Below, one piece after another: positions 1 through 57,189 of a stretch of 57,189 bases of DNA. Positions within the stretch are counted from its first letter, which is position 1; every line of letters begins with the position of its first letter. The translations under genes were made by a program, and so were the position numbers. Source of the stretch: a bacterium (lineage in GTDB: Bacteria; Patescibacteriota; Saccharimonadia; Saccharimonadales; UBA4665); NCBI GenBank assembly GCA_021811685.1, contig JAJZNT010000022.1:1-57189 (forward strand). The letters are read 5' to 3'. The notes beneath the pieces were generated by a model that saw nothing but the letters and a program-made list of their open reading frames with translations, had not been told where the DNA came from and did not search any database.

Positions 1-84
1 TGTTCGGCTTTAACCTTTCTCTCGGCTTCTGATGCGCGCCGGGCTGACCGCTTAAGCGGCGGTAACCAAAGGAAGGAAGTAGCA

Positions 85-465
85 GTGAATCAATATGAGG
101 TAGCGGTGCTTTATCATCCTAGCTTAGAGGTTGATCTAAGCAAGGCGGAAGACCGGGTAGTTAAGATATTTACCGATAACGGAGGCAAGGTTGTATCTAG
201 CGATAACTGGGGCAAACGCGCCCTGGCTTATCCGATTAAGAAAAACGAACAAGCAATTTATGTGTTCTATACTTTAGAGCTGCCGCCCGCAAGTGTGGCC
301 AAGATTGAGACGACTCTAAATATAACTGACGAAGTAATTCGCTTTATGATTACTAAACCCGATCTTAAAGCTATCGCTAAAGCGGAAGCCGAGAGAAAGG
401 TTAAAGCCGAACGGGCCTCTGAAAGAGGCGACCAAACTGAAGAAGACAAGGAAGCTGAGGATTAA
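85..465 (+). CDS. rpsF: 30S ribosomal protein S6
   Basis: 126-aa ORF with a GTG start just downstream of GGAAGGAAG. The N-terminus MNQYEVAVLYHP and the acidic C-tail are typical of S6. Lies in rpsF-ssb-rpsR synteny. Confidence 0.9.
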   Translation: MNQYEVAVLYHPSLEVDLSKAEDRVVKIFTDNGGKVVSSDNWGKRALAYPIKKNEQAIYVFYTLELPPASVAKIETTLNITDEVIRFMITKPDLKAIAKAEAERKVKAERASERGDQTEEDKEAED

Positions 466-552
466 ACTTTTCTTAAAGCGGGCTTGACGTAAGGCAAAGT
501 TCAAAGTAGCGTAAGTTTTATAAGCCAAATAAGGCAAAGCAAGGAGGAAGTA

Positions 553-1020
553 ATGGCGCGCAGCGTAAATCAAGTAATCTTGATGGGTAATCTGACTAGA
601 GACCCAGAGCTGAGACAGACACCTAACGGCCAGAATGTATGCGGTTTCAGTATCGCCCTAAACCGCAGCTATCGAGACTCAAACGGAGAATGGCAGGAAG
701 CGACAGATTATGTGGATATCGTAGCCTGGGGACCTCTAGGAGAGCGCGTTTCCCAGTATTTAAGCAAGGGACGAAGAATATTGGTCCAGGGTAGATTACA
801 GAGCCGGAGTTGGGAGCAGGAAGGCCAAAAGAGAAGCAAGGTCGAAGTACTGGCAAACGATGTTACCTTCCTAGACGGTCGAGGCGAGTCAGCTGGCGAG
901 GATACTCCGACTACCTCTAAGAGTAAACCTGGCAAAAAAGAAGACAGTAAAGAAGATAAGGATGTGGTTATCGAAGACGTCGGAGACGAGCCGATTAACT
1001 TGGATGACATTCCGTTTTAA
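553..1020 (+). CDS. ssb: single-stranded DNA-binding protein
   Basis: OB-fold N-terminus (NQVILMGNLTRDPELRQTPNG) and a flexible acidic tail ending in the canonical DDIPF tip. AGGAGG Shine-Dalgarno (SD) sequence upstream. Confidence 0.9.
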   Translation: MARSVNQVILMGNLTRDPELRQTPNGQNVCGFSIALNRSYRDSNGEWQEATDYVDIVAWGPLGERVSQYLSKGRRILVQGRLQSRSWEQEGQKRSKVEVLANDVTFLDGRGESAGEDTPTTSKSKPGKKEDSKEDKDVVIEDVGDEPINLDDIPF

Positions 1021-1041
1021 TAACTAAGGAGAAACTAGTTT

Positions 1042-1245
1042 ATGGCAAAGATATTTAAATACCGAAGCGATGTAGCCTTTTTTGACTACAAGGACTTTAA
1101 AACCTTGCAGCGTTACGTTAACAGCTACGGACAGATTGAAACCAGGAAAAAAACCGGTCTCAGCGAATCTCAGCAAAGACATTTAGCTCAGGCCATTAAG
1201 CGGGCCAGGCACATTGCGCTACTGCCTTTTATTGCTAATAGCTAA
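1042..1245 (+). CDS. rpsR: 30S ribosomal protein S18
   Basis: 67 aa with the motif [25 protein letters not shown]...[12 protein letters not shown], typical of S18. Position after ssb. Confidence 0.9.
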
Positions 1246-1808
1246 TGCTCAATATAACTGATCTTAAGAAGGGAACAGTGTTTGTCCTTATGGGTGAACC
1301 GTATAAAGTTGTTACCTATGCTCAAAAAGTTATGGGGCGTGGCGGCTCAATAGTTAACGTTAAGATTAAATCTCTAACCAGTGGTAAGGTTCTGGACAAA
1401 ACCTTTAAGGGCAATGAGCAATTAGAGAGTGCAGATATTACTATGCAGAGTGTGCAGTATCTGTATAACGACGGTAAGGTTTACTTTTTTATGAACCCCG
1501 ACAGTTTTGTGCAGTTTGAAGTTCCTGCAGAGGTAGTTGAAGACGCTTCCGGATATATTAAAGACGGCGACCTGCTCCAGCTCCAATTCTTTAGGGGCAA
1601 CCCGATCAGTCTGGATCTTCCGAAGAACGTTAACCTGCGAGTGGACTATACTGAATCGGCTGTTAAAGGGGACACATCAACGGCTGTTACTAAAAACGCT
1701 CAACTTGAAACCGGGATTACCATTAAAGTTCCGGCGTTTATTAAGCAAGGCGATCTTATATCTGTTGATACGGCTACTGGTACCTACCGCGAGCGGGTTA
1801 AATCCTAA
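1245..1808 (+). CDS. efp: elongation factor P
   Basis: 187 aa with KKGTVFVLMGEPYKVV...GRGGSIVNVKIKSL and a three-domain length typical of EF-P. The ATG overlaps the rpsR stop (TAATG). Confidence 0.9.
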   Translation: MLNITDLKKGTVFVLMGEPYKVVTYAQKVMGRGGSIVNVKIKSLTSGKVLDKTFKGNEQLESADITMQSVQYLYNDGKVYFFMNPDSFVQFEVPAEVVEDASGYIKDGDLLQLQFFRGNPISLDLPKNVNLRVDYTESAVKGDTSTAVTKNAQLETGITIKVPAFIKQGDLISVDTATGTYRERVKS

Positions 1809-1819
1809 TTACTTTAGTC

Positions 1820-2434
1820 ATGCATTTACCGAACCGCCGCAGGAATAGTAAAGGGGTAGGTTTACTTGACGGGGACGATATGGCTTATGTCAGCCGGGCC
1901 GCCTATAAACTAGCGTCGGTAACTAAGACTCTAGGAATAGATTTCAGAGGAAAGACCGTTTTAGATGTCGGCGCCAGCACTGGAGGCTTTAGTGATTATG
2001 CGCTAAAGCACGGAGCGACCAAGGTTATTGCCGTAGAAAAGGGCACCAAACAACTTAGCCCTTCCTTATTGGCCGAACAAAGAATAGAGGTTCACGAAAA
2101 AACCGACATTAGAGACTTTAAGACTGAAGAAAAGCTAGACCTCATACTAATAGACGCTTCTTTTATTTCACTGCGGGAAATCCTACCATCGCTAATTAAG
2201 CTATTAACTTCAAACACTTACATTCTGGCTATGGCTAAACCGCAGTTTGAGGTAAGGGATCAGTCGACGAAACACGGCGGAGTCATTAAAAATGAACGTA
2301 TTCGCCGACAAATTCTTATGGACTTAGAGAAGTGGTTTAAAAAGAGTTTTGTTATCTTGGGCAAGGCTGACTCGCTGGTAAGCGGGACAAAGGGAAACAA
2401 GGAGCGCTTTTACCTGCTTAAGCCGGTCAAATAA
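1820..2434 (+). CDS. tlyA: TlyA-family rRNA 2'-O-methyltransferase (FtsJ-like), no S4 domain
   Basis: YVSRAAYKL...VLDVGASTGGFSDYAL SAM-binding motif as in TlyA. The N-terminal S4 domain is absent. The true start may be the ATG at 1880. Confidence 0.65.
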   Translation: MHLPNRRRNSKGVGLLDGDDMAYVSRAAYKLASVTKTLGIDFRGKTVLDVGASTGGFSDYALKHGATKVIAVEKGTKQLSPSLLAEQRIEVHEKTDIRDFKTEEKLDLILIDASFISLREILPSLIKLLTSNTYILAMAKPQFEVRDQSTKHGGVIKNERIRRQILMDLEKWFKKSFVILGKADSLVSGTKGNKERFYLLKPVK

Positions 2435-2477
2435 AATTAACTTGAGCTTTTTAGGGCTCCAGTTTACACTCGCATTA

Positions 2478-3137
2478 ATGTACTTCGCTTCCAGAATGCA
2501 AGCCGGTAGGATGTTGGCCTCACAGATGGAGCAAAAATACCGGAACCAAAACTGTGCTGTAGTCGCTCTTGACGACGGCGGGGTAATGGTTGGCGCCCAG
2601 ATTGCCGTGCAGCTGCACAGTGTTATAACCCTGCTACAACTAGAAGAGTTAACCCTGCCCAGAGAACCTAAAGCTATAGCCGGCATGACGGACGGTGGCA
2701 GCTTTGTTTATAACAAGGAATATACTGACGCCGAGATTGAAGAGCTAACTGGAGAGTATCACGGATTTATTGACGAGGAGCGGGTACAAAAGTTCCACAT
2801 GCTAAACTCGTTAAGCGGCGCAGGCGGATTAATAAACAAGAAGGTACTAAAACACCGTAAGATAATTTTGGTTTCAGACGGGTTAGATACGGTTTTAAAG
2901 CTGGATCTGGCAGAGGAGTTCCTAAAACCGGTTGAATTTGAAAGTCTGATAGTTGCAGTCCCGATTGCCACGGTTCCGGTTATAGATAAAATCCACGTGA
3001 TGGCTGACGCCATTTATTGTTTAAGCGTAACCGATGATTTTTTGGGCACCGATCATTATTACGACAATAATGACATACCCGACCATAAGGAAATTGTCGA
3101 TACTATAAAAAATATTGTTTCGCGCTGGAAAAAGTAG
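2478..3137 (+). CDS. phosphoribosyltransferase-like protein
   Basis: N-terminus MYFASRMQAGRMLA...AVVALDDGGVMVG and an acidic ILVSDGLDT loop resemble predicted PRTase-family proteins. The start was moved to the first ATG of track ORF 2442..3137. Confidence 0.5.
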   Translation: MYFASRMQAGRMLASQMEQKYRNQNCAVVALDDGGVMVGAQIAVQLHSVITLLQLEELTLPREPKAIAGMTDGGSFVYNKEYTDAEIEELTGEYHGFIDEERVQKFHMLNSLSGAGGLINKKVLKHRKIILVSDGLDTVLKLDLAEEFLKPVEFESLIVAVPIATVPVIDKIHVMADAIYCLSVTDDFLGTDHYYDNNDIPDHKEIVDTIKNIVSRWKK

Positions 3138-3139
3138 CT

Positions 3140-3793
3140 TTATTTTAAGATATTGCGTAGTCCCGAAACGCTGCTTAGTATGTAATAAGAGCCGTCTTTA
3201 GCGATCAAGCCTTGCTTAATAAGAGCAGACAGTTCTCTAGAGGTGGTTTCCCGGGTAGCGTTAATTGAGCTCGCTATATCTTGGTGTCTCAGGGGGGCTT
3301 CAATAACCAGTCCCTTGTTCGATCTGGTTCCGAAACGTGATGCCATAGTAAGCAGGAAGGATACGAGGCGTTCACGCACCGTCTTGTATTCAAGATTTAA
3401 AATGCGCTCGCTGTGCAGGCGGTACATCTCTATGGTCATATCCAGGAGAGGAGCAATAGCATCGGTGTGCCGGGTAATCTCCTGTTCAAATTTCTGTCTG
3501 GTTATCTCCAGAGTTATGGTCGGAGCTAACGCCTGATAGGTTATACTGCGCTCTTGGCCAGTTAACGCCCAGATAAGCGGGAATATCTCGTCCTGCTTAC
3601 GGATAATCAGCAGGTTCTCCTCGTTATATCTTGAAATGTCATAGGCCTTAACCAAACCGTGGACGATATAAAAAACCCCGGGCGGTTGTCCCCCGGGGCG
3701 AATGATAAAATCACCCTTTTTGTAAGTCTTTCTTGTTCCATTCCGAGAGAAGACGTCTACCAGTTCAGCCATTTGCTTTAGATTGGCTAACAT
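3140..3793 (-). CDS. Crp/Fnr family transcriptional regulator
   Basis: 217 aa with an N-terminal cNMP-binding-like beta-roll (GDFIIRPGG...FYIVHGLVK) and a C-terminal HTH (RHQDIASSINATRETTSRELSALIKQG). Confidence 0.8.
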   Translation of the reverse strand: MLANLKQMAELVDVFSRNGTRKTYKKGDFIIRPGGQPPGVFYIVHGLVKAYDISRYNEENLLIIRKQDEIFPLIWALTGQERSITYQALAPTITLEITRQKFEQEITRHTDAIAPLLDMTIEMYRLHSERILNLEYKTVRERLVSFLLTMASRFGTRSNKGLVIEAPLRHQDIASSINATRETTSRELSALIKQGLIAKDGSYYILSSVSGLRNILK

Positions 3794-3855
3794 ATCTTAA
3801 TTTAAACCAAAAACCGTCATTTAAGCAAGCATAGCCCCTTACTTGGCTTGTCCTT

Positions 3856-3871
3856 TGTGATAAACATCAAA
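3856..3871. promoter_or_regulatory. Crp-like operator candidate TGTGA-N6-TCAAA
   Basis: TGTGATAAACATCAAA lies in the divergent intergenic region between the Crp/Fnr gene and the PH-domain gene. One mismatch to TGTGA-N6-TCACA. Confidence 0.3.
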
Positions 3872-3948
3872 TTTTAGTGGTAAGCAATTTTACGGCTTTA
3901 GGGGTATGGGTAGCCTATGATTGTAAATACAAACCAAAAGGAGGGGCT

Positions 3949-4842
3949 ATGGTTGACAGAGACTATGTACAAAGTCAACTGAGGAAAATTGAGTTTTTGG
4001 GGAGCAGGTTTAACCGGGCAGAGATTGCCGAACTAGAGAACATCTTACTTGATGACGAGAAAATATATGAGTGCGTGAACGGGGTATACGAAGGCGGAGT
4101 CGCGCTGCTTGTGGCCACCGATATCCGGGTGTTGCTAATCGATAAAAAGCCAATGGGGTTTTTAAATGTCGACGACATGCGCTTCGACATGATAAGCGAC
4201 ATTGACTATAGTCACCGAATATTCGGAGCGCAGATTAATATTAACTGCGGTTCTAGGAACCTATCCTTTAAGAGCTATAACCAGTCCAGATTGCGCAAGG
4301 CGATCGGTCATATCCAGGAGCGGATCAGTGAGATTAAAAAAGAGCAATATGAGCACGCCAATACTCAAAAAAAGCATCTAGAGGATATCAACAGGCAGCT
4401 TCAGATATATCTTTTAGCTCAGCAACAACAACTAGAGAGACAATTAGCGCGCGGTCAATCCATAACTTTGCCTAAACCAAACCCACAACTTGCGGATTAT
4501 TTATTTGCTCAGCGTTTACTTGAAGACTTTCAGGGACGAGACAATCCTTTGAAGCCTGATCAAGCAGAAACTGCCAGCCGCGTTCAGCCCGGCATGAGCA
4601 ATGAATCATTGCCGGTTTCATCTGAGCGGAAATTACTTAAAGAGATGGAAGAGGCGGGAAGAAGAGAAGTTCTGGGTATGACCCCGGAAAAGAAAACTCA
4701 TTCTGCATTTAGAACCAGCACTAAAAACTCGGCAAACTCCAAAGAACCGGCTTTAGATGTTACGCCTTTTAAGATAGCCTACGCCAAATTACCCTATCTA
4801 CTCAGGAGTCGCAGATACAACCCGGGGAATTCCTCGTACTAG
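3949..4842 (+). CDS. bacterial PH-domain (YokE-like) protein with coiled-coil/low-complexity tail
   Basis: ATG preceded by AGGAGG. LDDEKIYECVNGVYEGGVALLVATDIRVLLIDKK...ISDIDY matches the bacterial PH-like fold pattern. Track ORF 3877 has a likely spurious GTG extension. Confidence 0.55.
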   Translation: MVDRDYVQSQLRKIEFLGSRFNRAEIAELENILLDDEKIYECVNGVYEGGVALLVATDIRVLLIDKKPMGFLNVDDMRFDMISDIDYSHRIFGAQININCGSRNLSFKSYNQSRLRKAIGHIQERISEIKKEQYEHANTQKKHLEDINRQLQIYLLAQQQQLERQLARGQSITLPKPNPQLADYLFAQRLLEDFQGRDNPLKPDQAETASRVQPGMSNESLPVSSERKLLKEMEEAGRREVLGMTPEKKTHSAFRTSTKNSANSKEPALDVTPFKIAYAKLPYLLRSRRYNPGNSSY

Positions 4843-5924
4843 ACATTGAACTTAAACTCGACCACATCACTTGGCTGCATCACATAATCTTTGCCCTCGG
4901 TGCGCACTTTTCCGGCGGCTTTACAGGCAGCCAGCGAGCCGAAGCTAATCAGGTCGTTATAATCTACAACTTCTGCTGCAATAAAACCACGCTGCATGTC
5001 ACCGTGTATAGTTCCCGCTGCTTCCGGTGCCGTAGCCCCCTTTCTGATTGTCCAGGCTCTGACCTCTTTTTCCCCGGCAGTTAAAAAACTCTGTAGTCCA
5101 AGAGCTTCGTAGGCCTCAACAATAAGTGTTTCCAGTCCTGTCTGATGCAGTCCGTAACTCTCCCTCAGTTCCTTAGCGTCATAGTCCTCAAGCATAGATA
5201 GTTCACTCTCGAGCTTGGCGGAAATAAATATTGACGGGGCGGGGGAAACCAGCTTATTTAACTCATCTTTCTTCTTTTGATCGGCTAAACTATCCTCGTC
5301 AACGTTAAATACGCAAATAAACGGTTTAGCGGTCAGCAGCTGCAAGTCAGATAACTCGGCAGTTTCAGATTTATTTAGCTCAGAACTTACAGGTTTGCCT
5401 CTATCCAGTGCGTCTAACGCACGCCTGACAATTTCCAACTTAGGTACCAGTTTGGGGTTAGCTTTAACTTCTTTTTCCAGACTCGAGACCCTCCGGTTAA
5501 CTGTTTCTAAGTCAGCCAGAGCTAGTTCGGTTAGGATGGTAGCTATATCTTTTTCGGGATCAATCGAACCAGATACGTGAGTAACTAGCTTGTCATTGAA
5601 AGCCCGAACCACCTCAACAATAACCGATACAGTTCGGATATGGGCTAGAAATTGATTGCCTAAGCCTTCTCCCTTACTGGCTCCGGCAACTAGTCCAGCA
5701 ATATCTATAAACTTTACCGTTGCAGGAATAATATTAGTTGTCCGGTATATATCCGCCAGGCTTTTTAGTCTTTCGTCAGGTACGGGTACAATACCCACAT
5801 TCGGCTCAATTGTGGCGAACGGATAGTTAGCTGCCAGAACCGAGCTTTTGGTCAGCGCGTTAAATAAAGTAGACTTACCGACATTCGGCAGCCCAACAAT
5901 TCCACAGGAGACCGATGAAGACAT
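4839..5924 (-). CDS. ychF: ribosome-binding ATPase YchF
   Basis: 361 aa with GIVGLPNVGKSTLFNALT P-loop, DIAGLVAGASKGEGLGNQFL, and a C-terminal TGS-like end DVVEFKFNV. Confidence 0.9.
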   Translation of the reverse strand: MSSSVSCGIVGLPNVGKSTLFNALTKSSVLAANYPFATIEPNVGIVPVPDERLKSLADIYRTTNIIPATVKFIDIAGLVAGASKGEGLGNQFLAHIRTVSVIVEVVRAFNDKLVTHVSGSIDPEKDIATILTELALADLETVNRRVSSLEKEVKANPKLVPKLEIVRRALDALDRGKPVSSELNKSETAELSDLQLLTAKPFICVFNVDEDSLADQKKKDELNKLVSPAPSIFISAKLESELSMLEDYDAKELRESYGLHQTGLETLIVEAYEALGLQSFLTAGEKEVRAWTIRKGATAPEAAGTIHGDMQRGFIAAEVVDYNDLISFGSLAACKAAGKVRTEGKDYVMQPSDVVEFKFNV

Positions 5925-5960
5925 GACAATAGTCTAACAGATTAAATATCAAAATTCCTA

Positions 5961-5989
5961 TTGACACGAATGTATACGTAGAATACAAT
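5961..5989 (+). promoter_or_regulatory. sigma70-like promoter TTGACA-17-TACAAT, ATG 6 nt downstream (leaderless candidate)
   Basis: Read directly: TTGACA 5961-5966, TACAAT 5984-5989, start codon at 5996. AATGTAT repeats lie in and around the spacer. Confidence 0.4.
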
Positions 5990-5995
5990 GTATGC

Positions 5996-6247
5996 ATGAG
6001 TTCTATTCAATATACTATTCGCAATATTCCTCCAGTGGTAGACCAGGTTATAAGAAAAAGGTCTAAGCAGACTGGTAAATCTTTTAATCAAACGGTTGTT
6101 GATATGTTATCCCTGCAATCATTGGGAACGACTAAACCTAAGGAAAATAACGAATTTGATTGGTTATTTGGGTCAATGAAGCTTGATGATAAATTTGATG
6201 AAGCAATTAAGGATTTATCTCAAATAGACAAAGAACTCTGGCAATGA
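5996..6247 (+). CDS. vapB: VapB-type ribbon-helix-helix antitoxin
   Basis: 83 aa. N-terminus IQYTIRNIPPVVDQVIRKRSKQTGKSFNQTVVDML. Overlaps the downstream PIN gene by 4 nt. Paralogous to 32096..32341 and 35376..35648. Confidence 0.7.
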   Translation: MSSIQYTIRNIPPVVDQVIRKRSKQTGKSFNQTVVDMLSLQSLGTTKPKENNEFDWLFGSMKLDDKFDEAIKDLSQIDKELWQ

Positions 6248-6651
6248 ATATATTAATAGATACCAGTGCTTTTTCTGATTATGGCCGTGGTAATAGTAAA
6301 GAACTAGAAGCTTGGTTTAAGGCTGAACACCAACTAGTAATGCCACTGATTGTTATAGGTGAACTAAGGGCGGGCTTTGCCTCGGGTAACAGGCATAGTG
6401 AGAATGAGAAACTACTTCAGAGATTCTTAGATGCCCCTAATGTGATAACTGTAGGCTTGAGCGATAAAACCACGCATGAATTAGCCGGTATTTACTTGCA
6501 ACTTCGCAAAGCCGGTACTCCGATTGGGGTAAATGATATGTGGATAGCCTCAATAGCTAAAGAACTAGATTTAACAGTGCTTACAACTGACTCGGACTTT
6601 AGTTATGTTAAAGGGCTAAAGTTAATAGTAATTGATAAGTCAAAAGATTAG
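6244..6651 (+). CDS. vapC: PIN-domain toxin VapC
   Basis: 135 aa with ILIDTSAF...ELRAG...NDMWIASIA...LTTDSDF, the PIN acidic residues and layout. Confidence 0.8.
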   Translation: MNILIDTSAFSDYGRGNSKELEAWFKAEHQLVMPLIVIGELRAGFASGNRHSENEKLLQRFLDAPNVITVGLSDKTTHELAGIYLQLRKAGTPIGVNDMWIASIAKELDLTVLTTDSDFSYVKGLKLIVIDKSKD

Positions 6652-6671
6652 GTCTGTAAGTTAGTTGGACT

Positions 6672-6791
6672 TTAAAGTTTTTGTAGCTTTGCTATAAACT
6701 TTGGTGAGTAACCACGAGTTCTTTTATCATCTGGCTCTGGCAAGCTAAAACTTATCTCAAAAGGTTGGTTTGAAAAATAACTATACCGCAA
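6672..6791 (-). repeat. copy 1 of a duplicated element / 39-codon micro-ORF (TTG start) convergent with vapC
   Basis: About 96 nt (6696-6791) align to 7631-7726. Translates to LRYSYFSNQPFEISFSLPEPDDKRTRGYSPKFIAKLQKL. Confidence 0.5.
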
Positions 6792-6874
6792 CTAATACTA
6801 CTCATGCTTATCTTTCGTTACCATTATAATTAAGGAACTATAGAGCTTTTTACAGCAAATGTCAATAATATATT

Positions 6875-6903
6875 TTGACAAAATTACTGACAATATATAT
6901 ACT
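6875..6903 (+). promoter_or_regulatory. sigma70-like promoter TTGACA-17-TATACT, ATG 7 nt downstream (leaderless candidate)
   Basis: TTGACA 6875-6880, TATACT 6898-6903, ATG at 6911. Confidence 0.4.
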
Positions 6904-6910
6904 AATAATC

Positions 6911-7192
6911 ATGACAACGACAATAATTACGGCTAGAGATATATTGCGTGACTATAAAAGTGTGTTTAATGACGTTAGAAAGACAAAACGTCCTGCTATA
7001 GTTACAGCCCACAAAGAGCCTCAAGTTGCTATAGTAAGTTTAGATGACCTTGAAAGACTTCAAAGGCTGCAAAATAAAGACTCCGCAAAGAATCTACTAG
7101 ACTTTACCGAAAGAGCCCGCAAATTACTAAAAAACGAGAAACTACCCGAAGACTTAGCATCTAAACATGATGAATACTTGTGGGGAAAGTAG
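6911..7192 (+). CDS. Phd/YefM-type antitoxin
   Basis: MTTTIITARDILRDYKSVFNDVRKTKRPAIVTAHKEPQVAIVSLDDLERL is the Phd/YefM pattern. Sits upstream of a PIN gene. The track start at 6875 lies inside the promoter. Confidence 0.7.
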   Translation: MTTTIITARDILRDYKSVFNDVRKTKRPAIVTAHKEPQVAIVSLDDLERLQRLQNKDSAKNLLDFTERARKLLKNEKLPEDLASKHDEYLWGK

Positions 7193-7204
7193 TAGTTAGG
7201 GCTT

Positions 7205-7627
7205 ATGAAAACGGTAGTAGTTGATACTGATGCGTTAATTGCTCTAGTTAACAAAGATGATTTTCTAGCATTAGATGCTGTTAAAACACTCGAGGACTTA
7301 TATGCTAATGAGGTTAAACTAGTTTACCCAGCTACTACAATCGTAGAAGCTATTACGACTTTTCAGAGGAAGCTTAGTAATTCTGCGCTAGCAGGCGATA
7401 TAGCTCAAATGCTTAGAGAAGGTCAATTTAATATAGTACCAGTTGACCAAAATCTCTTAGAGCAAGCGGAAACCTTATTTAAACCAAAGGGCAGCAAGCA
7501 AAACACGATGTTTGACGCTGTCGTTGCAGCAGTTGCTAAAACAACAAATGCTGATGCTATATTTAGTTTTGATAATTGGTACGAAAAAGTTGGGCTAAGG
7601 CTTGCAACTAGTTTATTTAAGGCTTAG
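7205..7627 (+). CDS. PIN-domain toxin
   Basis: 140 aa with VVVDTDALIALV...E...FDAVVAAVA...IFSFD, a PIN layout. Confidence 0.75.
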   Translation: MKTVVVDTDALIALVNKDDFLALDAVKTLEDLYANEVKLVYPATTIVEAITTFQRKLSNSALAGDIAQMLREGQFNIVPVDQNLLEQAETLFKPKGSKQNTMFDAVVAAVAKTTNADAIFSFDNWYEKVGLRLATSLFKA

Positions 7628-7726
7628 GATAAACTTCTTGGAGTAACCCCTAGTCCTCTTGTCGTCTGGCTCTGGTAAGCTAAAGCTTATCTCAAAAGGT
7701 TGGTTTGAAAAATAACTATACAGCAA
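7613..7726 (-). repeat. copy 2 of the duplicated element / 37-codon micro-ORF (TTG start), overlapping the last 15 nt of the PIN gene
   Basis: Translates to LLYSYFSNQPFEISFSLPEPDDKRTRGYSKKFILSLK. Differs from copy 1 mostly at third codon positions. Confidence 0.5.
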
Positions 7727-7815
7727 GAAACAGATGAAGACATAGGTTCAATTTAACGGATAACACCTGTCGGATATATACAGCATGATGTATATTAAAA
7801 AATACGATAAGAACC

Positions 7816-8061
7816 CAAATATATTTAACTCAGCAACAGCACAATCTTCTTAAGGCGCTAGGATTAAAGAAAAAACTAGCATCTCTAACATAATTCGTGA
7901 GGCAATTGACTAGAAAACAGCTTAAAGCTTTTCTACCAAGAGCGCTAATCAAAATCTTAATGCAGGAGAGTGGCTTTTAGCTCAAATAGCTTGGGCAGAA
8001 AAAAATTAAAGGACCATCTGACCTATCTTCTAAGATGGATGAATACCTATATGGCCAATAA
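7816..8061 (+). pseudogene. decayed RHH/Phd-like antitoxin gene (frameshifts at poly-A runs)
   Basis: Pieces in different frames: IYLTQQQHNLLKALGLKKK / TSISNIIREAID* / NAGEWLLAQIAWAEKN* / KIKGPSDLSSKMDEYLYGQ*. The last piece resembles the C-terminus DLASKHDEYLWGK of 6911..7192. Confidence 0.45.
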
Positions 8062-8513
8062 AGGTGCCGTCTTTCTAGGCTCAAACTTTCTAATAGCGAG
8101 TTTTAATTCCGAAGACTCTAATCATAAAAAGGCACAACGGCTGGCTTTTAGTATGGCCGAGCTAGATATAAAGTTATACATATCAAACTATATACTTCTT
8201 TAAGTGCTTACGGTCTTGTCTCAAAGAGTTAACCGAGAAACTGCAGTTGAAGTAGGGGATAGGTTACTAAATAGCGGAAACGTTGAATTAATTCACATTA
8301 ACGAAGAGCTCAATCGCCGGAGTTTGGAGATTTTTAAAGAGATCCAAACAAAAAACATGAGTGTCGTTGATTGATTGTAGTATCCTGGCAGTTCTCAATT
8401 ATGTAGGCATAAAGCAACCACTTACCTTTGACATGACTGGCTTTAAGCCGTTACGAGAACGCTTTTACTTTAGTATTATTAGGTTAATGCAATTTGTTCA
8501 CAAAGCCTCGTGA
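8051..8513 (+). pseudogene. decayed PIN-domain toxin gene
   Basis: MANKGAVFLGSNFLIA... (first Asp replaced by Gly). In-frame TAA at 8201. An apparent GATT duplication (gattgattg) shifts the frame before ...DCSILAVLNYVGIKQPLTFD. Confidence 0.55.
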
Positions 8514-8645
8514 ATAACCTCTTGTAAGCCTATCGGAAGCAAAGATATGTGGATTGCGGCATTGGCGTTGGAGCAAGATTATTTACTTGTAACACTTAAC
8601 TCAGATTTTAAGCAAACCCCAGACTTACTAATTGCCAAAATCTGA
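8514..8645 (+). pseudogene. C-terminal fragment of a VapC/PIN toxin
   Basis: Translates to ...GSKDMWIAALALEQDYLLVTLNSDFKQTPDLLIAKI*. This is the conserved PIN C-terminal third, with no N-terminal part upstream. Confidence 0.5.
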
Positions 8646-8739
8646 TCTAGTACCATTTTAAATACATTGCACTAAAAAAACCTATGGACAATAGTTGTTA
8701 TTATCAAAACGCTTATGCTATCCTAATAAAAAGATAAAC

Positions 8740-9549
8740 ATGGACAATCAACCTCAACAGCCACAGCCTATACAACCGGACAACAATGGCTATAATCCGG
8801 TAGAGCCGAGTCAACCCATTCCTCAAAACCCGCCTGTTGCTCCTCCGCAACCAACTGTCTACGGCCCGCCGCAACAGCAACCGGTACCGCAGCCGCAGAG
8901 CGACGGTATTGTAGTGGGGGGCAGTCCAGAAGTCTTAACTACCCCGGACCCAAATCGGCCGGTAGTTAATAACCAAGGTAAGAAGTCGAAAACCTGGCTG
9001 ATATTGGCGATTATTATAGTTGTACTACTCGCAGGCGGCGGCGGAGCGTACTATTTTCTAAAGCATAACTCAAATTCAGGTGGTTCTTCCGGATCGGTAG
9101 CTGATTGCGGTAAGGTTGTGGTAACCAATCAAACCCTTAATAAATCGCCTTACACGGGATGCTTTGATCAGCACTTTACCAGTTGTACGCCGGCACAAAT
9201 AACCATAGATAACCAGTCAAGCTTAGGCAAGGGGATGATTAACCAATATGACATAAAAGCAAAACAGGGCACTTCCTGCTTGGTTCAATGGGAATATGTA
9301 AGTCTTCCGTATAACACCAGTTGGGATGGGAAAACCATAACCTGCCCGTATAACAATTCTAAAGACTTTATGGCTGCGCTGTCTGCTAACTCGAACTTTA
9401 CCGGCTGCAGCGGCCCGCTATTAACTACTATGAATTCACCCCAAAGCGGTTCCGGTTCTTCCTCGTCAATTCCAGGAGGTACAACTACTCAATTAAACGG
9501 CGGAGGTAGTGTTACTACTGCCCCAGGAGTTACTGTACTATCTAATTAG
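8740..9549 (+). CDS. hypothetical membrane-anchored protein (Pro/Gln-rich N-terminus, one TM, Cys-containing ectodomain)
   Basis: PQQPQP repeats, the TM helix WLILAIIIVVLLAGGGGAYYF, then a domain with 7 Cys. No family recognised. Confidence 0.5.
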   Translation: MDNQPQQPQPIQPDNNGYNPVEPSQPIPQNPPVAPPQPTVYGPPQQQPVPQPQSDGIVVGGSPEVLTTPDPNRPVVNNQGKKSKTWLILAIIIVVLLAGGGGAYYFLKHNSNSGGSSGSVADCGKVVVTNQTLNKSPYTGCFDQHFTSCTPAQITIDNQSSLGKGMINQYDIKAKQGTSCLVQWEYVSLPYNTSWDGKTITCPYNNSKDFMAALSANSNFTGCSGPLLTTMNSPQSGSGSSSSIPGGTTTQLNGGGSVTTAPGVTVLSN

Positions 9550-9560
9550 TACTTAACGGC

Positions 9561-10466
9561 ATGGAAGAAAAAGATCGCCCGTCCCAGCCGCAAGTTTCTC
9601 CGCAGCCGCCTGAACAAATAAACGACAGCAGTTTTACATCGCCCAAAATAAATATTCCTAAGACATTCAGCAAATACCGCGAAATTAAAGGTATGATTTT
9701 CGGATTATGCCTGTTGGTTTTCGGCATAGGCTTTGCTGTTTATGTGCATGGGCGTACTCACAGCACCAAGGATTTACTAGTAATTTTAGGCGGTTTTGGG
9801 GGAGTAGGGCTAATAGTCTTGCTTATTTCGGTGATCAGCTATTTGCAGCTTAGAAAAAGCGCGGATAATAATCCGCAGTTTAATCAATTTCAAGCCTCAA
9901 CTGCCGTTAATTATGTAACTCCCAAAGGAATCGAGGCGGCTAAGGTTTATAACGACGAAAAGATTCTTGATTGGTTCGGTCCCGTAAACAGGTCTGACTT
10001 TAAAGGTCAAAGCTATGGGATCCTAGACAAAGAGGTAGATAAACAAACTGCAAATACTCTTCTGTTTACTAACAGACAAATCATTGCTCTAATGCTCGGG
10101 CCGGAAGATGCTGCCGCTTTAGGGCCGAGCAATAACGCCGCGGAAGGAATTACCAATATGGCCTTAGACTATGCTCCAGAGGCCGCTACCCAAAAAGGCT
10201 TTCAGTTTGAGGCTCTTAACGCCGGCAGATGGATAACCATGGTACAGCCGCTGTTAAGTCAGCCGATTGGCACAACTTTGTCGAACCATCTTAATATCGG
10301 TATTCCTTATGAGAATATTGACCATATTGAAGTTAAGAAATCCTTGATTAATCCCGGTCTCAAAATTTTCTTAAAAGATAATAGCAAATTGTCCTATGCT
10401 ACTTTTAAAAAGGATAGGTTAGACGAGATCAGTAACCTTATAAGGCAGTTCGTAGCTGTTAACTAA
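9561..10466 (+). CDS. hypothetical membrane protein (two TM helices)
   Basis: 301-aa ORF with two hydrophobic helices (IFGLCLLVFGIGFAVYV, LVILGGFGGVGLIVLLISVISYL). No family recognised. Confidence 0.45.
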   Translation: MEEKDRPSQPQVSPQPPEQINDSSFTSPKINIPKTFSKYREIKGMIFGLCLLVFGIGFAVYVHGRTHSTKDLLVILGGFGGVGLIVLLISVISYLQLRKSADNNPQFNQFQASTAVNYVTPKGIEAAKVYNDEKILDWFGPVNRSDFKGQSYGILDKEVDKQTANTLLFTNRQIIALMLGPEDAAALGPSNNAAEGITNMALDYAPEAATQKGFQFEALNAGRWITMVQPLLSQPIGTTLSNHLNIGIPYENIDHIEVKKSLINPGLKIFLKDNSKLSYATFKKDRLDEISNLIRQFVAVN

Positions 10467-10561
10467 AAGGCCTTAATTAGACTAAAGTCAGTACTTTTTG
10501 ACTTACCAAGATAAACCTGGTGCAATGATAACTATAGATACTTATTTAATCGGGAGACTTT

Positions 10562-11275
10562 ATGCAAAATACAATAGAGAGACAAACTCCGACAACAGAC
10601 ACCTTAAGACAAAAACCTAAAAGAAACTTATTAAGAGCTACTCGTATGGGGGTAGCTGTAACAGCTATGGCTATAGGCGGAGTAATGGGTGCGGCTAAGG
10701 CTGAAGCGTCAGCAAATATTACCCATGTAGACAGGGTTTTTCGTGTTCATAGCAGCTATACTCCCGCTGGTATCGATGAACAGATTCATCACATAATTAA
10801 ACCCTTCGATTTCTGGAAACCGTCACAAAAAAACTGGGTTCTTCCTATAGCTTATTTCCTCCAAGCTAGCTCAGCCGGATTCAGCACCGATTGTGGCATG
10901 AGCCCTATAGCTAGGGCAGGAGACAGGTATAGCCAAAGCTATTACATTATTACGCAGAGCGGTACTAGCCAAAAACCCTGCTCGAATCTAGAGGGAAGCA
11001 ATATATCCTCGTATAAGAATGAATTTCAACCCAAACTTAACTTAATAGGTCAAAGAATTCGTGAATCAGTTGGAGTGAGTCATAGTGATGAGACTATAAA
11101 CGTTAACGGAAATCGAGAAATGGCTGTAGCGGATTATATTTGCCCGCCGGCAAACTCTGTAACCGAAGTTGCAGGGAAAAAAGTTCCCTCGGATGATTTT
11201 GTGCGTGAGGTAATACTACGAACAAACCAAGTTTTTTCGAAAGGCTCGGAGGCAACAGTAAGTATGTGTGTTTAA
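10562..11275 (+). CDS. secreted/anchored 4-Cys protein, paralog A
   Basis: GGGAG SD. N-terminal hydrophobic segment AVTAMAIGGVMGAAKAEA. Collinear similarity to 11506..12246 (WVLP, TDCG, GNRE, C-terminal MC). Confidence 0.55.
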   Translation: MQNTIERQTPTTDTLRQKPKRNLLRATRMGVAVTAMAIGGVMGAAKAEASANITHVDRVFRVHSSYTPAGIDEQIHHIIKPFDFWKPSQKNWVLPIAYFLQASSAGFSTDCGMSPIARAGDRYSQSYYIITQSGTSQKPCSNLEGSNISSYKNEFQPKLNLIGQRIRESVGVSHSDETINVNGNREMAVADYICPPANSVTEVAGKKVPSDDFVREVILRTNQVFSKGSEATVSMCV

Positions 11276-11505
11276 CCCAATTATAAGCCGAGTTATAGAT
11301 GACGACTCAGATATAGCCCGTAGGTTATGAAAAACTATCTGTAGCCAGTAAAAGCTTTTCAAGCCCTTTGAGAGACTTTGATTTATCTAGTACGTATTAG
11401 GCCCATAAATGACTAATCACAAAAGTGCTAAGAAAGCTAGACAACTTGACATAAACCTGAAGCAATGATATCGTATTAAGTACTTAAACTTAATTGGGAG
11501 TTCTT

Positions 11506-12246
11506 ATGATAGATTCAATAGAAAAAATGACTCCAAGAGCTGAAGATTTAGGAAAGAAAAATAATCATAGAAGTCTTAAAGATAGAGTAAATATAATTAG
11601 TAGGATTGGTGCTACTAGTGCTGCTATGGTAGCTGGCGGAATGATTGGTGGTGCTAGAGCGGCTGCATCAAATAGTGAAGTGCATAATGGACGAATTCTT
11701 CATAGTCGCACAAGAATAACGCCGCGTGTTATCTTAGATGATATTTATCATGTTGCAGTACCTTACGGACACTATAAACAATCTAATAGGTTTTGGGTAT
11801 TGCCTACAACCGCCTTTCTTCAATCAAGCGTAGTTGGCTATCATACAGATTGTGGCGAAGGGCAATATGCCAAATTAGGTAATAGCGAAAGCCAGTGGTA
11901 CTACACTATTACTCCAAGTGGAACCAAGCAGAAGGTATGTACTCCAGGCATAAACGGTGGAGAGTTATTGAAGTCGCATAAAAATGAATACCAAGAACAA
12001 CTTAATATATTAGGACAAGAAGTTAGAGAATCTTCTGGGGTCCATAATAGCTATAAGACAATCAGCATATCAGGAAATCGTACAGAGACATTTTTAGAAT
12101 ACGAATGCCCAACTGGCTCTGTGGCTAAGGTCAGAGGCGCGGAGATACCGTCAACCGACTTCCCCCATAAAATTACACTTAGAGCTTCAGGTAAAGAAGT
12201 TATGGCGAAATTTGCGGTCTCCACAGTAGCTATGTGTAAGTCGTAG
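11506..12246 (+). CDS. secreted/anchored 4-Cys protein, paralog B
   Basis: Start chosen by analogy (GGGAGttcttATG versus GGGAGactttATG). Hydrophobic segment SAAMVAGGMIGGARAAAS. Conserved Cys positions as in paralog A. Confidence 0.55.
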   Translation: MIDSIEKMTPRAEDLGKKNNHRSLKDRVNIISRIGATSAAMVAGGMIGGARAAASNSEVHNGRILHSRTRITPRVILDDIYHVAVPYGHYKQSNRFWVLPTTAFLQSSVVGYHTDCGEGQYAKLGNSESQWYYTITPSGTKQKVCTPGINGGELLKSHKNEYQEQLNILGQEVRESSGVHNSYKTISISGNRTETFLEYECPTGSVAKVRGAEIPSTDFPHKITLRASGKEVMAKFAVSTVAMCKS

Positions 12247-12342
12247 TCGCCAGGCCCAAAATAAAAGTAACTATAATAGTTATGCACTTATAATTTCCGT
12301 AGTAGTATTGCCAATACTGAGCTAATGCTTATAATTTAGTAT

Positions 12343-12915
12343 GTGACAGACAAAAAAGTCGGTGATGGCGGGAATAATTTGACCGCCGAAGGCATAAAGT
12401 ACTCTAAATTTAATCTGTCAATTGGAAAAAAACTTCTTAACAGCAAAAGGGGTTTATTGCTCGCAGTAGCATACTTGTTTGTTGCGGTTGTTATTGCATT
12501 TATAGTTTTTAAACTTACTGAAACTAAAAAACCAGTTCCCACTTACGCTGACTTATTAACGAATGTTAATAAAGACACAAATATTGGACAGTTTTCGTCT
12601 GCATTGAAAACACTTAACGCCGCTCCCAGTACTGAGAAAAACGACCTCCTAAAAGTGTCGGTATACTTAAGCGAAGGCAATTATAAAAATGCATTGAATG
12701 AATACCAGCAAATTATGCGTAACTATGGATCCAGTGAAGGCCTTCTATATGGGGCGGCAAGGGCGGCAGAGAATGCTAAGAATTATCAAGTAGCTATAAA
12801 CTACTATAAACAGGCCCTTAATATAATGAGCCAGGCAAAAAACGATCCCTTGAAAAGCTCAGAGATAGCTTTCTATAATAGTAAAATCCAACAACTGGAA
12901 AAGCTAATAAAATGA
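12343..12915 (+). CDS. membrane-anchored TPR-like protein (paralog 1)
   Basis: GTG start. TM helix LLLAVAYLFVAVVIAFIVF, then helical repeats (GNYKNALNEYQQIMRNYG...KNYQVAINYYKQAL). The stop overlaps the start of the giant gene (ATGA). Confidence 0.5.
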   Translation: MTDKKVGDGGNNLTAEGIKYSKFNLSIGKKLLNSKRGLLLAVAYLFVAVVIAFIVFKLTETKKPVPTYADLLTNVNKDTNIGQFSSALKTLNAAPSTEKNDLLKVSVYLSEGNYKNALNEYQQIMRNYGSSEGLLYGAARAAENAKNYQVAINYYKQALNIMSQAKNDPLKSSEIAFYNSKIQQLEKLIK

Positions 12916-15900
12916 TTAAGTTGCAAGTAAAAAAGCATAAGATTATTTTTTCTTTAATTATCATATTGGGGGTATTCTCTCTATTTAATGTTTTTGGAAT
13001 GCACAAGGCTTCTGCTACCAGTTTACCCGACTTTGTAGGATATTTTTATGGCAATACAGCAACCTCAGGCAATAATGTTTTACCCGCACCAATTCCGTCT
13101 TCTGCGCAAACAAGCATACAAGCGTTTATCTCGTGGGTAGAAAGCGAATACAATAGTCCCCCTACTCCTCAGGATAAAACAGCCGCAGCATTCTACATCT
13201 TAACTATGATGGGTTATAACCCCGGCACTTCTAAAGGTATGGTTTTACAAGCTCCTTCTTCGTTCCCTAATGGGACAACCAACACCAATGGCGAGACTGT
13301 TATGACTGCGTGGGCTAACCTTGTGACTGCTTATGCTGCAGATGGGGCTGTAAATCTAACTTGGACTACCCCCACGGTAAGCTCTTCTACTTTTACGTGC
13401 CAGAATACTTTTTATCAGACTAGTTATAATGACATAGCCTACTTTAACGACTTAACTAACTGCAATAAAGAGGTGTTAGGTCAGCCAGCAATAGCTTTTT
13501 TCAACCCTACCAATAAAAGCCAACCAATATACGTAATAAGAGTACTTTGCGGTAACCCAAACGGTATCATTGACCCCTTACCAAATCCACCTCCTACAAC
13601 CATACCTATATCCGGGTATGTAAAGGGCCCCACTACAAGTTCTCCTACTACTCCGGTAGCGTGGCCTGGCGCACAAATCTACGCCGTCGATTGTGCGACT
13701 GGTGCCCCGCTCTTACCGGCAGCAACGACAGATGCCAATGGCGAGTATCATTTTAGTCTTACCGAAGGCACTAATTATTGTATAGGTGTTCAATCTTTAC
13801 TACCAGCGGACTGGTTTTATCCGGGGCCAAATTTGAATAGTAGTATACCAAATAATGGGTCGGAGTATACATTAAAACCATTTAATGGCACGCCGACATC
13901 GGGATATAATTTTACATATACTTCTTCAACGAATCCCATACCTCAGCCCGGACAAGTAAAAATTCAAGGACTGGTTAGTGAAACTAACGGGTCAGGACCG
14001 ATGTATGGAGTAACTGTTGTGCTAACTAATTGCGGCACAAATATTATACAAAAAACGACAACTACCACTAGCACAACTTATAACTACTCCTTTAATCTAA
14101 CGACCGGAAACAATTATTGCATCGGGATTCAGACACCGCTACCATCCCAATACAGCAACGATTCTGGCCCCCAATTAAACACTACTGGCCTCCCGGTATG
14201 CGGAGTACAGTATTGCCTAAAGCCATTTACTGGCACAACGCCTACTACTGGTTACCATTTTTATTACCTAGCCCCGTCTTCTACGACTAATACGCCAAGT
14301 ATAACTATTACTGGGACACAGTGCCCTTCTTCCGGAGTAGGTACTATTAATTACAAGGTCTATGTTCCTCAAAATTATGTAACTATAAAAATTGCTCCAA
14401 ACGGTACCCCAAATCCACAATATAAACCTTCGCAGTACGCTACAGGCCCAGGGGGGTATTATACGGGAACCTATTCTGTTTCCAATCCAACTTCTACTAC
14501 TTTTGCGCTTACAGTCCAGTACCAGAATATTCAAGCCTCAGTTTCGACCACTTTCGCTTGCCCGCCATTGTCCCCGCCTGGAGGTAGCATAAATGGAGCC
14601 TGCGGCAGCAGTATTACCGGCACATTTAACACTAGCTCACCGCAAGTTCCCTCGCCATCAGACACAATTACCTTTACTGCTACATATAACAGTTCTGGGG
14701 CAAGCGGTCAGACTTCTGAAGGAGCGACAGTAACACCGACAGGGGGAAGAACGGACGTGCTAACGGGTACGGATCAATTCTCTCAGACGACACCGTATAA
14801 TGGAGGGTCATATGTGCAGACAAGTACATACACATATGTAATTACAAAATACAACGGAAGTACTACGTCGACCGTAAACGGCCAAACGGTTACTACCTAT
14901 AGTTATACAAGCTATGATTACCAGGAAGAGTTTACGCAGTGGAGCTTTACAGCACCAAATCCTTCCTCTCCGATAGTGCAGTTTAGTATCAGTTCGGTTT
15001 CTATGCGTGATTCATATGGGAATACGGGTTCATTTAGTGCCTGTGACCCTAACGCTCCAGCACTTTATGGGCTTCAGCCATCATGTCAGGCTACTAATGT
15101 TTCTTACACCGAGTATGATACCGATTACTCTCCTGGGGACCCTTATGTAACATACTCGGTCGATGGCGGTGCAAGTAATCCGGCGGGGCAGCAGTCGGCA
15201 GACATGAGTAAGTATGATCAATTAGTGGCCCACAATGTTGAGGTTGCCGTTCAAGACGTTAACTATGCCGGGGCTCCTGCCCCAAGCGGGTACGGCTGGC
15301 CTAATCAAACCGCAAGTACTGTTTATGGTCCTTGCTGGGCTCCGAATTGTAGTGCTTCCAATGTGCAAGTATCTGGGGTAATTGAGTTTGGACAACCCGC
15401 AGCTGTTACCGTGAATGTTGGCTTTGTCCCAATAGGTAACGACAACATGGGGGATGCATCGCGTTCAGGACTTGGGTCTCCGACTATTTGGAATAGTCCG
15501 GAGACGTCACCAACATTGAGCGTAGGACTTGATCCTCCAAATGACCCACCTGTTATATTTACTAATCAGCAGGCTGCTGGAGGTAATCCAGCTAACTTTA
15601 CAAACCTACCTTCAGAAAGCTATACCGTTACTTGGACTTTCAATTCACCGGCTATGGCAGACCAGGGTTTGACTCCTACCCCAATTGGCACTACCATTTC
15701 AGCTTCATGCTCTGCCCCTACTTTTGTAGTAGCCTATAAACCTTACCTTAGGGTTTACGGTGGGGATATTAGTGGTGGTAACGGCATCGACTTAACCAAT
15801 ACAGGGACGTGTACTCCGAATACTCCATCTAGTAGCGTAATCGCATATAATGATCCTAACTTGGGTTATTCCGGAGCGGGTTCTCAATATGCCGCATATG

Positions 15901-17414
15901 CAATAACGCATATTACTGATTTTGCTACGGGGGATGGTTCGTCTGGAGGACCGTCCTTAGGTTCTCCGACTGACCTGTCTTTTGCAAACACGGGAGCATC
16001 CCCGACTAATGATAACTTTGGTGGAGGATATCAAGGCAATTTGCCGTGTATACCAAATTACTACACTGCTCCAGTTGCGTCAGGAACAACTCTGTTTACC
16101 TGCCCATCAGCAATTACGATTTCGAACGGTAACTTGCCAGGTACCTGCACAACAAGCACTGGGATTAGCGGGGCTAAACTTAGATCAATACCTTCAGGGC
16201 AGCGGGTTGTGGTTAAAGTTGACGGAAGTGTCACTATTAATTCACCATCAGGGCCTGGGTATAATACGTCAAGCCCTTGGGGCACACTTCAAAACGGAAC
16301 CGGTACACCTAACACAGCACCGCTTACGACTAGCGTAGCGGCTCAGCAATTTACTTGTTCGGGTACGAACGGCAATAATCAGGTATATAGTATAGCTTCG
16401 GGCGCAACTTCAGTTACGGTTACCGCAATAGGCGGGCAAGGCGGTGGTAGCGGACCTTTTGGTAGCCAAGTATCTAATACCATAAATGTAACTCCAGGCA
16501 TGAAGAATCTAACTGTAGATGTTGGATGCCCGGGTAGCTCACCAGGTGGTGGTAGCGGCTATGTTAGTGGCGCTAGTGGTACGACGACGGCAGGGTACTG
16601 GGAGCCATATTCATCAGGCCAAATGGGTTGTTTCGAGTGGACCTATGTTCCGCCTTCTCCAACTAATCCTGATGGCGGATATACTTGGCCTTGCCTTGAC
16701 TGGCAGTTAGATCAGGGGGTGATATGGGTACCCGGTACGACCGGATACGGAGGAGGAGGATCTTCGGCCGTTCTTAACAACAATAGTCTTATGCTGGAAG
16801 CCAAAGGCGGTGCTGGTAGTGGCACCACAGGAGGTGCTGGCGGCGGAGCCAACTATACAGGAACAAGTGCTTCTGGGTATTCTTCTTCGGTAGAGCAAAC
16901 GGCAACCCAGTCAGGGCTTGTGAGTATTAGTTCAAATGTGCCATTTAATGCCGGCTCAGCTATAGGCTCGCAGCCTCCAGCTACCACGCAATCCGTTAGC
17001 GTAAATGTTCCGTCACTATACATAATAGCCAAAGGAAACATTTATATTGGCCACAATGTATCTACTATGACTGGTGTATACGTAGCTGAGGGCAGTAGTG
17101 ATCTAGGAAACGGTATTATATACACATGCTACGATCCAAGCCATATAAACTCTCCTAATTCCCAGAACTATTACAACTATTGCAACAAGCAGTTAGTCGT
17201 AAACGGGTCATTTATTGCGGGGAGAGTAGCTATGGGCAGAACTTACGGCACGGCAGACCAGGGGACTGCGGGCGATACAGCCGCTAACCCGCAAAATGGC
17301 TGGAATAATGCTGCTGAAGTGTTTAATTACACCGCTGCCCAATGGCTTAATAATCCTTTTGCCAAAACAACAAATACCTATGACGCGATTTCTAACTTGC
17401 CGCCGGTTTTATGA
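12912..17414 (+). CDS. giant (1500 aa) Thr/Ser/Asn/Gly/Pro-rich surface protein, adhesin-like
   Basis: N-terminal signal/anchor IIFSLIIILGVFSLFNVFG. Two tandem modules of about 100 aa, of the DANGEYHF...GTNYCIG type (Cna-B/carboxypeptidase-regulatory-like). A Gly-rich module (GGQGGGSG...GGAGGGANY). A C-terminal beta-helix-like region. Confidence 0.7.
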   Translation: MIKLQVKKHKIIFSLIIILGVFSLFNVFGMHKASATSLPDFVGYFYGNTATSGNNVLPAPIPSSAQTSIQAFISWVESEYNSPPTPQDKTAAAFYILTMMGYNPGTSKGMVLQAPSSFPNGTTNTNGETVMTAWANLVTAYAADGAVNLTWTTPTVSSSTFTCQNTFYQTSYNDIAYFNDLTNCNKEVLGQPAIAFFNPTNKSQPIYVIRVLCGNPNGIIDPLPNPPPTTIPISGYVKGPTTSSPTTPVAWPGAQIYAVDCATGAPLLPAATTDANGEYHFSLTEGTNYCIGVQSLLPADWFYPGPNLNSSIPNNGSEYTLKPFNGTPTSGYNFTYTSSTNPIPQPGQVKIQGLVSETNGSGPMYGVTVVLTNCGTNIIQKTTTTTSTTYNYSFNLTTGNNYCIGIQTPLPSQYSNDSGPQLNTTGLPVCGVQYCLKPFTGTTPTTGYHFYYLAPSSTTNTPSITITGTQCPSSGVGTINYKVYVPQNYVTIKIAPNGTPNPQYKPSQYATGPGGYYTGTYSVSNPTSTTFALTVQYQNIQASVSTTFACPPLSPPGGSINGACGSSITGTFNTSSPQVPSPSDTITFTATYNSSGASGQTSEGATVTPTGGRTDVLTGTDQFSQTTPYNGGSYVQTSTYTYVITKYNGSTTSTVNGQTVTTYSYTSYDYQEEFTQWSFTAPNPSSPIVQFSISSVSMRDSYGNTGSFSACDPNAPALYGLQPSCQATNVSYTEYDTDYSPGDPYVTYSVDGGASNPAGQQSADMSKYDQLVAHNVEVAVQDVNYAGAPAPSGYGWPNQTASTVYGPCWAPNCSASNVQVSGVIEFGQPAAVTVNVGFVPIGNDNMGDASRSGLGSPTIWNSPETSPTLSVGLDPPNDPPVIFTNQQAAGGNPANFTNLPSESYTVTWTFNSPAMADQGLTPTPIGTTISASCSAPTFVVAYKPYLRVYGGDISGGNGIDLTNTGTCTPNTPSSSVIAYNDPNLGYSGAGSQYAAYAITHITDFATGDGSSGGPSLGSPTDLSFANTGASPTNDNFGGGYQGNLPCIPNYYTAPVASGTTLFTCPSAITISNGNLPGTCTTSTGISGAKLRSIPSGQRVVVKVDGSVTINSPSGPGYNTSSPWGTLQNGTGTPNTAPLTTSVAAQQFTCSGTNGNNQVYSIASGATSVTVTAIGGQGGGSGPFGSQVSNTINVTPGMKNLTVDVGCPGSSPGGGSGYVSGASGTTTAGYWEPYSSGQMGCFEWTYVPPSPTNPDGGYTWPCLDWQLDQGVIWVPGTTGYGGGGSSAVLNNNSLMLEAKGGAGSGTTGGAGGGANYTGTSASGYSSSVEQTATQSGLVSISSNVPFNAGSAIGSQPPATTQSVSVNVPSLYIIAKGNIYIGHNVSTMTGVYVAEGSSDLGNGIIYTCYDPSHINSPNSQNYYNYCNKQLVVNGSFIAGRVAMGRTYGTADQGTAGDTAANPQNGWNNAAEVFNYTAAQWLNNPFAKTTNTYDAISNLPPVL

Positions 17415-17495
17415 GCGGAATGAAGCAAAAAGTTACTTGTCATGATGCTTACGGTTCACTATACTTTAGACAAATGGAACCTTTAGGGTAGGATT

Positions 17496-17978
17496 ATGGC
17501 AGAGGTTACTGCGACAACTATTACAGATCCGAAACGAATATGGACGTGGTTAGTTACTGCTGTCATTTTGTCTGCAGGCGTTTCGGCGGTCATAACTTAC
17601 TCCCTGGCGCATAATCATAATAGTAATGTCAGTAAAACCCCAACACTATCTGTGACAAATCAGGTAGATCAAGACTTATCAGATAACAATGCTCAAGCAG
17701 CCATGAGCCTATTTAATAATCAGCCCGCGTCTTTCCGTAACTCGCAACCTGGACAGGAGCTACTGTCATCAATTTATATGAACCAAAAGAATTATTCTCA
17801 GGCTTTAGCTGTAGTAAGGCAAATTGGAGTTAAGTACGGATGGAATTATTTCCTTACTCTTCAGGCTGTTCAAATTTCGATGTCTATGAAGAATTACCAA
17901 TCCGCTATTCAGTATGATCAACAAACTATAAGCTTAATAAACACCGAAATTAGCAGGTTAAATAGTACCGCTAAATAA
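17496..17978 (+). CDS. membrane-anchored TPR-like protein (paralog 2)
   Basis: TM helix WTWLVTAVILSAGVSAVITY, then KNYSQALAVVRQIGVKYG...KNYQSAIQYDQQ, collinear with 12343..12915. Confidence 0.5.
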   Translation: MAEVTATTITDPKRIWTWLVTAVILSAGVSAVITYSLAHNHNSNVSKTPTLSVTNQVDQDLSDNNAQAAMSLFNNQPASFRNSQPGQELLSSIYMNQKNYSQALAVVRQIGVKYGWNYFLTLQAVQISMSMKNYQSAIQYDQQTISLINTEISRLNSTAK

Positions 17979-18046
17979 GCTGGGCATAAATAGTAAGTTT
18001 AGGGAGTACTTTGACTGATATGTCTTGATAATTTACGATGTGCTTA

Positions 18047-18055
18047 TGCTATAAT
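18047..18055 (+). promoter_or_regulatory. extended -10 promoter element TGcTATAAT upstream of the pilus operon
   Basis: TGCTATAAT read at 18047-18055, about 145 nt upstream of the pilN-like GTG start. Confidence 0.35.
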
Positions 18056-18200
18056 TGTGTCAACATGAAGTTACCGAGTGGGATAACCGAATTATTAGGA
18101 ATTAACATAAACATGCATATCAGTAACGCCCTATATCTCAAATGTTCTGTATGTCAGTACGGTGCTCGAGCAAAAGGGTTAGATTTAGGAGCGATTTAGA

Positions 18201-18917
18201 GTGGTACAGTTTAATCTTTTACCTGCTGTTAAACTAGAATATCTTCAAGCTAAGCGCCTGCTTAGGCTAGTTATGTCAATTGCGGCTTTGGCTGCAGGGA
18301 CAGTTTTTATTCTAGCTGTTGTTTTAAGTGTTTATGTGTATTTGCTGCAGAGACATAATATTAGTAATCTAAACGGCCAGATAAATTCGGCTAAACTGCA
18401 ACTAAGCCGTAATACCAACCTAAATAAGATTCTTACCGTTCAAAACCAATTGGAATCGCTTCCTTCTTTGGAATCTCAAAGCCCTGTTACGTCGAGACTG
18501 TTTGATTATCTATCTGAGCTAACACCAGTTAACGCAGATATTACTAATTTCAGTATTGATTATACTCAAGACACAATGGAAATTACTGGTAGCGCAGACT
18601 CATTGGTAACAGTAAATCAATATGTCGATACTTTAAAATTTACTACTTATGCCTTAAACGGCCAAGATACTCATAGCGACGCCTTCTCGTCGGTAGTATT
18701 AAGCTCCTTTGGTATTAGCCAGAATGTTACGAACGGGAAGCCGGCTAGTTACATAATTAATTGCTCTTTTAACCCAATAATATTTAACGTTGCCGACAAT
18801 GCAAGCTTACATGTACCACCTAACTTTATAACCACGCGCTCTATCACACAGCAACCTAAATTATTTGTTGCCGTCCCTAAATCCACCAGTACGACTCAAG
18901 GGGGAGCAAATGGCTAA
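18201..18917 (+). CDS. pilN: PilN-like type IV pilus assembly protein
   Basis: GTG start after AGGAG. N-terminal FNLLP motif, a single TM helix, then a periplasmic-type domain. First gene of the pilus operon. Confidence 0.6.
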   Translation: MVQFNLLPAVKLEYLQAKRLLRLVMSIAALAAGTVFILAVVLSVYVYLLQRHNISNLNGQINSAKLQLSRNTNLNKILTVQNQLESLPSLESQSPVTSRLFDYLSELTPVNADITNFSIDYTQDTMEITGSADSLVTVNQYVDTLKFTTYALNGQDTHSDAFSSVVLSSFGISQNVTNGKPASYIINCSFNPIIFNVADNASLHVPPNFITTRSITQQPKLFVAVPKSTSTTQGGANG

Positions 18918-19590
18918 TAGTAAGCAAATATCTAATAAGCACCAGCTGATTGCTAAAATAAATAAGCAAATTGTAGTCGTTGCGTCTGTAGGCATATTTG
19001 TATTTCTGTTTTGTGCTTTTGCGGCTAAAGACCTCATAAGCACTATGGATTACCAAAATCAAGTTATAACTGCAAAGCAGGATGCTGAAACCAAACTCGG
19101 TCAAGATGTTGTTGCAGACAAGAGCTTGGTAAAATCGTATGAGGCTTTTGTAAGCACACCTACAAATATTATCGGAGGTGTTACATCATCTCAGATACCG
19201 ACTGGAAATAACGGAGACAGTAGTAAGATTATTCTGGACGCCCTTCCCAGCCGCTATGATTTTCCGGCACTCATAACAAGCCTTCAGTATTTACTTACCA
19301 GCAATGGAGTAAAGCTTACGGGAATTGGTGGTACGGACCAGCAGCTTACTGTTAACCAAGCTGCCAGCTCTAATCCCAAACCCGTAGATATGCCGTTTAC
19401 TTTTTCGGTATCCGGGAGCTACCAAAGTATTCAAAATCTGGTTGGAGCTATACAGAGATCGATTAGGCCTATAGATATTCAGACAGAAGATTTTACGGGG
19501 GATCAAAATAATCTAACTTTTAGTGTTACTGCGCAGACGTACTTTCAGCCCGAAAAAGCCTTTAAGCTAGTGCCGGAGACCATTAAATGA
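18910..19590 (+). CDS. pilO: PilO-like type IV pilus assembly protein
   Basis: The ATG overlaps the pilN stop by 8 nt. TM helix VVVASVGIFVFLFCAFA followed by a coiled-coil region. Call supported by position after pilN. Confidence 0.5.
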   Translation: MANSKQISNKHQLIAKINKQIVVVASVGIFVFLFCAFAAKDLISTMDYQNQVITAKQDAETKLGQDVVADKSLVKSYEAFVSTPTNIIGGVTSSQIPTGNNGDSSKIILDALPSRYDFPALITSLQYLLTSNGVKLTGIGGTDQQLTVNQAASSNPKPVDMPFTFSVSGSYQSIQNLVGAIQRSIRPIDIQTEDFTGDQNNLTFSVTAQTYFQPEKAFKLVPETIK

Positions 19591-19853
19591 AACAGAAAGA
19601 CTGGCTAACTCTAGGAGCTGTTGCCATAGTAAGTGTTATCATCTCGCTGGTTGTTACCAATATGATATTTAATAGCTCCAGCTCAAGAAATCAGCAGGTA
19701 GATGTGGTGCCAACCATATCGTCTAGTTTTCCTAAGCCAGACCCTAATTACTTTAACAGCAGTTCTATAGACCCGATACAGCTAATAACGATTGGAAACG
19801 GCGTAAATTCCAGTCCATTCACGCAACCCACTAACCAGTCCAACCAAGGATAA
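19587..19853 (+). CDS. small single-TM protein of the pilus operon
   Basis: 88 aa. TM helix LTLGAVAIVSVIISLVVTNMIF. Overlaps the upstream stop (ATGA). No family recognised. Confidence 0.45.
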   Translation: MKQKDWLTLGAVAIVSVIISLVVTNMIFNSSSSRNQQVDVVPTISSSFPKPDPNYFNSSSIDPIQLITIGNGVNSSPFTQPTNQSNQG

Positions 19854-19862
19854 ATATAATAC

Positions 19863-21662
19863 ATGAGCGTACTATCCGATACGACTCAAAAGCGGGTTGA
19901 GCAGGAGATTATTCGTGCTAAGTTAATGACGGCAGATGAACTGTCTCAGCTTAAGATTAAGGCAGAGCGGAATGGTATACCGTTCATGAGTTTACTGGTT
20001 AGCGAGGGCCATGTCAGTGACGAGCAATTCACTAAAATTATGGCCCGTATTAATGGCCAATCATACGTGAATTTAAGCAATGTGCGTGTTGATCAAGCAA
20101 TTCTGGATTTATTGCCTCAGGATATAGCCGAGCACTATATGGCGGTTCCGCTCGGGGAAATGCAGCACAAGTTAGTCGTAGCTATGCTTGATGCGCAAAA
20201 CGTTCAAGCGGTAGATTTTCTTTCTCAGCGTATTGATCGGCCACTTAAGGTGTATGCTGCCAGTGAGGAGGGCATAAAGAACGTTCTTAAGCAGTACAAG
20301 CTTAGACTATCTAAAGATGTTGTAGGAGATGTGGTAGCGGGTTCAATAGAAGAACCTGTTGCGGAGGAGAAGGGCAAAAAAGGCTCTAAGACCGAAGGCA
20401 ATATTAAAACTATAGTTCAAGACTCACCAATTTCTAAAGCCCTATCTACCATTTTGGAGTATGCTGCCACCAATAGAGCGAGTGATGTGCATATGGAGCC
20501 TACTGAGACTTCATATAAGATACGTTGCCGGGTTGACGGAGTACTAAGAGAGATATTGCAGTTGCCGAAAAGCGCAGAGCCAGCACTGGTTTCCCGGGTT
20601 AAGATCCTAGCTAACCTTAAAATAGACGAACACCGTATTCCTCAAGACGGAGAATTCACCGTTAAGGCAGCTAATAAGGCTATTGACCTTCGTATTGCCA
20701 TATCTCCGGTTATTTGGGGAGAACAGATCGTTATTCGTTTGTTAGATAAGACCGGGACTAGTCTTAAGTTAGAGGACATGGGCTATACCGGCAGAACACT
20801 TAGGGCGGTACGCAGCGCTCTAGGGCAAACCTCCGGCATGGTATTAACTTCAGGCCCCACTGGTTCTGGCAAGTCGACCTCGATGTACGCTCTGTTGCAG
20901 GAGATTAAGAATGACAAGGTCAACATTATTACCATGGAGGATCCTGTCGAGTATAAGATTGATGGGATTAATCAGATACAGGTTAATAACGATGTTGGCC
21001 TGACTTTTTCTGCAGGACTTAGATCTATTCTACGTCAAGACCCGGATATTATTATGGTCGGCGAGATCCGGGACAAGGAAACGGCAGAGCTAGCCGTTCA
21101 AGCCTCACTAACGGGGCACCTAGTGTTTAGTACACTTCACACTAATTCAGCTTCTGGCATTTTGCCGAGACTGCTAGATATGGGAGTTGAGCCCTTCTTA
21201 ATTGCTAGTACGGTTAGAACGGTCATCGGACAAAGGTTGGTGCGGAGAATAGGGGACAAAAAGCAAACTTATCAGTCCGAGGCCGCAGAAACAGCAGCTA
21301 TCAACGCTACCTTAAGTGGAATTCTGCCTACAACTAAAGAGAACCAAGACGCAATTAGTAAGGATTTAGGCTATGGCAGCTTGCCACTTCAGGTACAAAG
21401 CGCTTATACTTTAACCAGGGGAATAGACAGCGTTGATTCGCCGGATGGTTATAAAGGGCGAATTGGAATTTATGAAGCGTTTGAGGTTAGCACCAAAGTA
21501 CAGGACTTAATTTTAAAGCGTGCTACCAGCGCTGAAATCCAAGAGCTTGTTAAATCCGAGGGTATGATCAGTATGCGTGAAGACGGAATGCTTAAGGCTT
21601 TAACGGGGCATACTACAGTTAGCGAAATTAACAGAGTGGCATCAAGCGATAGCGCCGCATGA
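19863..21662 (+). CDS. pilB: type IV pilus assembly ATPase PilB (GspE family)
   Basis: 599 aa with an N-terminal GSPII domain, Walker A GPTGSGKST, and Asp/His boxes (IMVGEIRD, TGHLVFSTLHTN). Confidence 0.9.
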   Translation: MSVLSDTTQKRVEQEIIRAKLMTADELSQLKIKAERNGIPFMSLLVSEGHVSDEQFTKIMARINGQSYVNLSNVRVDQAILDLLPQDIAEHYMAVPLGEMQHKLVVAMLDAQNVQAVDFLSQRIDRPLKVYAASEEGIKNVLKQYKLRLSKDVVGDVVAGSIEEPVAEEKGKKGSKTEGNIKTIVQDSPISKALSTILEYAATNRASDVHMEPTETSYKIRCRVDGVLREILQLPKSAEPALVSRVKILANLKIDEHRIPQDGEFTVKAANKAIDLRIAISPVIWGEQIVIRLLDKTGTSLKLEDMGYTGRTLRAVRSALGQTSGMVLTSGPTGSGKSTSMYALLQEIKNDKVNIITMEDPVEYKIDGINQIQVNNDVGLTFSAGLRSILRQDPDIIMVGEIRDKETAELAVQASLTGHLVFSTLHTNSASGILPRLLDMGVEPFLIASTVRTVIGQRLVRRIGDKKQTYQSEAAETAAINATLSGILPTTKENQDAISKDLGYGSLPLQVQSAYTLTRGIDSVDSPDGYKGRIGIYEAFEVSTKVQDLILKRATSAEIQELVKSEGMISMREDGMLKALTGHTTVSEINRVASSDSAA

Positions 21663-21677
21663 AGTAAAAGGGAATAT

Positions 21678-22745
21678 ATGCAGGGACAACCAAGAATTGA
21701 AGTACTCCTAGAAGAGGTCTTAAAGAAAAAAGCATCTGACTTGCATGCTCAAGTCGGTTTGCCGCCGATGATCAGGGTTGATGGAGCACTGATGCCGGTT
21801 AGCGGAGCAGATGTGCTAAACGAAGAAGGCGTAGAAGCGCTCATCTTTGCGGTGCTTGATGAAGATCAAAAACAGATTCTTCTAAAAGATAAGGAGTTTG
21901 ACTTTAGCTTTGCCTTTGGTGATTTAGCGCGCTTTAGGGTTAACGCGTTTCACGAACGTGGCAATCTGGCGGCGGCCTTTCGTTTGATTCCTAACGAAAT
22001 ACTCACGATTGAACAGTTGGGGCTGCCACCTATAGTGTCTAAATTTGCTGAGTATCCTAGGGGGTTAGTGTTAGTTACTGGACCAACCGGCTCGGGTAAG
22101 TCTACTAGCCTGGCGGCACTTATTCATAAGATAAACATGGAGCAGGCGAGACACATTATCACCATAGAGGACCCGATAGAGTACACCCATAAGTCCAAGA
22201 AATCGGTTATTGTCCAAAGGGAAGTCCACTATGATACTTACTCGTTTTCAGTAGCCCTTCGTTCGGCGCTTCGTGAAGACCCCGATGTAGTGCTTATCGG
22301 AGAGATGCGTGACCTTGAGACCATAGCCAGCGCTATAACTATTGCCGAAACCGGACACTTAGTATTCGCTACTCTGCACACCAACTCAGCCAGCCAATCG
22401 ATTGATCGAATGATTGACGTATTTCCGCCGCATCAGCAGGCGCAAATACGCGCTCAGCTATCGAACATCTTAATGGCCATTTGTTCGCAGCGCTTGATCC
22501 CGGTTATCGGTGGTGGCCGAATTGCCGCAGCAGAAATTCTGACCGCGACACCGGCAGTACGCAACATTATTCGTGAGGGTAAGAGCCATCAGCTGGACGC
22601 GGTAATCCAAACCGGCGCAGAGTACGGTATGCAGTCAATGGACCGCACGCTGGTTTCCCTCATAAAAGCCGGCACAATCAGCTTTGATGATGCTAAGGAT
22701 GTAGCGATTGACCTCGAAGAGCTTAACAGGTTAATGAGGGAGTAA
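21678..22745 (+). CDS. pilT: twitching motility ATPase PilT
   Basis: 355 aa with SDLH, GPTGSGKSTSLAAL, LIGEMRD, TGHLVFATLHTNSA and AIRNIIREGK-like motifs. Confidence 0.9.
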   Translation: MQGQPRIEVLLEEVLKKKASDLHAQVGLPPMIRVDGALMPVSGADVLNEEGVEALIFAVLDEDQKQILLKDKEFDFSFAFGDLARFRVNAFHERGNLAAAFRLIPNEILTIEQLGLPPIVSKFAEYPRGLVLVTGPTGSGKSTSLAALIHKINMEQARHIITIEDPIEYTHKSKKSVIVQREVHYDTYSFSVALRSALREDPDVVLIGEMRDLETIASAITIAETGHLVFATLHTNSASQSIDRMIDVFPPHQQAQIRAQLSNILMAICSQRLIPVIGGGRIAAAEILTATPAVRNIIREGKSHQLDAVIQTGAEYGMQSMDRTLVSLIKAGTISFDDAKDVAIDLEELNRLMRE

Positions 22746-22749
22746 GTAT

Positions 22750-23979
22750 ATGTTGGCTTATCAGTACACGGCCCGTAATCCCGTAACTGGGAAACGCGTT
22801 AAAGCAAAAGTTGAGGCACAAAGTGAGTCTGATGCAACAAAGCTTATACGGGGTCAGGGACTTACGCCTATTGAAATTAGGTTAGAGAGTTCAACGTTCG
22901 GAGGTTTTTCTAAACACTTAAAAAGAGTGAGAGCTAAAGACAGGGTTCTGTTTGCCAGGCAATTGTCAACTCTTATCAACGCGGGCTTGCCTCTTGTGCA
23001 GAGTCTGCGACAGGTATCCGATCAGACTACCAGTAAGCCACTGAAGGTTATTATTGATGATCTTTTATCTCAAGTTGAAGGAGGGGTGTCCTTTGCTAGT
23101 GCACTGCGTAAACACTCCGATGTTTTTAACCAGGTTTTTATAAGCCTAGTTGAAGCCGGAGAGTCATCAGGTACGCTAGATACAGCACTTGAGCGAATTG
23201 CGATTCAACAGGAAAAAGATGCCGATGTTATAAGTAAAGTACGCGGAGCCATGATATACCCGATCATAGTAGTCGTAGTAATGATAGCGGTAGTGACCTT
23301 TATGCTGGTTAAAGTTTTACCTCAAGTGCAGATGCTTTATGTGAGCTTCCCGGGAACAACACTTCCTTTACCGACTCGAATAATGCTGGATATCTCCCAC
23401 TTCGTAATTAAATATTGGTGGATAGTGCTTATACTAGTCATTGTCTTGGTGGTTGGCGGCTGGCGTTATAGCAAGTCTTCGTCGGGGGACAGGTTCTTCG
23501 ACATGTTAAAAATTCGTATGCCTCCACTTTCCGGTTTGATGCAAAAAGTATATATGGCAAGATTTGCCCGTACGGGTTCAACTTTAGTAGCTGCAGGCGT
23601 ACCCCTGCTTCAAATGCTCAACATAACCGGACAAGCAGTATCTAATGTGCTAATCCAGGATTCGATTAAGAAAGCTTCAGAAAAAGTCAAGGGGGGTAAG
23701 GCCCTGAGCGATTCATTAACCGGAGATCCAAACTTCCTGCCTCTCATTCCAAGCATGTTACACATAGGTGAGCAATCGGGCTCGCTCGAGAAGATGATGG
23801 AAAAGAGCGCAGAATACTATGAAAAAGAAGTAGATGACGCTATAAAAAATATTCAGTCTCTACTGGAGCCGGTCATGATGGTGCTTTTAGGTATAGTGGC
23901 GCTGTTTATCGTAGCAGCGGTACTATTACCGATCTACAATTTGGCAGGATCTGGAGCTATTAACCAGGGCGGAGTCTAA
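22750..23979 (+). CDS. pilC: type IV pilus platform protein PilC (GspF family)
   Basis: 409 aa with two GspF repeats (FARQLSTLINAGLPLVQSL / FARTGSTLVAAGVPLLQML) and three TM segments. Confidence 0.9.
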   Translation: MLAYQYTARNPVTGKRVKAKVEAQSESDATKLIRGQGLTPIEIRLESSTFGGFSKHLKRVRAKDRVLFARQLSTLINAGLPLVQSLRQVSDQTTSKPLKVIIDDLLSQVEGGVSFASALRKHSDVFNQVFISLVEAGESSGTLDTALERIAIQQEKDADVISKVRGAMIYPIIVVVVMIAVVTFMLVKVLPQVQMLYVSFPGTTLPLPTRIMLDISHFVIKYWWIVLILVIVLVVGGWRYSKSSSGDRFFDMLKIRMPPLSGLMQKVYMARFARTGSTLVAAGVPLLQMLNITGQAVSNVLIQDSIKKASEKVKGGKALSDSLTGDPNFLPLIPSMLHIGEQSGSLEKMMEKSAEYYEKEVDDAIKNIQSLLEPVMMVLLGIVALFIVAAVLLPIYNLAGSGAINQGGV

Positions 23980-24069
23980 TATTGTGGATAAAACTTGCTT
24001 TTTATCTAGAATATCCCTATTATGCTTAAGCATAAGCGATGAAATTAATGCAAAGGGGGCATTTGCAAA

Positions 24070-24651
24070 ATGCTAAAGCAAATTAAAAGACAAAAAGAAG
24101 GCTTCACGATCATAGAAACGATGATAGTGTTAGCAATAGCCGGTTTAATAATGTTGATCGTGTTCTTGGCTGTTCCTGCATTACAGCGTAGCGCCAGGAA
24201 CACACAACGTAAAAACGACGTTGGAGGCATAGCCACGGCGGTAGCTAACTATATAGACAATAACGGTGGTACATTGCCAGATTCTACAGCTCCTAGCGGG
24301 TCTAGTACTACGAACGTTCTAATTGGTACGGGGTGTTCTACGGCAACAAACTCATGTACGGGTAATTCAGAAACTGTTAAGTTGGGATACTACGCACCAG
24401 GTAACGTTGTGTTTTATCCTAACGGGCCTGGCGGTACTGCAAGTCCAGCACCAGCAGCTAACGACAATATATCTGCACTTCTTTCTGCGGCAAGTGTTAC
24501 ATCAACAAATTATCAAGAGTATGTGTTAATTGTTGATGGATACGCATGTAACTCTACTAATACGGGAATAGGTAATGCCAATACTCGCACGGCAGCTGTA
24601 TTATATGCGCTAGAAGGCTCTGGAAACACTTACGAGTGTCAAGAACAATAA
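24070..24651 (+). CDS. pilA: type IV pilin (probable major pilin)
   Basis: Prepilin leader MLKQIKRQKEG followed by FTIIETMIVLAIAGL (G-1, F+1, E+5). AAGGGGG SD. Confidence 0.8.
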   Translation: MLKQIKRQKEGFTIIETMIVLAIAGLIMLIVFLAVPALQRSARNTQRKNDVGGIATAVANYIDNNGGTLPDSTAPSGSSTTNVLIGTGCSTATNSCTGNSETVKLGYYAPGNVVFYPNGPGGTASPAPAANDNISALLSAASVTSTNYQEYVLIVDGYACNSTNTGIGNANTRTAAVLYALEGSGNTYECQEQ

Positions 24652-24734
24652 AGTAAGCGAAAATAAATCAGCAATATCACCCTCGGTATCGAAAATGAAC
24701 CGGGGGCGATAGTCTATATTAAGGATTTTATAAA

Positions 24735-25562
24735 TTGGTAGTTTTAATCTTATCTATTACGGGGTTAATATGCGGTAGCTTTGTTAATGCTCTTGTTTGG
24801 CGTATTCACGAGCAAAGCATGCTTTCAAAAAAAGATATTGCTAAAAGAAAGGAAATATCTGTTCTACGGGGCAGGTCAATGTGCCCGGGCTGCAAACATC
24901 AGCTTTCAATAGTTGATCTTATACCTGTAATTAGCTGGATCTTGCTTAAGGGGCGATGTCGTTATTGCAAGAAGACAATAAGTGTCCAATATCCCCTTGT
25001 TGAACTACTAACGGCAATACTCTTCAGTTTGTCATATATACTATGGCCAAGCTCAATTCACGGCGTAGTTATTTTTGAGTTTATTATCTGGTGCATGCTG
25101 CTAACTGGCTTTATGGCGCTTGCCGTTTACGACCTCCGCTGGTATATCTTGCCGAACCGTATAGTTTATCCTTTGTTTATTCTAGCCATATTAATATCTT
25201 TTGCTCCAATAGTGTCTCATGCTGGCATAAAATCTACCATCGTTGATGCACTTATAGGTATGGCTATAGGGGGTGGTCTGTTTTACGTATTGTTTGTTGC
25301 CTCTAACGGCTCTTGGATAGGCGGGGGCGATGTAAGGCTCGGTGGCCTTCTAGGGCTTATTGTGGGCGGTCCCTTTGCGGCTATGCTGATGCTAATGACG
25401 GCTTCCGGCGTGGGCACCCTTATAGCTGTTCCTCTTGTTATGGCGGGCAAAGCTAAACGGAACACTCGTATACCGTTTGGTCCGCTGTTAATTGTTGGGG
25501 CTATTGTTGCCGAGTTGTTCGCAGCATCCATCAAACATTGGTCCCTGCACCTTTTTTCTTAG
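24735..25562 (+). CDS. pilD: prepilin peptidase (A24 family) PilD
   Basis: Polytopic membrane protein with an N-terminal Cys motif (CPGC...CRYC) and GGGDVRL / GPLLIVG Asp-box regions. TTG start. Confidence 0.85.
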   Translation: MVVLILSITGLICGSFVNALVWRIHEQSMLSKKDIAKRKEISVLRGRSMCPGCKHQLSIVDLIPVISWILLKGRCRYCKKTISVQYPLVELLTAILFSLSYILWPSSIHGVVIFEFIIWCMLLTGFMALAVYDLRWYILPNRIVYPLFILAILISFAPIVSHAGIKSTIVDALIGMAIGGGLFYVLFVASNGSWIGGGDVRLGGLLGLIVGGPFAAMLMLMTASGVGTLIAVPLVMAGKAKRNTRIPFGPLLIVGAIVAELFAASIKHWSLHLFS

Positions 25563-25608
25563 ATAGGCTATTAATAGAGTGTTAAGAAACGCTTATGGTA
25601 TACTGGTG

Positions 25609-26526
25609 ATGATGAAGGGTGGTCCCATGACCTCTGGCTTTACTATTATAGAGACGATGATCGTGCTGGCTGTAACGGGATTTATTTTGCTGGGCGCAAT
25701 TATAGCCATGCAGGGTAAAACCAACGAGGCGGAGTTTATCCAGGTTGCCAATAATCTTCAATCTCAACTACAGCGAACCGTAAGTAATGTAATAAATGGG
25801 TATTCGCCGCTTTTTGCCTCAAATGAAGCTTCGAGTAAAAGTACCTACAATTTTTCCTGTACTGCAATTTCAGGTGGGCCGACCGGTGGTACACTGTCAT
25901 TCTCGGGTAGTCCAAGCACAAGTACACAAGGAGCTAACCAGGGATGTACGTTTTTAGGCTACGCTTTGCAATTCTCTAACAGTTTCACATCAGGAGAGAA
26001 TTTATATACACAGTACACTATTGCAGGGGTTCAATATTGTGCAGGTGATGTATTAATTTCCGGAAGCAACAAATGTTTAAATGCCGTTTCTGTGCCGATT
26101 ACTTTATCCGAGGAGAACCCAACCGCTCTTTACCCTGCTAGTGTGGATAATGCCACACAAACCCTACCCACTAACCTAATTCAGCACAATAGTATTCAGT
26201 TCGGAGTCTATGCCAAGTCTATGTACTTCAATGATAACACAAGCAACTCAATTGGTGGTGTCGCTATGCTATTGTCGCCTAGCACTTCGTCACAACAGGT
26301 GAATCTATACGCTATAGCAAATAGTGATCTAAGTATGGACGCTCCTAACATGGCTAATTTTATAGATCAAGGCTTGCAAAACAGCTCAACTACTCCAGTT
26401 GATAACGTAGAGATATGTTTAGCTAGCGGAACCACCAATCAATCGGGTCTTATAACTATAGGTGGTGCCTCGGGGCAGCAAACCACTGTAACGTTAAATA
26501 TATATAGTAATAACTCATGTCAATAA
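25609..26526 (+). CDS. pilin-like protein (minor pilin)
   Basis: MMKGGPMTSG then FTIIETMIVLAVTGF, a prepilin cleavage/methylation motif. Confidence 0.7.
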   Translation: MMKGGPMTSGFTIIETMIVLAVTGFILLGAIIAMQGKTNEAEFIQVANNLQSQLQRTVSNVINGYSPLFASNEASSKSTYNFSCTAISGGPTGGTLSFSGSPSTSTQGANQGCTFLGYALQFSNSFTSGENLYTQYTIAGVQYCAGDVLISGSNKCLNAVSVPITLSEENPTALYPASVDNATQTLPTNLIQHNSIQFGVYAKSMYFNDNTSNSIGGVAMLLSPSTSSQQVNLYAIANSDLSMDAPNMANFIDQGLQNSSTTPVDNVEICLASGTTNQSGLITIGGASGQQTTVTLNIYSNNSCQ

Positions 26527-27065
26527 GTAGCAAATTCAAACTAAACAGGGTGGGCGATACTATGGTAGAAGTGTTATTGGCCCTGTCTATTTTAGGCTTA
26601 GTTCTGGGAGGAGCTTACGTAGTATTAAATAACAGCACACTAAATGAGCGTCGGGCTCAGGAACGTGATATAGCTCTTCAGCTTGCACAGGCACAAATTG
26701 AGTCTATGAAAGAATATGCGAACGTCTCAATATCCGACCCTAATAACCCAGCTAACAACATAATCCTTGCTGGGCTAAATAAGTTTTGTATGAGTATTTC
26801 TGGAACGCCAGCGCAAGTTATCTTGAACGATACTGGTCCTGAAATTGCCACAAATTGTTATGTAGACTCTTCAGGAAATGCAGACCCAATTGGTCCTACA
26901 GAAACTCAGCCACAATTCCAGCTTATTGATCAGTTAAAGGGCACATCTCCTCCTAGCATCTGCGCTACAAACCTTAATTGTGTATATAAGGTAGAGGTTG
27001 AATGGACAGATGTAAGCGGAAACTCCCAGGATTATTTAACGCTATACTATAAGTTGTACTCATGA
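26517..27065 (+). CDS. pilin-like protein (atypical N-terminus)
   Basis: KLNRVG then DTMVEVLLALSILGL with Glu at +5. Overlaps its neighbours on both sides. Confidence 0.6.
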   Translation: MSISSKFKLNRVGDTMVEVLLALSILGLVLGGAYVVLNNSTLNERRAQERDIALQLAQAQIESMKEYANVSISDPNNPANNIILAGLNKFCMSISGTPAQVILNDTGPEIATNCYVDSSGNADPIGPTETQPQFQLIDQLKGTSPPSICATNLNCVYKVEVEWTDVSGNSQDYLTLYYKLYS

Positions 27066-27814
27066 GAATCCGTTTTCTAGGAAAATTAAATACGATAGGT
27101 AGAGTTAGCCAAAAAGGCTTTACTATTATGGAGTTAATGGTAGCTACTACGGTGTTTACGGTGATCATGTTGATTCTGACCATTGCCGTCATTCACTTTA
27201 CTAATGGATATTATAGCGGCGTAACTCAATCAACTACCCAGACCGTAGCTCGTAATATTGCTAATTCCGTAGCTCAAGCGATTCAGTTTTCTGGAGAGCA
27301 ATATATTAGTAGTGCGCCAATAAAAGGTGAAGGAGCCTACTGTGTAGGAGGAGAGCTCTTTAGCTATAAACTAGGTTTTGAACAAGAGCCAAGCTCAAAT
27401 TCTGCAAACCCGCAGAACGTATTAGTTGAATCCCCTCAGCCAGGGTGCTCTGCGACAAACATTAAAACCCTTATGAGCTATTCATCGAATTTGCCGGCAC
27501 AAGGGTTATTAGGGGAAAACATGTGGCTCTCGAATTTCACTATTTCTCCAGTAACGAGCGCCACTCTTCCTGCAGGAGGTGTTACAACTGTTAATTCCAT
27601 ACTTTATAAGATTAGCGTACGGGTCCTATACGGATCCTGTGGCCTGTTAAAGAATACCGTCACTGGAAATAGCAATATTTGTCCACCTCCTGCAGCTCCT
27701 CCAGGTTATAATGCACTGGCTGTGGGATCTAAGATATATTGCATAGGTACCACCGGATCGCAGTTTTGCGCAACCAGCGGATTAAGTAGCGTTGTTGAAG
27801 CGCGGATTCAGTAG
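27062..27814 (+). CDS. pilin-like protein (minor pilin)
   Basis: Long leader ending in QKG, then FTIMELMVATTVF (E+5). Confidence 0.7.
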   Translation: MRIRFLGKLNTIGRVSQKGFTIMELMVATTVFTVIMLILTIAVIHFTNGYYSGVTQSTTQTVARNIANSVAQAIQFSGEQYISSAPIKGEGAYCVGGELFSYKLGFEQEPSSNSANPQNVLVESPQPGCSATNIKTLMSYSSNLPAQGLLGENMWLSNFTISPVTSATLPAGGVTTVNSILYKISVRVLYGSCGLLKNTVTGNSNICPPPAAPPGYNALAVGSKIYCIGTTGSQFCATSGLSSVVEARIQ

Positions 27815-27833
27815 TAGAATAATATACATAACC

Positions 27834-28961
27834 ATGAGCGGTAAGCTCCAAAGATACCGGTTACATCAAAGAGAGGAGGGGTTAGCATCCTTTCTAGTTA
27901 CCGCTATTATGATAATTGTCATATCTCTAATAGTTCTTGGGTTTGGTGTTCTCGCTCGCAGAGAGAACCAGACCGCGCTAGACCGCCAGTTAAGTACGCA
28001 GGCCTATTACGCTGCCGAAAGCGGGGTAAATGACGCCATTAAGGCAATACAGGCTTACCAGGCGGCAAACCCAGCATTAGCTACCAACCCTCCTTCAAAA
28101 ACTAACTGTAGTAACACTAAAAGCGATCCCTACTTGGCGCTAAGCTCTAGTTCAAGCTTTAGCTTGTCTTCGGGGGGTAAAGCCAGTTATAGCTGCCTGT
28201 TAATCTTCACTCAGCCAAGCTCATTGGTTTATGACAGTACTACATCTAAAGTAATTAACATTCAGGATAATAGCGGCGCTAGTTTTCAAAGTTTGTCCAT
28301 AGAATGGTTAGACAGTAATTTCACAAATCAGGCGGCTTTTAATAATTGTCCCTCTAGGGGAACTTTTCCAGCCTCTTGGCCAGATAAATGTGATGCGGAC
28401 GTGCTTAGGGTTGACTTGGTACCCGCGGCGGCACTTGAAAGCGTAACTCCGCTGAAGGCGCTTGAGAGCCAGACGTTTACCGTTTTTCTATACCCAAGCA
28501 CGGCTAAAGTAGGCCCTACTATTACTTACAATCCTAGTCCAAGCGGAGAAGGAGCTATCGTATCGGCTGGTTGCATTAACACTGGCTGTAGCGCAACAAT
28601 TAATAACCTGAATCAGAACCAATATTATATGCGGGTAACAGCAATGTATGGGATTCCTCAAAACATAACCATTACTGGCCAGGACGCAAATGGTGTTGCT
28701 GACTTTAGTCATGGCCAAGCGGTAATTGACTCAACCGGAAGAGCACAGAATGAGCTAAGGAGAATTGAGGTTAGAACCACAATCAATAATCTTAATAATG
28801 GATTTTTCCCGGCCCAAGCGTTGCAATTAAAGGATTCTATCTGTAAGAGGTTTTATATAACGCCTAACGTTGGTGGTGGAGTTCCGGGTAATCCTAATCC
28901 AGGGGAGCCTAACTTTGACAGCACTGCTCTTGCTGACCCTGCAGCATGTAGCCTTATATAA
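27834..28961 (+). CDS. PilX-like minor pilin / pilus tip-associated protein
   Basis: N-terminus EEGLASFLVTAIMIIVISLIVLGFGVLARRENQTALDRQLSTQAYYAAESG resembles the PilX N-terminal domain. Start set to the first ATG. Confidence 0.55.
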   Translation: MSGKLQRYRLHQREEGLASFLVTAIMIIVISLIVLGFGVLARRENQTALDRQLSTQAYYAAESGVNDAIKAIQAYQAANPALATNPPSKTNCSNTKSDPYLALSSSSSFSLSSGGKASYSCLLIFTQPSSLVYDSTTSKVINIQDNSGASFQSLSIEWLDSNFTNQAAFNNCPSRGTFPASWPDKCDADVLRVDLVPAAALESVTPLKALESQTFTVFLYPSTAKVGPTITYNPSPSGEGAIVSAGCINTGCSATINNLNQNQYYMRVTAMYGIPQNITITGQDANGVADFSHGQAVIDSTGRAQNELRRIEVRTTINNLNNGFFPAQALQLKDSICKRFYITPNVGGGVPGNPNPGEPNFDSTALADPAACSLI

Positions 28962-29017
28962 ATTTATATATTAATGAGAGTGTTTTAAAAGACTTTCTGA
29001 TATAGAAAATCTAGTTA

Positions 29018-30058
29018 TTAGCTTCCGTGGCGTTGTGCTAAGCCAACGGCTACAGCAAATTGTCCGGATATAGCGAGGAGTTCGTTTTGTCTGTCCGCGC
29101 CATAGCTGACGTTGCGCCATGAGTTTCCTACTTCAACATTCACATTGAACTTATTAGCAATATATACAGGGAAGTCGGGAAGGGAACTGGCGTTACCGGC
29201 TACAATAATTCGGTCTAACTTAGCATCTTGGTAGCGGGTAGTGAAGAACTTTATAGACTTATCTACTTCAGACATTAACAGATCAATAGTGCCGGATATG
29301 GCGTGAAAGATCTGACCCTCAAGTTTTTCGGCATTAAGACCGAACTTAGAAACAAATTGAGTAGCCTGAGCCTCATCAATATTCAGGTTTTGGGCCGCCG
29401 CCTTAATAATCGTGTCGTATCCCGTAGAGATTGTGCGGGTAAGTCTAGGGGCGCCGTTCATAGTAATGACCAGATCGGTGGTAATGTTCCCCATATCTAG
29501 GATCATTTGCGGCTGCATTACTTCCGGCGCCGCCAGGGATCTGACCATGGCTAGATTGTCCGGTTCAAAGGCTATAACGTTAAGACCTAGTGATTCGAGC
29601 ATATCTAACCTGGTCTCAGCATAACTGTTAGATACGCTGGTAAGCAGCACCTCTACTTTAGTTTTGTCTTTAGGTGAGTCGCCGACTACTTCCCAGTCTA
29701 TTTTTGACTCGGCTATAGGAGTAGGGATTAGAGCGTCAGCCTGCAAATTAATCGCTTTTGCCATTTCGCCCTTATCTAAACGGTCAATATCCACTAGAGT
29801 AGTGAACACTCTCTGTGAAGGTAATCCAACAGCGGCATTTTTAGTCCTAATGCCCGATTTGGCAACTAGTGTTTTTACAGCTTGGGCAATATGTTGCTGA
29901 TCAGTCTTAGCATCGCTTAAGGCTATTTTGGTTTCTAGGGGCATATAGGCATATGTCTGAAGGGAATTTGAGGGATGGGCCAGCTTTACTACGCGTATTC
30001 CCCCTGTACCTATATCTAAACCAAAAAAGTCGCTAATACTGCCATCTAAGAAGCTCAT
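29018..30058 (-). CDS. pilM: type IV pilus assembly ATPase-fold protein PilM
   Basis: 346 aa with an actin-like fold signature (FGLDIGTGGIRVV...ILDMGNITTDLV...IIVAGNAS). Confidence 0.8.
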   Translation of the reverse strand: MSFLDGSISDFFGLDIGTGGIRVVKLAHPSNSLQTYAYMPLETKIALSDAKTDQQHIAQAVKTLVAKSGIRTKNAAVGLPSQRVFTTLVDIDRLDKGEMAKAINLQADALIPTPIAESKIDWEVVGDSPKDKTKVEVLLTSVSNSYAETRLDMLESLGLNVIAFEPDNLAMVRSLAAPEVMQPQMILDMGNITTDLVITMNGAPRLTRTISTGYDTIIKAAAQNLNIDEAQATQFVSKFGLNAEKLEGQIFHAISGTIDLLMSEVDKSIKFFTTRYQDAKLDRIIVAGNASSLPDFPVYIANKFNVNVEVGNSWRNVSYGADRQNELLAISGQFAVAVGLAQRHGS

Positions 30059-30125
30059 AGACTAGATTATATCATAAGCGTTATTCTCTTTAGAGTATAT
30101 TTAGCTAACTTTTATCTAATAGTAG

Positions 30126-31034
30126 CTATTTATGATGATACTTGTCGTAAGAGGCTTTTAAGTGCGGATCTGTGATGTGAGTATATATCTGAGTGGTAGA
30201 GATGTTACTGTGACCAAGCATTACTTGGACCGTTCTTAAGTCTGCCCCGTTCATTAACAGGTCCGTACCGAAACTATGTCTCATGGTGTGCGGGCTTACG
30301 TGCTTAGTTATTCCTGCCAGCAGAGCATATCTGGCCACAAGTCGCTGAACACTTCTTGCGGTCAGCCTATAGAAGTTGCCGCTGAGGTCAACTTTCTTAT
30401 TGCCGCTGTAACGGATAAACAGGGCCTTGGAGTTGTCTGTTCGCTTATCCAGATAGTTCTCCAGCCACATAACGGCCTGGGGGCTTATAAACACCAGTCG
30501 GTCTTTTTGCCCCTTGCCCCTGACCATAAATTCGCGCCTCTTTAGGTTAATGTGCCCACGGTCCAAGTTGACCAGTTCGCTGACCCTTAATCCGCTGGCG
30601 AATAGCAGTTCAAGTATTGCCCGGTCTCTAAGTCCGATTGTAGTATTTGTATCCGGTTGATTTAGCAAACTCTCAATCTCGTCTTCATTTAAGAAAGTTA
30701 CTTGTTTGCGGTGTGTTTTAGCCAGTTCAATCTTGGCGGCGTCCATTGCTTCGATGTCCCGCTTGGCGCAGAACTTTAGAAAGCTTCTCAGGGCTATGAG
30801 GTGGTAGTTAAGGGTAAGCGAGCTAAGCTCGTCATTTGTATTTGTTCCCAGCCTGTTTAGCCACAGTCTCCATCGCCTGATTAGTTCAGGGTCAATATCG
30901 GCTACGTTAATATCTCCGGCAAAATCCATTAGCCTGGTAAGGTAATGGTCATAGTTGGCGATAGTTCGCTGCGACCGGTTTTGTTCTATCTCCAGATATT
31001 CTAAGAAGTCAGTTTTAGCTTTATTGAACTTCAC
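30126..31034 (-). CDS. tyrosine recombinase XerC/XerD family
   Basis: 302 aa with an N-terminal SAM-like domain and the catalytic R (ASGLRVSEL), HxxR (HTMRHSF) and H...Y (LGHSNISTTQIYTH). Confidence 0.85.
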   Translation of the reverse strand: MKFNKAKTDFLEYLEIEQNRSQRTIANYDHYLTRLMDFAGDINVADIDPELIRRWRLWLNRLGTNTNDELSSLTLNYHLIALRSFLKFCAKRDIEAMDAAKIELAKTHRKQVTFLNEDEIESLLNQPDTNTTIGLRDRAILELLFASGLRVSELVNLDRGHINLKRREFMVRGKGQKDRLVFISPQAVMWLENYLDKRTDNSKALFIRYSGNKKVDLSGNFYRLTARSVQRLVARYALLAGITKHVSPHTMRHSFGTDLLMNGADLRTVQVMLGHSNISTTQIYTHITDPHLKASYDKYHHK

Positions 31035-31108
31035 CTGTATATTTTACGACATAATGTGATATATGGCCTAGGTCAGTTAATTGTTATTTGTTACAATGAT
31101 CCAATATT

Positions 31109-31612
31109 ATGGAACGAACCCTAATACTGCTTAAACCCGATGCTCTGCAAAGAGCCATTACGGGGGAGATAATTACCCGTTTTGAGAGGGTAGGGTTAAA
31201 GATAGTTGCGGCCAAGATATTGAGGCCAACTGAAGAGCAGTATTTTCATCATTATGAGACTATCGGCAAGATGATCTCCCGCCGCGGGCAAGAGGCATTT
31301 GAGGTTACTTTGGAGTTTATGCAGGAAGGGCCCGTCCTGGCTATGGTCCTAGAGGGCATCGAAGCAGTATCGGTTGTCAGGAAATTAGTAGGAACTACAG
31401 AACCCAAAGCGGCACAGCCTGGCACCATAAGAGGTGATTATTCGCATATTAGCTTTGCTTATGCTACCGAGAAAGCAATGTCCTTGCCAAACCTGATTCA
31501 TGCGTCAGGGGATGCCGCAGAGGCCAAACTGGAAATAGCTCATTGGTTTAGTGAAGACGAAATCTTTAACTACGACACGGTTCATGATAAATTTACTCAG
31601 GGTAAAAAGTAG
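31109..31612 (+). CDS. ndk: nucleoside-diphosphate kinase
   Basis: MERTLILLKPDALQR...GTIRGDY...NLIHASG, the NDK motifs. Confidence 0.9.
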   Translation: MERTLILLKPDALQRAITGEIITRFERVGLKIVAAKILRPTEEQYFHHYETIGKMISRRGQEAFEVTLEFMQEGPVLAMVLEGIEAVSVVRKLVGTTEPKAAQPGTIRGDYSHISFAYATEKAMSLPNLIHASGDAAEAKLEIAHWFSEDEIFNYDTVHDKFTQGKK

Positions 31613-31687
31613 GCCCCTATAGTTCAATGGATAAAACAGCTCCGTCCTAAGGAGAAGCTGGAGGTTCGAATCCTTCTAGGGGCGCCA
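31613..31687 (+). tRNA. tRNA-Arg (anticodon CCT), CCA encoded
   Basis: Acceptor GCCCCTA/TAGGGGC, anticodon stem CTCC/GGAG with loop GTCCTAA, T-arm GGTTCGAATCC, 3' GCCA. Folded by hand. Confidence 0.8.
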
Positions 31688-31689
31688 TA

Positions 31690-32094
31690 TCAATTTGCTA
31701 CTACTATAAATAACATTTCAGGCATAACTTTCTTTAGAACCTCAAAGTCTTGGTCATAAGTAACTAAAACTCCTTTGAATTCTTTGGTTAGGGCAGCTAT
31801 CCATAAGTCATTATGGGAGAGCACCTTACCGTTCTTGTTACAATATAGCTGCAATTCAGAATATATATCTGTTGTTTTCATTGTGGGTATGGCTATACTT
31901 ACATTTGGTTGAGCTATAAACCTTTGTAGGGCTCTTTCATTAATTTCTTTCCTCGATCCCTTTATAAAACCATATTTAAGTTCTGCGACTACAGGGAGAG
32001 GTAGGCACAATTCATGCCTTCCCTTAAGCATAGTAACGGCCTCTTCTTTACCGTTGGCAATTGCTGTATAGAAATTAGTATCAAGATAAAGCAT
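31690..32094 (-). CDS. vapC: PIN-domain toxin VapC
   Basis: 134 aa with MLYLDTNFY...ELKYG...NDLWIAALT...LVTYDQDF. Paralog of 6244..6651 and 34969..35376. Confidence 0.8.
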   Translation of the reverse strand: MLYLDTNFYTAIANGKEEAVTMLKGRHELCLPLPVVAELKYGFIKGSRKEINERALQRFIAQPNVSIAIPTMKTTDIYSELQLYCNKNGKVLSHNDLWIAALTKEFKGVLVTYDQDFEVLKKVMPEMLFIVVAN

Positions 32095-32095
32095 T

Positions 32096-32341
32096 CTATT
32101 TTTTCAATTTATCTTTTTGAAGCTTATCTTCTTCTATTAGGGCAGTTATGGTCTCATTGTCCATGCCACTGCCGATAAACCAATCCAAAGAAGACTTAAG
32201 ATCTTCCTTAATAAAGGGAACTTTCTCTGAGAGTTCATCAATCACAACCTGATTAAGGCTCTTGTTACTAAGTTTAGCCTTTTTTCTTAAGTAGAGATTA
32301 ACCGATTCGGGCAAGTTACGTATAGTTAGTTGTGTAGTCAT
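32096..32341 (-). CDS. vapB: VapB-type RHH antitoxin
   Basis: MTTQLTIRNLPESVNLYLRKKAKLSNKSLNQVVIDEL. Start moved to the ATG at 32341, which sits 6 nt downstream of a -10 element. Confidence 0.7.
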   Translation of the reverse strand: MTTQLTIRNLPESVNLYLRKKAKLSNKSLNQVVIDELSEKVPFIKEDLKSSLDWFIGSGMDNETITALIEEDKLQKDKLKK

Positions 32342-32347
32342 GCAGGC

Positions 32348-32376
32348 AAGATAGCAAGCATGCATATATTTGTCAA
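32348..32376 (-). promoter_or_regulatory. promoter TTGACA-17-TATCTT, ATG 6 nt downstream (leaderless candidate)
   Basis: Minus strand reads TTGACAaatatatgcatgcttgcTATCTTgcctgcATG. The spacer contains the palindrome GCATGC. Confidence 0.4.
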
Positions 32377-32432
32377 TTTGCGGGCGTATTACTAAACTAT
32401 AAGAGTAAAAAAGAAGTACAATATCTCTAGTT

Positions 32433-33014
32433 ATGTCAAAGCGAAAGTCCGATGGGGGATCAAAGTATTTTGCTGATCAGTTTGATGATGAAGATGTAGT
32501 CTTCGTGTTTCGTAAACATCCTATAGTAATGCGAAAAGGATTAATTATCGGATTATTCGGGCCGCTTCTCGGGGTGATACCGGCTGCCGTTCATCCGGCT
32601 TATGGTATGGGTGTATTTATTGACGGATTGGTTGTAGGAGCGTTAGTCGGTCTTATTATATTTTTTCCTTCATGGATTGGTTGGTATTTCAGCGTCTTTA
32701 TAGTTACTACGCAGAGGTTCTTACAGATCAGACAAAAAGGTTTATTTTCCAGAAGCGTATCTGACTTGGGACTGCAGCAAATCCAGTCGGTAAGTTACGA
32801 AGTTTCCGGTATTCAGGCAACCCTACTGGGTTTTGGTACAATTACTATGAGGACATACGTAGGCGAAGTGGTTATCCATGATGTTCACCACCCTGCAAGA
32901 ATACAAAAGCAGCTGGTAGGTGTATTGAGGGATCTCGGAATAACCACAGTCAGTTATCCAGGATCTGCGGAAACGCAACTACAATCCGATGAAGAAGAAG
33001 TTGAAGAAGCTTAA
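32433..33014 (+). CDS. membrane protein with bacterial PH domain (YdbT/bPH_2-like)
   Basis: FVFRKHPIVMRKG, two TM helices, then TTQRFLQIRQKGLFSRSVSDLGLQQIQSVSYEV, the bPH pattern. Confidence 0.55.
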   Translation: MSKRKSDGGSKYFADQFDDEDVVFVFRKHPIVMRKGLIIGLFGPLLGVIPAAVHPAYGMGVFIDGLVVGALVGLIIFFPSWIGWYFSVFIVTTQRFLQIRQKGLFSRSVSDLGLQQIQSVSYEVSGIQATLLGFGTITMRTYVGEVVIHDVHHPARIQKQLVGVLRDLGITTVSYPGSAETQLQSDEEEVEEA

Positions 33015-34089
33015 GGTAAAATTACCTAAACCAAAACTACCGGGCAACATTAAGCCCTTTAAGAGACGCCCCGCACCCGAGGAAAGGCTCAAGGAGGCGT
33101 TTGCTAACGTCCCCAAGATTACTAACGAAACGGTTGCCGAGCACCGTGAGGATGTCTTATCCAGTGCCAGGAAGTATATCTATCCTCTTCAGCACTCCAG
33201 GAAGCGAATAGTAATTATTTCTTCCTCTATTATTGTGGCTGCTGTTGCGGGCTTTTTTATATACCTAGGGCTTGCTCTATATAATTTCCAGGACACTAAC
33301 GGCTTTATTTACGGAGTTACTCAAGTTATACCAGTACCGGTTGCTAAGGTTGGAAGTTCGTGGGTTTCTTATGAGAGCTATCTTTTTGAGCTAAGAAGGT
33401 ATATGCACTATTACGAGACCCAACAACAGGTGAACTTTTCTACTGAAAGTGGAAAGTTGCAGCTTGATAGGTATAAGCAGCAGGCAATGAATGAAGTCGT
33501 AACCGACGCATACGTAAAGCAACTAGCCAGCGAGTATAAGGTAAACGTATCCAACCAACAGGTTAATCAAGAAGTGTCTCTGGTACAAAGCCAGAACCGT
33601 CTAGGATCAAATCAACAGGAGTTTAACGCTGTCTTAAATGATTTCTGGGGCTGGAATGAGGGTGATTTTAAAAGGGAATTAAAATTACAGATGTTACAGC
33701 AGGCTGTTGTCGCAAAATTAGACACATCAACTGAGCAAAGAGCCCAGAGTGCGTTAAATAGTTTAAATCACGGAGCGGATTTCGCTAGTTTAGCAAAACA
33801 GGTCTCTGACGACTCATCCACTAAAAGCAGTGGCGGACAATATCCAGGCCCTATTACCGAGAACGATCCCAATATTGCACCGCAAGTTACCCAGGTGCTA
33901 TTTAGACTTAAGCCTGGACAACATTCAGGAATTATAAACACCGGCTACACTCTGGAAATCGTAGAACTGATATCTAAGCAGGGAAATAAGGTTCAAGCAG
34001 CTCATATATCCTTTAACCTTCAACCTATATCTACATTTATTGCGCCTTTAATGAAGGCTAACCCAGCACATTATTTTATTCATTTATAG
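32989..34089 (+). CDS. membrane-anchored peptidyl-prolyl isomerase (parvulin / PpiC-type, PrsA/SurA-like)
   Basis: Basic N-terminus, TM helix, then HGADFASLAKQVSDDSSTKSSGGQYPG...GQHSGIINTGYTLEIVEL, a rotamase motif. Confidence 0.65.
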   Translation: MKKKLKKLKVKLPKPKLPGNIKPFKRRPAPEERLKEAFANVPKITNETVAEHREDVLSSARKYIYPLQHSRKRIVIISSSIIVAAVAGFFIYLGLALYNFQDTNGFIYGVTQVIPVPVAKVGSSWVSYESYLFELRRYMHYYETQQQVNFSTESGKLQLDRYKQQAMNEVVTDAYVKQLASEYKVNVSNQQVNQEVSLVQSQNRLGSNQQEFNAVLNDFWGWNEGDFKRELKLQMLQQAVVAKLDTSTEQRAQSALNSLNHGADFASLAKQVSDDSSTKSSGGQYPGPITENDPNIAPQVTQVLFRLKPGQHSGIINTGYTLEIVELISKQGNKVQAAHISFNLQPISTFIAPLMKANPAHYFIHL

Positions 34090-34138
34090 ATCTAGGCGAC
34101 CTAGTTATTTATATTGAATAATTTAATTACTCATAGTG

Positions 34139-34660
34139 TTAAGCTGATGTATCTTTCGCTTCTTCTTTGGGTAATCTATATCTGCGCTTGGAGCTAAGTT
34201 GTGCCTTTTTTTGATCACGAGCTTTGCGATTTACGGGACCTGCGTACTTTTCTTTAAAGTCTTTAAAGAAGGCCTTAGCCAGGGATTTTGCTTCCGGCTC
34301 TTTAATAAGGCCTGAATCCATTATCGCCAATATGCCGGTTGCTTTTATTAATTCTGATTCAGCTTCAATCATTAATTTTTCTGCATTGTTTTTTGCACCT
34401 TCTACTATTCGTTCTGCATTCCTGCCATACCTTGATATTATGCTTCCTCGGCGGTTTGGCGAGTTCACTGCAGTAGACATGCCTTCTTTTTGGCTAGATA
34501 ATCCAAAATACTGCAATGCTTTTATTAAATTTTCTCTTCGGTAATTAAGATCAACAAATGCATATGTATAGTCTGTCTCTGGATGCGTTTTAATTTCTGC
34601 AGGCGGGCTGCTGCCCGGATCCATGAGGCTTGCCTGTATCGGTCTATCGTTAGTAGTCAT
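34139..34660 (-). CDS. hypothetical protein (basic C-terminus)
   Basis: 173-aa ORF, one nt downstream of the stop of 34662..34847. No family recognised. Confidence 0.4.
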   Translation of the reverse strand: MTTNDRPIQASLMDPGSSPPAEIKTHPETDYTYAFVDLNYRRENLIKALQYFGLSSQKEGMSTAVNSPNRRGSIISRYGRNAERIVEGAKNNAEKLMIEAESELIKATGILAIMDSGLIKEPEAKSLAKAFFKDFKEKYAGPVNRKARDQKKAQLSSKRRYRLPKEEAKDTSA

Positions 34661-34661
34661 A

Positions 34662-34847
34662 TTATTTTATAGTCATTGTATATTTAAGATTATCTTTTAC
34701 ACTGTGATTCTCGCCCAGCATTAATACGGAGCTGTAGCTAACTAGTTCGGCATAGTCTACAGGGGCTGCTTGGGCTGCGCTTTCTGCGCTGAGCGCTTCG
34801 GTGCTGGACCAAGGGTTTGGAATAGTGTCGTGTGTTTCTGGAGACAT
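34662..34847 (-). CDS. hypothetical small protein
   Basis: 61-aa ORF on the same strand, immediately upstream of 34139..34660. Confidence 0.3.
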   Translation of the reverse strand: MSPETHDTIPNPWSSTEALSAESAAQAAPVDYAELVSYSSVLMLGENHSVKDNLKYTMTIK

Positions 34848-34913
34848 AAGCTATACGTTAGAATAAGATTGAAAGTAAGTCAATCTCATACAGCAATAAC
34901 AACCAGTAAAAAC

Positions 34914-34960
34914 GAGATGTTTAAACACAAGCATAATGGCGGGCTGTAGTGGAACTATTT
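34914..34960 (-). repeat. cassette-boundary repeat R1
   Basis: Plus strand reads GAGATGTTTAAACACAAGCATAATGGCGGGCTGTAGTGGAACTATTT. Ends 8 nt from the vapC stop. Lacks the 11-nt spacer present in R2-R4. Confidence 0.7.
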
Positions 34961-34968
34961 CATGGAGT

Positions 34969-35376
34969 TTAGTTCTGTTCGTTAACTATAATAGCTCTTA
35001 ATTGCGGCAATTCCCCAAAGTCACCGTCCCTAGTAAATAAAACTCCACCAAGTTGTATTGTTGTAGCGGCAATCCAGAAGTCATTATTAGATAATGCTAA
35101 ACCATGTTGTCTGGCATAAGTTGCTAAGTCTGCATAAATAATTGACGTATCTTGGATGGGATTAGTTATACTGGCATGAAATTGTTGTTTAAATAGATCG
35201 TAAGTTTCTAGATTATTCGCTGTCTTACTACTATTAGCAAAGCCGAATCTTAATTCGGCATCTACAGCAAGAGGTATAGACAGCTCATCATATTTTTGTT
35301 CTGAGAATGCTTTAACGATATAATCCTTGTCGCTCAGCAAATTAGATAAAGCCGAGGTATCAAAAACAAGTGTCAT
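34969..35376 (-). CDS. vapC: PIN-domain toxin VapC
   Basis: 135 aa with LVFDTSAL...ELRFG...NDFWIAATT...LFTRDGDF. Confidence 0.8.
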   Translation of the reverse strand: MTLVFDTSALSNLLSDKDYIVKAFSEQKYDELSIPLAVDAELRFGFANSSKTANNLETYDLFKQQFHASITNPIQDTSIIYADLATYARQHGLALSNNDFWIAATTIQLGGVLFTRDGDFGELPQLRAIIVNEQN

Positions 35377-35648
35377 TATTCTTTGTCCTGTTTTAGTAAT
35401 GAGGCCCTATCAGACCACGATAAAGCCTCTTCTAATGATTCTTCGTCTTCTTGTCCTATTCTATGTTTGCTGAGAAATTGTTTCATCTCTAGATAACGCT
35501 TATCGCTATCTTCGATACCCACACTTTGACGCAATGCTTTTAGTACGTAACGATTTAAGCTTATGCCTTGCCGATTAGCCTTTTTAGTTAAAGCAGACTT
35601 AGTTGTTGGGTCAAGCCCCCTAATAGTTAGTTGTAGTTTACTGCTCAT
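35376..35648 (-). CDS. vapB: VapB-type RHH antitoxin
   Basis: MSSKLQLTIRGLDPTTKSALTKKANRQGISLNRYVLKAL. Its stop overlaps the vapC start by 1 nt. The 12-nt direct repeat TAATGCCTGCAT occurs twice around the -10 element. Confidence 0.7.
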   Translation of the reverse strand: MSSKLQLTIRGLDPTTKSALTKKANRQGISLNRYVLKALRQSVGIEDSDKRYLEMKQFLSKHRIGQEDEESLEEALSWSDRASLLKQDKE

Positions 35649-35728
35649 AATGCCTGCATTATATAGAATCTAATGCCTGCATGTAAATAGACGCATATAT
35701 CAATTTTAAATAAAAAATACCCCTATTG

Positions 35729-35786
35729 GAGATGTTTAAACATAAGCATAATAGCGGGCCGTAGCTGTCCAGGTTTGGAACTATTT
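35729..35786 (-). repeat. cassette-boundary repeat R2
   Basis: Plus strand reads GAGATGTTTAAACATAAGCATAATAGCGGGCCGTAG-ctgtccaggtt-TGGAACTATTT. Lies just 3' of the RelE-like gene. Confidence 0.7.
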
Positions 35787-35806
35787 AGCGGAACTCGATC
35801 TTAGCT

Positions 35807-36073
35807 CTAAGCGTAAAGTTGATCGTGAGTACCTACCATCATGAGTACAACTCTATTCTTTTTAAGCCTCAGGAAGTGTATCCTGAGGTCCTCTGCCGCA
35901 CTTATAGAATACTGCGGGTAATACTTGCCCTTTAATTGATGTATTCTAAGCTGTTTTGTGTTTTGATTGGTCATAAATAACTTTAGAGCTGTAAGCACTT
36001 GTGATTGTTGGTAACTATCTAACTGAGCCCACATTGCGTCATAACGTTTATGGGTTTCAACTTGCATGGCCAA
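35807..36073 (-). CDS. RelE/YafQ-family toxin
   Basis: 88 aa with ...LKLFMTNQNTKQLRIHQLKGKYYPQYSISAAEDLRIHF...VVLMMVGTHDQLY, a RelE/ParE-superfamily pattern. Confidence 0.65.
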   Translation of the reverse strand: MAMQVETHKRYDAMWAQLDSYQQSQVLTALKLFMTNQNTKQLRIHQLKGKYYPQYSISAAEDLRIHFLRLKKNRVVLMMVGTHDQLYA

Positions 36074-36347
36074 GGCTATTCAAATGCCTTTCGAGCTCTT
36101 CAAAAGTATTAAACGGCCCGCTTAAGTTTCGTCCGGCCTTAACATCTTCTTCTATCTTATCAAGTTCTTTAGCGATCTTCTCATTTGGCAAATATTCTTC
36201 TTCAAAAACTACTCTTCGCTCACTGACAGCTTCTCTAAGCTTATTTTCCACAATGGAACTTAAACTTAGACCCAACCTTTGGGCCAGCTTTTGGGCTTGC
36301 TGCTTTACGTCTGCGTCTATCTTAACTGTTACAGGTATTTGGCTCAT
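36057..36347 (-). CDS. RelB/DinJ-family antitoxin
   Basis: MSQIPVTVKIDADVKQQAQKLAQRLGLSLSSIVENKL, the DinJ-type RHH. Overlaps the toxin gene by 17 nt. Confidence 0.65.
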   Translation of the reverse strand: MSQIPVTVKIDADVKQQAQKLAQRLGLSLSSIVENKLREAVSERRVVFEEEYLPNEKIAKELDKIEEDVKAGRNLSGPFNTFEELERHLNSLGHAS

Positions 36348-36353
36348 ACATAC

Positions 36354-36382
36354 ATAGTATTACTATGAATGTACTTCGTCAA
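36354..36382 (-). promoter_or_regulatory. promoter TTGACG-17-TACTAT, ATG 6 nt downstream (leaderless candidate)
   Basis: Minus strand reads TTGACGaagtacattcatagtaaTACTATgtatgtATG. Confidence 0.4.
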
Positions 36383-36445
36383 TATACCACGTAATGGTTC
36401 AATAGTTTGGAATCACCTAAGCAAGGAGAATTAATTGAAACTAAG

Positions 36446-36473
36446 GCGTATTAGTGCGAATGGACCCCATTTT
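36446..36473 (-). repeat. cassette-boundary repeat R5 (degenerate, internally deleted)
   Basis: Plus strand GCGTATtagTGCGAATGGAccccATTTT aligns to R3 (GCGTAT...GGCGAATGGA...CTATTTT) with the GCTTGGCGGGCCG core deleted. Confidence 0.4.
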
Positions 36474-36689
36474 CTCTACGTGGGTATCGGCCTTGTGTTT
36501 TTATCTTGCCTTGGTTTGGTAAGATTTTGGTTTTGCAGTTACATAGTCTCGCAATACTTGCAACTCCATTGACGATGACAAATATAGCACTCTTAGGTAT
36601 AGAGCGCTAACTTTAACAAAGGGTTTACTTGCTATGAGGGTATAGTCGCCTTTTCGTTTAATTGATTATTACGTAGATAGATTACGGTA

Positions 36690-36968
36690 TTAGTGTCTAA
36701 AAGTATCATGTTGTAAACTATCTCTTCTGTTTTCCCAAACTCTCTGCTCACGTTGCCATTTACTAGGGTCGGTAACTCCCTTCATAGGCCCACGTTTTTT
36801 ACCATGGTTAATTAAAGCATCAAGTGCATGTCGTTGTTTAATCAAAGGCTCTTCAACGTTTACTGTGTCACCTAGTCTTAAATTGTTATCGTCAATATAC
36901 CGCTTAGGCACACGTATAGCATAAGAGTTACCTGTTTTAGTAATAATTCCTTGTACCATAGTTTGCAT
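36690..36968 (-). CDS. AbrB/MazE/SpoVT-family antitoxin-like protein with no intact partner toxin
   Basis: MQTMVQGIITKTGNSYAIRVPKRYIDDNNLRLGDTVNVEEP, a swapped-hairpin motif. The track N-terminal extension covers repeat R6. The next 200 nt downstream hold no long ORF. Confidence 0.55.
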   Translation of the reverse strand: MQTMVQGIITKTGNSYAIRVPKRYIDDNNLRLGDTVNVEEPLIKQRHALDALINHGKKRGPMKGVTDPSKWQREQRVWENRRDSLQHDTFRH

Positions 36969-37031
36969 TGTACTTACATTGTCAAGTATTTGTGTTTCAA
37001 TACAAAGAGTAAGATGCTCTGAAAATACAGA

Positions 37032-37064
37032 TTGGCGGGACATCGAGTCGGACTTCGAAAATTA
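37032..37064 (-). repeat. cassette-boundary repeat R6 (degenerate)
   Basis: Plus strand TTGGCGGGACATCGAGTCGGACTTCGAAAATTA shares TTGGCGGG and about 20 of 34 positions with R3. Abuts the PIN stop at 37062. Confidence 0.4.
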
Positions 37065-37454
37065 GCTATCGGCCTTTACCCTCTTTAGGATACTGTCATC
37101 AAAAGTTAGAATATCTGAAACCTTTTTACTGTCCCTTAATGCCAGTAGCCAGCAATCTTCAAACGATAAAGGCTTCTCTTTATTAAACAATTCTACGGTT
37201 GCTTCAAGAAGTTCCCTATCTGGAATTGAGAATATATTACTAGAGAGTAAAGATTCATATATTTGAACAACTTGTTTTTTATTTAATTCATACACAGACC
37301 TAAGAGCATAGCCAAACTCAGCAAATATTACCCTATCTAGTAATATGCTATTCGGTTTAGCTTCTGTGATCATTTTTGAAGCTTTCTCAAATAACTCTTC
37401 ATTATCCTTGGTGAAGTAACGAACTAGGACAGAGCTGTCTATTGCTACTGCCAT
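37062..37454 (-). CDS. PIN-domain toxin
   Basis: 130 aa with AVAIDSSVLVRYF...AEFGYAL...EDCWLLAL...ILTFDDS. Confidence 0.75.
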   Translation of the reverse strand: MAVAIDSSVLVRYFTKDNEELFEKASKMITEAKPNSILLDRVIFAEFGYALRSVYELNKKQVVQIYESLLSSNIFSIPDRELLEATVELFNKEKPLSFEDCWLLALRDSKKVSDILTFDDSILKRVKADS

Positions 37455-37708
37455 TTAAGTCCTTTTTTGTAAAAGCTAAACCTAGCATTTTTTATATCTT
37501 CATCTGTAGCTGATTTAATATTACGCTTCTTGATATCAGCTGCTATAGAACTAGCTACATCTTTCATGGAAGGGACTTTTTCTATTACTAAATAACTATC
37601 GCCTGTCCGGAACTGAACCTTATCATTAGCAGATATGCCCAACTCTTCTCTTGCTTCCTTTGGAATAGTGACTTGGAACTTGCTAGTAATACTATACGTT
37701 GTACTCAT
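37445..37708 (-). CDS. AbrB/SpoVT-family antitoxin
   Basis: MSTTYSITSKFQVTIPKEAREELGISANDKVQFRTGD. Overlaps the PIN gene by 10 nt. Start moved to the ATG at 37708. Confidence 0.65.
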   Translation of the reverse strand: MSTTYSITSKFQVTIPKEAREELGISANDKVQFRTGDSYLVIEKVPSMKDVASSIAADIKKRNIKSATDEDIKNARFSFYKKGLKWQ

Positions 37709-37715
37709 ACCACTA

Positions 37716-37743
37716 ATTATAGTATTACTAAACTTTTTGTCAA
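37716..37743 (-). promoter_or_regulatory. promoter TTGACA-16-TATAAT, ATG 7 nt downstream (leaderless candidate)
   Basis: Minus strand reads TTGACAaaaagtttagtaatacTATAATtagtggtATG. Confidence 0.45.
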
Positions 37744-38078
37744 TACCATTATTTATACTCTGCTGAAGTTGATCTTGCCACAGCGTAAACACTTCCCCGT
37801 CGTATAATTGTGATCAAAGAAACCTTGCTCAACTCACCATATAACTCTATGTTTGATGCCAACCTTACCGCGACACAACTTGCGAGTATCTTTGCTTGAG
37901 TGGAACTTAATAGCTGGCTCGCTATGATCATGTTTAAAATCACGCTTTAATATGCCGCCTGCACGCCAACTATCTGAATCTTCTTTAATTCTCATAGTTT
38001 CATTTTATCATCACGTTATAATAATGGATTTTTGAACAGTGGTGACGTACGGTTTGAGGTGAATTTCGAACAGAGGTA

Positions 38079-38123
38079 GCGTATGCTTGGCGGGCCGTGG
38101 CGAATGGAGTCTGGAACTATTTT
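38079..38123 (-). repeat. cassette-boundary repeat R3
   Basis: Plus strand reads GCGTATGCTTGGCGGGCCGTGG-cgaatggagtc-TGGAACTATTTT. The PIN stop codon (CTA on the plus strand, 38117-38119) lies inside the GGAACTATT arm. Confidence 0.7.
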
Positions 38124-38497
38124 ATGATAAGTACTGGTAGCTCTGTGTGACTATAGTCCTTGAAGTGGCCATCAATTGTAATAATCTCGTCACATACCGC
38201 TTCTTCAGCCGAAATTGCTTGTAAACAATCCTCAAAGTCTTTACCGTCGTATCTGATACGTGCCGTGGACGTGGTTTTTTCAGTTATAGGCAGCACCTCC
38301 CATACCGATAATAGACTATCTACAGCTTCAGTATTAACCTTATATCTTTCTGCCATGTACCAAACAATATGCACAGTTAAAGCACTAATGGAGTATTGAT
38401 TATCTGGGTCTTGAATTAAAGACTGGCATTTGTCAGATAATTTCCTATCAAAAAGTATTTCAAGTAATACGTTGGCATCTATAAAAACGTGTTTCAC
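38117..38497 (-). CDS. PIN-domain toxin
   Basis: 126 aa with VFIDANVLLEILF...GKDFEDCLQ...IITID. Paralog of 38904..39275. Confidence 0.75.
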   Translation of the reverse strand: MKHVFIDANVLLEILFDRKLSDKCQSLIQDPDNQYSISALTVHIVWYMAERYKVNTEAVDSLLSVWEVLPITEKTTSTARIRYDGKDFEDCLQAISAEEAVCDEIITIDGHFKDYSHTELPVLIIK

Positions 38498-38499
38498 TT

Positions 38500-38769
38500 C
38501 TAAGAATTTCTTTCTGCTAAAGCCTCGCCATAAAGTTCTTTTGTTGTCTTATATTCATCTGTTAAACCCCTGTTACGTGCAAATGATTTTCGGTTACGAT
38601 TGAGCATTGCAGCAACACTAGCACCGTTGCCTTTAATATTATTTTGTACAGGTCTGAGTGAGCCAACTACTTCTGAATGGCGAATGATAAAAACCTCTTC
38701 ACCACTCTGTAGTCTATCTAAGTATTCACTTAAATTACTTCTCAACTTCTTTGCAGTAACTGTTACCAT
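38500..38769 (-). CDS. Phd/YefM-type antitoxin
   Basis: MVTVTAKKLRSNLSEYLDRLQSGEEVFIIRHSEVVGSLRPV. Start moved to the ATG at 38769, which follows an AAAGGA SD. Confidence 0.65.
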   Translation of the reverse strand: MVTVTAKKLRSNLSEYLDRLQSGEEVFIIRHSEVVGSLRPVQNNIKGNGASVAAMLNRNRKSFARNRGLTDEYKTTKELYGEALAERNS

Positions 38770-38857
38770 AATTATCCTTTTAATTATATTTATAGTGTAC
38801 GCTTTAGAGATAACTTTGTCAATATTACCAAATAAAAAAGCACTCAACAATTAAAGT

Positions 38858-38902
38858 GCGTATGCTTGGCGGGCCGTAGCTTTGCAGGTGTGGAACTATT
38901 TT
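38858..38902 (-). repeat. cassette-boundary repeat R4
   Basis: Plus strand reads GCGTATGCTTGGCGGGCCGTAG-ctttgcaggtg-TGGAACTATTTT. Ends 1 nt from the PIN stop at 38904. Confidence 0.7.
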
Positions 38903-38903
38903 G

Positions 38904-39275
38904 CTAACGAAGCAACACCACAGCCATATCATTAGAATATTTCTTAGATAAAGGTTCGTCCAAAGTGACTAGTCGGCTACAATTTTCTCGGACCGCACAA
39001 GCCACTTGAAAGGCGTCTTCAAAATCCTTGCCATTAAAACGTGCGAACGCCCATTGCGCATCAGCATCTACAATTGGAAGCCAGACGAAACTTCCTAGAA
39101 ACGCTTTGACAGGTTCCCAAGGTAACTTGTCTCTCTCGACAAAGTACATAACCAAGTCAAGCGTAAGAGTTGAAATAGCCTTGTCTTCATCACTATTAAG
39201 AAAATCTTCGCAAACGGTTGCTCGAGCACGTCTTAAAATCACTTCCAATAGCACGTTAGCGTCAACAAAGGTCAT
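38904..39275 (-). CDS. PIN-domain toxin
   Basis: 123 aa with TFVDANVLLEVIL...GKDFEDAFQ...LVTLD. Confidence 0.75.
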   Translation of the reverse strand: MTFVDANVLLEVILRRARATVCEDFLNSDEDKAISTLTLDLVMYFVERDKLPWEPVKAFLGSFVWLPIVDADAQWAFARFNGKDFEDAFQVACAVRENCSRLVTLDEPLSKKYSNDMAVVLLR

Positions 39276-39556
39276 TTGTTGTAATACTTTCTGTCTCGAA
39301 GCTCAGTAATTTGTTCTTTGATGCTACGCTTGTCATCTTTTACCGCATAGCTTGCGAGCGCATCGTGTAAACTCTGTAGGCTCCTGCGAATAGCCTCTGG
39401 TGAGCCACGTCGCAATGCTCCGTGAACGGGCTCCACTGGCTGCAAAACTCCAATAACACTGTGTCTGTAACTTAACTGGACAGACTTTCCTTGCCGTAAG
39501 TTACGAATGACTTGCTGCATATTTTCACGTAGTTGTTTAGTTGTTATAACGGTCAT
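39272..39556 (-). CDS. Phd/YefM-type antitoxin
   Basis: MTVITTKQLRENMQQVIRNLRQGKSVQLSYRHSVIGVLQPV. Overlaps the PIN gene by 4 nt. Confidence 0.65.
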   Translation of the reverse strand: MTVITTKQLRENMQQVIRNLRQGKSVQLSYRHSVIGVLQPVEPVHGALRRGSPEAIRRSLQSLHDALASYAVKDDKRSIKEQITELRDRKYYNK

Positions 39557-39563
39557 GCTCTAA

Positions 39564-39592
39564 GTTTAACTTATATGACTATTACTTGTCAA
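39564..39592 (-). promoter_or_regulatory. promoter TTGACA-17-TTAAAC plus an 11-nt inverted-repeat operator, ATG 7 nt downstream
   Basis: The inverted repeat AAGTTTAACTT (39562-39572) / AAGTTAAACTT (39591-39601) brackets the promoter. Its distal arm touches the last nt of tRNA-Asp. Confidence 0.4.
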
Positions 39593-39600
39593 GTTAAACT

Positions 39601-39677
39601 TGGCGGGCCCGACCGGATTCGAACCGGCGATCTCCTCCGTGACAGGGAGGCGTGATAGGCCTCTTCACTACGAGCCC
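39601..39677 (-). tRNA. tRNA-Asp (anticodon GTC), CCA encoded
   Basis: Hand fold: acceptor GGGCTCG/CGGGCCC, D-stem GTGA/TCAC, anticodon stem CCTCC/GGAGG with loop CTGTCAC, T-arm GCCGG-TTCGAAT-CCGGT, 3' GCCA. Confidence 0.8.
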
Positions 39678-39730
39678 GCATAAACGACAGGGGTAATAAT
39701 ACCAGAACGAAGGCTGTATTAAAATACTCC

Positions 39731-39804
39731 TGGTGCGGGTGAGGGGAGTTGAACCCCTGTCTCAGCCTTGGGAAGGCCATATAATGCCGCTATACGACAC
39801 CCGC
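39731..39804 (-). tRNA. tRNA-Gly (anticodon CCC), CCA encoded
   Basis: Acceptor GCGGGTG/CACCCGC, anticodon loop TTCCCAA, T-arm AGGGGTTCAACTCCCCT, 3' ACCA. Confidence 0.8.
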
Positions 39805-39880
39805 TGGAGCCACCTGTCGGGATTGAACCGACGACCTACACGTTACGAATGTGTCGCTCTACCGACTGAGCTAAGGTGGC
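39805..39880 (-). tRNA. tRNA-Thr (anticodon CGT), CCA encoded
   Basis: GCCACCTTAGCTCAGTCGGTAGAGC..., anticodon loop TTCGTAA, T-arm GGTTCAATCC, 3' TCCA. Its 3' A abuts the first nt of tRNA-Gly. Confidence 0.8.
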
Positions 39881-39932
39881 ATCAAATTATCCGTAATTAT
39901 AGCAAAAGCTGTTACAATATACCCCAGTATAT

Positions 39933-40289
39933 ATGGCAACCACGAGGACTTATTTCCGAGATCATTTTGTTTTGTTTTTGCTCACAAGTAACGTTTTTCT
40001 GGCGTTATTTACGGCCATTTTTGTTTTTTTAAGACTATCTACTTCACACAATAGCAGTTATATAATTCAATATCGTTCTAACCTGGGAGTTAGCGCTTTT
40101 CAGACCGGAAGTATAAGCGAAATGATTAGTTTCGGGATCTTTGCATTGCTAATTTTAGCTATTAGCGTAGCGATTAGTGTTAGGGCGTATTCTATAAATC
40201 GGAATTTGTCCATTGGCGTATTATCGGCCGGAATCATCCTTACAATTTTAGACATTATTGTAAGCAATGCGCTATTAGCTTTGCACTAG
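39933..40289 (+). CDS. small polytopic membrane protein
   Basis: 118 aa with three hydrophobic helices. Lies immediately upstream of the GT2 gene. Confidence 0.45.
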   Translation: MATTRTYFRDHFVLFLLTSNVFLALFTAIFVFLRLSTSHNSSYIIQYRSNLGVSAFQTGSISEMISFGIFALLILAISVAISVRAYSINRNLSIGVLSAGIILTILDIIVSNALLALH

Positions 40290-40294
40290 AGACA

Positions 40295-41926
40295 ATGAAA
40301 GATATTGAGATACCTTATGAGAAAGACCGCCACGGACATTACCGGCTATTTGAAATTTTACCAGGTGCTTTAAGCTGGTTACTACTATTGCTGCCCATCA
40401 TACTTAGCTTCATAAATATAACTGCTGCAGTAGTCTTCATCCTAGCCTACCTGTTGATTTACTTTGTCCGTTCTGTCGGCTTTAGTCTTGCCGGGTTTAA
40501 GGGCTATAGGATGATGAAAAGAGACATAAAGCTGGACTGGAGAGCTTTAATTGAAGACGTTGAGCGTAATGGCATAGTCGAAGGTGACGGAGTAAAACGG
40601 CCTCAGTGGCATATGAGAAATATTGAAAGAAAAAAAACCATATCGAATCCGTTTAAGCCATCTGAACTTATTCATGTTGCAATTATTGCCACCGTAAACG
40701 AGGGACGAGAAGTGCTAGAGCCTACCATCCGTTCAATTATTAACGGGCATCACGACAACTCTCGCCTCATTCTAATAATCGCTTATGAGGGCAGGGCGGG
40801 CGAGGAGACAGAGAAGCGTGTTCTTGACCTAGTAGATGATTATAAGAGTCAGTTTATGGACATGTTTGCGGTTAAACATCCCGCAAATACCCCGGGAGAA
40901 GTAATAGGCAAGGGGTCGAATATTACTTATGCCGGGCGACAACTTAAAACGTATCTGGAGTCTAAGAATATAGATCCCGAAACCGTCATTGTTACAACTC
41001 TAGATTCGGACAATCGTCCTGACGAACGTTATTTTTTGGCGGTTAGTTATGCGTTTTGTCTAGTGTCCGATCCTATACGGGCTTCCTACCAGCCTTTACC
41101 GATGTTTACTAACAACATATGGGATGCTCCGACAATGATGAGGGTGATTGCTACCGGAAACACGGTATTTTATATAGTGGGTACTACAAGGCCGCACAGG
41201 GTACGCAATTTCTCAGCCCATGCCCAGTCCATGAGGGCTTTAATAGACATGGACTTTTGGAGTGTTAGAACTATTGTTGAAGACGGGCACCATTTTTGGC
41301 GCAGCTACTTTCATTTTGACGGGGACTACCAGGTATATCCTTTAAGTATTCCTGTCTATCAGGATGCGGTTTTGGCCGAAGGCTATATTAAGACCATTAA
41401 AGCTCAATTTACTCAGCTTAGAAGATGGACTTACGGCGCTTCAGATGTCGCCTATGTGGCAGATAAAGGGTTTTTCAGGAAGAATTCTATTCCTAAAGCA
41501 GATCTAATAGGTAAGTTCTTCAATCTGTTAGAAGGGCATGTTACTTGGGCTACGGGTACCATTCTAGTTTTCGGTGCGGCATTCATTCCACCCCTAATCA
41601 GTCCGCAAAGCTTTGCAGCTAACGAGATACCATTGATAGTTAGTAGAATTCAAAGAGTAGGCTTGATAGGTCTATTGGCTACGGTTTATGTGTGCATGGT
41701 AACTTTGCCGCCTAGGCCCAGGCGTTACCGTCGACATCGTTCCGTTCTTATGGTGGTTCAGTGGGTATTAGCACCAGTTACGAGTATTGCCTTTGCTTCT
41801 TTAGCGGCTTTTAATTCTCAGACCAGGCTAATGTTTAAGCGTTATCTGAGTAAGTTTGATGTTACCGAGAAGGCGGTTGTAGTAGAAAAGGGTAAGGTTA
41901 TAAGCACTAGGCCTGATCCCAGTTAG
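40295..41926 (+). CDS. family-2 glycosyltransferase, processive synthase-like membrane protein
   Basis: 543 aa with N- and C-terminal TM helices, the catalytic motifs TLDSDNRPD and ED, and QLRRW (the Q(R/Q)xRW signature of processive beta-glycan synthases). Confidence 0.7.
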   Translation: MKDIEIPYEKDRHGHYRLFEILPGALSWLLLLLPIILSFINITAAVVFILAYLLIYFVRSVGFSLAGFKGYRMMKRDIKLDWRALIEDVERNGIVEGDGVKRPQWHMRNIERKKTISNPFKPSELIHVAIIATVNEGREVLEPTIRSIINGHHDNSRLILIIAYEGRAGEETEKRVLDLVDDYKSQFMDMFAVKHPANTPGEVIGKGSNITYAGRQLKTYLESKNIDPETVIVTTLDSDNRPDERYFLAVSYAFCLVSDPIRASYQPLPMFTNNIWDAPTMMRVIATGNTVFYIVGTTRPHRVRNFSAHAQSMRALIDMDFWSVRTIVEDGHHFWRSYFHFDGDYQVYPLSIPVYQDAVLAEGYIKTIKAQFTQLRRWTYGASDVAYVADKGFFRKNSIPKADLIGKFFNLLEGHVTWATGTILVFGAAFIPPLISPQSFAANEIPLIVSRIQRVGLIGLLATVYVCMVTLPPRPRRYRRHRSVLMVVQWVLAPVTSIAFASLAAFNSQTRLMFKRYLSKFDVTEKAVVVEKGKVISTRPDPS

Positions 41927-41940
41927 TCTAAGCACTCCAA

Positions 41941-42351
41941 TTAATTTGATTGATTATGAAAAGCGGCGTAGTGAGTGGCCGCTGCTTTATCGAAGTGGTT
42001 TAGGCTTTCAAGCACCGAGTCTATAATTTGCATTTGGTCCAAAAGGCCATCTTTTGCGACCTTAGATAATTTGGTTATTATCGTAGCGGCTATATACCTA
42101 GCATCAATTATCGGCGATTTTCTATGCTTCAGACTTTCATAAATACTTAAGAAAAGCTTTTCCTCCATAAATTCGCTAATCTCTCCCGATATGCTTTTCA
42201 CAGACCAGGCCTGATAAAGGTTAACGCTCTCGGTAGTGCTAAATATTGCTTTACATGTAGGGCATAGGCGCCTGCGCCATGTCTGGTTAGTTCTTTGTCT
42301 GGATCTAGAATTAATAACCTGGGTTTGAGATCCGCAATATATACAAACCAT
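41941..42351 (-). CDS. nrdR: NrdR-like transcriptional repressor (short)
   Basis: Zn-ribbon CIYCGSQTQVINSRSRQRTNQTWRRRLCPTCKAIFSTTE matches the NrdR N-terminus. The C-terminal ATP-cone region is shortened (136 aa in total). Confidence 0.7.
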   Translation of the reverse strand: MVCIYCGSQTQVINSRSRQRTNQTWRRRLCPTCKAIFSTTESVNLYQAWSVKSISGEISEFMEEKLFLSIYESLKHRKSPIIDARYIAATIITKLSKVAKDGLLDQMQIIDSVLESLNHFDKAAATHYAAFHNQSN

Positions 42352-42415
42352 GACAATATATTGTCATAGCGCAATTAATATTGCCAGTGCATAACTGTAT
42401 TTAATTGTGTATATA

Positions 42416-42586
42416 TAAAAAGAGAACCGACAGTTTTCGGTTCTCTACACTGTTTTTGTAATCTATTTACCTTGGTCGCCTGATGCGATTTGTTGGCTTA
42501 GATCCCAGGTCTTCGTAAAACAACTGAAAGGATCCGAGCACGCTTGCCTTGACGGTACTCAAAACTCCACTTTTGCTCCGTTTAAC
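42416..42586 (-). ncRNA. candidate ~170-nt RNA or leader with its own promoter and intrinsic terminator, upstream of nrdR
   Basis: Promoter TTGACA (42616-42621) -17- TAACAT (42593-42598) on the minus strand. Terminator stem AGAGAACCGA/TCGGTTCTCT (42421-42446) followed by TTTTT on the minus strand. No ORF in between. Confidence 0.3.
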
Positions 42587-42684
42587 CAGGAAATGTTACC
42601 TGATATAGTGGTTCATGTCAAGCGATTGAAGCTTTGGTATTTACAGATTGGGATGGTATAGTAACTAGGAATTCTGGATAAAAA

Positions 42685-42762
42685 GGGCGATTAGCTCAGT
42701 TGGCTAGAGCGCTCCCTTGACGTGGGAGAGGTTCATAGGTTCGAGTCCTATATCGCCCACCA
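42685..42762 (+). tRNA. tRNA-Val (anticodon GAC), CCA encoded
   Basis: GGGCGATTAGCTCAGTTGG..., anticodon stem CTCCC/GGGAG with loop TTGACGT, T-arm GGTTCGAGTCC, 3' ACCA. Followed by the hairpin AGCTCCCaaaaGGGAGCT. Confidence 0.8.
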
Positions 42763-42965
42763 AGCTCCCAAAAGGGAGCTGTATTTATAACTAAGGCGCG
42801 TTATGCTTAAGCCCATATTTGATATAAACAAAAAATACTTATCCACACCTATAAGTGTGCAAAATACAGCAAATATATGCTAGCCTAATAGTACTATCCT
42901 TGATATGATAGTCATCACAGGTGAGGTTTTGTCGAGATTGTTTTCTCCTCAAAACATTGAGCTGA

Positions 42966-43008
42966 GCGGTTGAATGAATTTGCGAGATCATTCAACCGCT
43001 TTTATTTA
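42966..43008 (+). terminator. intrinsic terminator-like hairpin inside the thrS leader
   Basis: Perfect 12-bp stem GCGGTTGAATGA / TCATTCAACCGC followed by TTTTATTTATT. Ends 28 nt before the thrS ATG. Confidence 0.5.
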
Positions 43009-43035
43009 TTACTTGAAATTGTTACAGTTACAGAT

Positions 43036-44871
43036 ATGTCAGAGAAAGAAATTGTTGCATTCAGGCATAGTTTGGCGCACATATTAGCCGCGTCGATTCA
43101 AAAGTTATGGCCCCGGGCACAGTTCGGAGTTGGTCCTACCACCGAAGAAGGATTTTATTACGATGTTAAAATTCCGGATTATGCGTTGTCGGAAGACGAC
43201 CTTACTCGAATAGAAACCGAGATGCGCGGGATTATTAGAGAAGATGTTGCTTTTGAGCAATATGATCTGCCTATTAAGGAGGCCATAAAGTGGGCGGAGG
43301 ATAATGCTCAACCGTACAAAGCGGAACTGCTTAACGATCTAAAGCGATCCGGAACTACTAATGCGAAAGACCTTAAAGTTGAAGAGATGGGTCGGATTGC
43401 ATCCGGTGACTCAAAAGTCTCAAGCGTATCTTTCTATAAGAGTGGAGACTTTGTGGATCTCTGTAAGGGGCCGCACGTAGAATCAACCGGTAAAGTCGGT
43501 GCCTTTAAGCTGCTTAGAGTTAGTGGTGCATATTGGCGAGCAGACATACATAAGGATCAGCTGCAAAGGGTCTATGGTGTAGCATTTGCAACCGATAAAG
43601 AGTTAGAAGCATATCTAGAGGGATTAGAGAAAGCCCAGGAGAATGATCACCGCAAGCTCGGTCAGGAGTTAGACTTATTTGTTTTGTCGGATCTGGTGGG
43701 GCCAGGGCTGCCGCTGTTTACACCCAGGGGAACCGTTATAAGGAATCAGTTATTGGCCTTCTCCGAAGAGCTACAAGCAGCAGGGGGTTATGAGGCGGTT
43801 TGGGCTCCGCATATTACCAAAGTAGAGCTTTACAAGAAATCGGGCCATTATGAAAAATACCCTGAAAGGTTTGAGGTTAAAAGTATAGAGTCGGATGACG
43901 AATTCATGCTAAAACCAATGAACTGCCCCCATGTTACACAGATATTTGCTTCCCGCCCGCGCAGCTATCGGGACATGCCTCAGCGATATATGGAGACGAC
44001 TACCATGTATCGTGATGAAAAAAGCGGTGAACTCCATGGGCTATCAAGGGTTAGGTCGTTAACCCAAGACGACTCACATGCGTTTGTGCGCCCTGATCAG
44101 GTTGAGGATGAGTTCAGATCAATCATCGGTATGGTTAAGCAGATGTATCTAGTATTAGATATGCCATTACTGGTTGATCTTTCCTTCAGAGACGATAGCG
44201 ACCAGTACTTTGGAGATAGGGCGCTTTGGGATGATGCAGAGAAGACCATTGAACGCATTGCTAAGGAGGAAGACCTCAGCTACCAAGTAGTTAGAGGAGA
44301 GGCAGCTTTTTACGGACCGAAAATAGATATTCATGTTAAAGACGGGTTGGGTCGTAAGTGGCAGTGTGCAACTATTCAACTGGACTATGTTCAGCCAGAA
44401 CGGTTTGATCTTGCCTATATAGACAAAGACGGCTCGCAAAAACGTCCGGTAATGATCCATAAGGCTATACTTGGCTCAATCGAGAGGTTCTTGAGTGTGT
44501 ATATAGAGCATACTGGCGGAAGGTTCCCGATATGGCTGGCTCCCGAGCAGATACGGATAATTACCTTAAACCAGGATAAAGCCATAGAGGACTTCTCGAA
44601 TAAGCTAATAGAAGATGCAAGAAGCTTATCTCTAAGGGTTAGGCTTGATGATGATAATGAATCGGTAGGTAAGAGAATTCGTAGTGCTGAAATAATGAAA
44701 GTTCCTTATGTCCTAGTAATAGGGCCTAAGGAAGTAAACAGCGGAGATGTGCTGCCGCGGATACGTAGCGATATGGTGATTCAGGAGCGTAAGGACCCCT
44801 TATCTGTCAGCGAGTTCTTAAAAACCGTGGCAAATGAAGCAAAATCCAGAACTACGCACTCATCACTTTAA
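43036..44871 (+). CDS. thrS: threonine--tRNA ligase (no N-terminal TGS domain)
   Basis: Starts MSEKEIVAFRHSLAHILA (editing-domain HxxxH). Class II motifs (FMLKPMNCPH, YRDEKSGELHGLSRVRSLTQDDSH, GEAAFYGPKID). The track start at 42970 lies inside the terminator hairpin. Confidence 0.9.
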   Translation: MSEKEIVAFRHSLAHILAASIQKLWPRAQFGVGPTTEEGFYYDVKIPDYALSEDDLTRIETEMRGIIREDVAFEQYDLPIKEAIKWAEDNAQPYKAELLNDLKRSGTTNAKDLKVEEMGRIASGDSKVSSVSFYKSGDFVDLCKGPHVESTGKVGAFKLLRVSGAYWRADIHKDQLQRVYGVAFATDKELEAYLEGLEKAQENDHRKLGQELDLFVLSDLVGPGLPLFTPRGTVIRNQLLAFSEELQAAGGYEAVWAPHITKVELYKKSGHYEKYPERFEVKSIESDDEFMLKPMNCPHVTQIFASRPRSYRDMPQRYMETTTMYRDEKSGELHGLSRVRSLTQDDSHAFVRPDQVEDEFRSIIGMVKQMYLVLDMPLLVDLSFRDDSDQYFGDRALWDDAEKTIERIAKEEDLSYQVVRGEAAFYGPKIDIHVKDGLGRKWQCATIQLDYVQPERFDLAYIDKDGSQKRPVMIHKAILGSIERFLSVYIEHTGGRFPIWLAPEQIRIITLNQDKAIEDFSNKLIEDARSLSLRVRLDDDNESVGKRIRSAEIMKVPYVLVIGPKEVNSGDVLPRIRSDMVIQERKDPLSVSEFLKTVANEAKSRTTHSSL

Positions 44872-45188
44872 TGTATGAACGAACGCTAAATTTTCGCAGC
44901 GAAGTAATCGCCTTGGTTAAATCGATTCCAAGAGGCAGGTTAATGACTTATGGCCAAATAGCAGCCCTAGCCGGCAGCCCAAGAGCCGCAAGGGTAGTCG
45001 GTGGAATTGCCCACTATGGCGATCCCGCTTTACCGTGGCAGAGAGTAGTTAACAAGAAGGGATATCTAGCTAGCGGTTATCCGGGAGGACGAAGAGGTCA
45101 TCTTGCTGCCTTAGAGAACGAAGGGATTAAAATTACCAATAACAGAGCGCCGATTGAAAGTTTAATATGGTGGCCAAAAACAAAATAA
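44871..45188 (+). CDS. alkyltransferase-like (ATL) / MGMT-family DNA-binding protein without the catalytic Cys
   Basis: PRGRLMTYGQIAALAG...PWQRVV, where methyltransferases have PCHRV. The ATG overlaps the thrS stop (TAATG). Confidence 0.7.
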   Translation: MYERTLNFRSEVIALVKSIPRGRLMTYGQIAALAGSPRAARVVGGIAHYGDPALPWQRVVNKKGYLASGYPGGRRGHLAALENEGIKITNNRAPIESLIWWPKTK

Positions 45189-46069
45189 CTAAGCCGTTGC
45201 TTGCTATAGTCGGCACTACAGCGACCGGTAAAAGCCAGCTCGCTCTAAAGCTAGCGGCTAAGTTTAGTGGAGAAATAGTTAGTGCTGATTCATGGGTGGT
45301 TAGAAGGGGGCTGGATATAGGGACGGCGAAACCCTCGCTTAAAGATAGACAGACCGTGAGGCATCACATGATAGATATCATTGAACCTGATGATAACTTT
45401 TCAGCCGCAGAATATAAGAAAAGGGCAGCAGCTGCAATAGAAGGCATATACTCGAGAAATCATCTTCCGATAATTGTAGGCGGCAGCGGGCTATACGTTG
45501 ATTCCTTGCTCTTCGATTATAGTTTTTTGCCCGCTTCGGGACGCGGCGAAAGAGAAAGACTAAACGCTCTGCCGCTACAGGATCTGCAGCTGCTGGCTTT
45601 AGACGAGGAGCTGGATCTTGATTCAATTGATAAGAATAATAAGCGCCGAGTAATTAGGCTAATAGAGACTAATGGCGGCATAGCAACACGAACTAGTCTT
45701 AGAGACTCCACTTTAATAATTGGACTTAATCCGGAGAGAAAAGAGCTGACTAAGTCTATAACCAAACGCGTGGATCAAATGTTGGCGCAGGGGTTAGAGG
45801 GGGAGGTAAAGAACCTTAGTGAGGAATATGGTTGGGGTTGCGAAGCCCTTAAAGGTATTGGTTACCATGAGTGGCGCCTGTATTTCACGAGCAACCAGGA
45901 TCTAACTACAACACGGGAACGAATAATTAAAGATACCCTCGATTTAGCCAAGCGGCAACAAAGCTGGTTTAAAAGAAACAAAAGTATTCATTGGTTTACC
46001 ACCCCAGTTAATCTTTCACAAGTAGATGCTTTAATAACAACGTTCCTGAGTAAAAACGTTTCTGTTTGA
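45167..46069 (+). CDS. miaA: tRNA dimethylallyltransferase
   Basis: AIVGTTATGKSQLALKLA...EIVSADS...GGSGLY, the MiaA motifs. Overlaps the ATL gene by 22 nt. Confidence 0.85.
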   Translation: MVAKNKITKPLLAIVGTTATGKSQLALKLAAKFSGEIVSADSWVVRRGLDIGTAKPSLKDRQTVRHHMIDIIEPDDNFSAAEYKKRAAAAIEGIYSRNHLPIIVGGSGLYVDSLLFDYSFLPASGRGERERLNALPLQDLQLLALDEELDLDSIDKNNKRRVIRLIETNGGIATRTSLRDSTLIIGLNPERKELTKSITKRVDQMLAQGLEGEVKNLSEEYGWGCEALKGIGYHEWRLYFTSNQDLTTTRERIIKDTLDLAKRQQSWFKRNKSIHWFTTPVNLSQVDALITTFLSKNVSV

Positions 46070-46093
46070 TGAAGTGCTGTTACAATAATATCT

Positions 46094-46690
46094 ATGATCG
46101 AACAACTCTTTGGTTCCAAGACTAGGGTGAAGCTACTGAAGCTATTTTATGGTAACCCTAACCGGGCGTTTTACGTAAGGGAAATAACCCGAAAAATCGG
46201 GGAGCAGATAAATTCAGTAAGACGTGAGCTTTCTAATTTGCTTAACGTTGGTATCATAACTTCAGACAATACCAATAATAAACTCTACTATGAAGTTAAT
46301 CAGAAGTATGAGTATTACGACCCGTTACTGACGATCTTTGGAGGAAAAAGCAGTGCCGCCTCTAAGTCCAGCAATAAAGTTGGCACAGAAGAGGGAGTAG
46401 AAGAGGAATTTAAAGCGCTTGGACACGTCGAACTTGTAGTATTTAGCGGGCTGTTTACTAGTGATGCCAGTTCTCCAGTAGATGTGTTGATTGTCGGCAA
46501 CGTTAACAAAAATGCCGTAGATAAGTACATTGCCTCACTGGAAGAGGACGAGGGTAAGGACATTAACTACTCGGTCATGAAGCTTGATGATTTTATATAC
46601 AGGAGCCAAATAAGGGATCGGTTCGTGACTAAAATTCTAAACTCGAAAACCCATATATTGCTGGACAGGCAGGGTCTAATTAACGTCTAA
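46094..46690 (+). CDS. winged-helix transcriptional regulator-like protein
   Basis: N-terminus FGSKTRVKLLKLFYGNPNRAFYVREITRKIGEQINSVRRELSNLLNVGII is an ArsR/MarR-like wHTH. C-terminal domain unassigned. Confidence 0.5.
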   Translation: MIEQLFGSKTRVKLLKLFYGNPNRAFYVREITRKIGEQINSVRRELSNLLNVGIITSDNTNNKLYYEVNQKYEYYDPLLTIFGGKSSAASKSSNKVGTEEGVEEEFKALGHVELVVFSGLFTSDASSPVDVLIVGNVNKNAVDKYIASLEEDEGKDINYSVMKLDDFIYRSQIRDRFVTKILNSKTHILLDRQGLINV

Positions 46691-46710
46691 GCGAAAGTGA
46701 GAGAAAGATT

Positions 46711-47340
46711 ATGGATATACAGTTCTATGGAGCCAATTGTCTAAGCCTAAGCTATAAGACTACCAGAATAGTGCTTGACGACAACCTTAAGCAGCTAGGA
46801 AAAAAGAATATTCTAAGGAACGGAGATGTTGCTCTATATACTACGTCATCAGTCGGAATAACAGATGTAGAGCCTCGATTAATTATAGATAGTCCTGGCG
46901 AATATGAAGTGTCAGATATATCGATTAACGGTATTGAGGCGCGGGCGCATACAGATGAATCGGGCACAAATCAAGCAGTTATGTACAAGATTTCAGTAGC
47001 TGATATTAACTTATTAATTACCGGACATATATTTCCTGAGCTTAATGATAATCAGCTTGAAGCAGTTGGGATGATTGATGTGTTAGTAATTCCGGTCGGC
47101 GGACACGGCTATACGCTAGATCCAAAGGGCGCACTAACAATAATTAAAGAGCTTGAGCCGAAATTGATTATCCCGACACACTATGACGATAAAAGCCTTA
47201 AATTCCCAGTTCCGCAGATGTCATTAGCAGAAGCTCTAAGCGAGCTAGGCATGGAACCAAGGGAGCCTCTAAGCAAACTACGACTCAAAGCTGCCGACCT
47301 TAGCGAGGTTACTCAACTGGTCGTACTAAAGTCAGATTAA
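46711..47340 (+). CDS. metallo-beta-lactamase-fold hydrolase (UPF0173-like)
   Basis: 209 aa with ...LITGHIF...VLVIPVGGHGYTLDPKGA...LIIPTHYD, an MBL-like pattern. Confidence 0.55.
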   Translation: MDIQFYGANCLSLSYKTTRIVLDDNLKQLGKKNILRNGDVALYTTSSVGITDVEPRLIIDSPGEYEVSDISINGIEARAHTDESGTNQAVMYKISVADINLLITGHIFPELNDNQLEAVGMIDVLVIPVGGHGYTLDPKGALTIIKELEPKLIIPTHYDDKSLKFPVPQMSLAEALSELGMEPREPLSKLRLKAADLSEVTQLVVLKSD

Positions 47341-47531
47341 GAATTTATCAGGTTTTTCTTTTTGAGCGTTCTGATTGCCTGAGTGCTCAACTTCATAGTA
47401 GTTTTTTTGCCATCAATAACAACCGTCTTGGTTTGCAGGTTAGGCTTCCAGACTCTTTTAGTGTGTCGCTGGGAAATACTTACATTATTTCCGTATTGTT
47501 TGCTCTTACCGGTCAAATCGCATTTCTGCAT
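47337..47531 (-). CDS. rpmB: 50S ribosomal protein L28
   Basis: MQKCDLTGKSKQYGNNVSISQRHTKRVWKPNLQ, the L28 signature. Confidence 0.9.
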   Translation of the reverse strand: MQKCDLTGKSKQYGNNVSISQRHTKRVWKPNLQTKTVVIDGKKTTMKLSTQAIRTLKKKNLINS

Positions 47532-47622
47532 AATTTATTCCTCAAATTCAACGGTCATTCTACCTTAAAGTCGGACCGATAGTCAATCTGAAAATTATAG
47601 TTCTTAAGGTATACTAAAAAAC

Positions 47623-48252
47623 ATGTTTGGCAGCCTGACGGTTACAGAAATAATATATTTCATACTAGCTCTGTTGATCAGCATGATCATTCATGAGGTA
47701 ATGCACGGTGTTACCGCAAGGGCGCTAGGCGATACTACTGCGGCGGATATGGGCAGATTGACGCTTAATCCACTTAAGCATATTGACGTAATGACTACCA
47801 TTTTGCTTCCCGTAATACTGGTTATAGCCCACATTCCACCAATAATGGCGGCCAAACCGGTACCGTATAACCCGGATCGCTTAAAATTTGATGACTATGG
47901 TGCTGCGTTAGTTGGAATTGCCGGCCCTGTTACTAATTTCTTACTGGCGATAGTCGGGTCCTTATTGCTGCACTTATTCATAAACGGTAACGCGCAGGTT
48001 ATACAATTTCTGGGGTTGTTTATCCAAGTAAATGTTATCTTGATGGTATTTAACTTAATTCCCTTTCCTCCGCTTGACGGATCCAGGGTTCTTTACGCCT
48101 TTGCACCGGAGTCTGTGCGCCGCGTAATGGAGCGCATAGAGTCAATGGGATTTATAGCTGTTCTGTTGCTTATCTTAATCCTGTTTGAGTTTATTGCGCC
48201 GTATATTGTAGGTATCGAGAATTCAGTGCTCAATTTTGTTATAAGTCTCTGA
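47623..48252 (+). CDS. site-2 protease family (M50) membrane metalloprotease
   Basis: HEVMHG zinc motif within a TM helix, polytopic, with a later NLIPFPPLDGSRV motif. Confidence 0.8.
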   Translation: MFGSLTVTEIIYFILALLISMIIHEVMHGVTARALGDTTAADMGRLTLNPLKHIDVMTTILLPVILVIAHIPPIMAAKPVPYNPDRLKFDDYGAALVGIAGPVTNFLLAIVGSLLLHLFINGNAQVIQFLGLFIQVNVILMVFNLIPFPPLDGSRVLYAFAPESVRRVMERIESMGFIAVLLLILILFEFIAPYIVGIENSVLNFVISL

Positions 48253-48450
48253 CTTGTTTTTTTAGGTATAATGGAAGTTAGGTCGGGTTAGGGGCTAAAC
48301 ATTTAACTCCAGCCGAGTAATGATTATCTGAATACGTATAGATAGGGAGCCTTTACCGTGTCAACCGTGGTTAACGCGAGCGGGCACCCACCTGAGGGAT
48401 CTCAGGTTAATCAGCTCGGCAGCCCGGCTTTTTATGTTAGTGTAAGGTTG

Positions 48451-48525
48451 CGGGGTGTAGCGCAGTGGTAGCGCGTACGGCTGGGGGCCGTGAGGTCGCA
48501 GGTTCAATCCCTGTCACCCCGACCA
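48451..48525 (+). tRNA. tRNA-Pro (anticodon GGG), CCA encoded
   Basis: CGGGGTGTAGCGCAGTGGTAGCGC, anticodon loop CTGGGGG, T-arm GGTTCAATCC, acceptor 3' CACCCCG, then ACCA. Confidence 0.8.
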
Positions 48526-48543
48526 AAGTCCTTATATTTATAA

Positions 48544-48572
48544 TTGACAATGTATATACATTTGTATATCAT
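48544..48572 (+). promoter_or_regulatory. mazEF promoter TTGACA-17-TATCAT with a perfect 14-nt palindromic operator in the spacer
   Basis: AATGTATATACATT (48549-48562) is a perfect palindrome between -35 and -10. A GGAGG SD precedes the ATG at 48592. Confidence 0.5.
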
Positions 48573-48591
48573 AAGAGCGGAGGACAAGATT

Positions 48592-48840
48592 ATGACAACG
48601 ACATCTAGTATTAAAAAATGGGGCAATAGTTTAGCTCTAAGAATACCTTCTTCGGTAGCTCAAGATTTGGATTTATCAGAAAATAGCATAATACAGATTA
48701 CTAGTGACGGATTAGTTGCTACCATTCGTCCTAAAAAGGCCAAGAAACAATCTCTTAAGTACTTAGTAGCTGCAATAACGCCAGATAATAGACATGAAGA
48801 ACTTGATTGGGGTAAACCAGTGGGCGGAGAGGTATGGTAA
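48592..48840 (+). CDS. mazE: MazE/AbrB-family antitoxin
   Basis: MTTTSSIKKWGNSLALRIPSSVAQDLDL, the MazE N-terminal motif. Overlaps mazF by 7 nt. Confidence 0.75.
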   Translation: MTTTSSIKKWGNSLALRIPSSVAQDLDLSENSIIQITSDGLVATIRPKKAKKQSLKYLVAAITPDNRHEELDWGKPVGGEVW

Positions 48841-49172
48841 GCAAATATATACCCGATAGAGGTGATATAGTTTGGCTAAATTTTAATCCCCAGCAAGGAC
48901 ACGAACAAGCAGGTGTAAGGCCAGCGCTAGTATTGTCACCTAAGAGCTATAATAGGAATTCTAAATTGATGCTTGCATGCCCAATAACATCCAAGGTTAA
49001 GGGATACCCCTTTGAGGTAAGAGTTTTGGCTAAGAAAATTGATGGGGCTGTGTTAGCTGACCAAGTAAAGAATCTTGACTGGACTATAAGGAATGTATCT
49101 TTCGTTGAAAAGGTTCCTTATGATGTCTTAGAACAAGTGAACGAGTTTATTGAGACACTTCTTAGAGATTAG
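48834..49172 (+). CDS. mazF: MazF/PemK-family endoribonuclease toxin
   Basis: YIPDRGDIVWLNFNPQQGHEQAGVRPALVLSPKSYN...CPITSKVKGYPFEV, the MazF pattern. Confidence 0.85.
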   Translation: MVSKYIPDRGDIVWLNFNPQQGHEQAGVRPALVLSPKSYNRNSKLMLACPITSKVKGYPFEVRVLAKKIDGAVLADQVKNLDWTIRNVSFVEKVPYDVLEQVNEFIETLLRD

Positions 49173-49337
49173 TTACAGGATGTAGTCAAGCAGGTATTGG
49201 TGTATTTAGTTATTGTTTTATCTTCAAGGTAATCTGTAAACCAGTATTGTTTTAGCGATTCAAGAAGCCCGTATAGCTATTCAAGTTTAATCGCTCCTGG
49301 TCTACAAATAAAATAAAAATATTAACTTTACTCTATT

Positions 49338-49598
49338 TTGTCTATTCTTGCCTGGCAAGAGTTAATGACTGGAGCTGCGCTTAACGGTAATGATTCAGAC
49401 AAATTATTGATAAACATCTTAAATGACCTGAGTGCCACAAAATTCATACCAGTTAATCTAAATATTGCTAAGCGGGCAGCATCCTTAGCTAAACGCTGTG
49501 GTAAACAGCTTTGCGGCCACGATGCAGTTCATGTTGCTACGGTAATCGAGCGTAAAGCAAGCTATTTTATGACTAATGATAAAAACTATTGGATATAA
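49338..49598 (+). pseudogene. truncated PIN-domain gene (C-terminal two thirds only)
   Basis: ...NIAKRAASLAKRCGKQLCGHDAVHVATVIERKASYFMTNDKNYWI*. There is no N-terminal Asp strand. A PIN-tail-like continuation follows the stop. Confidence 0.45.
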
Positions 49599-49733
49599 AT
49601 TTTAAGGAAATTGAAGTGCGCAGTATATAATAGTAATTTCTTTACCGGATTTAAAAGATAAACCCGCCTTTAGTTTTTAGCATAATCCAATACCGGGCTA
49701 TACTATAAAAGTTAACGGATTTTAAAATTCAAT

Positions 49734-50435
49734 ATGTGGCAAGAAACAAAACATAGTCTCTTTAAGCAATTTAATTTCAAAGATTTCAATGAGGCTTTTA
49801 GTTTTATGTCCCAGGTAGCTAAGACCATAAAGGATCAGAGTGATCACTTGAGGTGGGAAAACGAGGGTTCGGTTGTTCAGATCTGGCTATCTACACGTGA
49901 TCAAAACGAGCATATTACGCCAAAGGATAAAGAAATTGCGGAAGAGATCGATAAACTTATTAAAGAAGGCAGGCCTTTAAGCGAATGGGCGGAAGACAAT
50001 GAGCTGCCAGCAAAGGTGAAAAAGAAGATAAAGCTATATGCCGACGGTGGATCAAGGGGAAATCCCGGACCAAGTGCCAGCGGCTATGTTTTACTAGACG
50101 AAGCCGATAAGATCTTAGAAGATAAGGGCGTGTATTTGGGAATAACTACAAATAATCAGGCAGAGTATACTGCTCTAAAGCTTGGCCTGGAGGAGGCCAA
50201 AAAGCGCCAGATAAGCAACATAGACGTATATATGGATAGCTTATTAGTAATAAACCAAATGCGGGGTAGTTTTAAGGTGCGTAACCGCGATTTGTGGCCA
50301 ATACATGCGGCAATTAAAGACCTGGTAAAAGACTTTAAACACATTACCTTTACTCATGTTCCAAGAGAGCTTAATAAACTGGCCGATGCGGCAGTCAACC
50401 GTGCTCTAGATGAAGAACTGGGCATAAGCGGTTAA
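49734..50435 (+). CDS. rnhA: fusion protein: DCoH/pterin-4a-carbinolamine-dehydratase-like N-domain + RNase HI
   Basis: The N-terminal ~80 aa (W..T.HSLFKQFNFKDFNEAFSFMSQVA...VQIWLST) resemble the PCD fold, with the HHP site degenerate (SDHLR). The C-terminal part carries YADGGSRGNPGPSASGY...NNQAEYTAL...DS...NKLADAA, the RNase H DEDD motifs. Confidence 0.65.
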   Translation: MWQETKHSLFKQFNFKDFNEAFSFMSQVAKTIKDQSDHLRWENEGSVVQIWLSTRDQNEHITPKDKEIAEEIDKLIKEGRPLSEWAEDNELPAKVKKKIKLYADGGSRGNPGPSASGYVLLDEADKILEDKGVYLGITTNNQAEYTALKLGLEEAKKRQISNIDVYMDSLLVINQMRGSFKVRNRDLWPIHAAIKDLVKDFKHITFTHVPRELNKLADAAVNRALDEELGISG

Positions 50436-50450
50436 TTTTAGTATAATAGT

Positions 50451-50815
50451 AGGAGCCAGATTATCGGTTGGTCGCATGTCTACATAAAGGCATGAGGAAA
50501 GTCCGGGCAGCAAAGGGAAGGACAGTCGTTAACGGCGACCGGGTGTAAGCCCAGGGAAAGTGCCACAGAGACTATACTGCCTTTGTTTTAAAGGTAAGGG
50601 TGAAAAGAGTAGGGTAAGAGCCTACAGTACCCGTTAGTGATATCGGGTAGGGGTAAACCCTGTCTGCTGCAAGGAGATGGATTTTAAAGGCCTAAAGCCT
50701 TAAGTGTCCCGCTCATAAGGATTCATCATTAAATCCGCTTGATCCTGAAGGCAACTTCAGGACTAGATAGATGACCAACTAAAACAGAACCCGGCTTACG
50801 GATAATCTGGCTCCT
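50451..50815 (+). ncRNA. rnpB: RNase P RNA (bacterial type A)
   Basis: The terminal helix AGGAGCCAGATTATC pairs with GATAATCTGGCTCCT. Conserved GAGGAAAGTCCGGGC (CR-I) and ACAGAACCCGGCTTAC (CR-V) are present. Confidence 0.9.
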
Positions 50816-50840
50816 CGTTAGTAATATATTATTTAAAAAA

Positions 50841-51194
50841 CTACTTAGACTTAAGGCTAGTTGCCTTAACTACTTCTGAAAACGCCTGCGGCTCGTTTAC
50901 TGCTAGCTCGGCTAGTATTTTGCGGTCCAAGGTTATATTAGCCTTTTTAAGGCTGGAAATTAACTTGCTGTAGGTAGTGTTGTTATCTCTGGCAGCAGCA
51001 TTAATTCGTGCATTCCAGAGTTGTCTAAAAGTGCGCTTCTTTGTCTTTCGGTCTCTGGTGGCATTCTGCAGAGAACGGGTCACTGCCTGCTTACCTCTTT
51101 TTACACTTACCCGGTTGGGATGCGAATAGCCTCTTGTAGCTTTACGAATCTTATGATGCTTTTTGTGGGCTGTAACGCCTCGTTTTACTCTCAT
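50841..51194 (-). CDS. rplT: 50S ribosomal protein L20
   Basis: [23 protein letters not shown]...[14 protein letters not shown], the L20 signature. Confidence 0.9.
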
Positions 51195-51222
51195 TATTAA
51201 TTTCTCCTAACGCCTATAAGGC

Positions 51223-51417
51223 TTATGCTCCCATTGAACGTTTAATATTTTTAGCAAAAGAACCTGATCGGGTTTTTAACCCGCTCAAACTGCGCTTTCT
51301 TGAGCCACTCTTCTTACCTAGAAAGTGATTCATGTTAGGGTGTCCGGCACGTACTTTCCCGTTCTTGGTTATTTTGACTCTATCCTTTGTGCCGCTATGA
51401 GTTTTTAACTTAGGCAT
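51223..51417 (-). CDS. rpmI: 50S ribosomal protein L35
   Basis: MPKLKTHSGTKDRVKITKNGKV...H, the L35 signature. Confidence 0.9.
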   Translation of the reverse strand: MPKLKTHSGTKDRVKITKNGKVRAGHPNMNHFLGKKSGSRKRSLSGLKTRSGSFAKNIKRSMGA

Positions 51418-51439
51418 ATATCTCCTTAAATATTATGAA

Positions 51440-51961
51440 TTATTTAGTGTGTCCTGAGCCTCTCAGCACAAAACTTAATTGTCTTCCGGCGAGTAGTGGT
51501 TGCTGTTCGACGATCGCCCTGTCGGCAAAGCCCGCTATAACCTTATCTGCCAGCTTAAAGCCGAGTTCTCGATGAGCTTGTTCCCGCCCCCGATAAACTA
51601 TAACCAGTTTAACTTTATGACCTTCTGCTAAAAACTTTTCGACTTTTCCTAGCTTGATTGCTAAATCGTGTTCGCCGATTTTAAGCCCAAAGCGCATTTG
51701 CTTAAGCTCAGTCGATTTATGCGACTTACGATTTTTTTGCTGCTGCTTAGTGCGCTGGTAGTTATATTTCCCCCAGTTAACAATTCGTGCGACTGGCGGA
51801 TTTGTATCGGGCGATACTTCAACTAGGTCTAAATCTTGTTCTCTAGCCTTAGCTAAGGCCTCCTGTCTACTAAGGACACCGAGCTGATTACCGGCTTCGT
51901 CTATGACCCTTAGCTCCGATGCGCGTATCTGTTCGTTTACGCGGGTAACCTTGGTTATAAT
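51440..51961 (-). CDS. infC: translation initiation factor IF-3 (ATT start)
   Basis: The frame is open upstream of the track Met. It reads IITKVTRVNEQIRASELRVIDEAGNQLGVLSRQEALAKAREQDLDLVEVSP..., beginning at ATT (51959-51961) 4 nt after GAGGAGAAG. Confidence 0.85.
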   Translation of the reverse strand: MITKVTRVNEQIRASELRVIDEAGNQLGVLSRQEALAKAREQDLDLVEVSPDTNPPVARIVNWGKYNYQRTKQQQKNRKSHKSTELKQMRFGLKIGEHDLAIKLGKVEKFLAEGHKVKLVIVYRGREQAHRELGFKLADKVIAGFADRAIVEQQPLLAGRQLSFVLRGSGHTK

Positions 51962-52024
51962 CTTCTCCTCATTGGCTTATTAATGATGGATTTTAACAGA
52001 TGAACATCTAGGGGTCAACGCCCC

Positions 52025-52062
52025 CAAACAAAAAACAGCCCCGTCGGCCTTGGGGGCGGGGC
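52025..52062 (-). terminator. terminator/attenuator hairpin in the infC leader
   Basis: Minus strand reads GCCCCGcccccaaggccgaCGGGGC followed by TGTTTTTTGTTT. Lies about 60 nt upstream of the infC start. Confidence 0.4.
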
Positions 52063-52190
52063 AAGCTTTAGTTGTTTGGGTTTGTTTAAACAGATTTTGT
52101 TGAGTTTCATGGAACAACGGCTTGCGAGAAGCCGTTGTTTCAGATTGCTTTTTGTTTTTGAGCACTTTTTTTATTCAAGTGCTAATGAAT

Positions 52191-52219
52191 AATATATCCC
52201 CTCAAACATACCTCGTCAA
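52191..52219 (-). promoter_or_regulatory. infC operon promoter TTGACG-17-TATATT
   Basis: Minus strand reads TTGACGaggtatgtttgaggggaTATATT. Implies a leader of about 220 nt. Confidence 0.4.
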
Positions 52220-52428
52220 TATTCTTTGTGCTTAAATTTTTACTAAACCTGTGCATAACTTTTGGCGGCACAAAATTAAAATTACCAAATATTGCCATTA
52301 TGCGGCCGTGGTGTTTGAGAAGTCTATGCCTGAAGATTACAACGAAATACAAAATCTATAATATTACGCGGCTACAACATGATAGCAAGTAAAACTAGCA
52401 TGGAATGCATAAGTAGTTATGTTTAGAG

Positions 52429-52821
52429 TTAAAAGGTTAGGTGACTCAGGCCGTAATAAAAATAAATCGCTACCCCAATGGGAATAATAATAACTAAACT
52501 TCCTGCTAAGTAATATAAAATCTTTTGAAAAACAGTAACTCTAGTAGAGCTGGCCTTATAGGAGTCAGCTAATTTAACTGCTACGTAAATCATGGCGAGG
52601 TAAGCAAGAAAAGGGAATAAGCCTAAAAAGTGATACAGTGAGCCGTTTGTATTAATGCTTGTAAAGCTAAGCAGATAGACCCAAACTAACAAACCCAAGC
52701 TAAGAAGCAAGTAGGCATAAAAGCAATACAGCCAAGCTTTAAATGGCGGTAGCTTATCCTGACGTTTTACAATCGCTATTATTGCTATAGCGAGGACTGG
52801 AGCAAATACATAGCCGTACAC
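52429..52821 (-). CDS. hypothetical polytopic membrane protein
   Basis: 130 aa with four hydrophobic helices. No family recognised. Confidence 0.45.
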   Translation of the reverse strand: MYGYVFAPVLAIAIIAIVKRQDKLPPFKAWLYCFYAYLLLSLGLLVWVYLLSFTSINTNGSLYHFLGLFPFLAYLAMIYVAVKLADSYKASSTRVTVFQKILYYLAGSLVIIIPIGVAIYFYYGLSHLTF

Positions 52822-53211
52822 TGGCTAATAATAACATGCCTATGCTTTAAATGAATTTGGGTGAACTTTGAATCTAAAATATCCTATAGTCATCGTAATA
52901 TTACTATAAATGGCTGGACATACTTGTCGCCTAAGCTTGGGCACTACACATTCTTGACATTTTAGTGCCGCCATGGTAGTTTATTTATGTAAGTCCAAAA
53001 ACAAAAACAACTTACAATTTAAACAACTTTTCCATGCGAGATGGAAGTTGATCGTCGCTCATTATCGCCTTAACGGGCGGTTTGAGCGGTCAGTCTTAGC
53101 CGTGGGTGATAAGCGCTTATTAATCATAATTTTAGAGCGGATTTATCACCTAGGCTCCAAATTTCTTTAAAAATTAAGTAACTTTATAAATTCAGCAATA
53201 CTTTCCGGCCA

Positions 53212-53586
53212 ATGAAACGCATAAGCGCGAACACTCCCGTACGTAAAATATTATTAATAATTATGCTTATATTGGCTGATGCGCTCTTCTTTTTACTTAA
53301 TGATCCATATAAGCTCCCGGCCACATTAATGTTATTAGGATTTGTGTTGTGCGGTCTGAGTGTTTATTTATTGTGCAAAATTGGCGCCAGAGTAATTAAA
53401 GCTATTGGCTTTATAAAGGAGGAGCGTCATCTTGTCATTGTAGCTACAAGTGCTCTAGTTACTATGGTTTTAATTCTCCAAGCCCTAGGACAGTTATCGT
53501 TTAGGGACATTGTTGCACTGCTGGCATTAACGGCAGTGGCATATTTCTACTTCACAAGAGTTAGTCCCCAAAAACTTCAATCTTAA
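53212..53586 (+). CDS. hypothetical membrane protein
   Basis: 124 aa with four hydrophobic helices. Lies upstream of the ATPase gene on the same strand. Confidence 0.45.
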   Translation: MKRISANTPVRKILLIIMLILADALFFLLNDPYKLPATLMLLGFVLCGLSVYLLCKIGARVIKAIGFIKEERHLVIVATSALVTMVLILQALGQLSFRDIVALLALTAVAYFYFTRVSPQKLQS

Positions 53587-53619
53587 CCCTAACAGGTCAA
53601 GAACTGTATAATAGTATGC

Positions 53620-53991
53620 ATGGATCCCCAACAGAGCATGCCGAGTTTTGATTTGCCACCTATTAACAGTGAGGCTACGGGTGGAATTGTCAATAATCCG
53701 ATTATGGCTCAGAATGATCAACCCCAACCGGTTAACGGCGGTGTTCCAACCTTTACAGCTCCTCCAATGGCTACAAATCCGCAGTATCTTCAGGACTCAA
53801 CATCTGTTCAAAATGTCGCATCTCCGGCCGTGGCTAATGATATAGATTTGATGGAGAAAGAGTGGGCTAATAGGGTGCGGGAGATTAATCAAGCTACAAA
53901 CGGCGACCCATACGAGAAGTCCAGGCAACTCGCTTTATTAAAAGGAGAATACTTGCAGAAGCGGTATCAAAAGACGCTTAAGTCGACGTAA
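53620..53991 (+). CDS. hypothetical protein (Pro/Gln-rich N-terminus, helical C-terminus)
   Basis: 123-aa ORF whose stop lies 6 nt before the ATPase start. No family recognised. Confidence 0.4.
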   Translation: MDPQQSMPSFDLPPINSEATGGIVNNPIMAQNDQPQPVNGGVPTFTAPPMATNPQYLQDSTSVQNVASPAVANDIDLMEKEWANRVREINQATNGDPYEKSRQLALLKGEYLQKRYQKTLKST

Positions 53992-53997
53992 ATATAT

Positions 53998-56991
53998 ATG
54001 AACGCAGTAATTTATATACTAATTACCGTAATTGTTATAGCTATATTAGCCGGTATAACCTTCTTGCAGGTCAGGAAAGTACTTAGAGAGCGAAAAAATA
54101 TCGAGAGGGGGCTAAAAATGGTGCCCCTATTTATTCATTTGCCACCTTCAAGTGAAGATATTGAGGGCAACGGCAGAGATACGCGGGACGTAGTAGAGGA
54201 AACTATATCCAGGGCTCAAACGATATATAACATTATTGCCGGCACGGTAAAGTCGGGGGTAAAAGAGAAATTTTTTTACGGACAAAGACACTTTGCTTTT
54301 GAAATAATTGGCAGTCAGGGCTTTGTATATTTTTACGCCCTTGTACCGGTGTCTATGGTTGAGGTCGTAAAGCAGGCAATAGTAAGCTCATACCCATCCG
54401 CTCGGCTTGATGAGGTGGGCGAACACAATATTTTCAGCAGGGTTGGTAAGACCCCGGGCACCTTAGGAGGTGAAATACACTTAAAACAATCATTTGCCTA
54501 TCCTATAGCTACTTACGAAGATACCAAAAGGGACGGCATGCAAGCCTTACTCAATGCCCTTTCTAGCCTCAGTAAAGAAGACGGGGCTGCCATACAGATC
54601 TTAATGCGCCCGGCGTTTGAGCACTGGCGTGAACAATCCAAGAGCGTAGCCGAAGGAAAAAGAAACGGCAACAAAAAAAGTACCGGCGCAGTTGCCGGAT
54701 CTTGGGCGAAGAGTTTTTTCATGGCTTTTGCTAAGCCAGTAGAAGAGAAAAAAGAGGAAAAGAAAAAGGAACTTTCTAATTTAGAGCAGGCTACCCTGGA
54801 CTCAATTGATGCTAAAACCAGAGAAGCTGGATATGAAGTTCTAATCAGGATAGTCGTTTCGTCCAATGTTTATCAGCGGTCTCAGGCTATTCTGAGCAAT
54901 ATAGTTGCCAGTTTTTCAGTATATGACGCCCCCGGCAAGAACGGATTTAAATATACCCCAGCCAAGGATATAGACAAGCTTGCGAGCGACTATATATTAC
55001 GTATTTTTCCTCAGGAGAAGAGGCAGATGGTGTTAAACTCAACCGAGCTTGCGACTATTTTTCATTTTCCTGATCAGCGTAATATTCCTACGTCTCAACT
55101 GGCAAGACAATCGTCTAAACAGGTTGACGGTCCTAGAGATGTACCGGAAGACGGGCTACTGCTTGGATATAACCTCTTTAGAGGAGCTAAAAAGCCTATA
55201 AGACTGAGTCTGGCCGACCGTCAGCGGCATGTATATGTTGTCGGTCAAACCGGCACTGGAAAGTCTACTTTCATGGAAGACCTGGCTTTTCAGGATATGA
55301 GACGCGGCAGCGGCTTTGCCTTTGTTGATCCCCATGGAGACACGGCTGAAAGGTTACTGGCTATGGTGCCTAAAGAAAGGGTCGAGGATGTAATTTACTT
55401 TTGCCCGGGCGATATGGACTATCCTATGGGTCTGAACCTTTTTGAGTTTCAAACCCCTGATCAAAAGGACTTCCTGATCCAGGAAGCTCTTAACATGCTC
55501 TACAAACTCTATGATCCTAACCACCAAGGGATTATGGGGCCCATGTTCGAGAACATGTTTAGAAATGCAGCTCTGACTATTATGGCCGACCCTGAAGGCG
55601 GTACTTTCGTAGATATTCCAAAATTATTTAGGGATCCGCAGTATCTAAAGCAGAAGTTGACTCACGTAAGCGATCCGACGGTTTTGGAGTTTTGGAATAA
55701 GGAAGTACCCCAGCGGCAGCGCTCTAATGATTTCGGCGAAGTGGTAGGCTGGTTCTCCAGTAAATTCGGTGCGTTTCTGAGTAACGACATGATGCGCAAC
55801 ATCATAGGTCAAACCAAAAGTGCCTTTGACTTGAGAGCGGTAATGGACGGGAAAAAGATATTATTAGTCAATTTAAGCAAAGGCCGAACCGGGGAACTAA
55901 ACTCCAGGCTGCTTGGCATGATTTTTGTCATGAAATTCCAAGCAGCCGCTATGAGCCGGGCTAATATTCCCGAAGATGATCGTGTTGACTTTTGCCTTTA
56001 TGTAGATGAGTTTCAGAATTTTTCTACCGATAGCTTTGCCACAATCATGAGTGAGGCCAGGAAGTATCGGTTAAACCTTATAGTGGCAAACCAGTTTACT
56101 ACTCAGTTAACTGATGATGTCAGAGACTCGGTATTCGGCAATATGGGAACCATTGTTGCCTTTAGGGTGGGACAAAATGACGTTGAGAGCCTTACGCGCT
56201 ATTTCCAGCCCGTTTTTGAGGCTGAAGATTTACTTAGAGTACCTAATTTTAATACTATCGTCAGAACGCTTATAAATGGCGTACCAACGCAGCCTTTTAG
56301 TATGGCTACCTTGCCACCACTGGGATCACCGAACGCTAAGCTCGCCGACGCCCTTAAGCAACTGTCTGCAGCTAAGCACGGACGTCCAAGAAGTGTAGTA
56401 GAAAAAGAAATTTATGCACGCATGGAAACGAAAGAAGTGCCTCCAACCGGCGGATTCGGTTCTAAACCTCCCGCCTGGGCTTCATCTCCCTTGAGTAACA
56501 CAGGTCCTTCACCCGCCACTCCTTATGCTGCTTCTGCTCAAAAACAAGCTGCTAGTTTGCCGGGAAGCGGCTCGTTTATTGATGAATGGCTGGCAAAGCG
56601 CCAGAAAGCATCTACGTTACAACCCCAAACCGCGACCGTTGCGCCTGCGGCCAATATGCCTGCGTCTCAATCTCAGGCTATAGCTTCTAACCTGCCCCAG
56701 AATAGGCCCGCAGTATTAGAAAATGCCGCTCCAAGCCATCAACCGTCTCTTAATACAAGCGTTAACTTACCTCGGGCCGAAAATAGTGAAAACATTTCTA
56801 GCGAGATGCTGGATAAGCAAGAAGCGGACAAGATCGCTAATGAACTAAAAAACAATCTTCAGTCTACCCCCGCTCCTCAGCCACAACAGCCACCCTTGGC
56901 TAACAGCCCAGTCCCTAAAACTCTACCGGCTAGTGAGGACACCATATATATAGACAGGGATGGAAATTTAAAGTCTGTCGGTTCGGCTTAG
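53998..56991 (+). CDS. membrane-anchored VirD4/TraG/TraD-like (FtsK-HerA superfamily) P-loop ATPase
   Basis: 997 aa with an N-terminal TM helix, Walker A VVGQTGTGKST, Walker B LYVDEFQNF, KYRLNLIVANQ, and a long Pro/Ala/Ser/Gln-rich C-terminal tail. Confidence 0.65.
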   Translation: MNAVIYILITVIVIAILAGITFLQVRKVLRERKNIERGLKMVPLFIHLPPSSEDIEGNGRDTRDVVEETISRAQTIYNIIAGTVKSGVKEKFFYGQRHFAFEIIGSQGFVYFYALVPVSMVEVVKQAIVSSYPSARLDEVGEHNIFSRVGKTPGTLGGEIHLKQSFAYPIATYEDTKRDGMQALLNALSSLSKEDGAAIQILMRPAFEHWREQSKSVAEGKRNGNKKSTGAVAGSWAKSFFMAFAKPVEEKKEEKKKELSNLEQATLDSIDAKTREAGYEVLIRIVVSSNVYQRSQAILSNIVASFSVYDAPGKNGFKYTPAKDIDKLASDYILRIFPQEKRQMVLNSTELATIFHFPDQRNIPTSQLARQSSKQVDGPRDVPEDGLLLGYNLFRGAKKPIRLSLADRQRHVYVVGQTGTGKSTFMEDLAFQDMRRGSGFAFVDPHGDTAERLLAMVPKERVEDVIYFCPGDMDYPMGLNLFEFQTPDQKDFLIQEALNMLYKLYDPNHQGIMGPMFENMFRNAALTIMADPEGGTFVDIPKLFRDPQYLKQKLTHVSDPTVLEFWNKEVPQRQRSNDFGEVVGWFSSKFGAFLSNDMMRNIIGQTKSAFDLRAVMDGKKILLVNLSKGRTGELNSRLLGMIFVMKFQAAAMSRANIPEDDRVDFCLYVDEFQNFSTDSFATIMSEARKYRLNLIVANQFTTQLTDDVRDSVFGNMGTIVAFRVGQNDVESLTRYFQPVFEAEDLLRVPNFNTIVRTLINGVPTQPFSMATLPPLGSPNAKLADALKQLSAAKHGRPRSVVEKEIYARMETKEVPPTGGFGSKPPAWASSPLSNTGPSPATPYAASAQKQAASLPGSGSFIDEWLAKRQKASTLQPQTATVAPAANMPASQSQAIASNLPQNRPAVLENAAPSHQPSLNTSVNLPRAENSENISSEMLDKQEADKIANELKNNLQSTPAPQPQQPPLANSPVPKTLPASEDTIYIDRDGNLKSVGSA

Positions 56992-57189
56992 CTGGGGCTA
57001 ATCTAGCTACGGCTTGACTTTTAGTTAGACTACCTTTATCCGCTGAGCCGTTTAACTAGAGATTATTAAAGTGATGAAAACGTTGTACGTATCTGTTAAA
57101 TAAGATATACTAATAAGTAAGTGGGAAATATCCATTTCTGAACTAGATGAGGGTTATTAGTGGCAAACAAAAGTAGTAGAAGCGATTAT

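Follow-up and report, generated by a model that had tools for sequence, protein, structure and literature searches.

Six toxin-antitoxin cassettes at tRNA-Asp

The window, which is the whole 57,189-nt stretch of DNA that was analysed, contains six toxin-antitoxin (TA) cassettes on the minus strand, and the array starts 44 nt past a tRNA-Asp gene. The gene-pair families were assigned by Pfam. Together with the identification of the tRNA, these assignments verified the earlier note's description of six TA pairs at the 3' end of tRNA-Asp. The following features were mapped:

39601-39677, minus strand: tRNA-Asp(GTC), detected by ARAGORN and Rfam
39601-39609: tRNA-Asp 3' end, the putative attB core; TGGCGGGCC on the plus strand, the reverse complement of GGCCCGCCA
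38903-39600, minus strand: cassette c1, Phd-like antitoxin (39272-39556) and PIN toxin (38904-39275)
39592-39563: promoter-like TTGACA-18-TAAACT of c1
38124-38866, minus strand: cassette c2, Phd antitoxin (38500-38769) and PIN toxin (38117-38497)
37066-38087, minus strand: cassette c3, MazE(AbrB) antitoxin (37445-37708) and PIN toxin (37062-37454)
37834-37995: truncated 53-aa ORF in c3
37743-37716: perfect TTGACA-16-TATAAT in c3
36418-37032, minus strand: cassette c4, MazE/AbrB antitoxin (36690-36968), PIN toxin remnant and decayed sequence
35788-36394, minus strand: cassette c5, RelB antitoxin (36057-36347) and YafQ/RelE-like toxin (35807-36073)
34962-35751, minus strand: cassette c6, FitA-like RHH antitoxin (35376-35648) and PIN (VapC) toxin (34969-35376)

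Each cassette has its own promoter straight after the core. Cassettes c1 to c5 were found again in other genomes, at other positions. Homologues of c1 (L001, L025, L035 and L049; 69-71% nucleotide identity) have core-to-core bounds and occupy differing array positions, while c2 has homologues in L008 and L014 (79-80%), the entire c3 unit in L034 and L053 (83%) and c5 in L034 (72%). The small c3 ORF is retained in its full 80-aa form in L034, and the c3 stretch 37709-38078 has a junk-like appearance. Intact homologues of c4 are present in L008 and L040. In the window, only about 21 N-terminal codons of the c4 PIN gene are left (36647-36709), with a start codon at about 36709 and similarity that stops at 36647; the remnant matches the L008 toxin with 73% over 37 aa (tblastn, E = 2e-16). 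This recurrence of the same cassettes at other positions with exact core-to-core bounds bears out the proposal that the repeats between them are recombination boundaries and not by-products of gene duplication.

The cassette-end repeat carries a coding signature

The repeat copies and one candidate lie at the cassette ends as follows:

38867-38902, plus strand: R4, core TGGCGGGCC and P' arm encoding RAVALQVWNYF (nhmmer E = 1.2e-13)
38088-38123, plus strand: R3, core and P' arm encoding RAVANGVWNYF (nhmmer E = 2.7e-10)
37033-37065, plus strand: R6, core TGGCGGGAC and arm encoding DIESDFEN and a stop; second subfamily
36395-36417, plus strand: candidate decayed repeat ending c4, TGGTTCAATAGTTTGGAATCACC
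35752-35787, plus strand: R2, core with a G-to-A change (TAGCGGGCC) and P' arm encoding RAVAVQVWNYL (nhmmer E = 1.1e-11)
34937-34961, plus strand: R1, the outermost copy, core TGGCGGGCT (nhmmer E = 0.014)

The earlier note placed a repeat at the end of every cassette. This holds for the five that end in a genuine copy (R4, R3, R6, R2 and R1), but not for R5 at 36446-36473, which gave no nhmmer match and has just 9 nt in common with R3. A better candidate is 36395-36417, which aligns to the repeat at 3872-3909 of L034 beside the homologous c5 start; taken alone, it is not significant when the window is searched with the nhmmer repeat profile. The same profile detected no further copies in the window. 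Four copies were counted as intact (R4, R3, R2 and R1). The 11-nt spacer of R1 is deleted, which destroys the reading frame, and R1 is a dead scar. The stop codon of the c2 PIN gene falls within R3. R6, formerly described as degenerate, belongs instead to a second subfamily, TGGCGGGACATCGAGTCGGAYTT, which reads WRDIESDF and is also found in the arrays L040, L043 (two copies) and L049. To the left of R6, approximately 17-20 nt of coding sequence resembling a large serine recombinase (LSR) are retained (SENTDW), with only a marginal left-flank PSSM score.

Allowing one mismatch, GGCGGGCYGTRG has five matches in the 57-kb window versus 0.56 expected, and five were reached in none of 100 shuffles. 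Four of these matches lie in the array; the fifth, at 8859, is inside an ORF and was therefore taken as chance. The 11-mer CTTGGCGGGCC is indeed common to R3, R4 and the tRNA-Asp end, as had been noticed, but only nine of its nucleotides, TGGCGGGCC or in reverse complement GGCCCGCCA, are conserved in other genomes. L001 reads CTGGCGGGCC at the tRNA, and position -2 is variable across 56 non-redundant copies.

On the strand opposite the TA genes, the repeat reads W-R-A-V-A-x-Q/E-V/I-W-N-Y-F. Across the 56 copies the variation has a period of three, with the third codon position the most and the second the least variable, and the 11-nt spacer, previously described as variable, follows this period. 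Synonymous changes are frequent (GCC/GCT and GTA/GTG; in weaker copies also AAC/AAT and TAT/TAC). On its left side, the repeat has a sharp boundary at the TGG that corresponds to the tRNA CCA end. No long ORF extends across any repeat copy, and on its cassette-start side the core is not flanked by conserved sequence. The repeat lacks a hairpin on either strand (folding z-scores of -0.85 to +2.3) and has no Rfam match; a hairpin resembling a terminator sits outside it. The lack of folding rules out an attC site, which had been considered, as well as a REP element and a terminator. The coding signature and the LSR as the matching enzyme are absent from the earlier note.

Integrated and circular forms of an LSR element

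Judged by sequence comparison, the repeat peptide is the native C-terminus of a Saccharimonadales LSR family. Codons left behind by LSR integration would explain why the coding signature runs antisense to the cassettes. In relatives, LSR genes run through the tRNA-Asp 3'-end core into the antisense strand of the tRNA. One example is L031, in which a 520-aa ORF with Resolvase, Recombinase and Zn_ribbon_recom domains reads ...NPDW and continues with RARPDSNRRSPP and a stop through the core into antisense tRNA-Asp; the far-end repeat is found 6.2 kb away. Among 120 LSR homologues, 89 tails end in W-RARPD(S/L)N..., the tRNA-antisense codons of the integrated state, while three carry repeat-peptide tails of the form W-R(A/S)(V/I)(T/A)xxVWNYF (P0028, P0082 and P0100) and two carry the R6 peptide W-RDIESDFRT (P0051 and P0104). 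In some cases, tails of the P0028 type could be tandem junctions instead of free attP sites.

L055, of which L054 is a permuted copy, is a circular contig of 5.73 kb whose ends overlap by 30 nt; it contains an LSR gene with an unsplit attP and two internal repeat-bounded cassettes. The layout of L129 is the same, and its LSR has an R6-type tail, W-RNIESDFRTIIL. In L063, an intact LSR element adjoins tRNA-Asp and 11 older repeats lie beyond it. Decaying LSR genes were detected at the tRNA-Asp locus of L030, L148 and L001 (6468-6700). No LSR gene or fragment was found in the window; the link between repeat and LSR consequently depends on related genomes, and the window array is a passive remnant.

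Array geometry and cassette exchange

Approximately 125 related loci were surveyed (47 genome loci and 80 metagenome loci). The genome loci contain 92 repeats with a median spacing of 754 nt and a single orientation in 46 of the 47 loci, and the 167 repeats of the metagenome loci have a single orientation in every locus. Wherever repeats share a locus with tRNA-Asp, all of them (46/46 in genomes, 54/54 in metagenomes) occupy the strand opposite the tRNA gene and lie downstream of the gene's 3' end. In related genomes, the copies mark cassette ends, in agreement with the earlier note, and are confined to the tRNA-Asp locus. L006 and L053 share a cassette with 96% identity that extends exactly from one core to the next. 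In L053 this cassette directly adjoins the tRNA CCA; in L006 an LSR-less TA cassette of 0.72 kb has been inserted with precision between it and the tRNA. At 121 junctions, LSR-tail coding sequence occurs in the left flank only where an LSR gene is present. Cassette-level polymorphism was not observed among same-strain contigs, which merely break inside the array.

Proposed origin of the arrays

The repeats are probably leftover recombination sites of an LSR that inserts at the tRNA-Asp end and gives rise to integron-like cassette arrays across Saccharibacteria. The observations behind this reading are that the repeat equals LSR C-terminal codons and that integrated as well as circular forms occur, together with the array geometry and the exact cassette boundaries. 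The earlier note's idea of serial tRNA-targeted insertions that each leave an att scar was essentially right. Each repeat would be the distal junction (attR-type scar) of a site-specific integration at the tRNA-Asp 3' end by an LSR of about 515-540 aa, encoded on small Saccharimonadales elements of about 3.6-6 kb. The predicted attP lies within the last ~40 nt of the LSR gene. There, the codons ...W-R-A would supply the 9-bp core TGGCGGGCC, which in reverse complement matches the tRNA-Asp acceptor end with CCA perfectly, and the next codons, (V/L)(A/T)x(Q/E)(V/I)WNYF, would supply the P' arm. Integration would rebuild the tRNA and place the LSR gene antisense beside it with a swapped tail (RPDSNRRSPP and a stop), while core and P' arm would remain at the distal end of the insert.

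New DNA entering at the tRNA would displace older units outward, and any junction of P' arm, core and next cassette start might be usable as an attR-like partner. Excision via a distal repeat would then pick cassettes up, and excision via a proximal repeat would drop distal cassettes off, so that these end up in exact junction with the tRNA core. Deletion may also remove recombinase modules, and TA cassettes probably build up through their resistance to loss. Serine integrases canonically require an intact attB as the partner of attP. Relaxed half-site specificity would be needed both for repeated entry at a tRNA with a replaced outer half-site and for the use of internal repeats as attR; tolerance of a variable outer half-site is presumed. 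The window array with its six self-promoted TA cassettes is passive, and any mobilisation would depend on an incoming element.

The way in which LSR-less cassettes enter the array might also be different. Single LSR-less cassettes might excise by core x core recombination as mini-circles and be re-inserted at the tRNA core by an LSR located elsewhere, a route that is possible but judged unlikely. The precisely inserted 0.72-kb cassette in L006, the core-to-core homology units and the promoter immediately past each core would all suit it. However, a cassette-only circle was found neither among the 80 metagenome loci nor elsewhere, a conserved half-site is absent on the cassette-start side of the core, and delivery by composite elements followed by partial excision fits the same data with fewer new assumptions.

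It is less probable still that the scars have the same origin and each cassette is the rest of a separate full LSR element, which lost its recombinase by deletion and never moved as a unit. LSR pseudogenes and stubs in L030, L148 and L001, the LSR-like coding sequence of ~17-20 nt left of R6 and the junk-like region 37709-38078 of c3 point in this direction. Random deletions, however, would not be expected to produce cassettes that start at the same nucleotide after the core across genomes and positions (L006/L053; c1 in L025, L035 and L049), and the 121 left flanks and the complete internal cassettes with repeats on a circular element also argue against it.

It is highly improbable that the array is an integron or an attC cluster without integrase, in which the tRNA end acts as attI and the tyrosine recombinase is either an absent IntI or the Xer-like enzyme at 30126-31034. 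The single orientation, the repeat after each gene pair and TA cassettes as in chromosomal integrons resemble such a system, and the recombinase lies 3.9 kb from the array in a gene neighbourhood shared by relatives, being syntenic with NDK and tRNA-Arg. This reading is already contradicted on two defining features. The repeats are unfolded on both strands and lack R''/R' boxes, and the enzyme, named earlier as the nearest tyrosine recombinase, is of the Xer type (XerC/D/A), scoring 129.8 on the integron-integrase model versus a cut-off of 265. Moreover, the LSR C-terminus explains the repeat codon by codon. That the repeat is conserved for a function of its own, as a transcript 3' end or terminator, a tRNA-like RNA motif or a translated micropeptide, is hardly credible: its invariable position just past the last stop codon of a cassette, its tRNA-like end ...GGCCCGCCA and its peptide-like conservation are offset by the absence of stable structure, Rfam match and T-arm geometry, a start codon that is not conserved, a stop immediately ahead of the conserved codons in 5 of 61 copies, the frameshift in R1 and a terminator-like hairpin that falls outside the repeat.

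Comparison with known systems

In its way of working, the window array resembles an integron or a composite island of the staphylococcal cassette chromosome (SCC), but it belongs to neither. Compact cassettes in one orientation with a recombination site at the end of each, the newest cassette beside a fixed entry site, common TA cassettes and cassettes shared between genomes in different order are integron features. In contrast to integrons, the array has no IntI, and its recombination site does not fold into the single-stranded hairpin of an attC. A tRNA 3' end serves as entry site, most cassettes have their own promoter, and the enzyme class and its chemistry differ.

Ccr enzymes can use alternative site pairs, so that part or the whole of a composite island can excise. 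In SCC islands, too, an LSR (CcrAB/CcrC) inserts at the 3' end of a conserved gene and regenerates it, producing tandem islands of several elements or remnants parted by short direct integration-site repeats, in which some units lack a recombinase (PsiSCC). For some islands, six to eight copies of the integration site have been described, and also a ccr-less PsiSCCmec (PMC3900703). The present arrays differ in target (a tRNA gene instead of rlmH), in a repeat that carries the recombinase's own C-terminal codons rather than those of the target gene, in far smaller units (0.4-1.3 kb, mostly TA pairs), in an only distantly related LSR (Ccr models score 27-48 bits versus cut-offs of 700-900) and in their Patescibacteria host lineage.

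Archaeal virus and plasmid integrases, as in SSV1 and according to She and colleagues, reportedly have attP inside the int gene, which is partitioned on integration. The likeness extends to an attP that matches a tRNA gene, to a recombinase fragment flanking the inserted DNA and to old fragments that remain as markers of earlier integrations. There, however, the split removes a large part of an archaeal tyrosine recombinase. The enzyme in the present case is a bacterial serine recombinase, from which no more than the last ~12-30 residues are lost and to which a tRNA-antisense tail is added.

Tycheposons and Islander-type tRNA islands likewise integrate at tRNA genes and leave partial tRNA copies between elements. 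Tyrosine recombinases are used by 910/937 tycheposon-type elements, and longer tRNA fragments make up the att repeats of these islands. The present repeat shares just 9 nt with the tRNA and is otherwise recombinase coding sequence, and each unit is a strictly oriented cassette of a single operon. Some tycheposons carry a satellite-like terS gene, and orf137 of L063 matches a small terminase subunit.

Organization of the array in the window

ARAGORN placed tRNA-Asp(GTC) on the minus strand, with tRNA-Gly and then tRNA-Thr upstream of it. Six gene pairs follow beyond its 3' end, on the same strand as the tRNA. The genes of these toxin-antitoxin (TA) cassettes (c1 to c6) were assigned with Pfam, and four intact copies (R1 to R4) of the repeat family that closes the cassettes were delimited.

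Features of the tRNA-Asp array
39601-39677, minus: tRNA-Asp(GTC)
c1, minus: Phd-like antitoxin without Pfam assignment, with PIN
c2, minus: Phd with PIN
c3, minus: MazE/AbrB with PIN
c4, minus: MazE/AbrB alone
c5, minus: RelB with YafQ/RelE-like toxin
c6, minus: FitA-type RHH with PIN
38867-38902: R4, intact repeat copy
38088-38123: R3, intact repeat copy
35752-35787: R2, intact repeat copy
34937-34961: R1, intact repeat copy

The G+C content of the array is 36-39%, compared with roughly 39-51% across most of the other sequence of the window. The best promoter-like matches were located 5' of the antitoxins of c1, c2, c3, c5 and c6, and the first match begins 9 nt past the tRNA end. The c4 toxin is reduced to about 21 N-terminal PIN codons (36647-36709), which were detected when the intact toxin from its homologous cassette at the related locus L008 served as tblastn query; this stub bears out the toxin remnant described for c4 in the earlier note. 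At the start of c3, a 53-aa ORF (37834-37995) corresponds to a shortened version of an 80-aa protein with a cysteine motif (..CLHCGK..); the full form, encoded at positions 1457-1696 of locus L034, stands ahead of the same MazE/PIN pair in both L034 and L053. The window's strain was assembled independently three times (ERZ27237454, ERZ27237460 and SRR13221994), and in each assembly contigs break inside the array, at window positions of about 36011, 36376-36524 and 37355. Such a pattern would be expected from population heterogeneity or from repeat-induced graph branching at cassette boundaries. Within the window's strain no cassette polymorphism was found; contigs whose flanking proteins are identical carried the same array or broke inside it.

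Sequence and structure of the repeats

The array and its boundary repeats were largely as the earlier note had described them, except that R5, put at 36446-36473, was misplaced and is not supported, and that R6 was misread. With at most one mismatch allowed, the left arm of the repeat matched the window five times (0.56 matches expected). Four of these lie in the array, and the fifth, at 8859, was taken as a chance match because it sits inside an ORF. All four exact matches of the right arm in the window fell within the array.

R1-R4 were folded as DNA on both strands, a check that had been proposed at the outset, and gave minimum free energies of -1.5 to -7.7 kcal/mol with z-scores of -0.85 to +2.26 against shuffles, hence nothing better than shuffled sequence. 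The GTTRRRY / RYYYAAC pair is absent from the repeats, and an Rfam search of 34000-40500 at E <= 5 returned three tRNAs and noise only, with no match to the repeat. The lack of folding and of an Rfam match therefore excludes attC sites, REP-type palindromes and terminators. A Xer/dif-like site (11-6-11) or pdif module was dismissed by inspection, as the arms are not mutual inverted repeats and the spacer measures 11 nt. A pseudo-tRNA was ruled out by eye on the alignment, since the repeat lacks T-arm geometry and its TTC stands about 6 nt too far from the CCA end. A coding role of the minus strand was rejected as well: the frame that makes the variable positions synonymous contains a TAG stop, and the codon-aligned antisense frame puts more variation at the first than at the third position, unlike coding sequence. 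A micropeptide gene was ruled out by the absence of a conserved start codon and by stops 0-10 codons upstream, a stop standing directly before the first conserved codon in 5 of 61 repeat copies.

Distribution of the repeat family

An exact-pattern scan of one genome per species yielded 49 loci with a spacer of almost always exactly 11 nt, and 47 of the loci came from MAGs labelled as, or resembling, Saccharimonadales/Saccharibacteria. A profile built from these copies revealed same-orientation arrays with up to six copies per 8-kb stretch. The 47 genome loci contained 92 repeats (median spacing 754 nt), in a single orientation at 46 loci. Where tRNA-Asp was present (24 genome loci), all 46 repeats were positioned downstream of its 3' end on the strand opposite to the tRNA. 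A metagenome scan returned 80 loci with 167 repeats, again in one orientation within every locus, and the 54 repeats sharing a locus with tRNA-Asp were without exception downstream of its 3' end and on the opposite strand. The tRNA-Asp gene is intact at all loci, and the displaced tRNA fragment measures 9 nt only. Large contigs (543-950 kb) contain one or two repeat stretches each, so that the element, judged on 8-kb stretches around exact pattern matches, is locus-specific and not the genome-wide REP-like element that had been considered as an alternative. A scan of IMG/VR with the repeat pattern gave zero matches. The repeat also occurs on three contigs labelled 'Candidatus Dormiibacterota' (L027, L046 and L052), two of which (L027 and L052) carry tRNA-Asp too; in L027 the neighbouring SurA-like, tRNA-Arg and NDK-sized genes are ordered as in Saccharimonadales loci. 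These are probably mis-binned contigs.

A coding signature from the C-terminus of a large serine recombinase

Among 56 non-redundant copies, conservation sets in sharply at the T of TGGCGGGCC, a base complementary to the A in the CCA end of the tRNA, and fades about 36 nt further on. Variability by codon position follows the order third > first > second in one plus-strand frame, which reads W-R-A-V-(A/V)-x-(Q/E)-(V/I)-W-N-Y-F. Substitutions are either synonymous or conservative: the main set shows GCC/GCT, GTA/GTG, CAG/GAG and GTN/ATH, and the weaker copies show AAC/AAT and TAT/TAC. No long ORF covers any repeat copy, stop codons being found 0-10 codons upstream, and the repeat must therefore have evolved as coding sequence elsewhere.

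A candidate source was found at locus L031, where the repeat lies 6.2 kb from tRNA-Asp and a 520-aa ORF adjoins the tRNA. This ORF contains Resolvase, Recombinase and zinc-ribbon domains, identifying it as a large serine recombinase (LSR), and its end (...NPDW-RARPDSNRRSPP, stop) passes through the core in the frame of the repeat into antisense tRNA sequence. The tails of 120 homologues (49-75% identity) were sorted, and 89 of them end in W-RARPD(S/L)N..., which is read from the sequences as an LSR fused to the tRNA. Other tails carry the repeat peptide (W-RAVTSEVWNYF... in P0028 of L055, W-RAIAEQVWNYF... in P0082 of L056 and W-RSITLEVWNYF... in P0100), while P0051 and P0104 end in W-RDIESDFRT.... 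The codons of the window's R6 (TGG CGG GAC ATC GAG TCG GAC TTC) match the latter tail, which corrects its earlier reading; this type was also seen in arrays L040, L043 and L049 and in the unsplit tail of the L129 recombinase. From the repeat peptide and the tRNA-fused tails, the attP is predicted to lie inside the 3' end of the LSR gene, where the core W-R-A codons equal the end of tRNA-Asp. Each repeat would correspond to the core plus the remaining repeat sequence (P' arm), left on the far side of the inserted DNA. P' arms were distinguished by type (RAVA-, RALTEA- and RDIESDF-). A PSSM for LSR-tail coding left of the cores found such sequence only where an LSR gene is present and was marginal for R6 and for the common cassette-start type (..YHKSS.LSTW); to the left of R6, about 17-20 nt of LSR-like sequence are kept. 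No LSR sequence was found in the window, whose array is a passive, recombinase-less copy; the cognate LSR is known from related loci alone (L031 orf520 and the 120 homologues).

Integrated, circular and decaying elements

At one junction of integrated elements the LSR gene runs through the core into the tRNA body, and at the far end the core continues into the P' arm; the common core of these hybrid attL/attR junctions is TGGCGGGCC. The circular state is represented by L055, a 5.73-kb contig from sample SRR6263248 with a 30-nt terminal overlap, which carries an LSR with unsplit attP (tail ...W-RAVTSEVWNYF) and two internal cassettes, each ending in a repeat. A second sample yielded the same circle in permuted form (L054), and L056 appears circular as well. 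No cassette-only circular contigs were detected among the 80 metagenome loci. In L063 (JGI 3300056678) an intact 3.6-kb element adjoins the tRNA, with 11 older repeats farther out; the components of this element are a repeat, an ORF of 349 aa, a terS-like gene (phrog_4102, E = 7e-20), a 76-aa ORF and the LSR. Small LSR elements carry either a terS-like gene (L063 8110-8523) or a DUF5681 gene (L054 3585-3932), and a conserved ORF of 76-93 aa (L063 8774-9004, L054 4209-4484) whose sequence overlaps the beginning of the LSR gene. This gene content suggests a phage-satellite-like lifestyle, with the 76-93-aa ORF as a candidate directionality factor.

LSR genes in decay were found at the tRNA-Asp locus of L030, L148 and L001. 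The LSR pseudogene of L001 (6468-6710) retains, at its 3' end, the connection to a P' arm that has itself decayed (GGAT-AGACAGGCC-TTAACGGAAGCTATATGGATTATTTT). Tandem insertion beside an older element would create such an unsplit attP-like chromosomal junction.

Cassettes as discrete units

The cassettes extend beyond TA pairs. Pfam searches of 120 cassette-strand ORFs gave PIN (16), MazE (9), YafQ/ParE (6) and GNAT (5), as well as glyoxalase, GDSL lipase, HisD, HisG, cation-efflux protein and WhiB, and many ORFs had no Pfam family. Homologues of c1-c5 (67-83% nucleotide identity) were present in nine other loci at differing positions and with differing neighbours, and the c1 alignments extend from one core to the next. 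A MazE/PIN cassette common to L006 and L053 is 96% identical exactly core to core. In L053 it starts directly after the tRNA CCA; in L006 its first nucleotide is the same but follows the CCA of a repeat, and a 0.72-kb LSR-less TA cassette lies precisely between it and the tRNA. Its downstream neighbours differ between the two loci. Judged from these alignments, site-specific recombination at the core can produce such exact junctions, whereas random decay cannot.

Comparison with known systems

The earlier note had offered two readings, an integron-like array or serial tRNA-targeted insertions that each left an att scar, and it is the second that proved right. Integron attC sites are imperfect inverted repeats (R''-L''...L'-R') and single-stranded hairpins. 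The system resembles integrons in its co-oriented cassettes, each of one or more ORFs plus one recombination site, in the window and at related loci, but it has neither IntI nor attC: the repeats do not fold, and the only nearby tyrosine recombinase (30126-31034) matches XerD/XerC/XerA and reaches 129.8, below the cut-off of 265, with the integron-integrase model TIGR02249.

Archaeal SSV-type integrases also have their attP inside the recombinase gene, which is split on integration, but these are tyrosine recombinases, whereas the enzyme here is a bacterial serine recombinase. tRNA islands (Islander/tycheposon) share the targeting and regeneration of the 3' part of a tRNA gene and the displaced fragment at the far end, but usually employ a tyrosine integrase. 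At tycheposon islands, incoming elements push older ones outward while partial tRNA repeats and remnants stay, and an LSR was present in 27 of 937 tycheposon-type elements (bioRxiv 10.1101/2020.12.28.424599). Composite SCC islands are a closer likeness than the integron: they too rely on a serine recombinase and a fixed target at the end of a gene, and they too have tandem units, units lacking the recombinase and repeated copies of the integration site; several such copies are documented for SCC composite islands (PMC3900703). The target, however, is tRNA-Asp and not the rlmH 3' end, and the LSR scores only 27-48 bits on the NCBIfam Ccr models (cut-offs 700-900). Because IntI and attC are lacking, Ccr scores are far below cut-off and the enzyme is not a tyrosine recombinase, the tRNA-Asp system is a member of none of these four classes. 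No description of it was found in searches of a paper library on Saccharibacteria/Patescibacteria and serine recombinases, tRNA or integrative elements.

Proposed mechanism and implications

tRNA-Asp is a conserved hot spot, very probably fed by this LSR family. The sequences themselves show the identity of the site, its target, the integrated and circular states, the array geometry and the exact cassette boundaries; the route by which arrays grow is inferred from them. Elements would enter at the tRNA even where the outer flank is a cassette start, as in L063, and every junction of P' arm, core and cassette start could behave like an attR. When excision used a distal repeat, cassettes would be captured, in keeping with the layouts of L055 and L129; when it used a proximal one, the distal cassettes would stay behind, joined exactly to the tRNA. 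Recombinase modules may also be lost by deletion (compare the LSR-like remnant at R6), and TA modules may build up because they are hard to lose. Serine recombinase attP sites are about 50 bp long and consist of two half-sites of imperfect symmetry that flank a central dinucleotide; when five reconstructed attP sites were scanned for symmetry, no clear centre emerged (best match fraction 0.36). The weak point of the model is that canonical serine integrases require both attB halves, whereas no conserved outer half-site was found.

Taken together, the observations allow a tentative reading, which we consider possible but somewhat short of probable, in which Saccharimonadales own a counterpart of the integron that works with a serine recombinase. 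Its fixed entry site would be the 3' end of tRNA-Asp and its cassette recombination site the C-terminal codons of the LSR, and visiting 4-6-kb elements would actively collect single LSR-less cassettes, deliver them and reshuffle them between genomes through mini-circles or partial excision. If true, this would represent a general route of gene capture and exchange in tiny-genome episymbionts and a ready-made site-specific integration system for Saccharimonadales.

Saccharibacteria live as ultrasmall epibionts; their genomes measure about 0.6-1 Mb, and few mobile elements have been recognised in them. The hot spot and its LSR family offer a concrete mechanism by which their gene content varies, TA, GNAT and metabolic cassettes among it. 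A bacterial LSR with its attP in its own 3' end is unusual, and with this location every integration would leave a datable, lineage-specific recombinase 'signature'. The predicted attP/attB pair is defined at nucleotide resolution by the 9-bp tRNA-Asp core, which is conserved at every related locus examined. Genetic tools for Patescibacteria are scarce, and this pair, with the small enzymes and natural circular elements, is a candidate site-specific integration tool for this group. For annotation, short spurious ORFs across the repeats are integration artefacts, as are the '...RARPDSNRRSPP' ends of annotated recombinases.

Neighbourhood of the array and other tRNA-adjacent TA modules

To the right of the array, a 13-kb alignment showed L001 (GCA_027426835.1, DAICEL010000009.1) to be 98% identical to the window; the alignment takes in cassette c1, itself at about 70%. 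The genes left of the array share only 67-69% identity. This contrast reflects either chimeric joining of the L001 MAG contig at the tRNA cluster or a genuine breakpoint of recombination at that place. A comparison of window 32989-39880 revealed that the orientation of tRNA-Asp and its array relative to the adjacent SurA-like gene varies among genomes, being convergent in the window, L008, L009 and L021 and co-directional in L019, L025, L030, L043 and L053; this segment was therefore inverted at least once.

A seventh TA pair (FitA-like RHH / PIN, 31690-32365, minus) adjoins tRNA-Arg (31613-31687), to which it is convergent, stopping 2 nt short of the tRNA 3' end. The pair is missing from the corresponding position of L001, and neither a tRNA-Asp-type repeat nor an obvious att duplication was found around it. 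A MazE/PemK pair (48544-49172, plus), with Pfam assignments taken from the matching genes in L001-L003, lies 19 nt past tRNA-Pro (48451-48525) and constitutes the third tRNA-adjacent TA module within the 57 kb.
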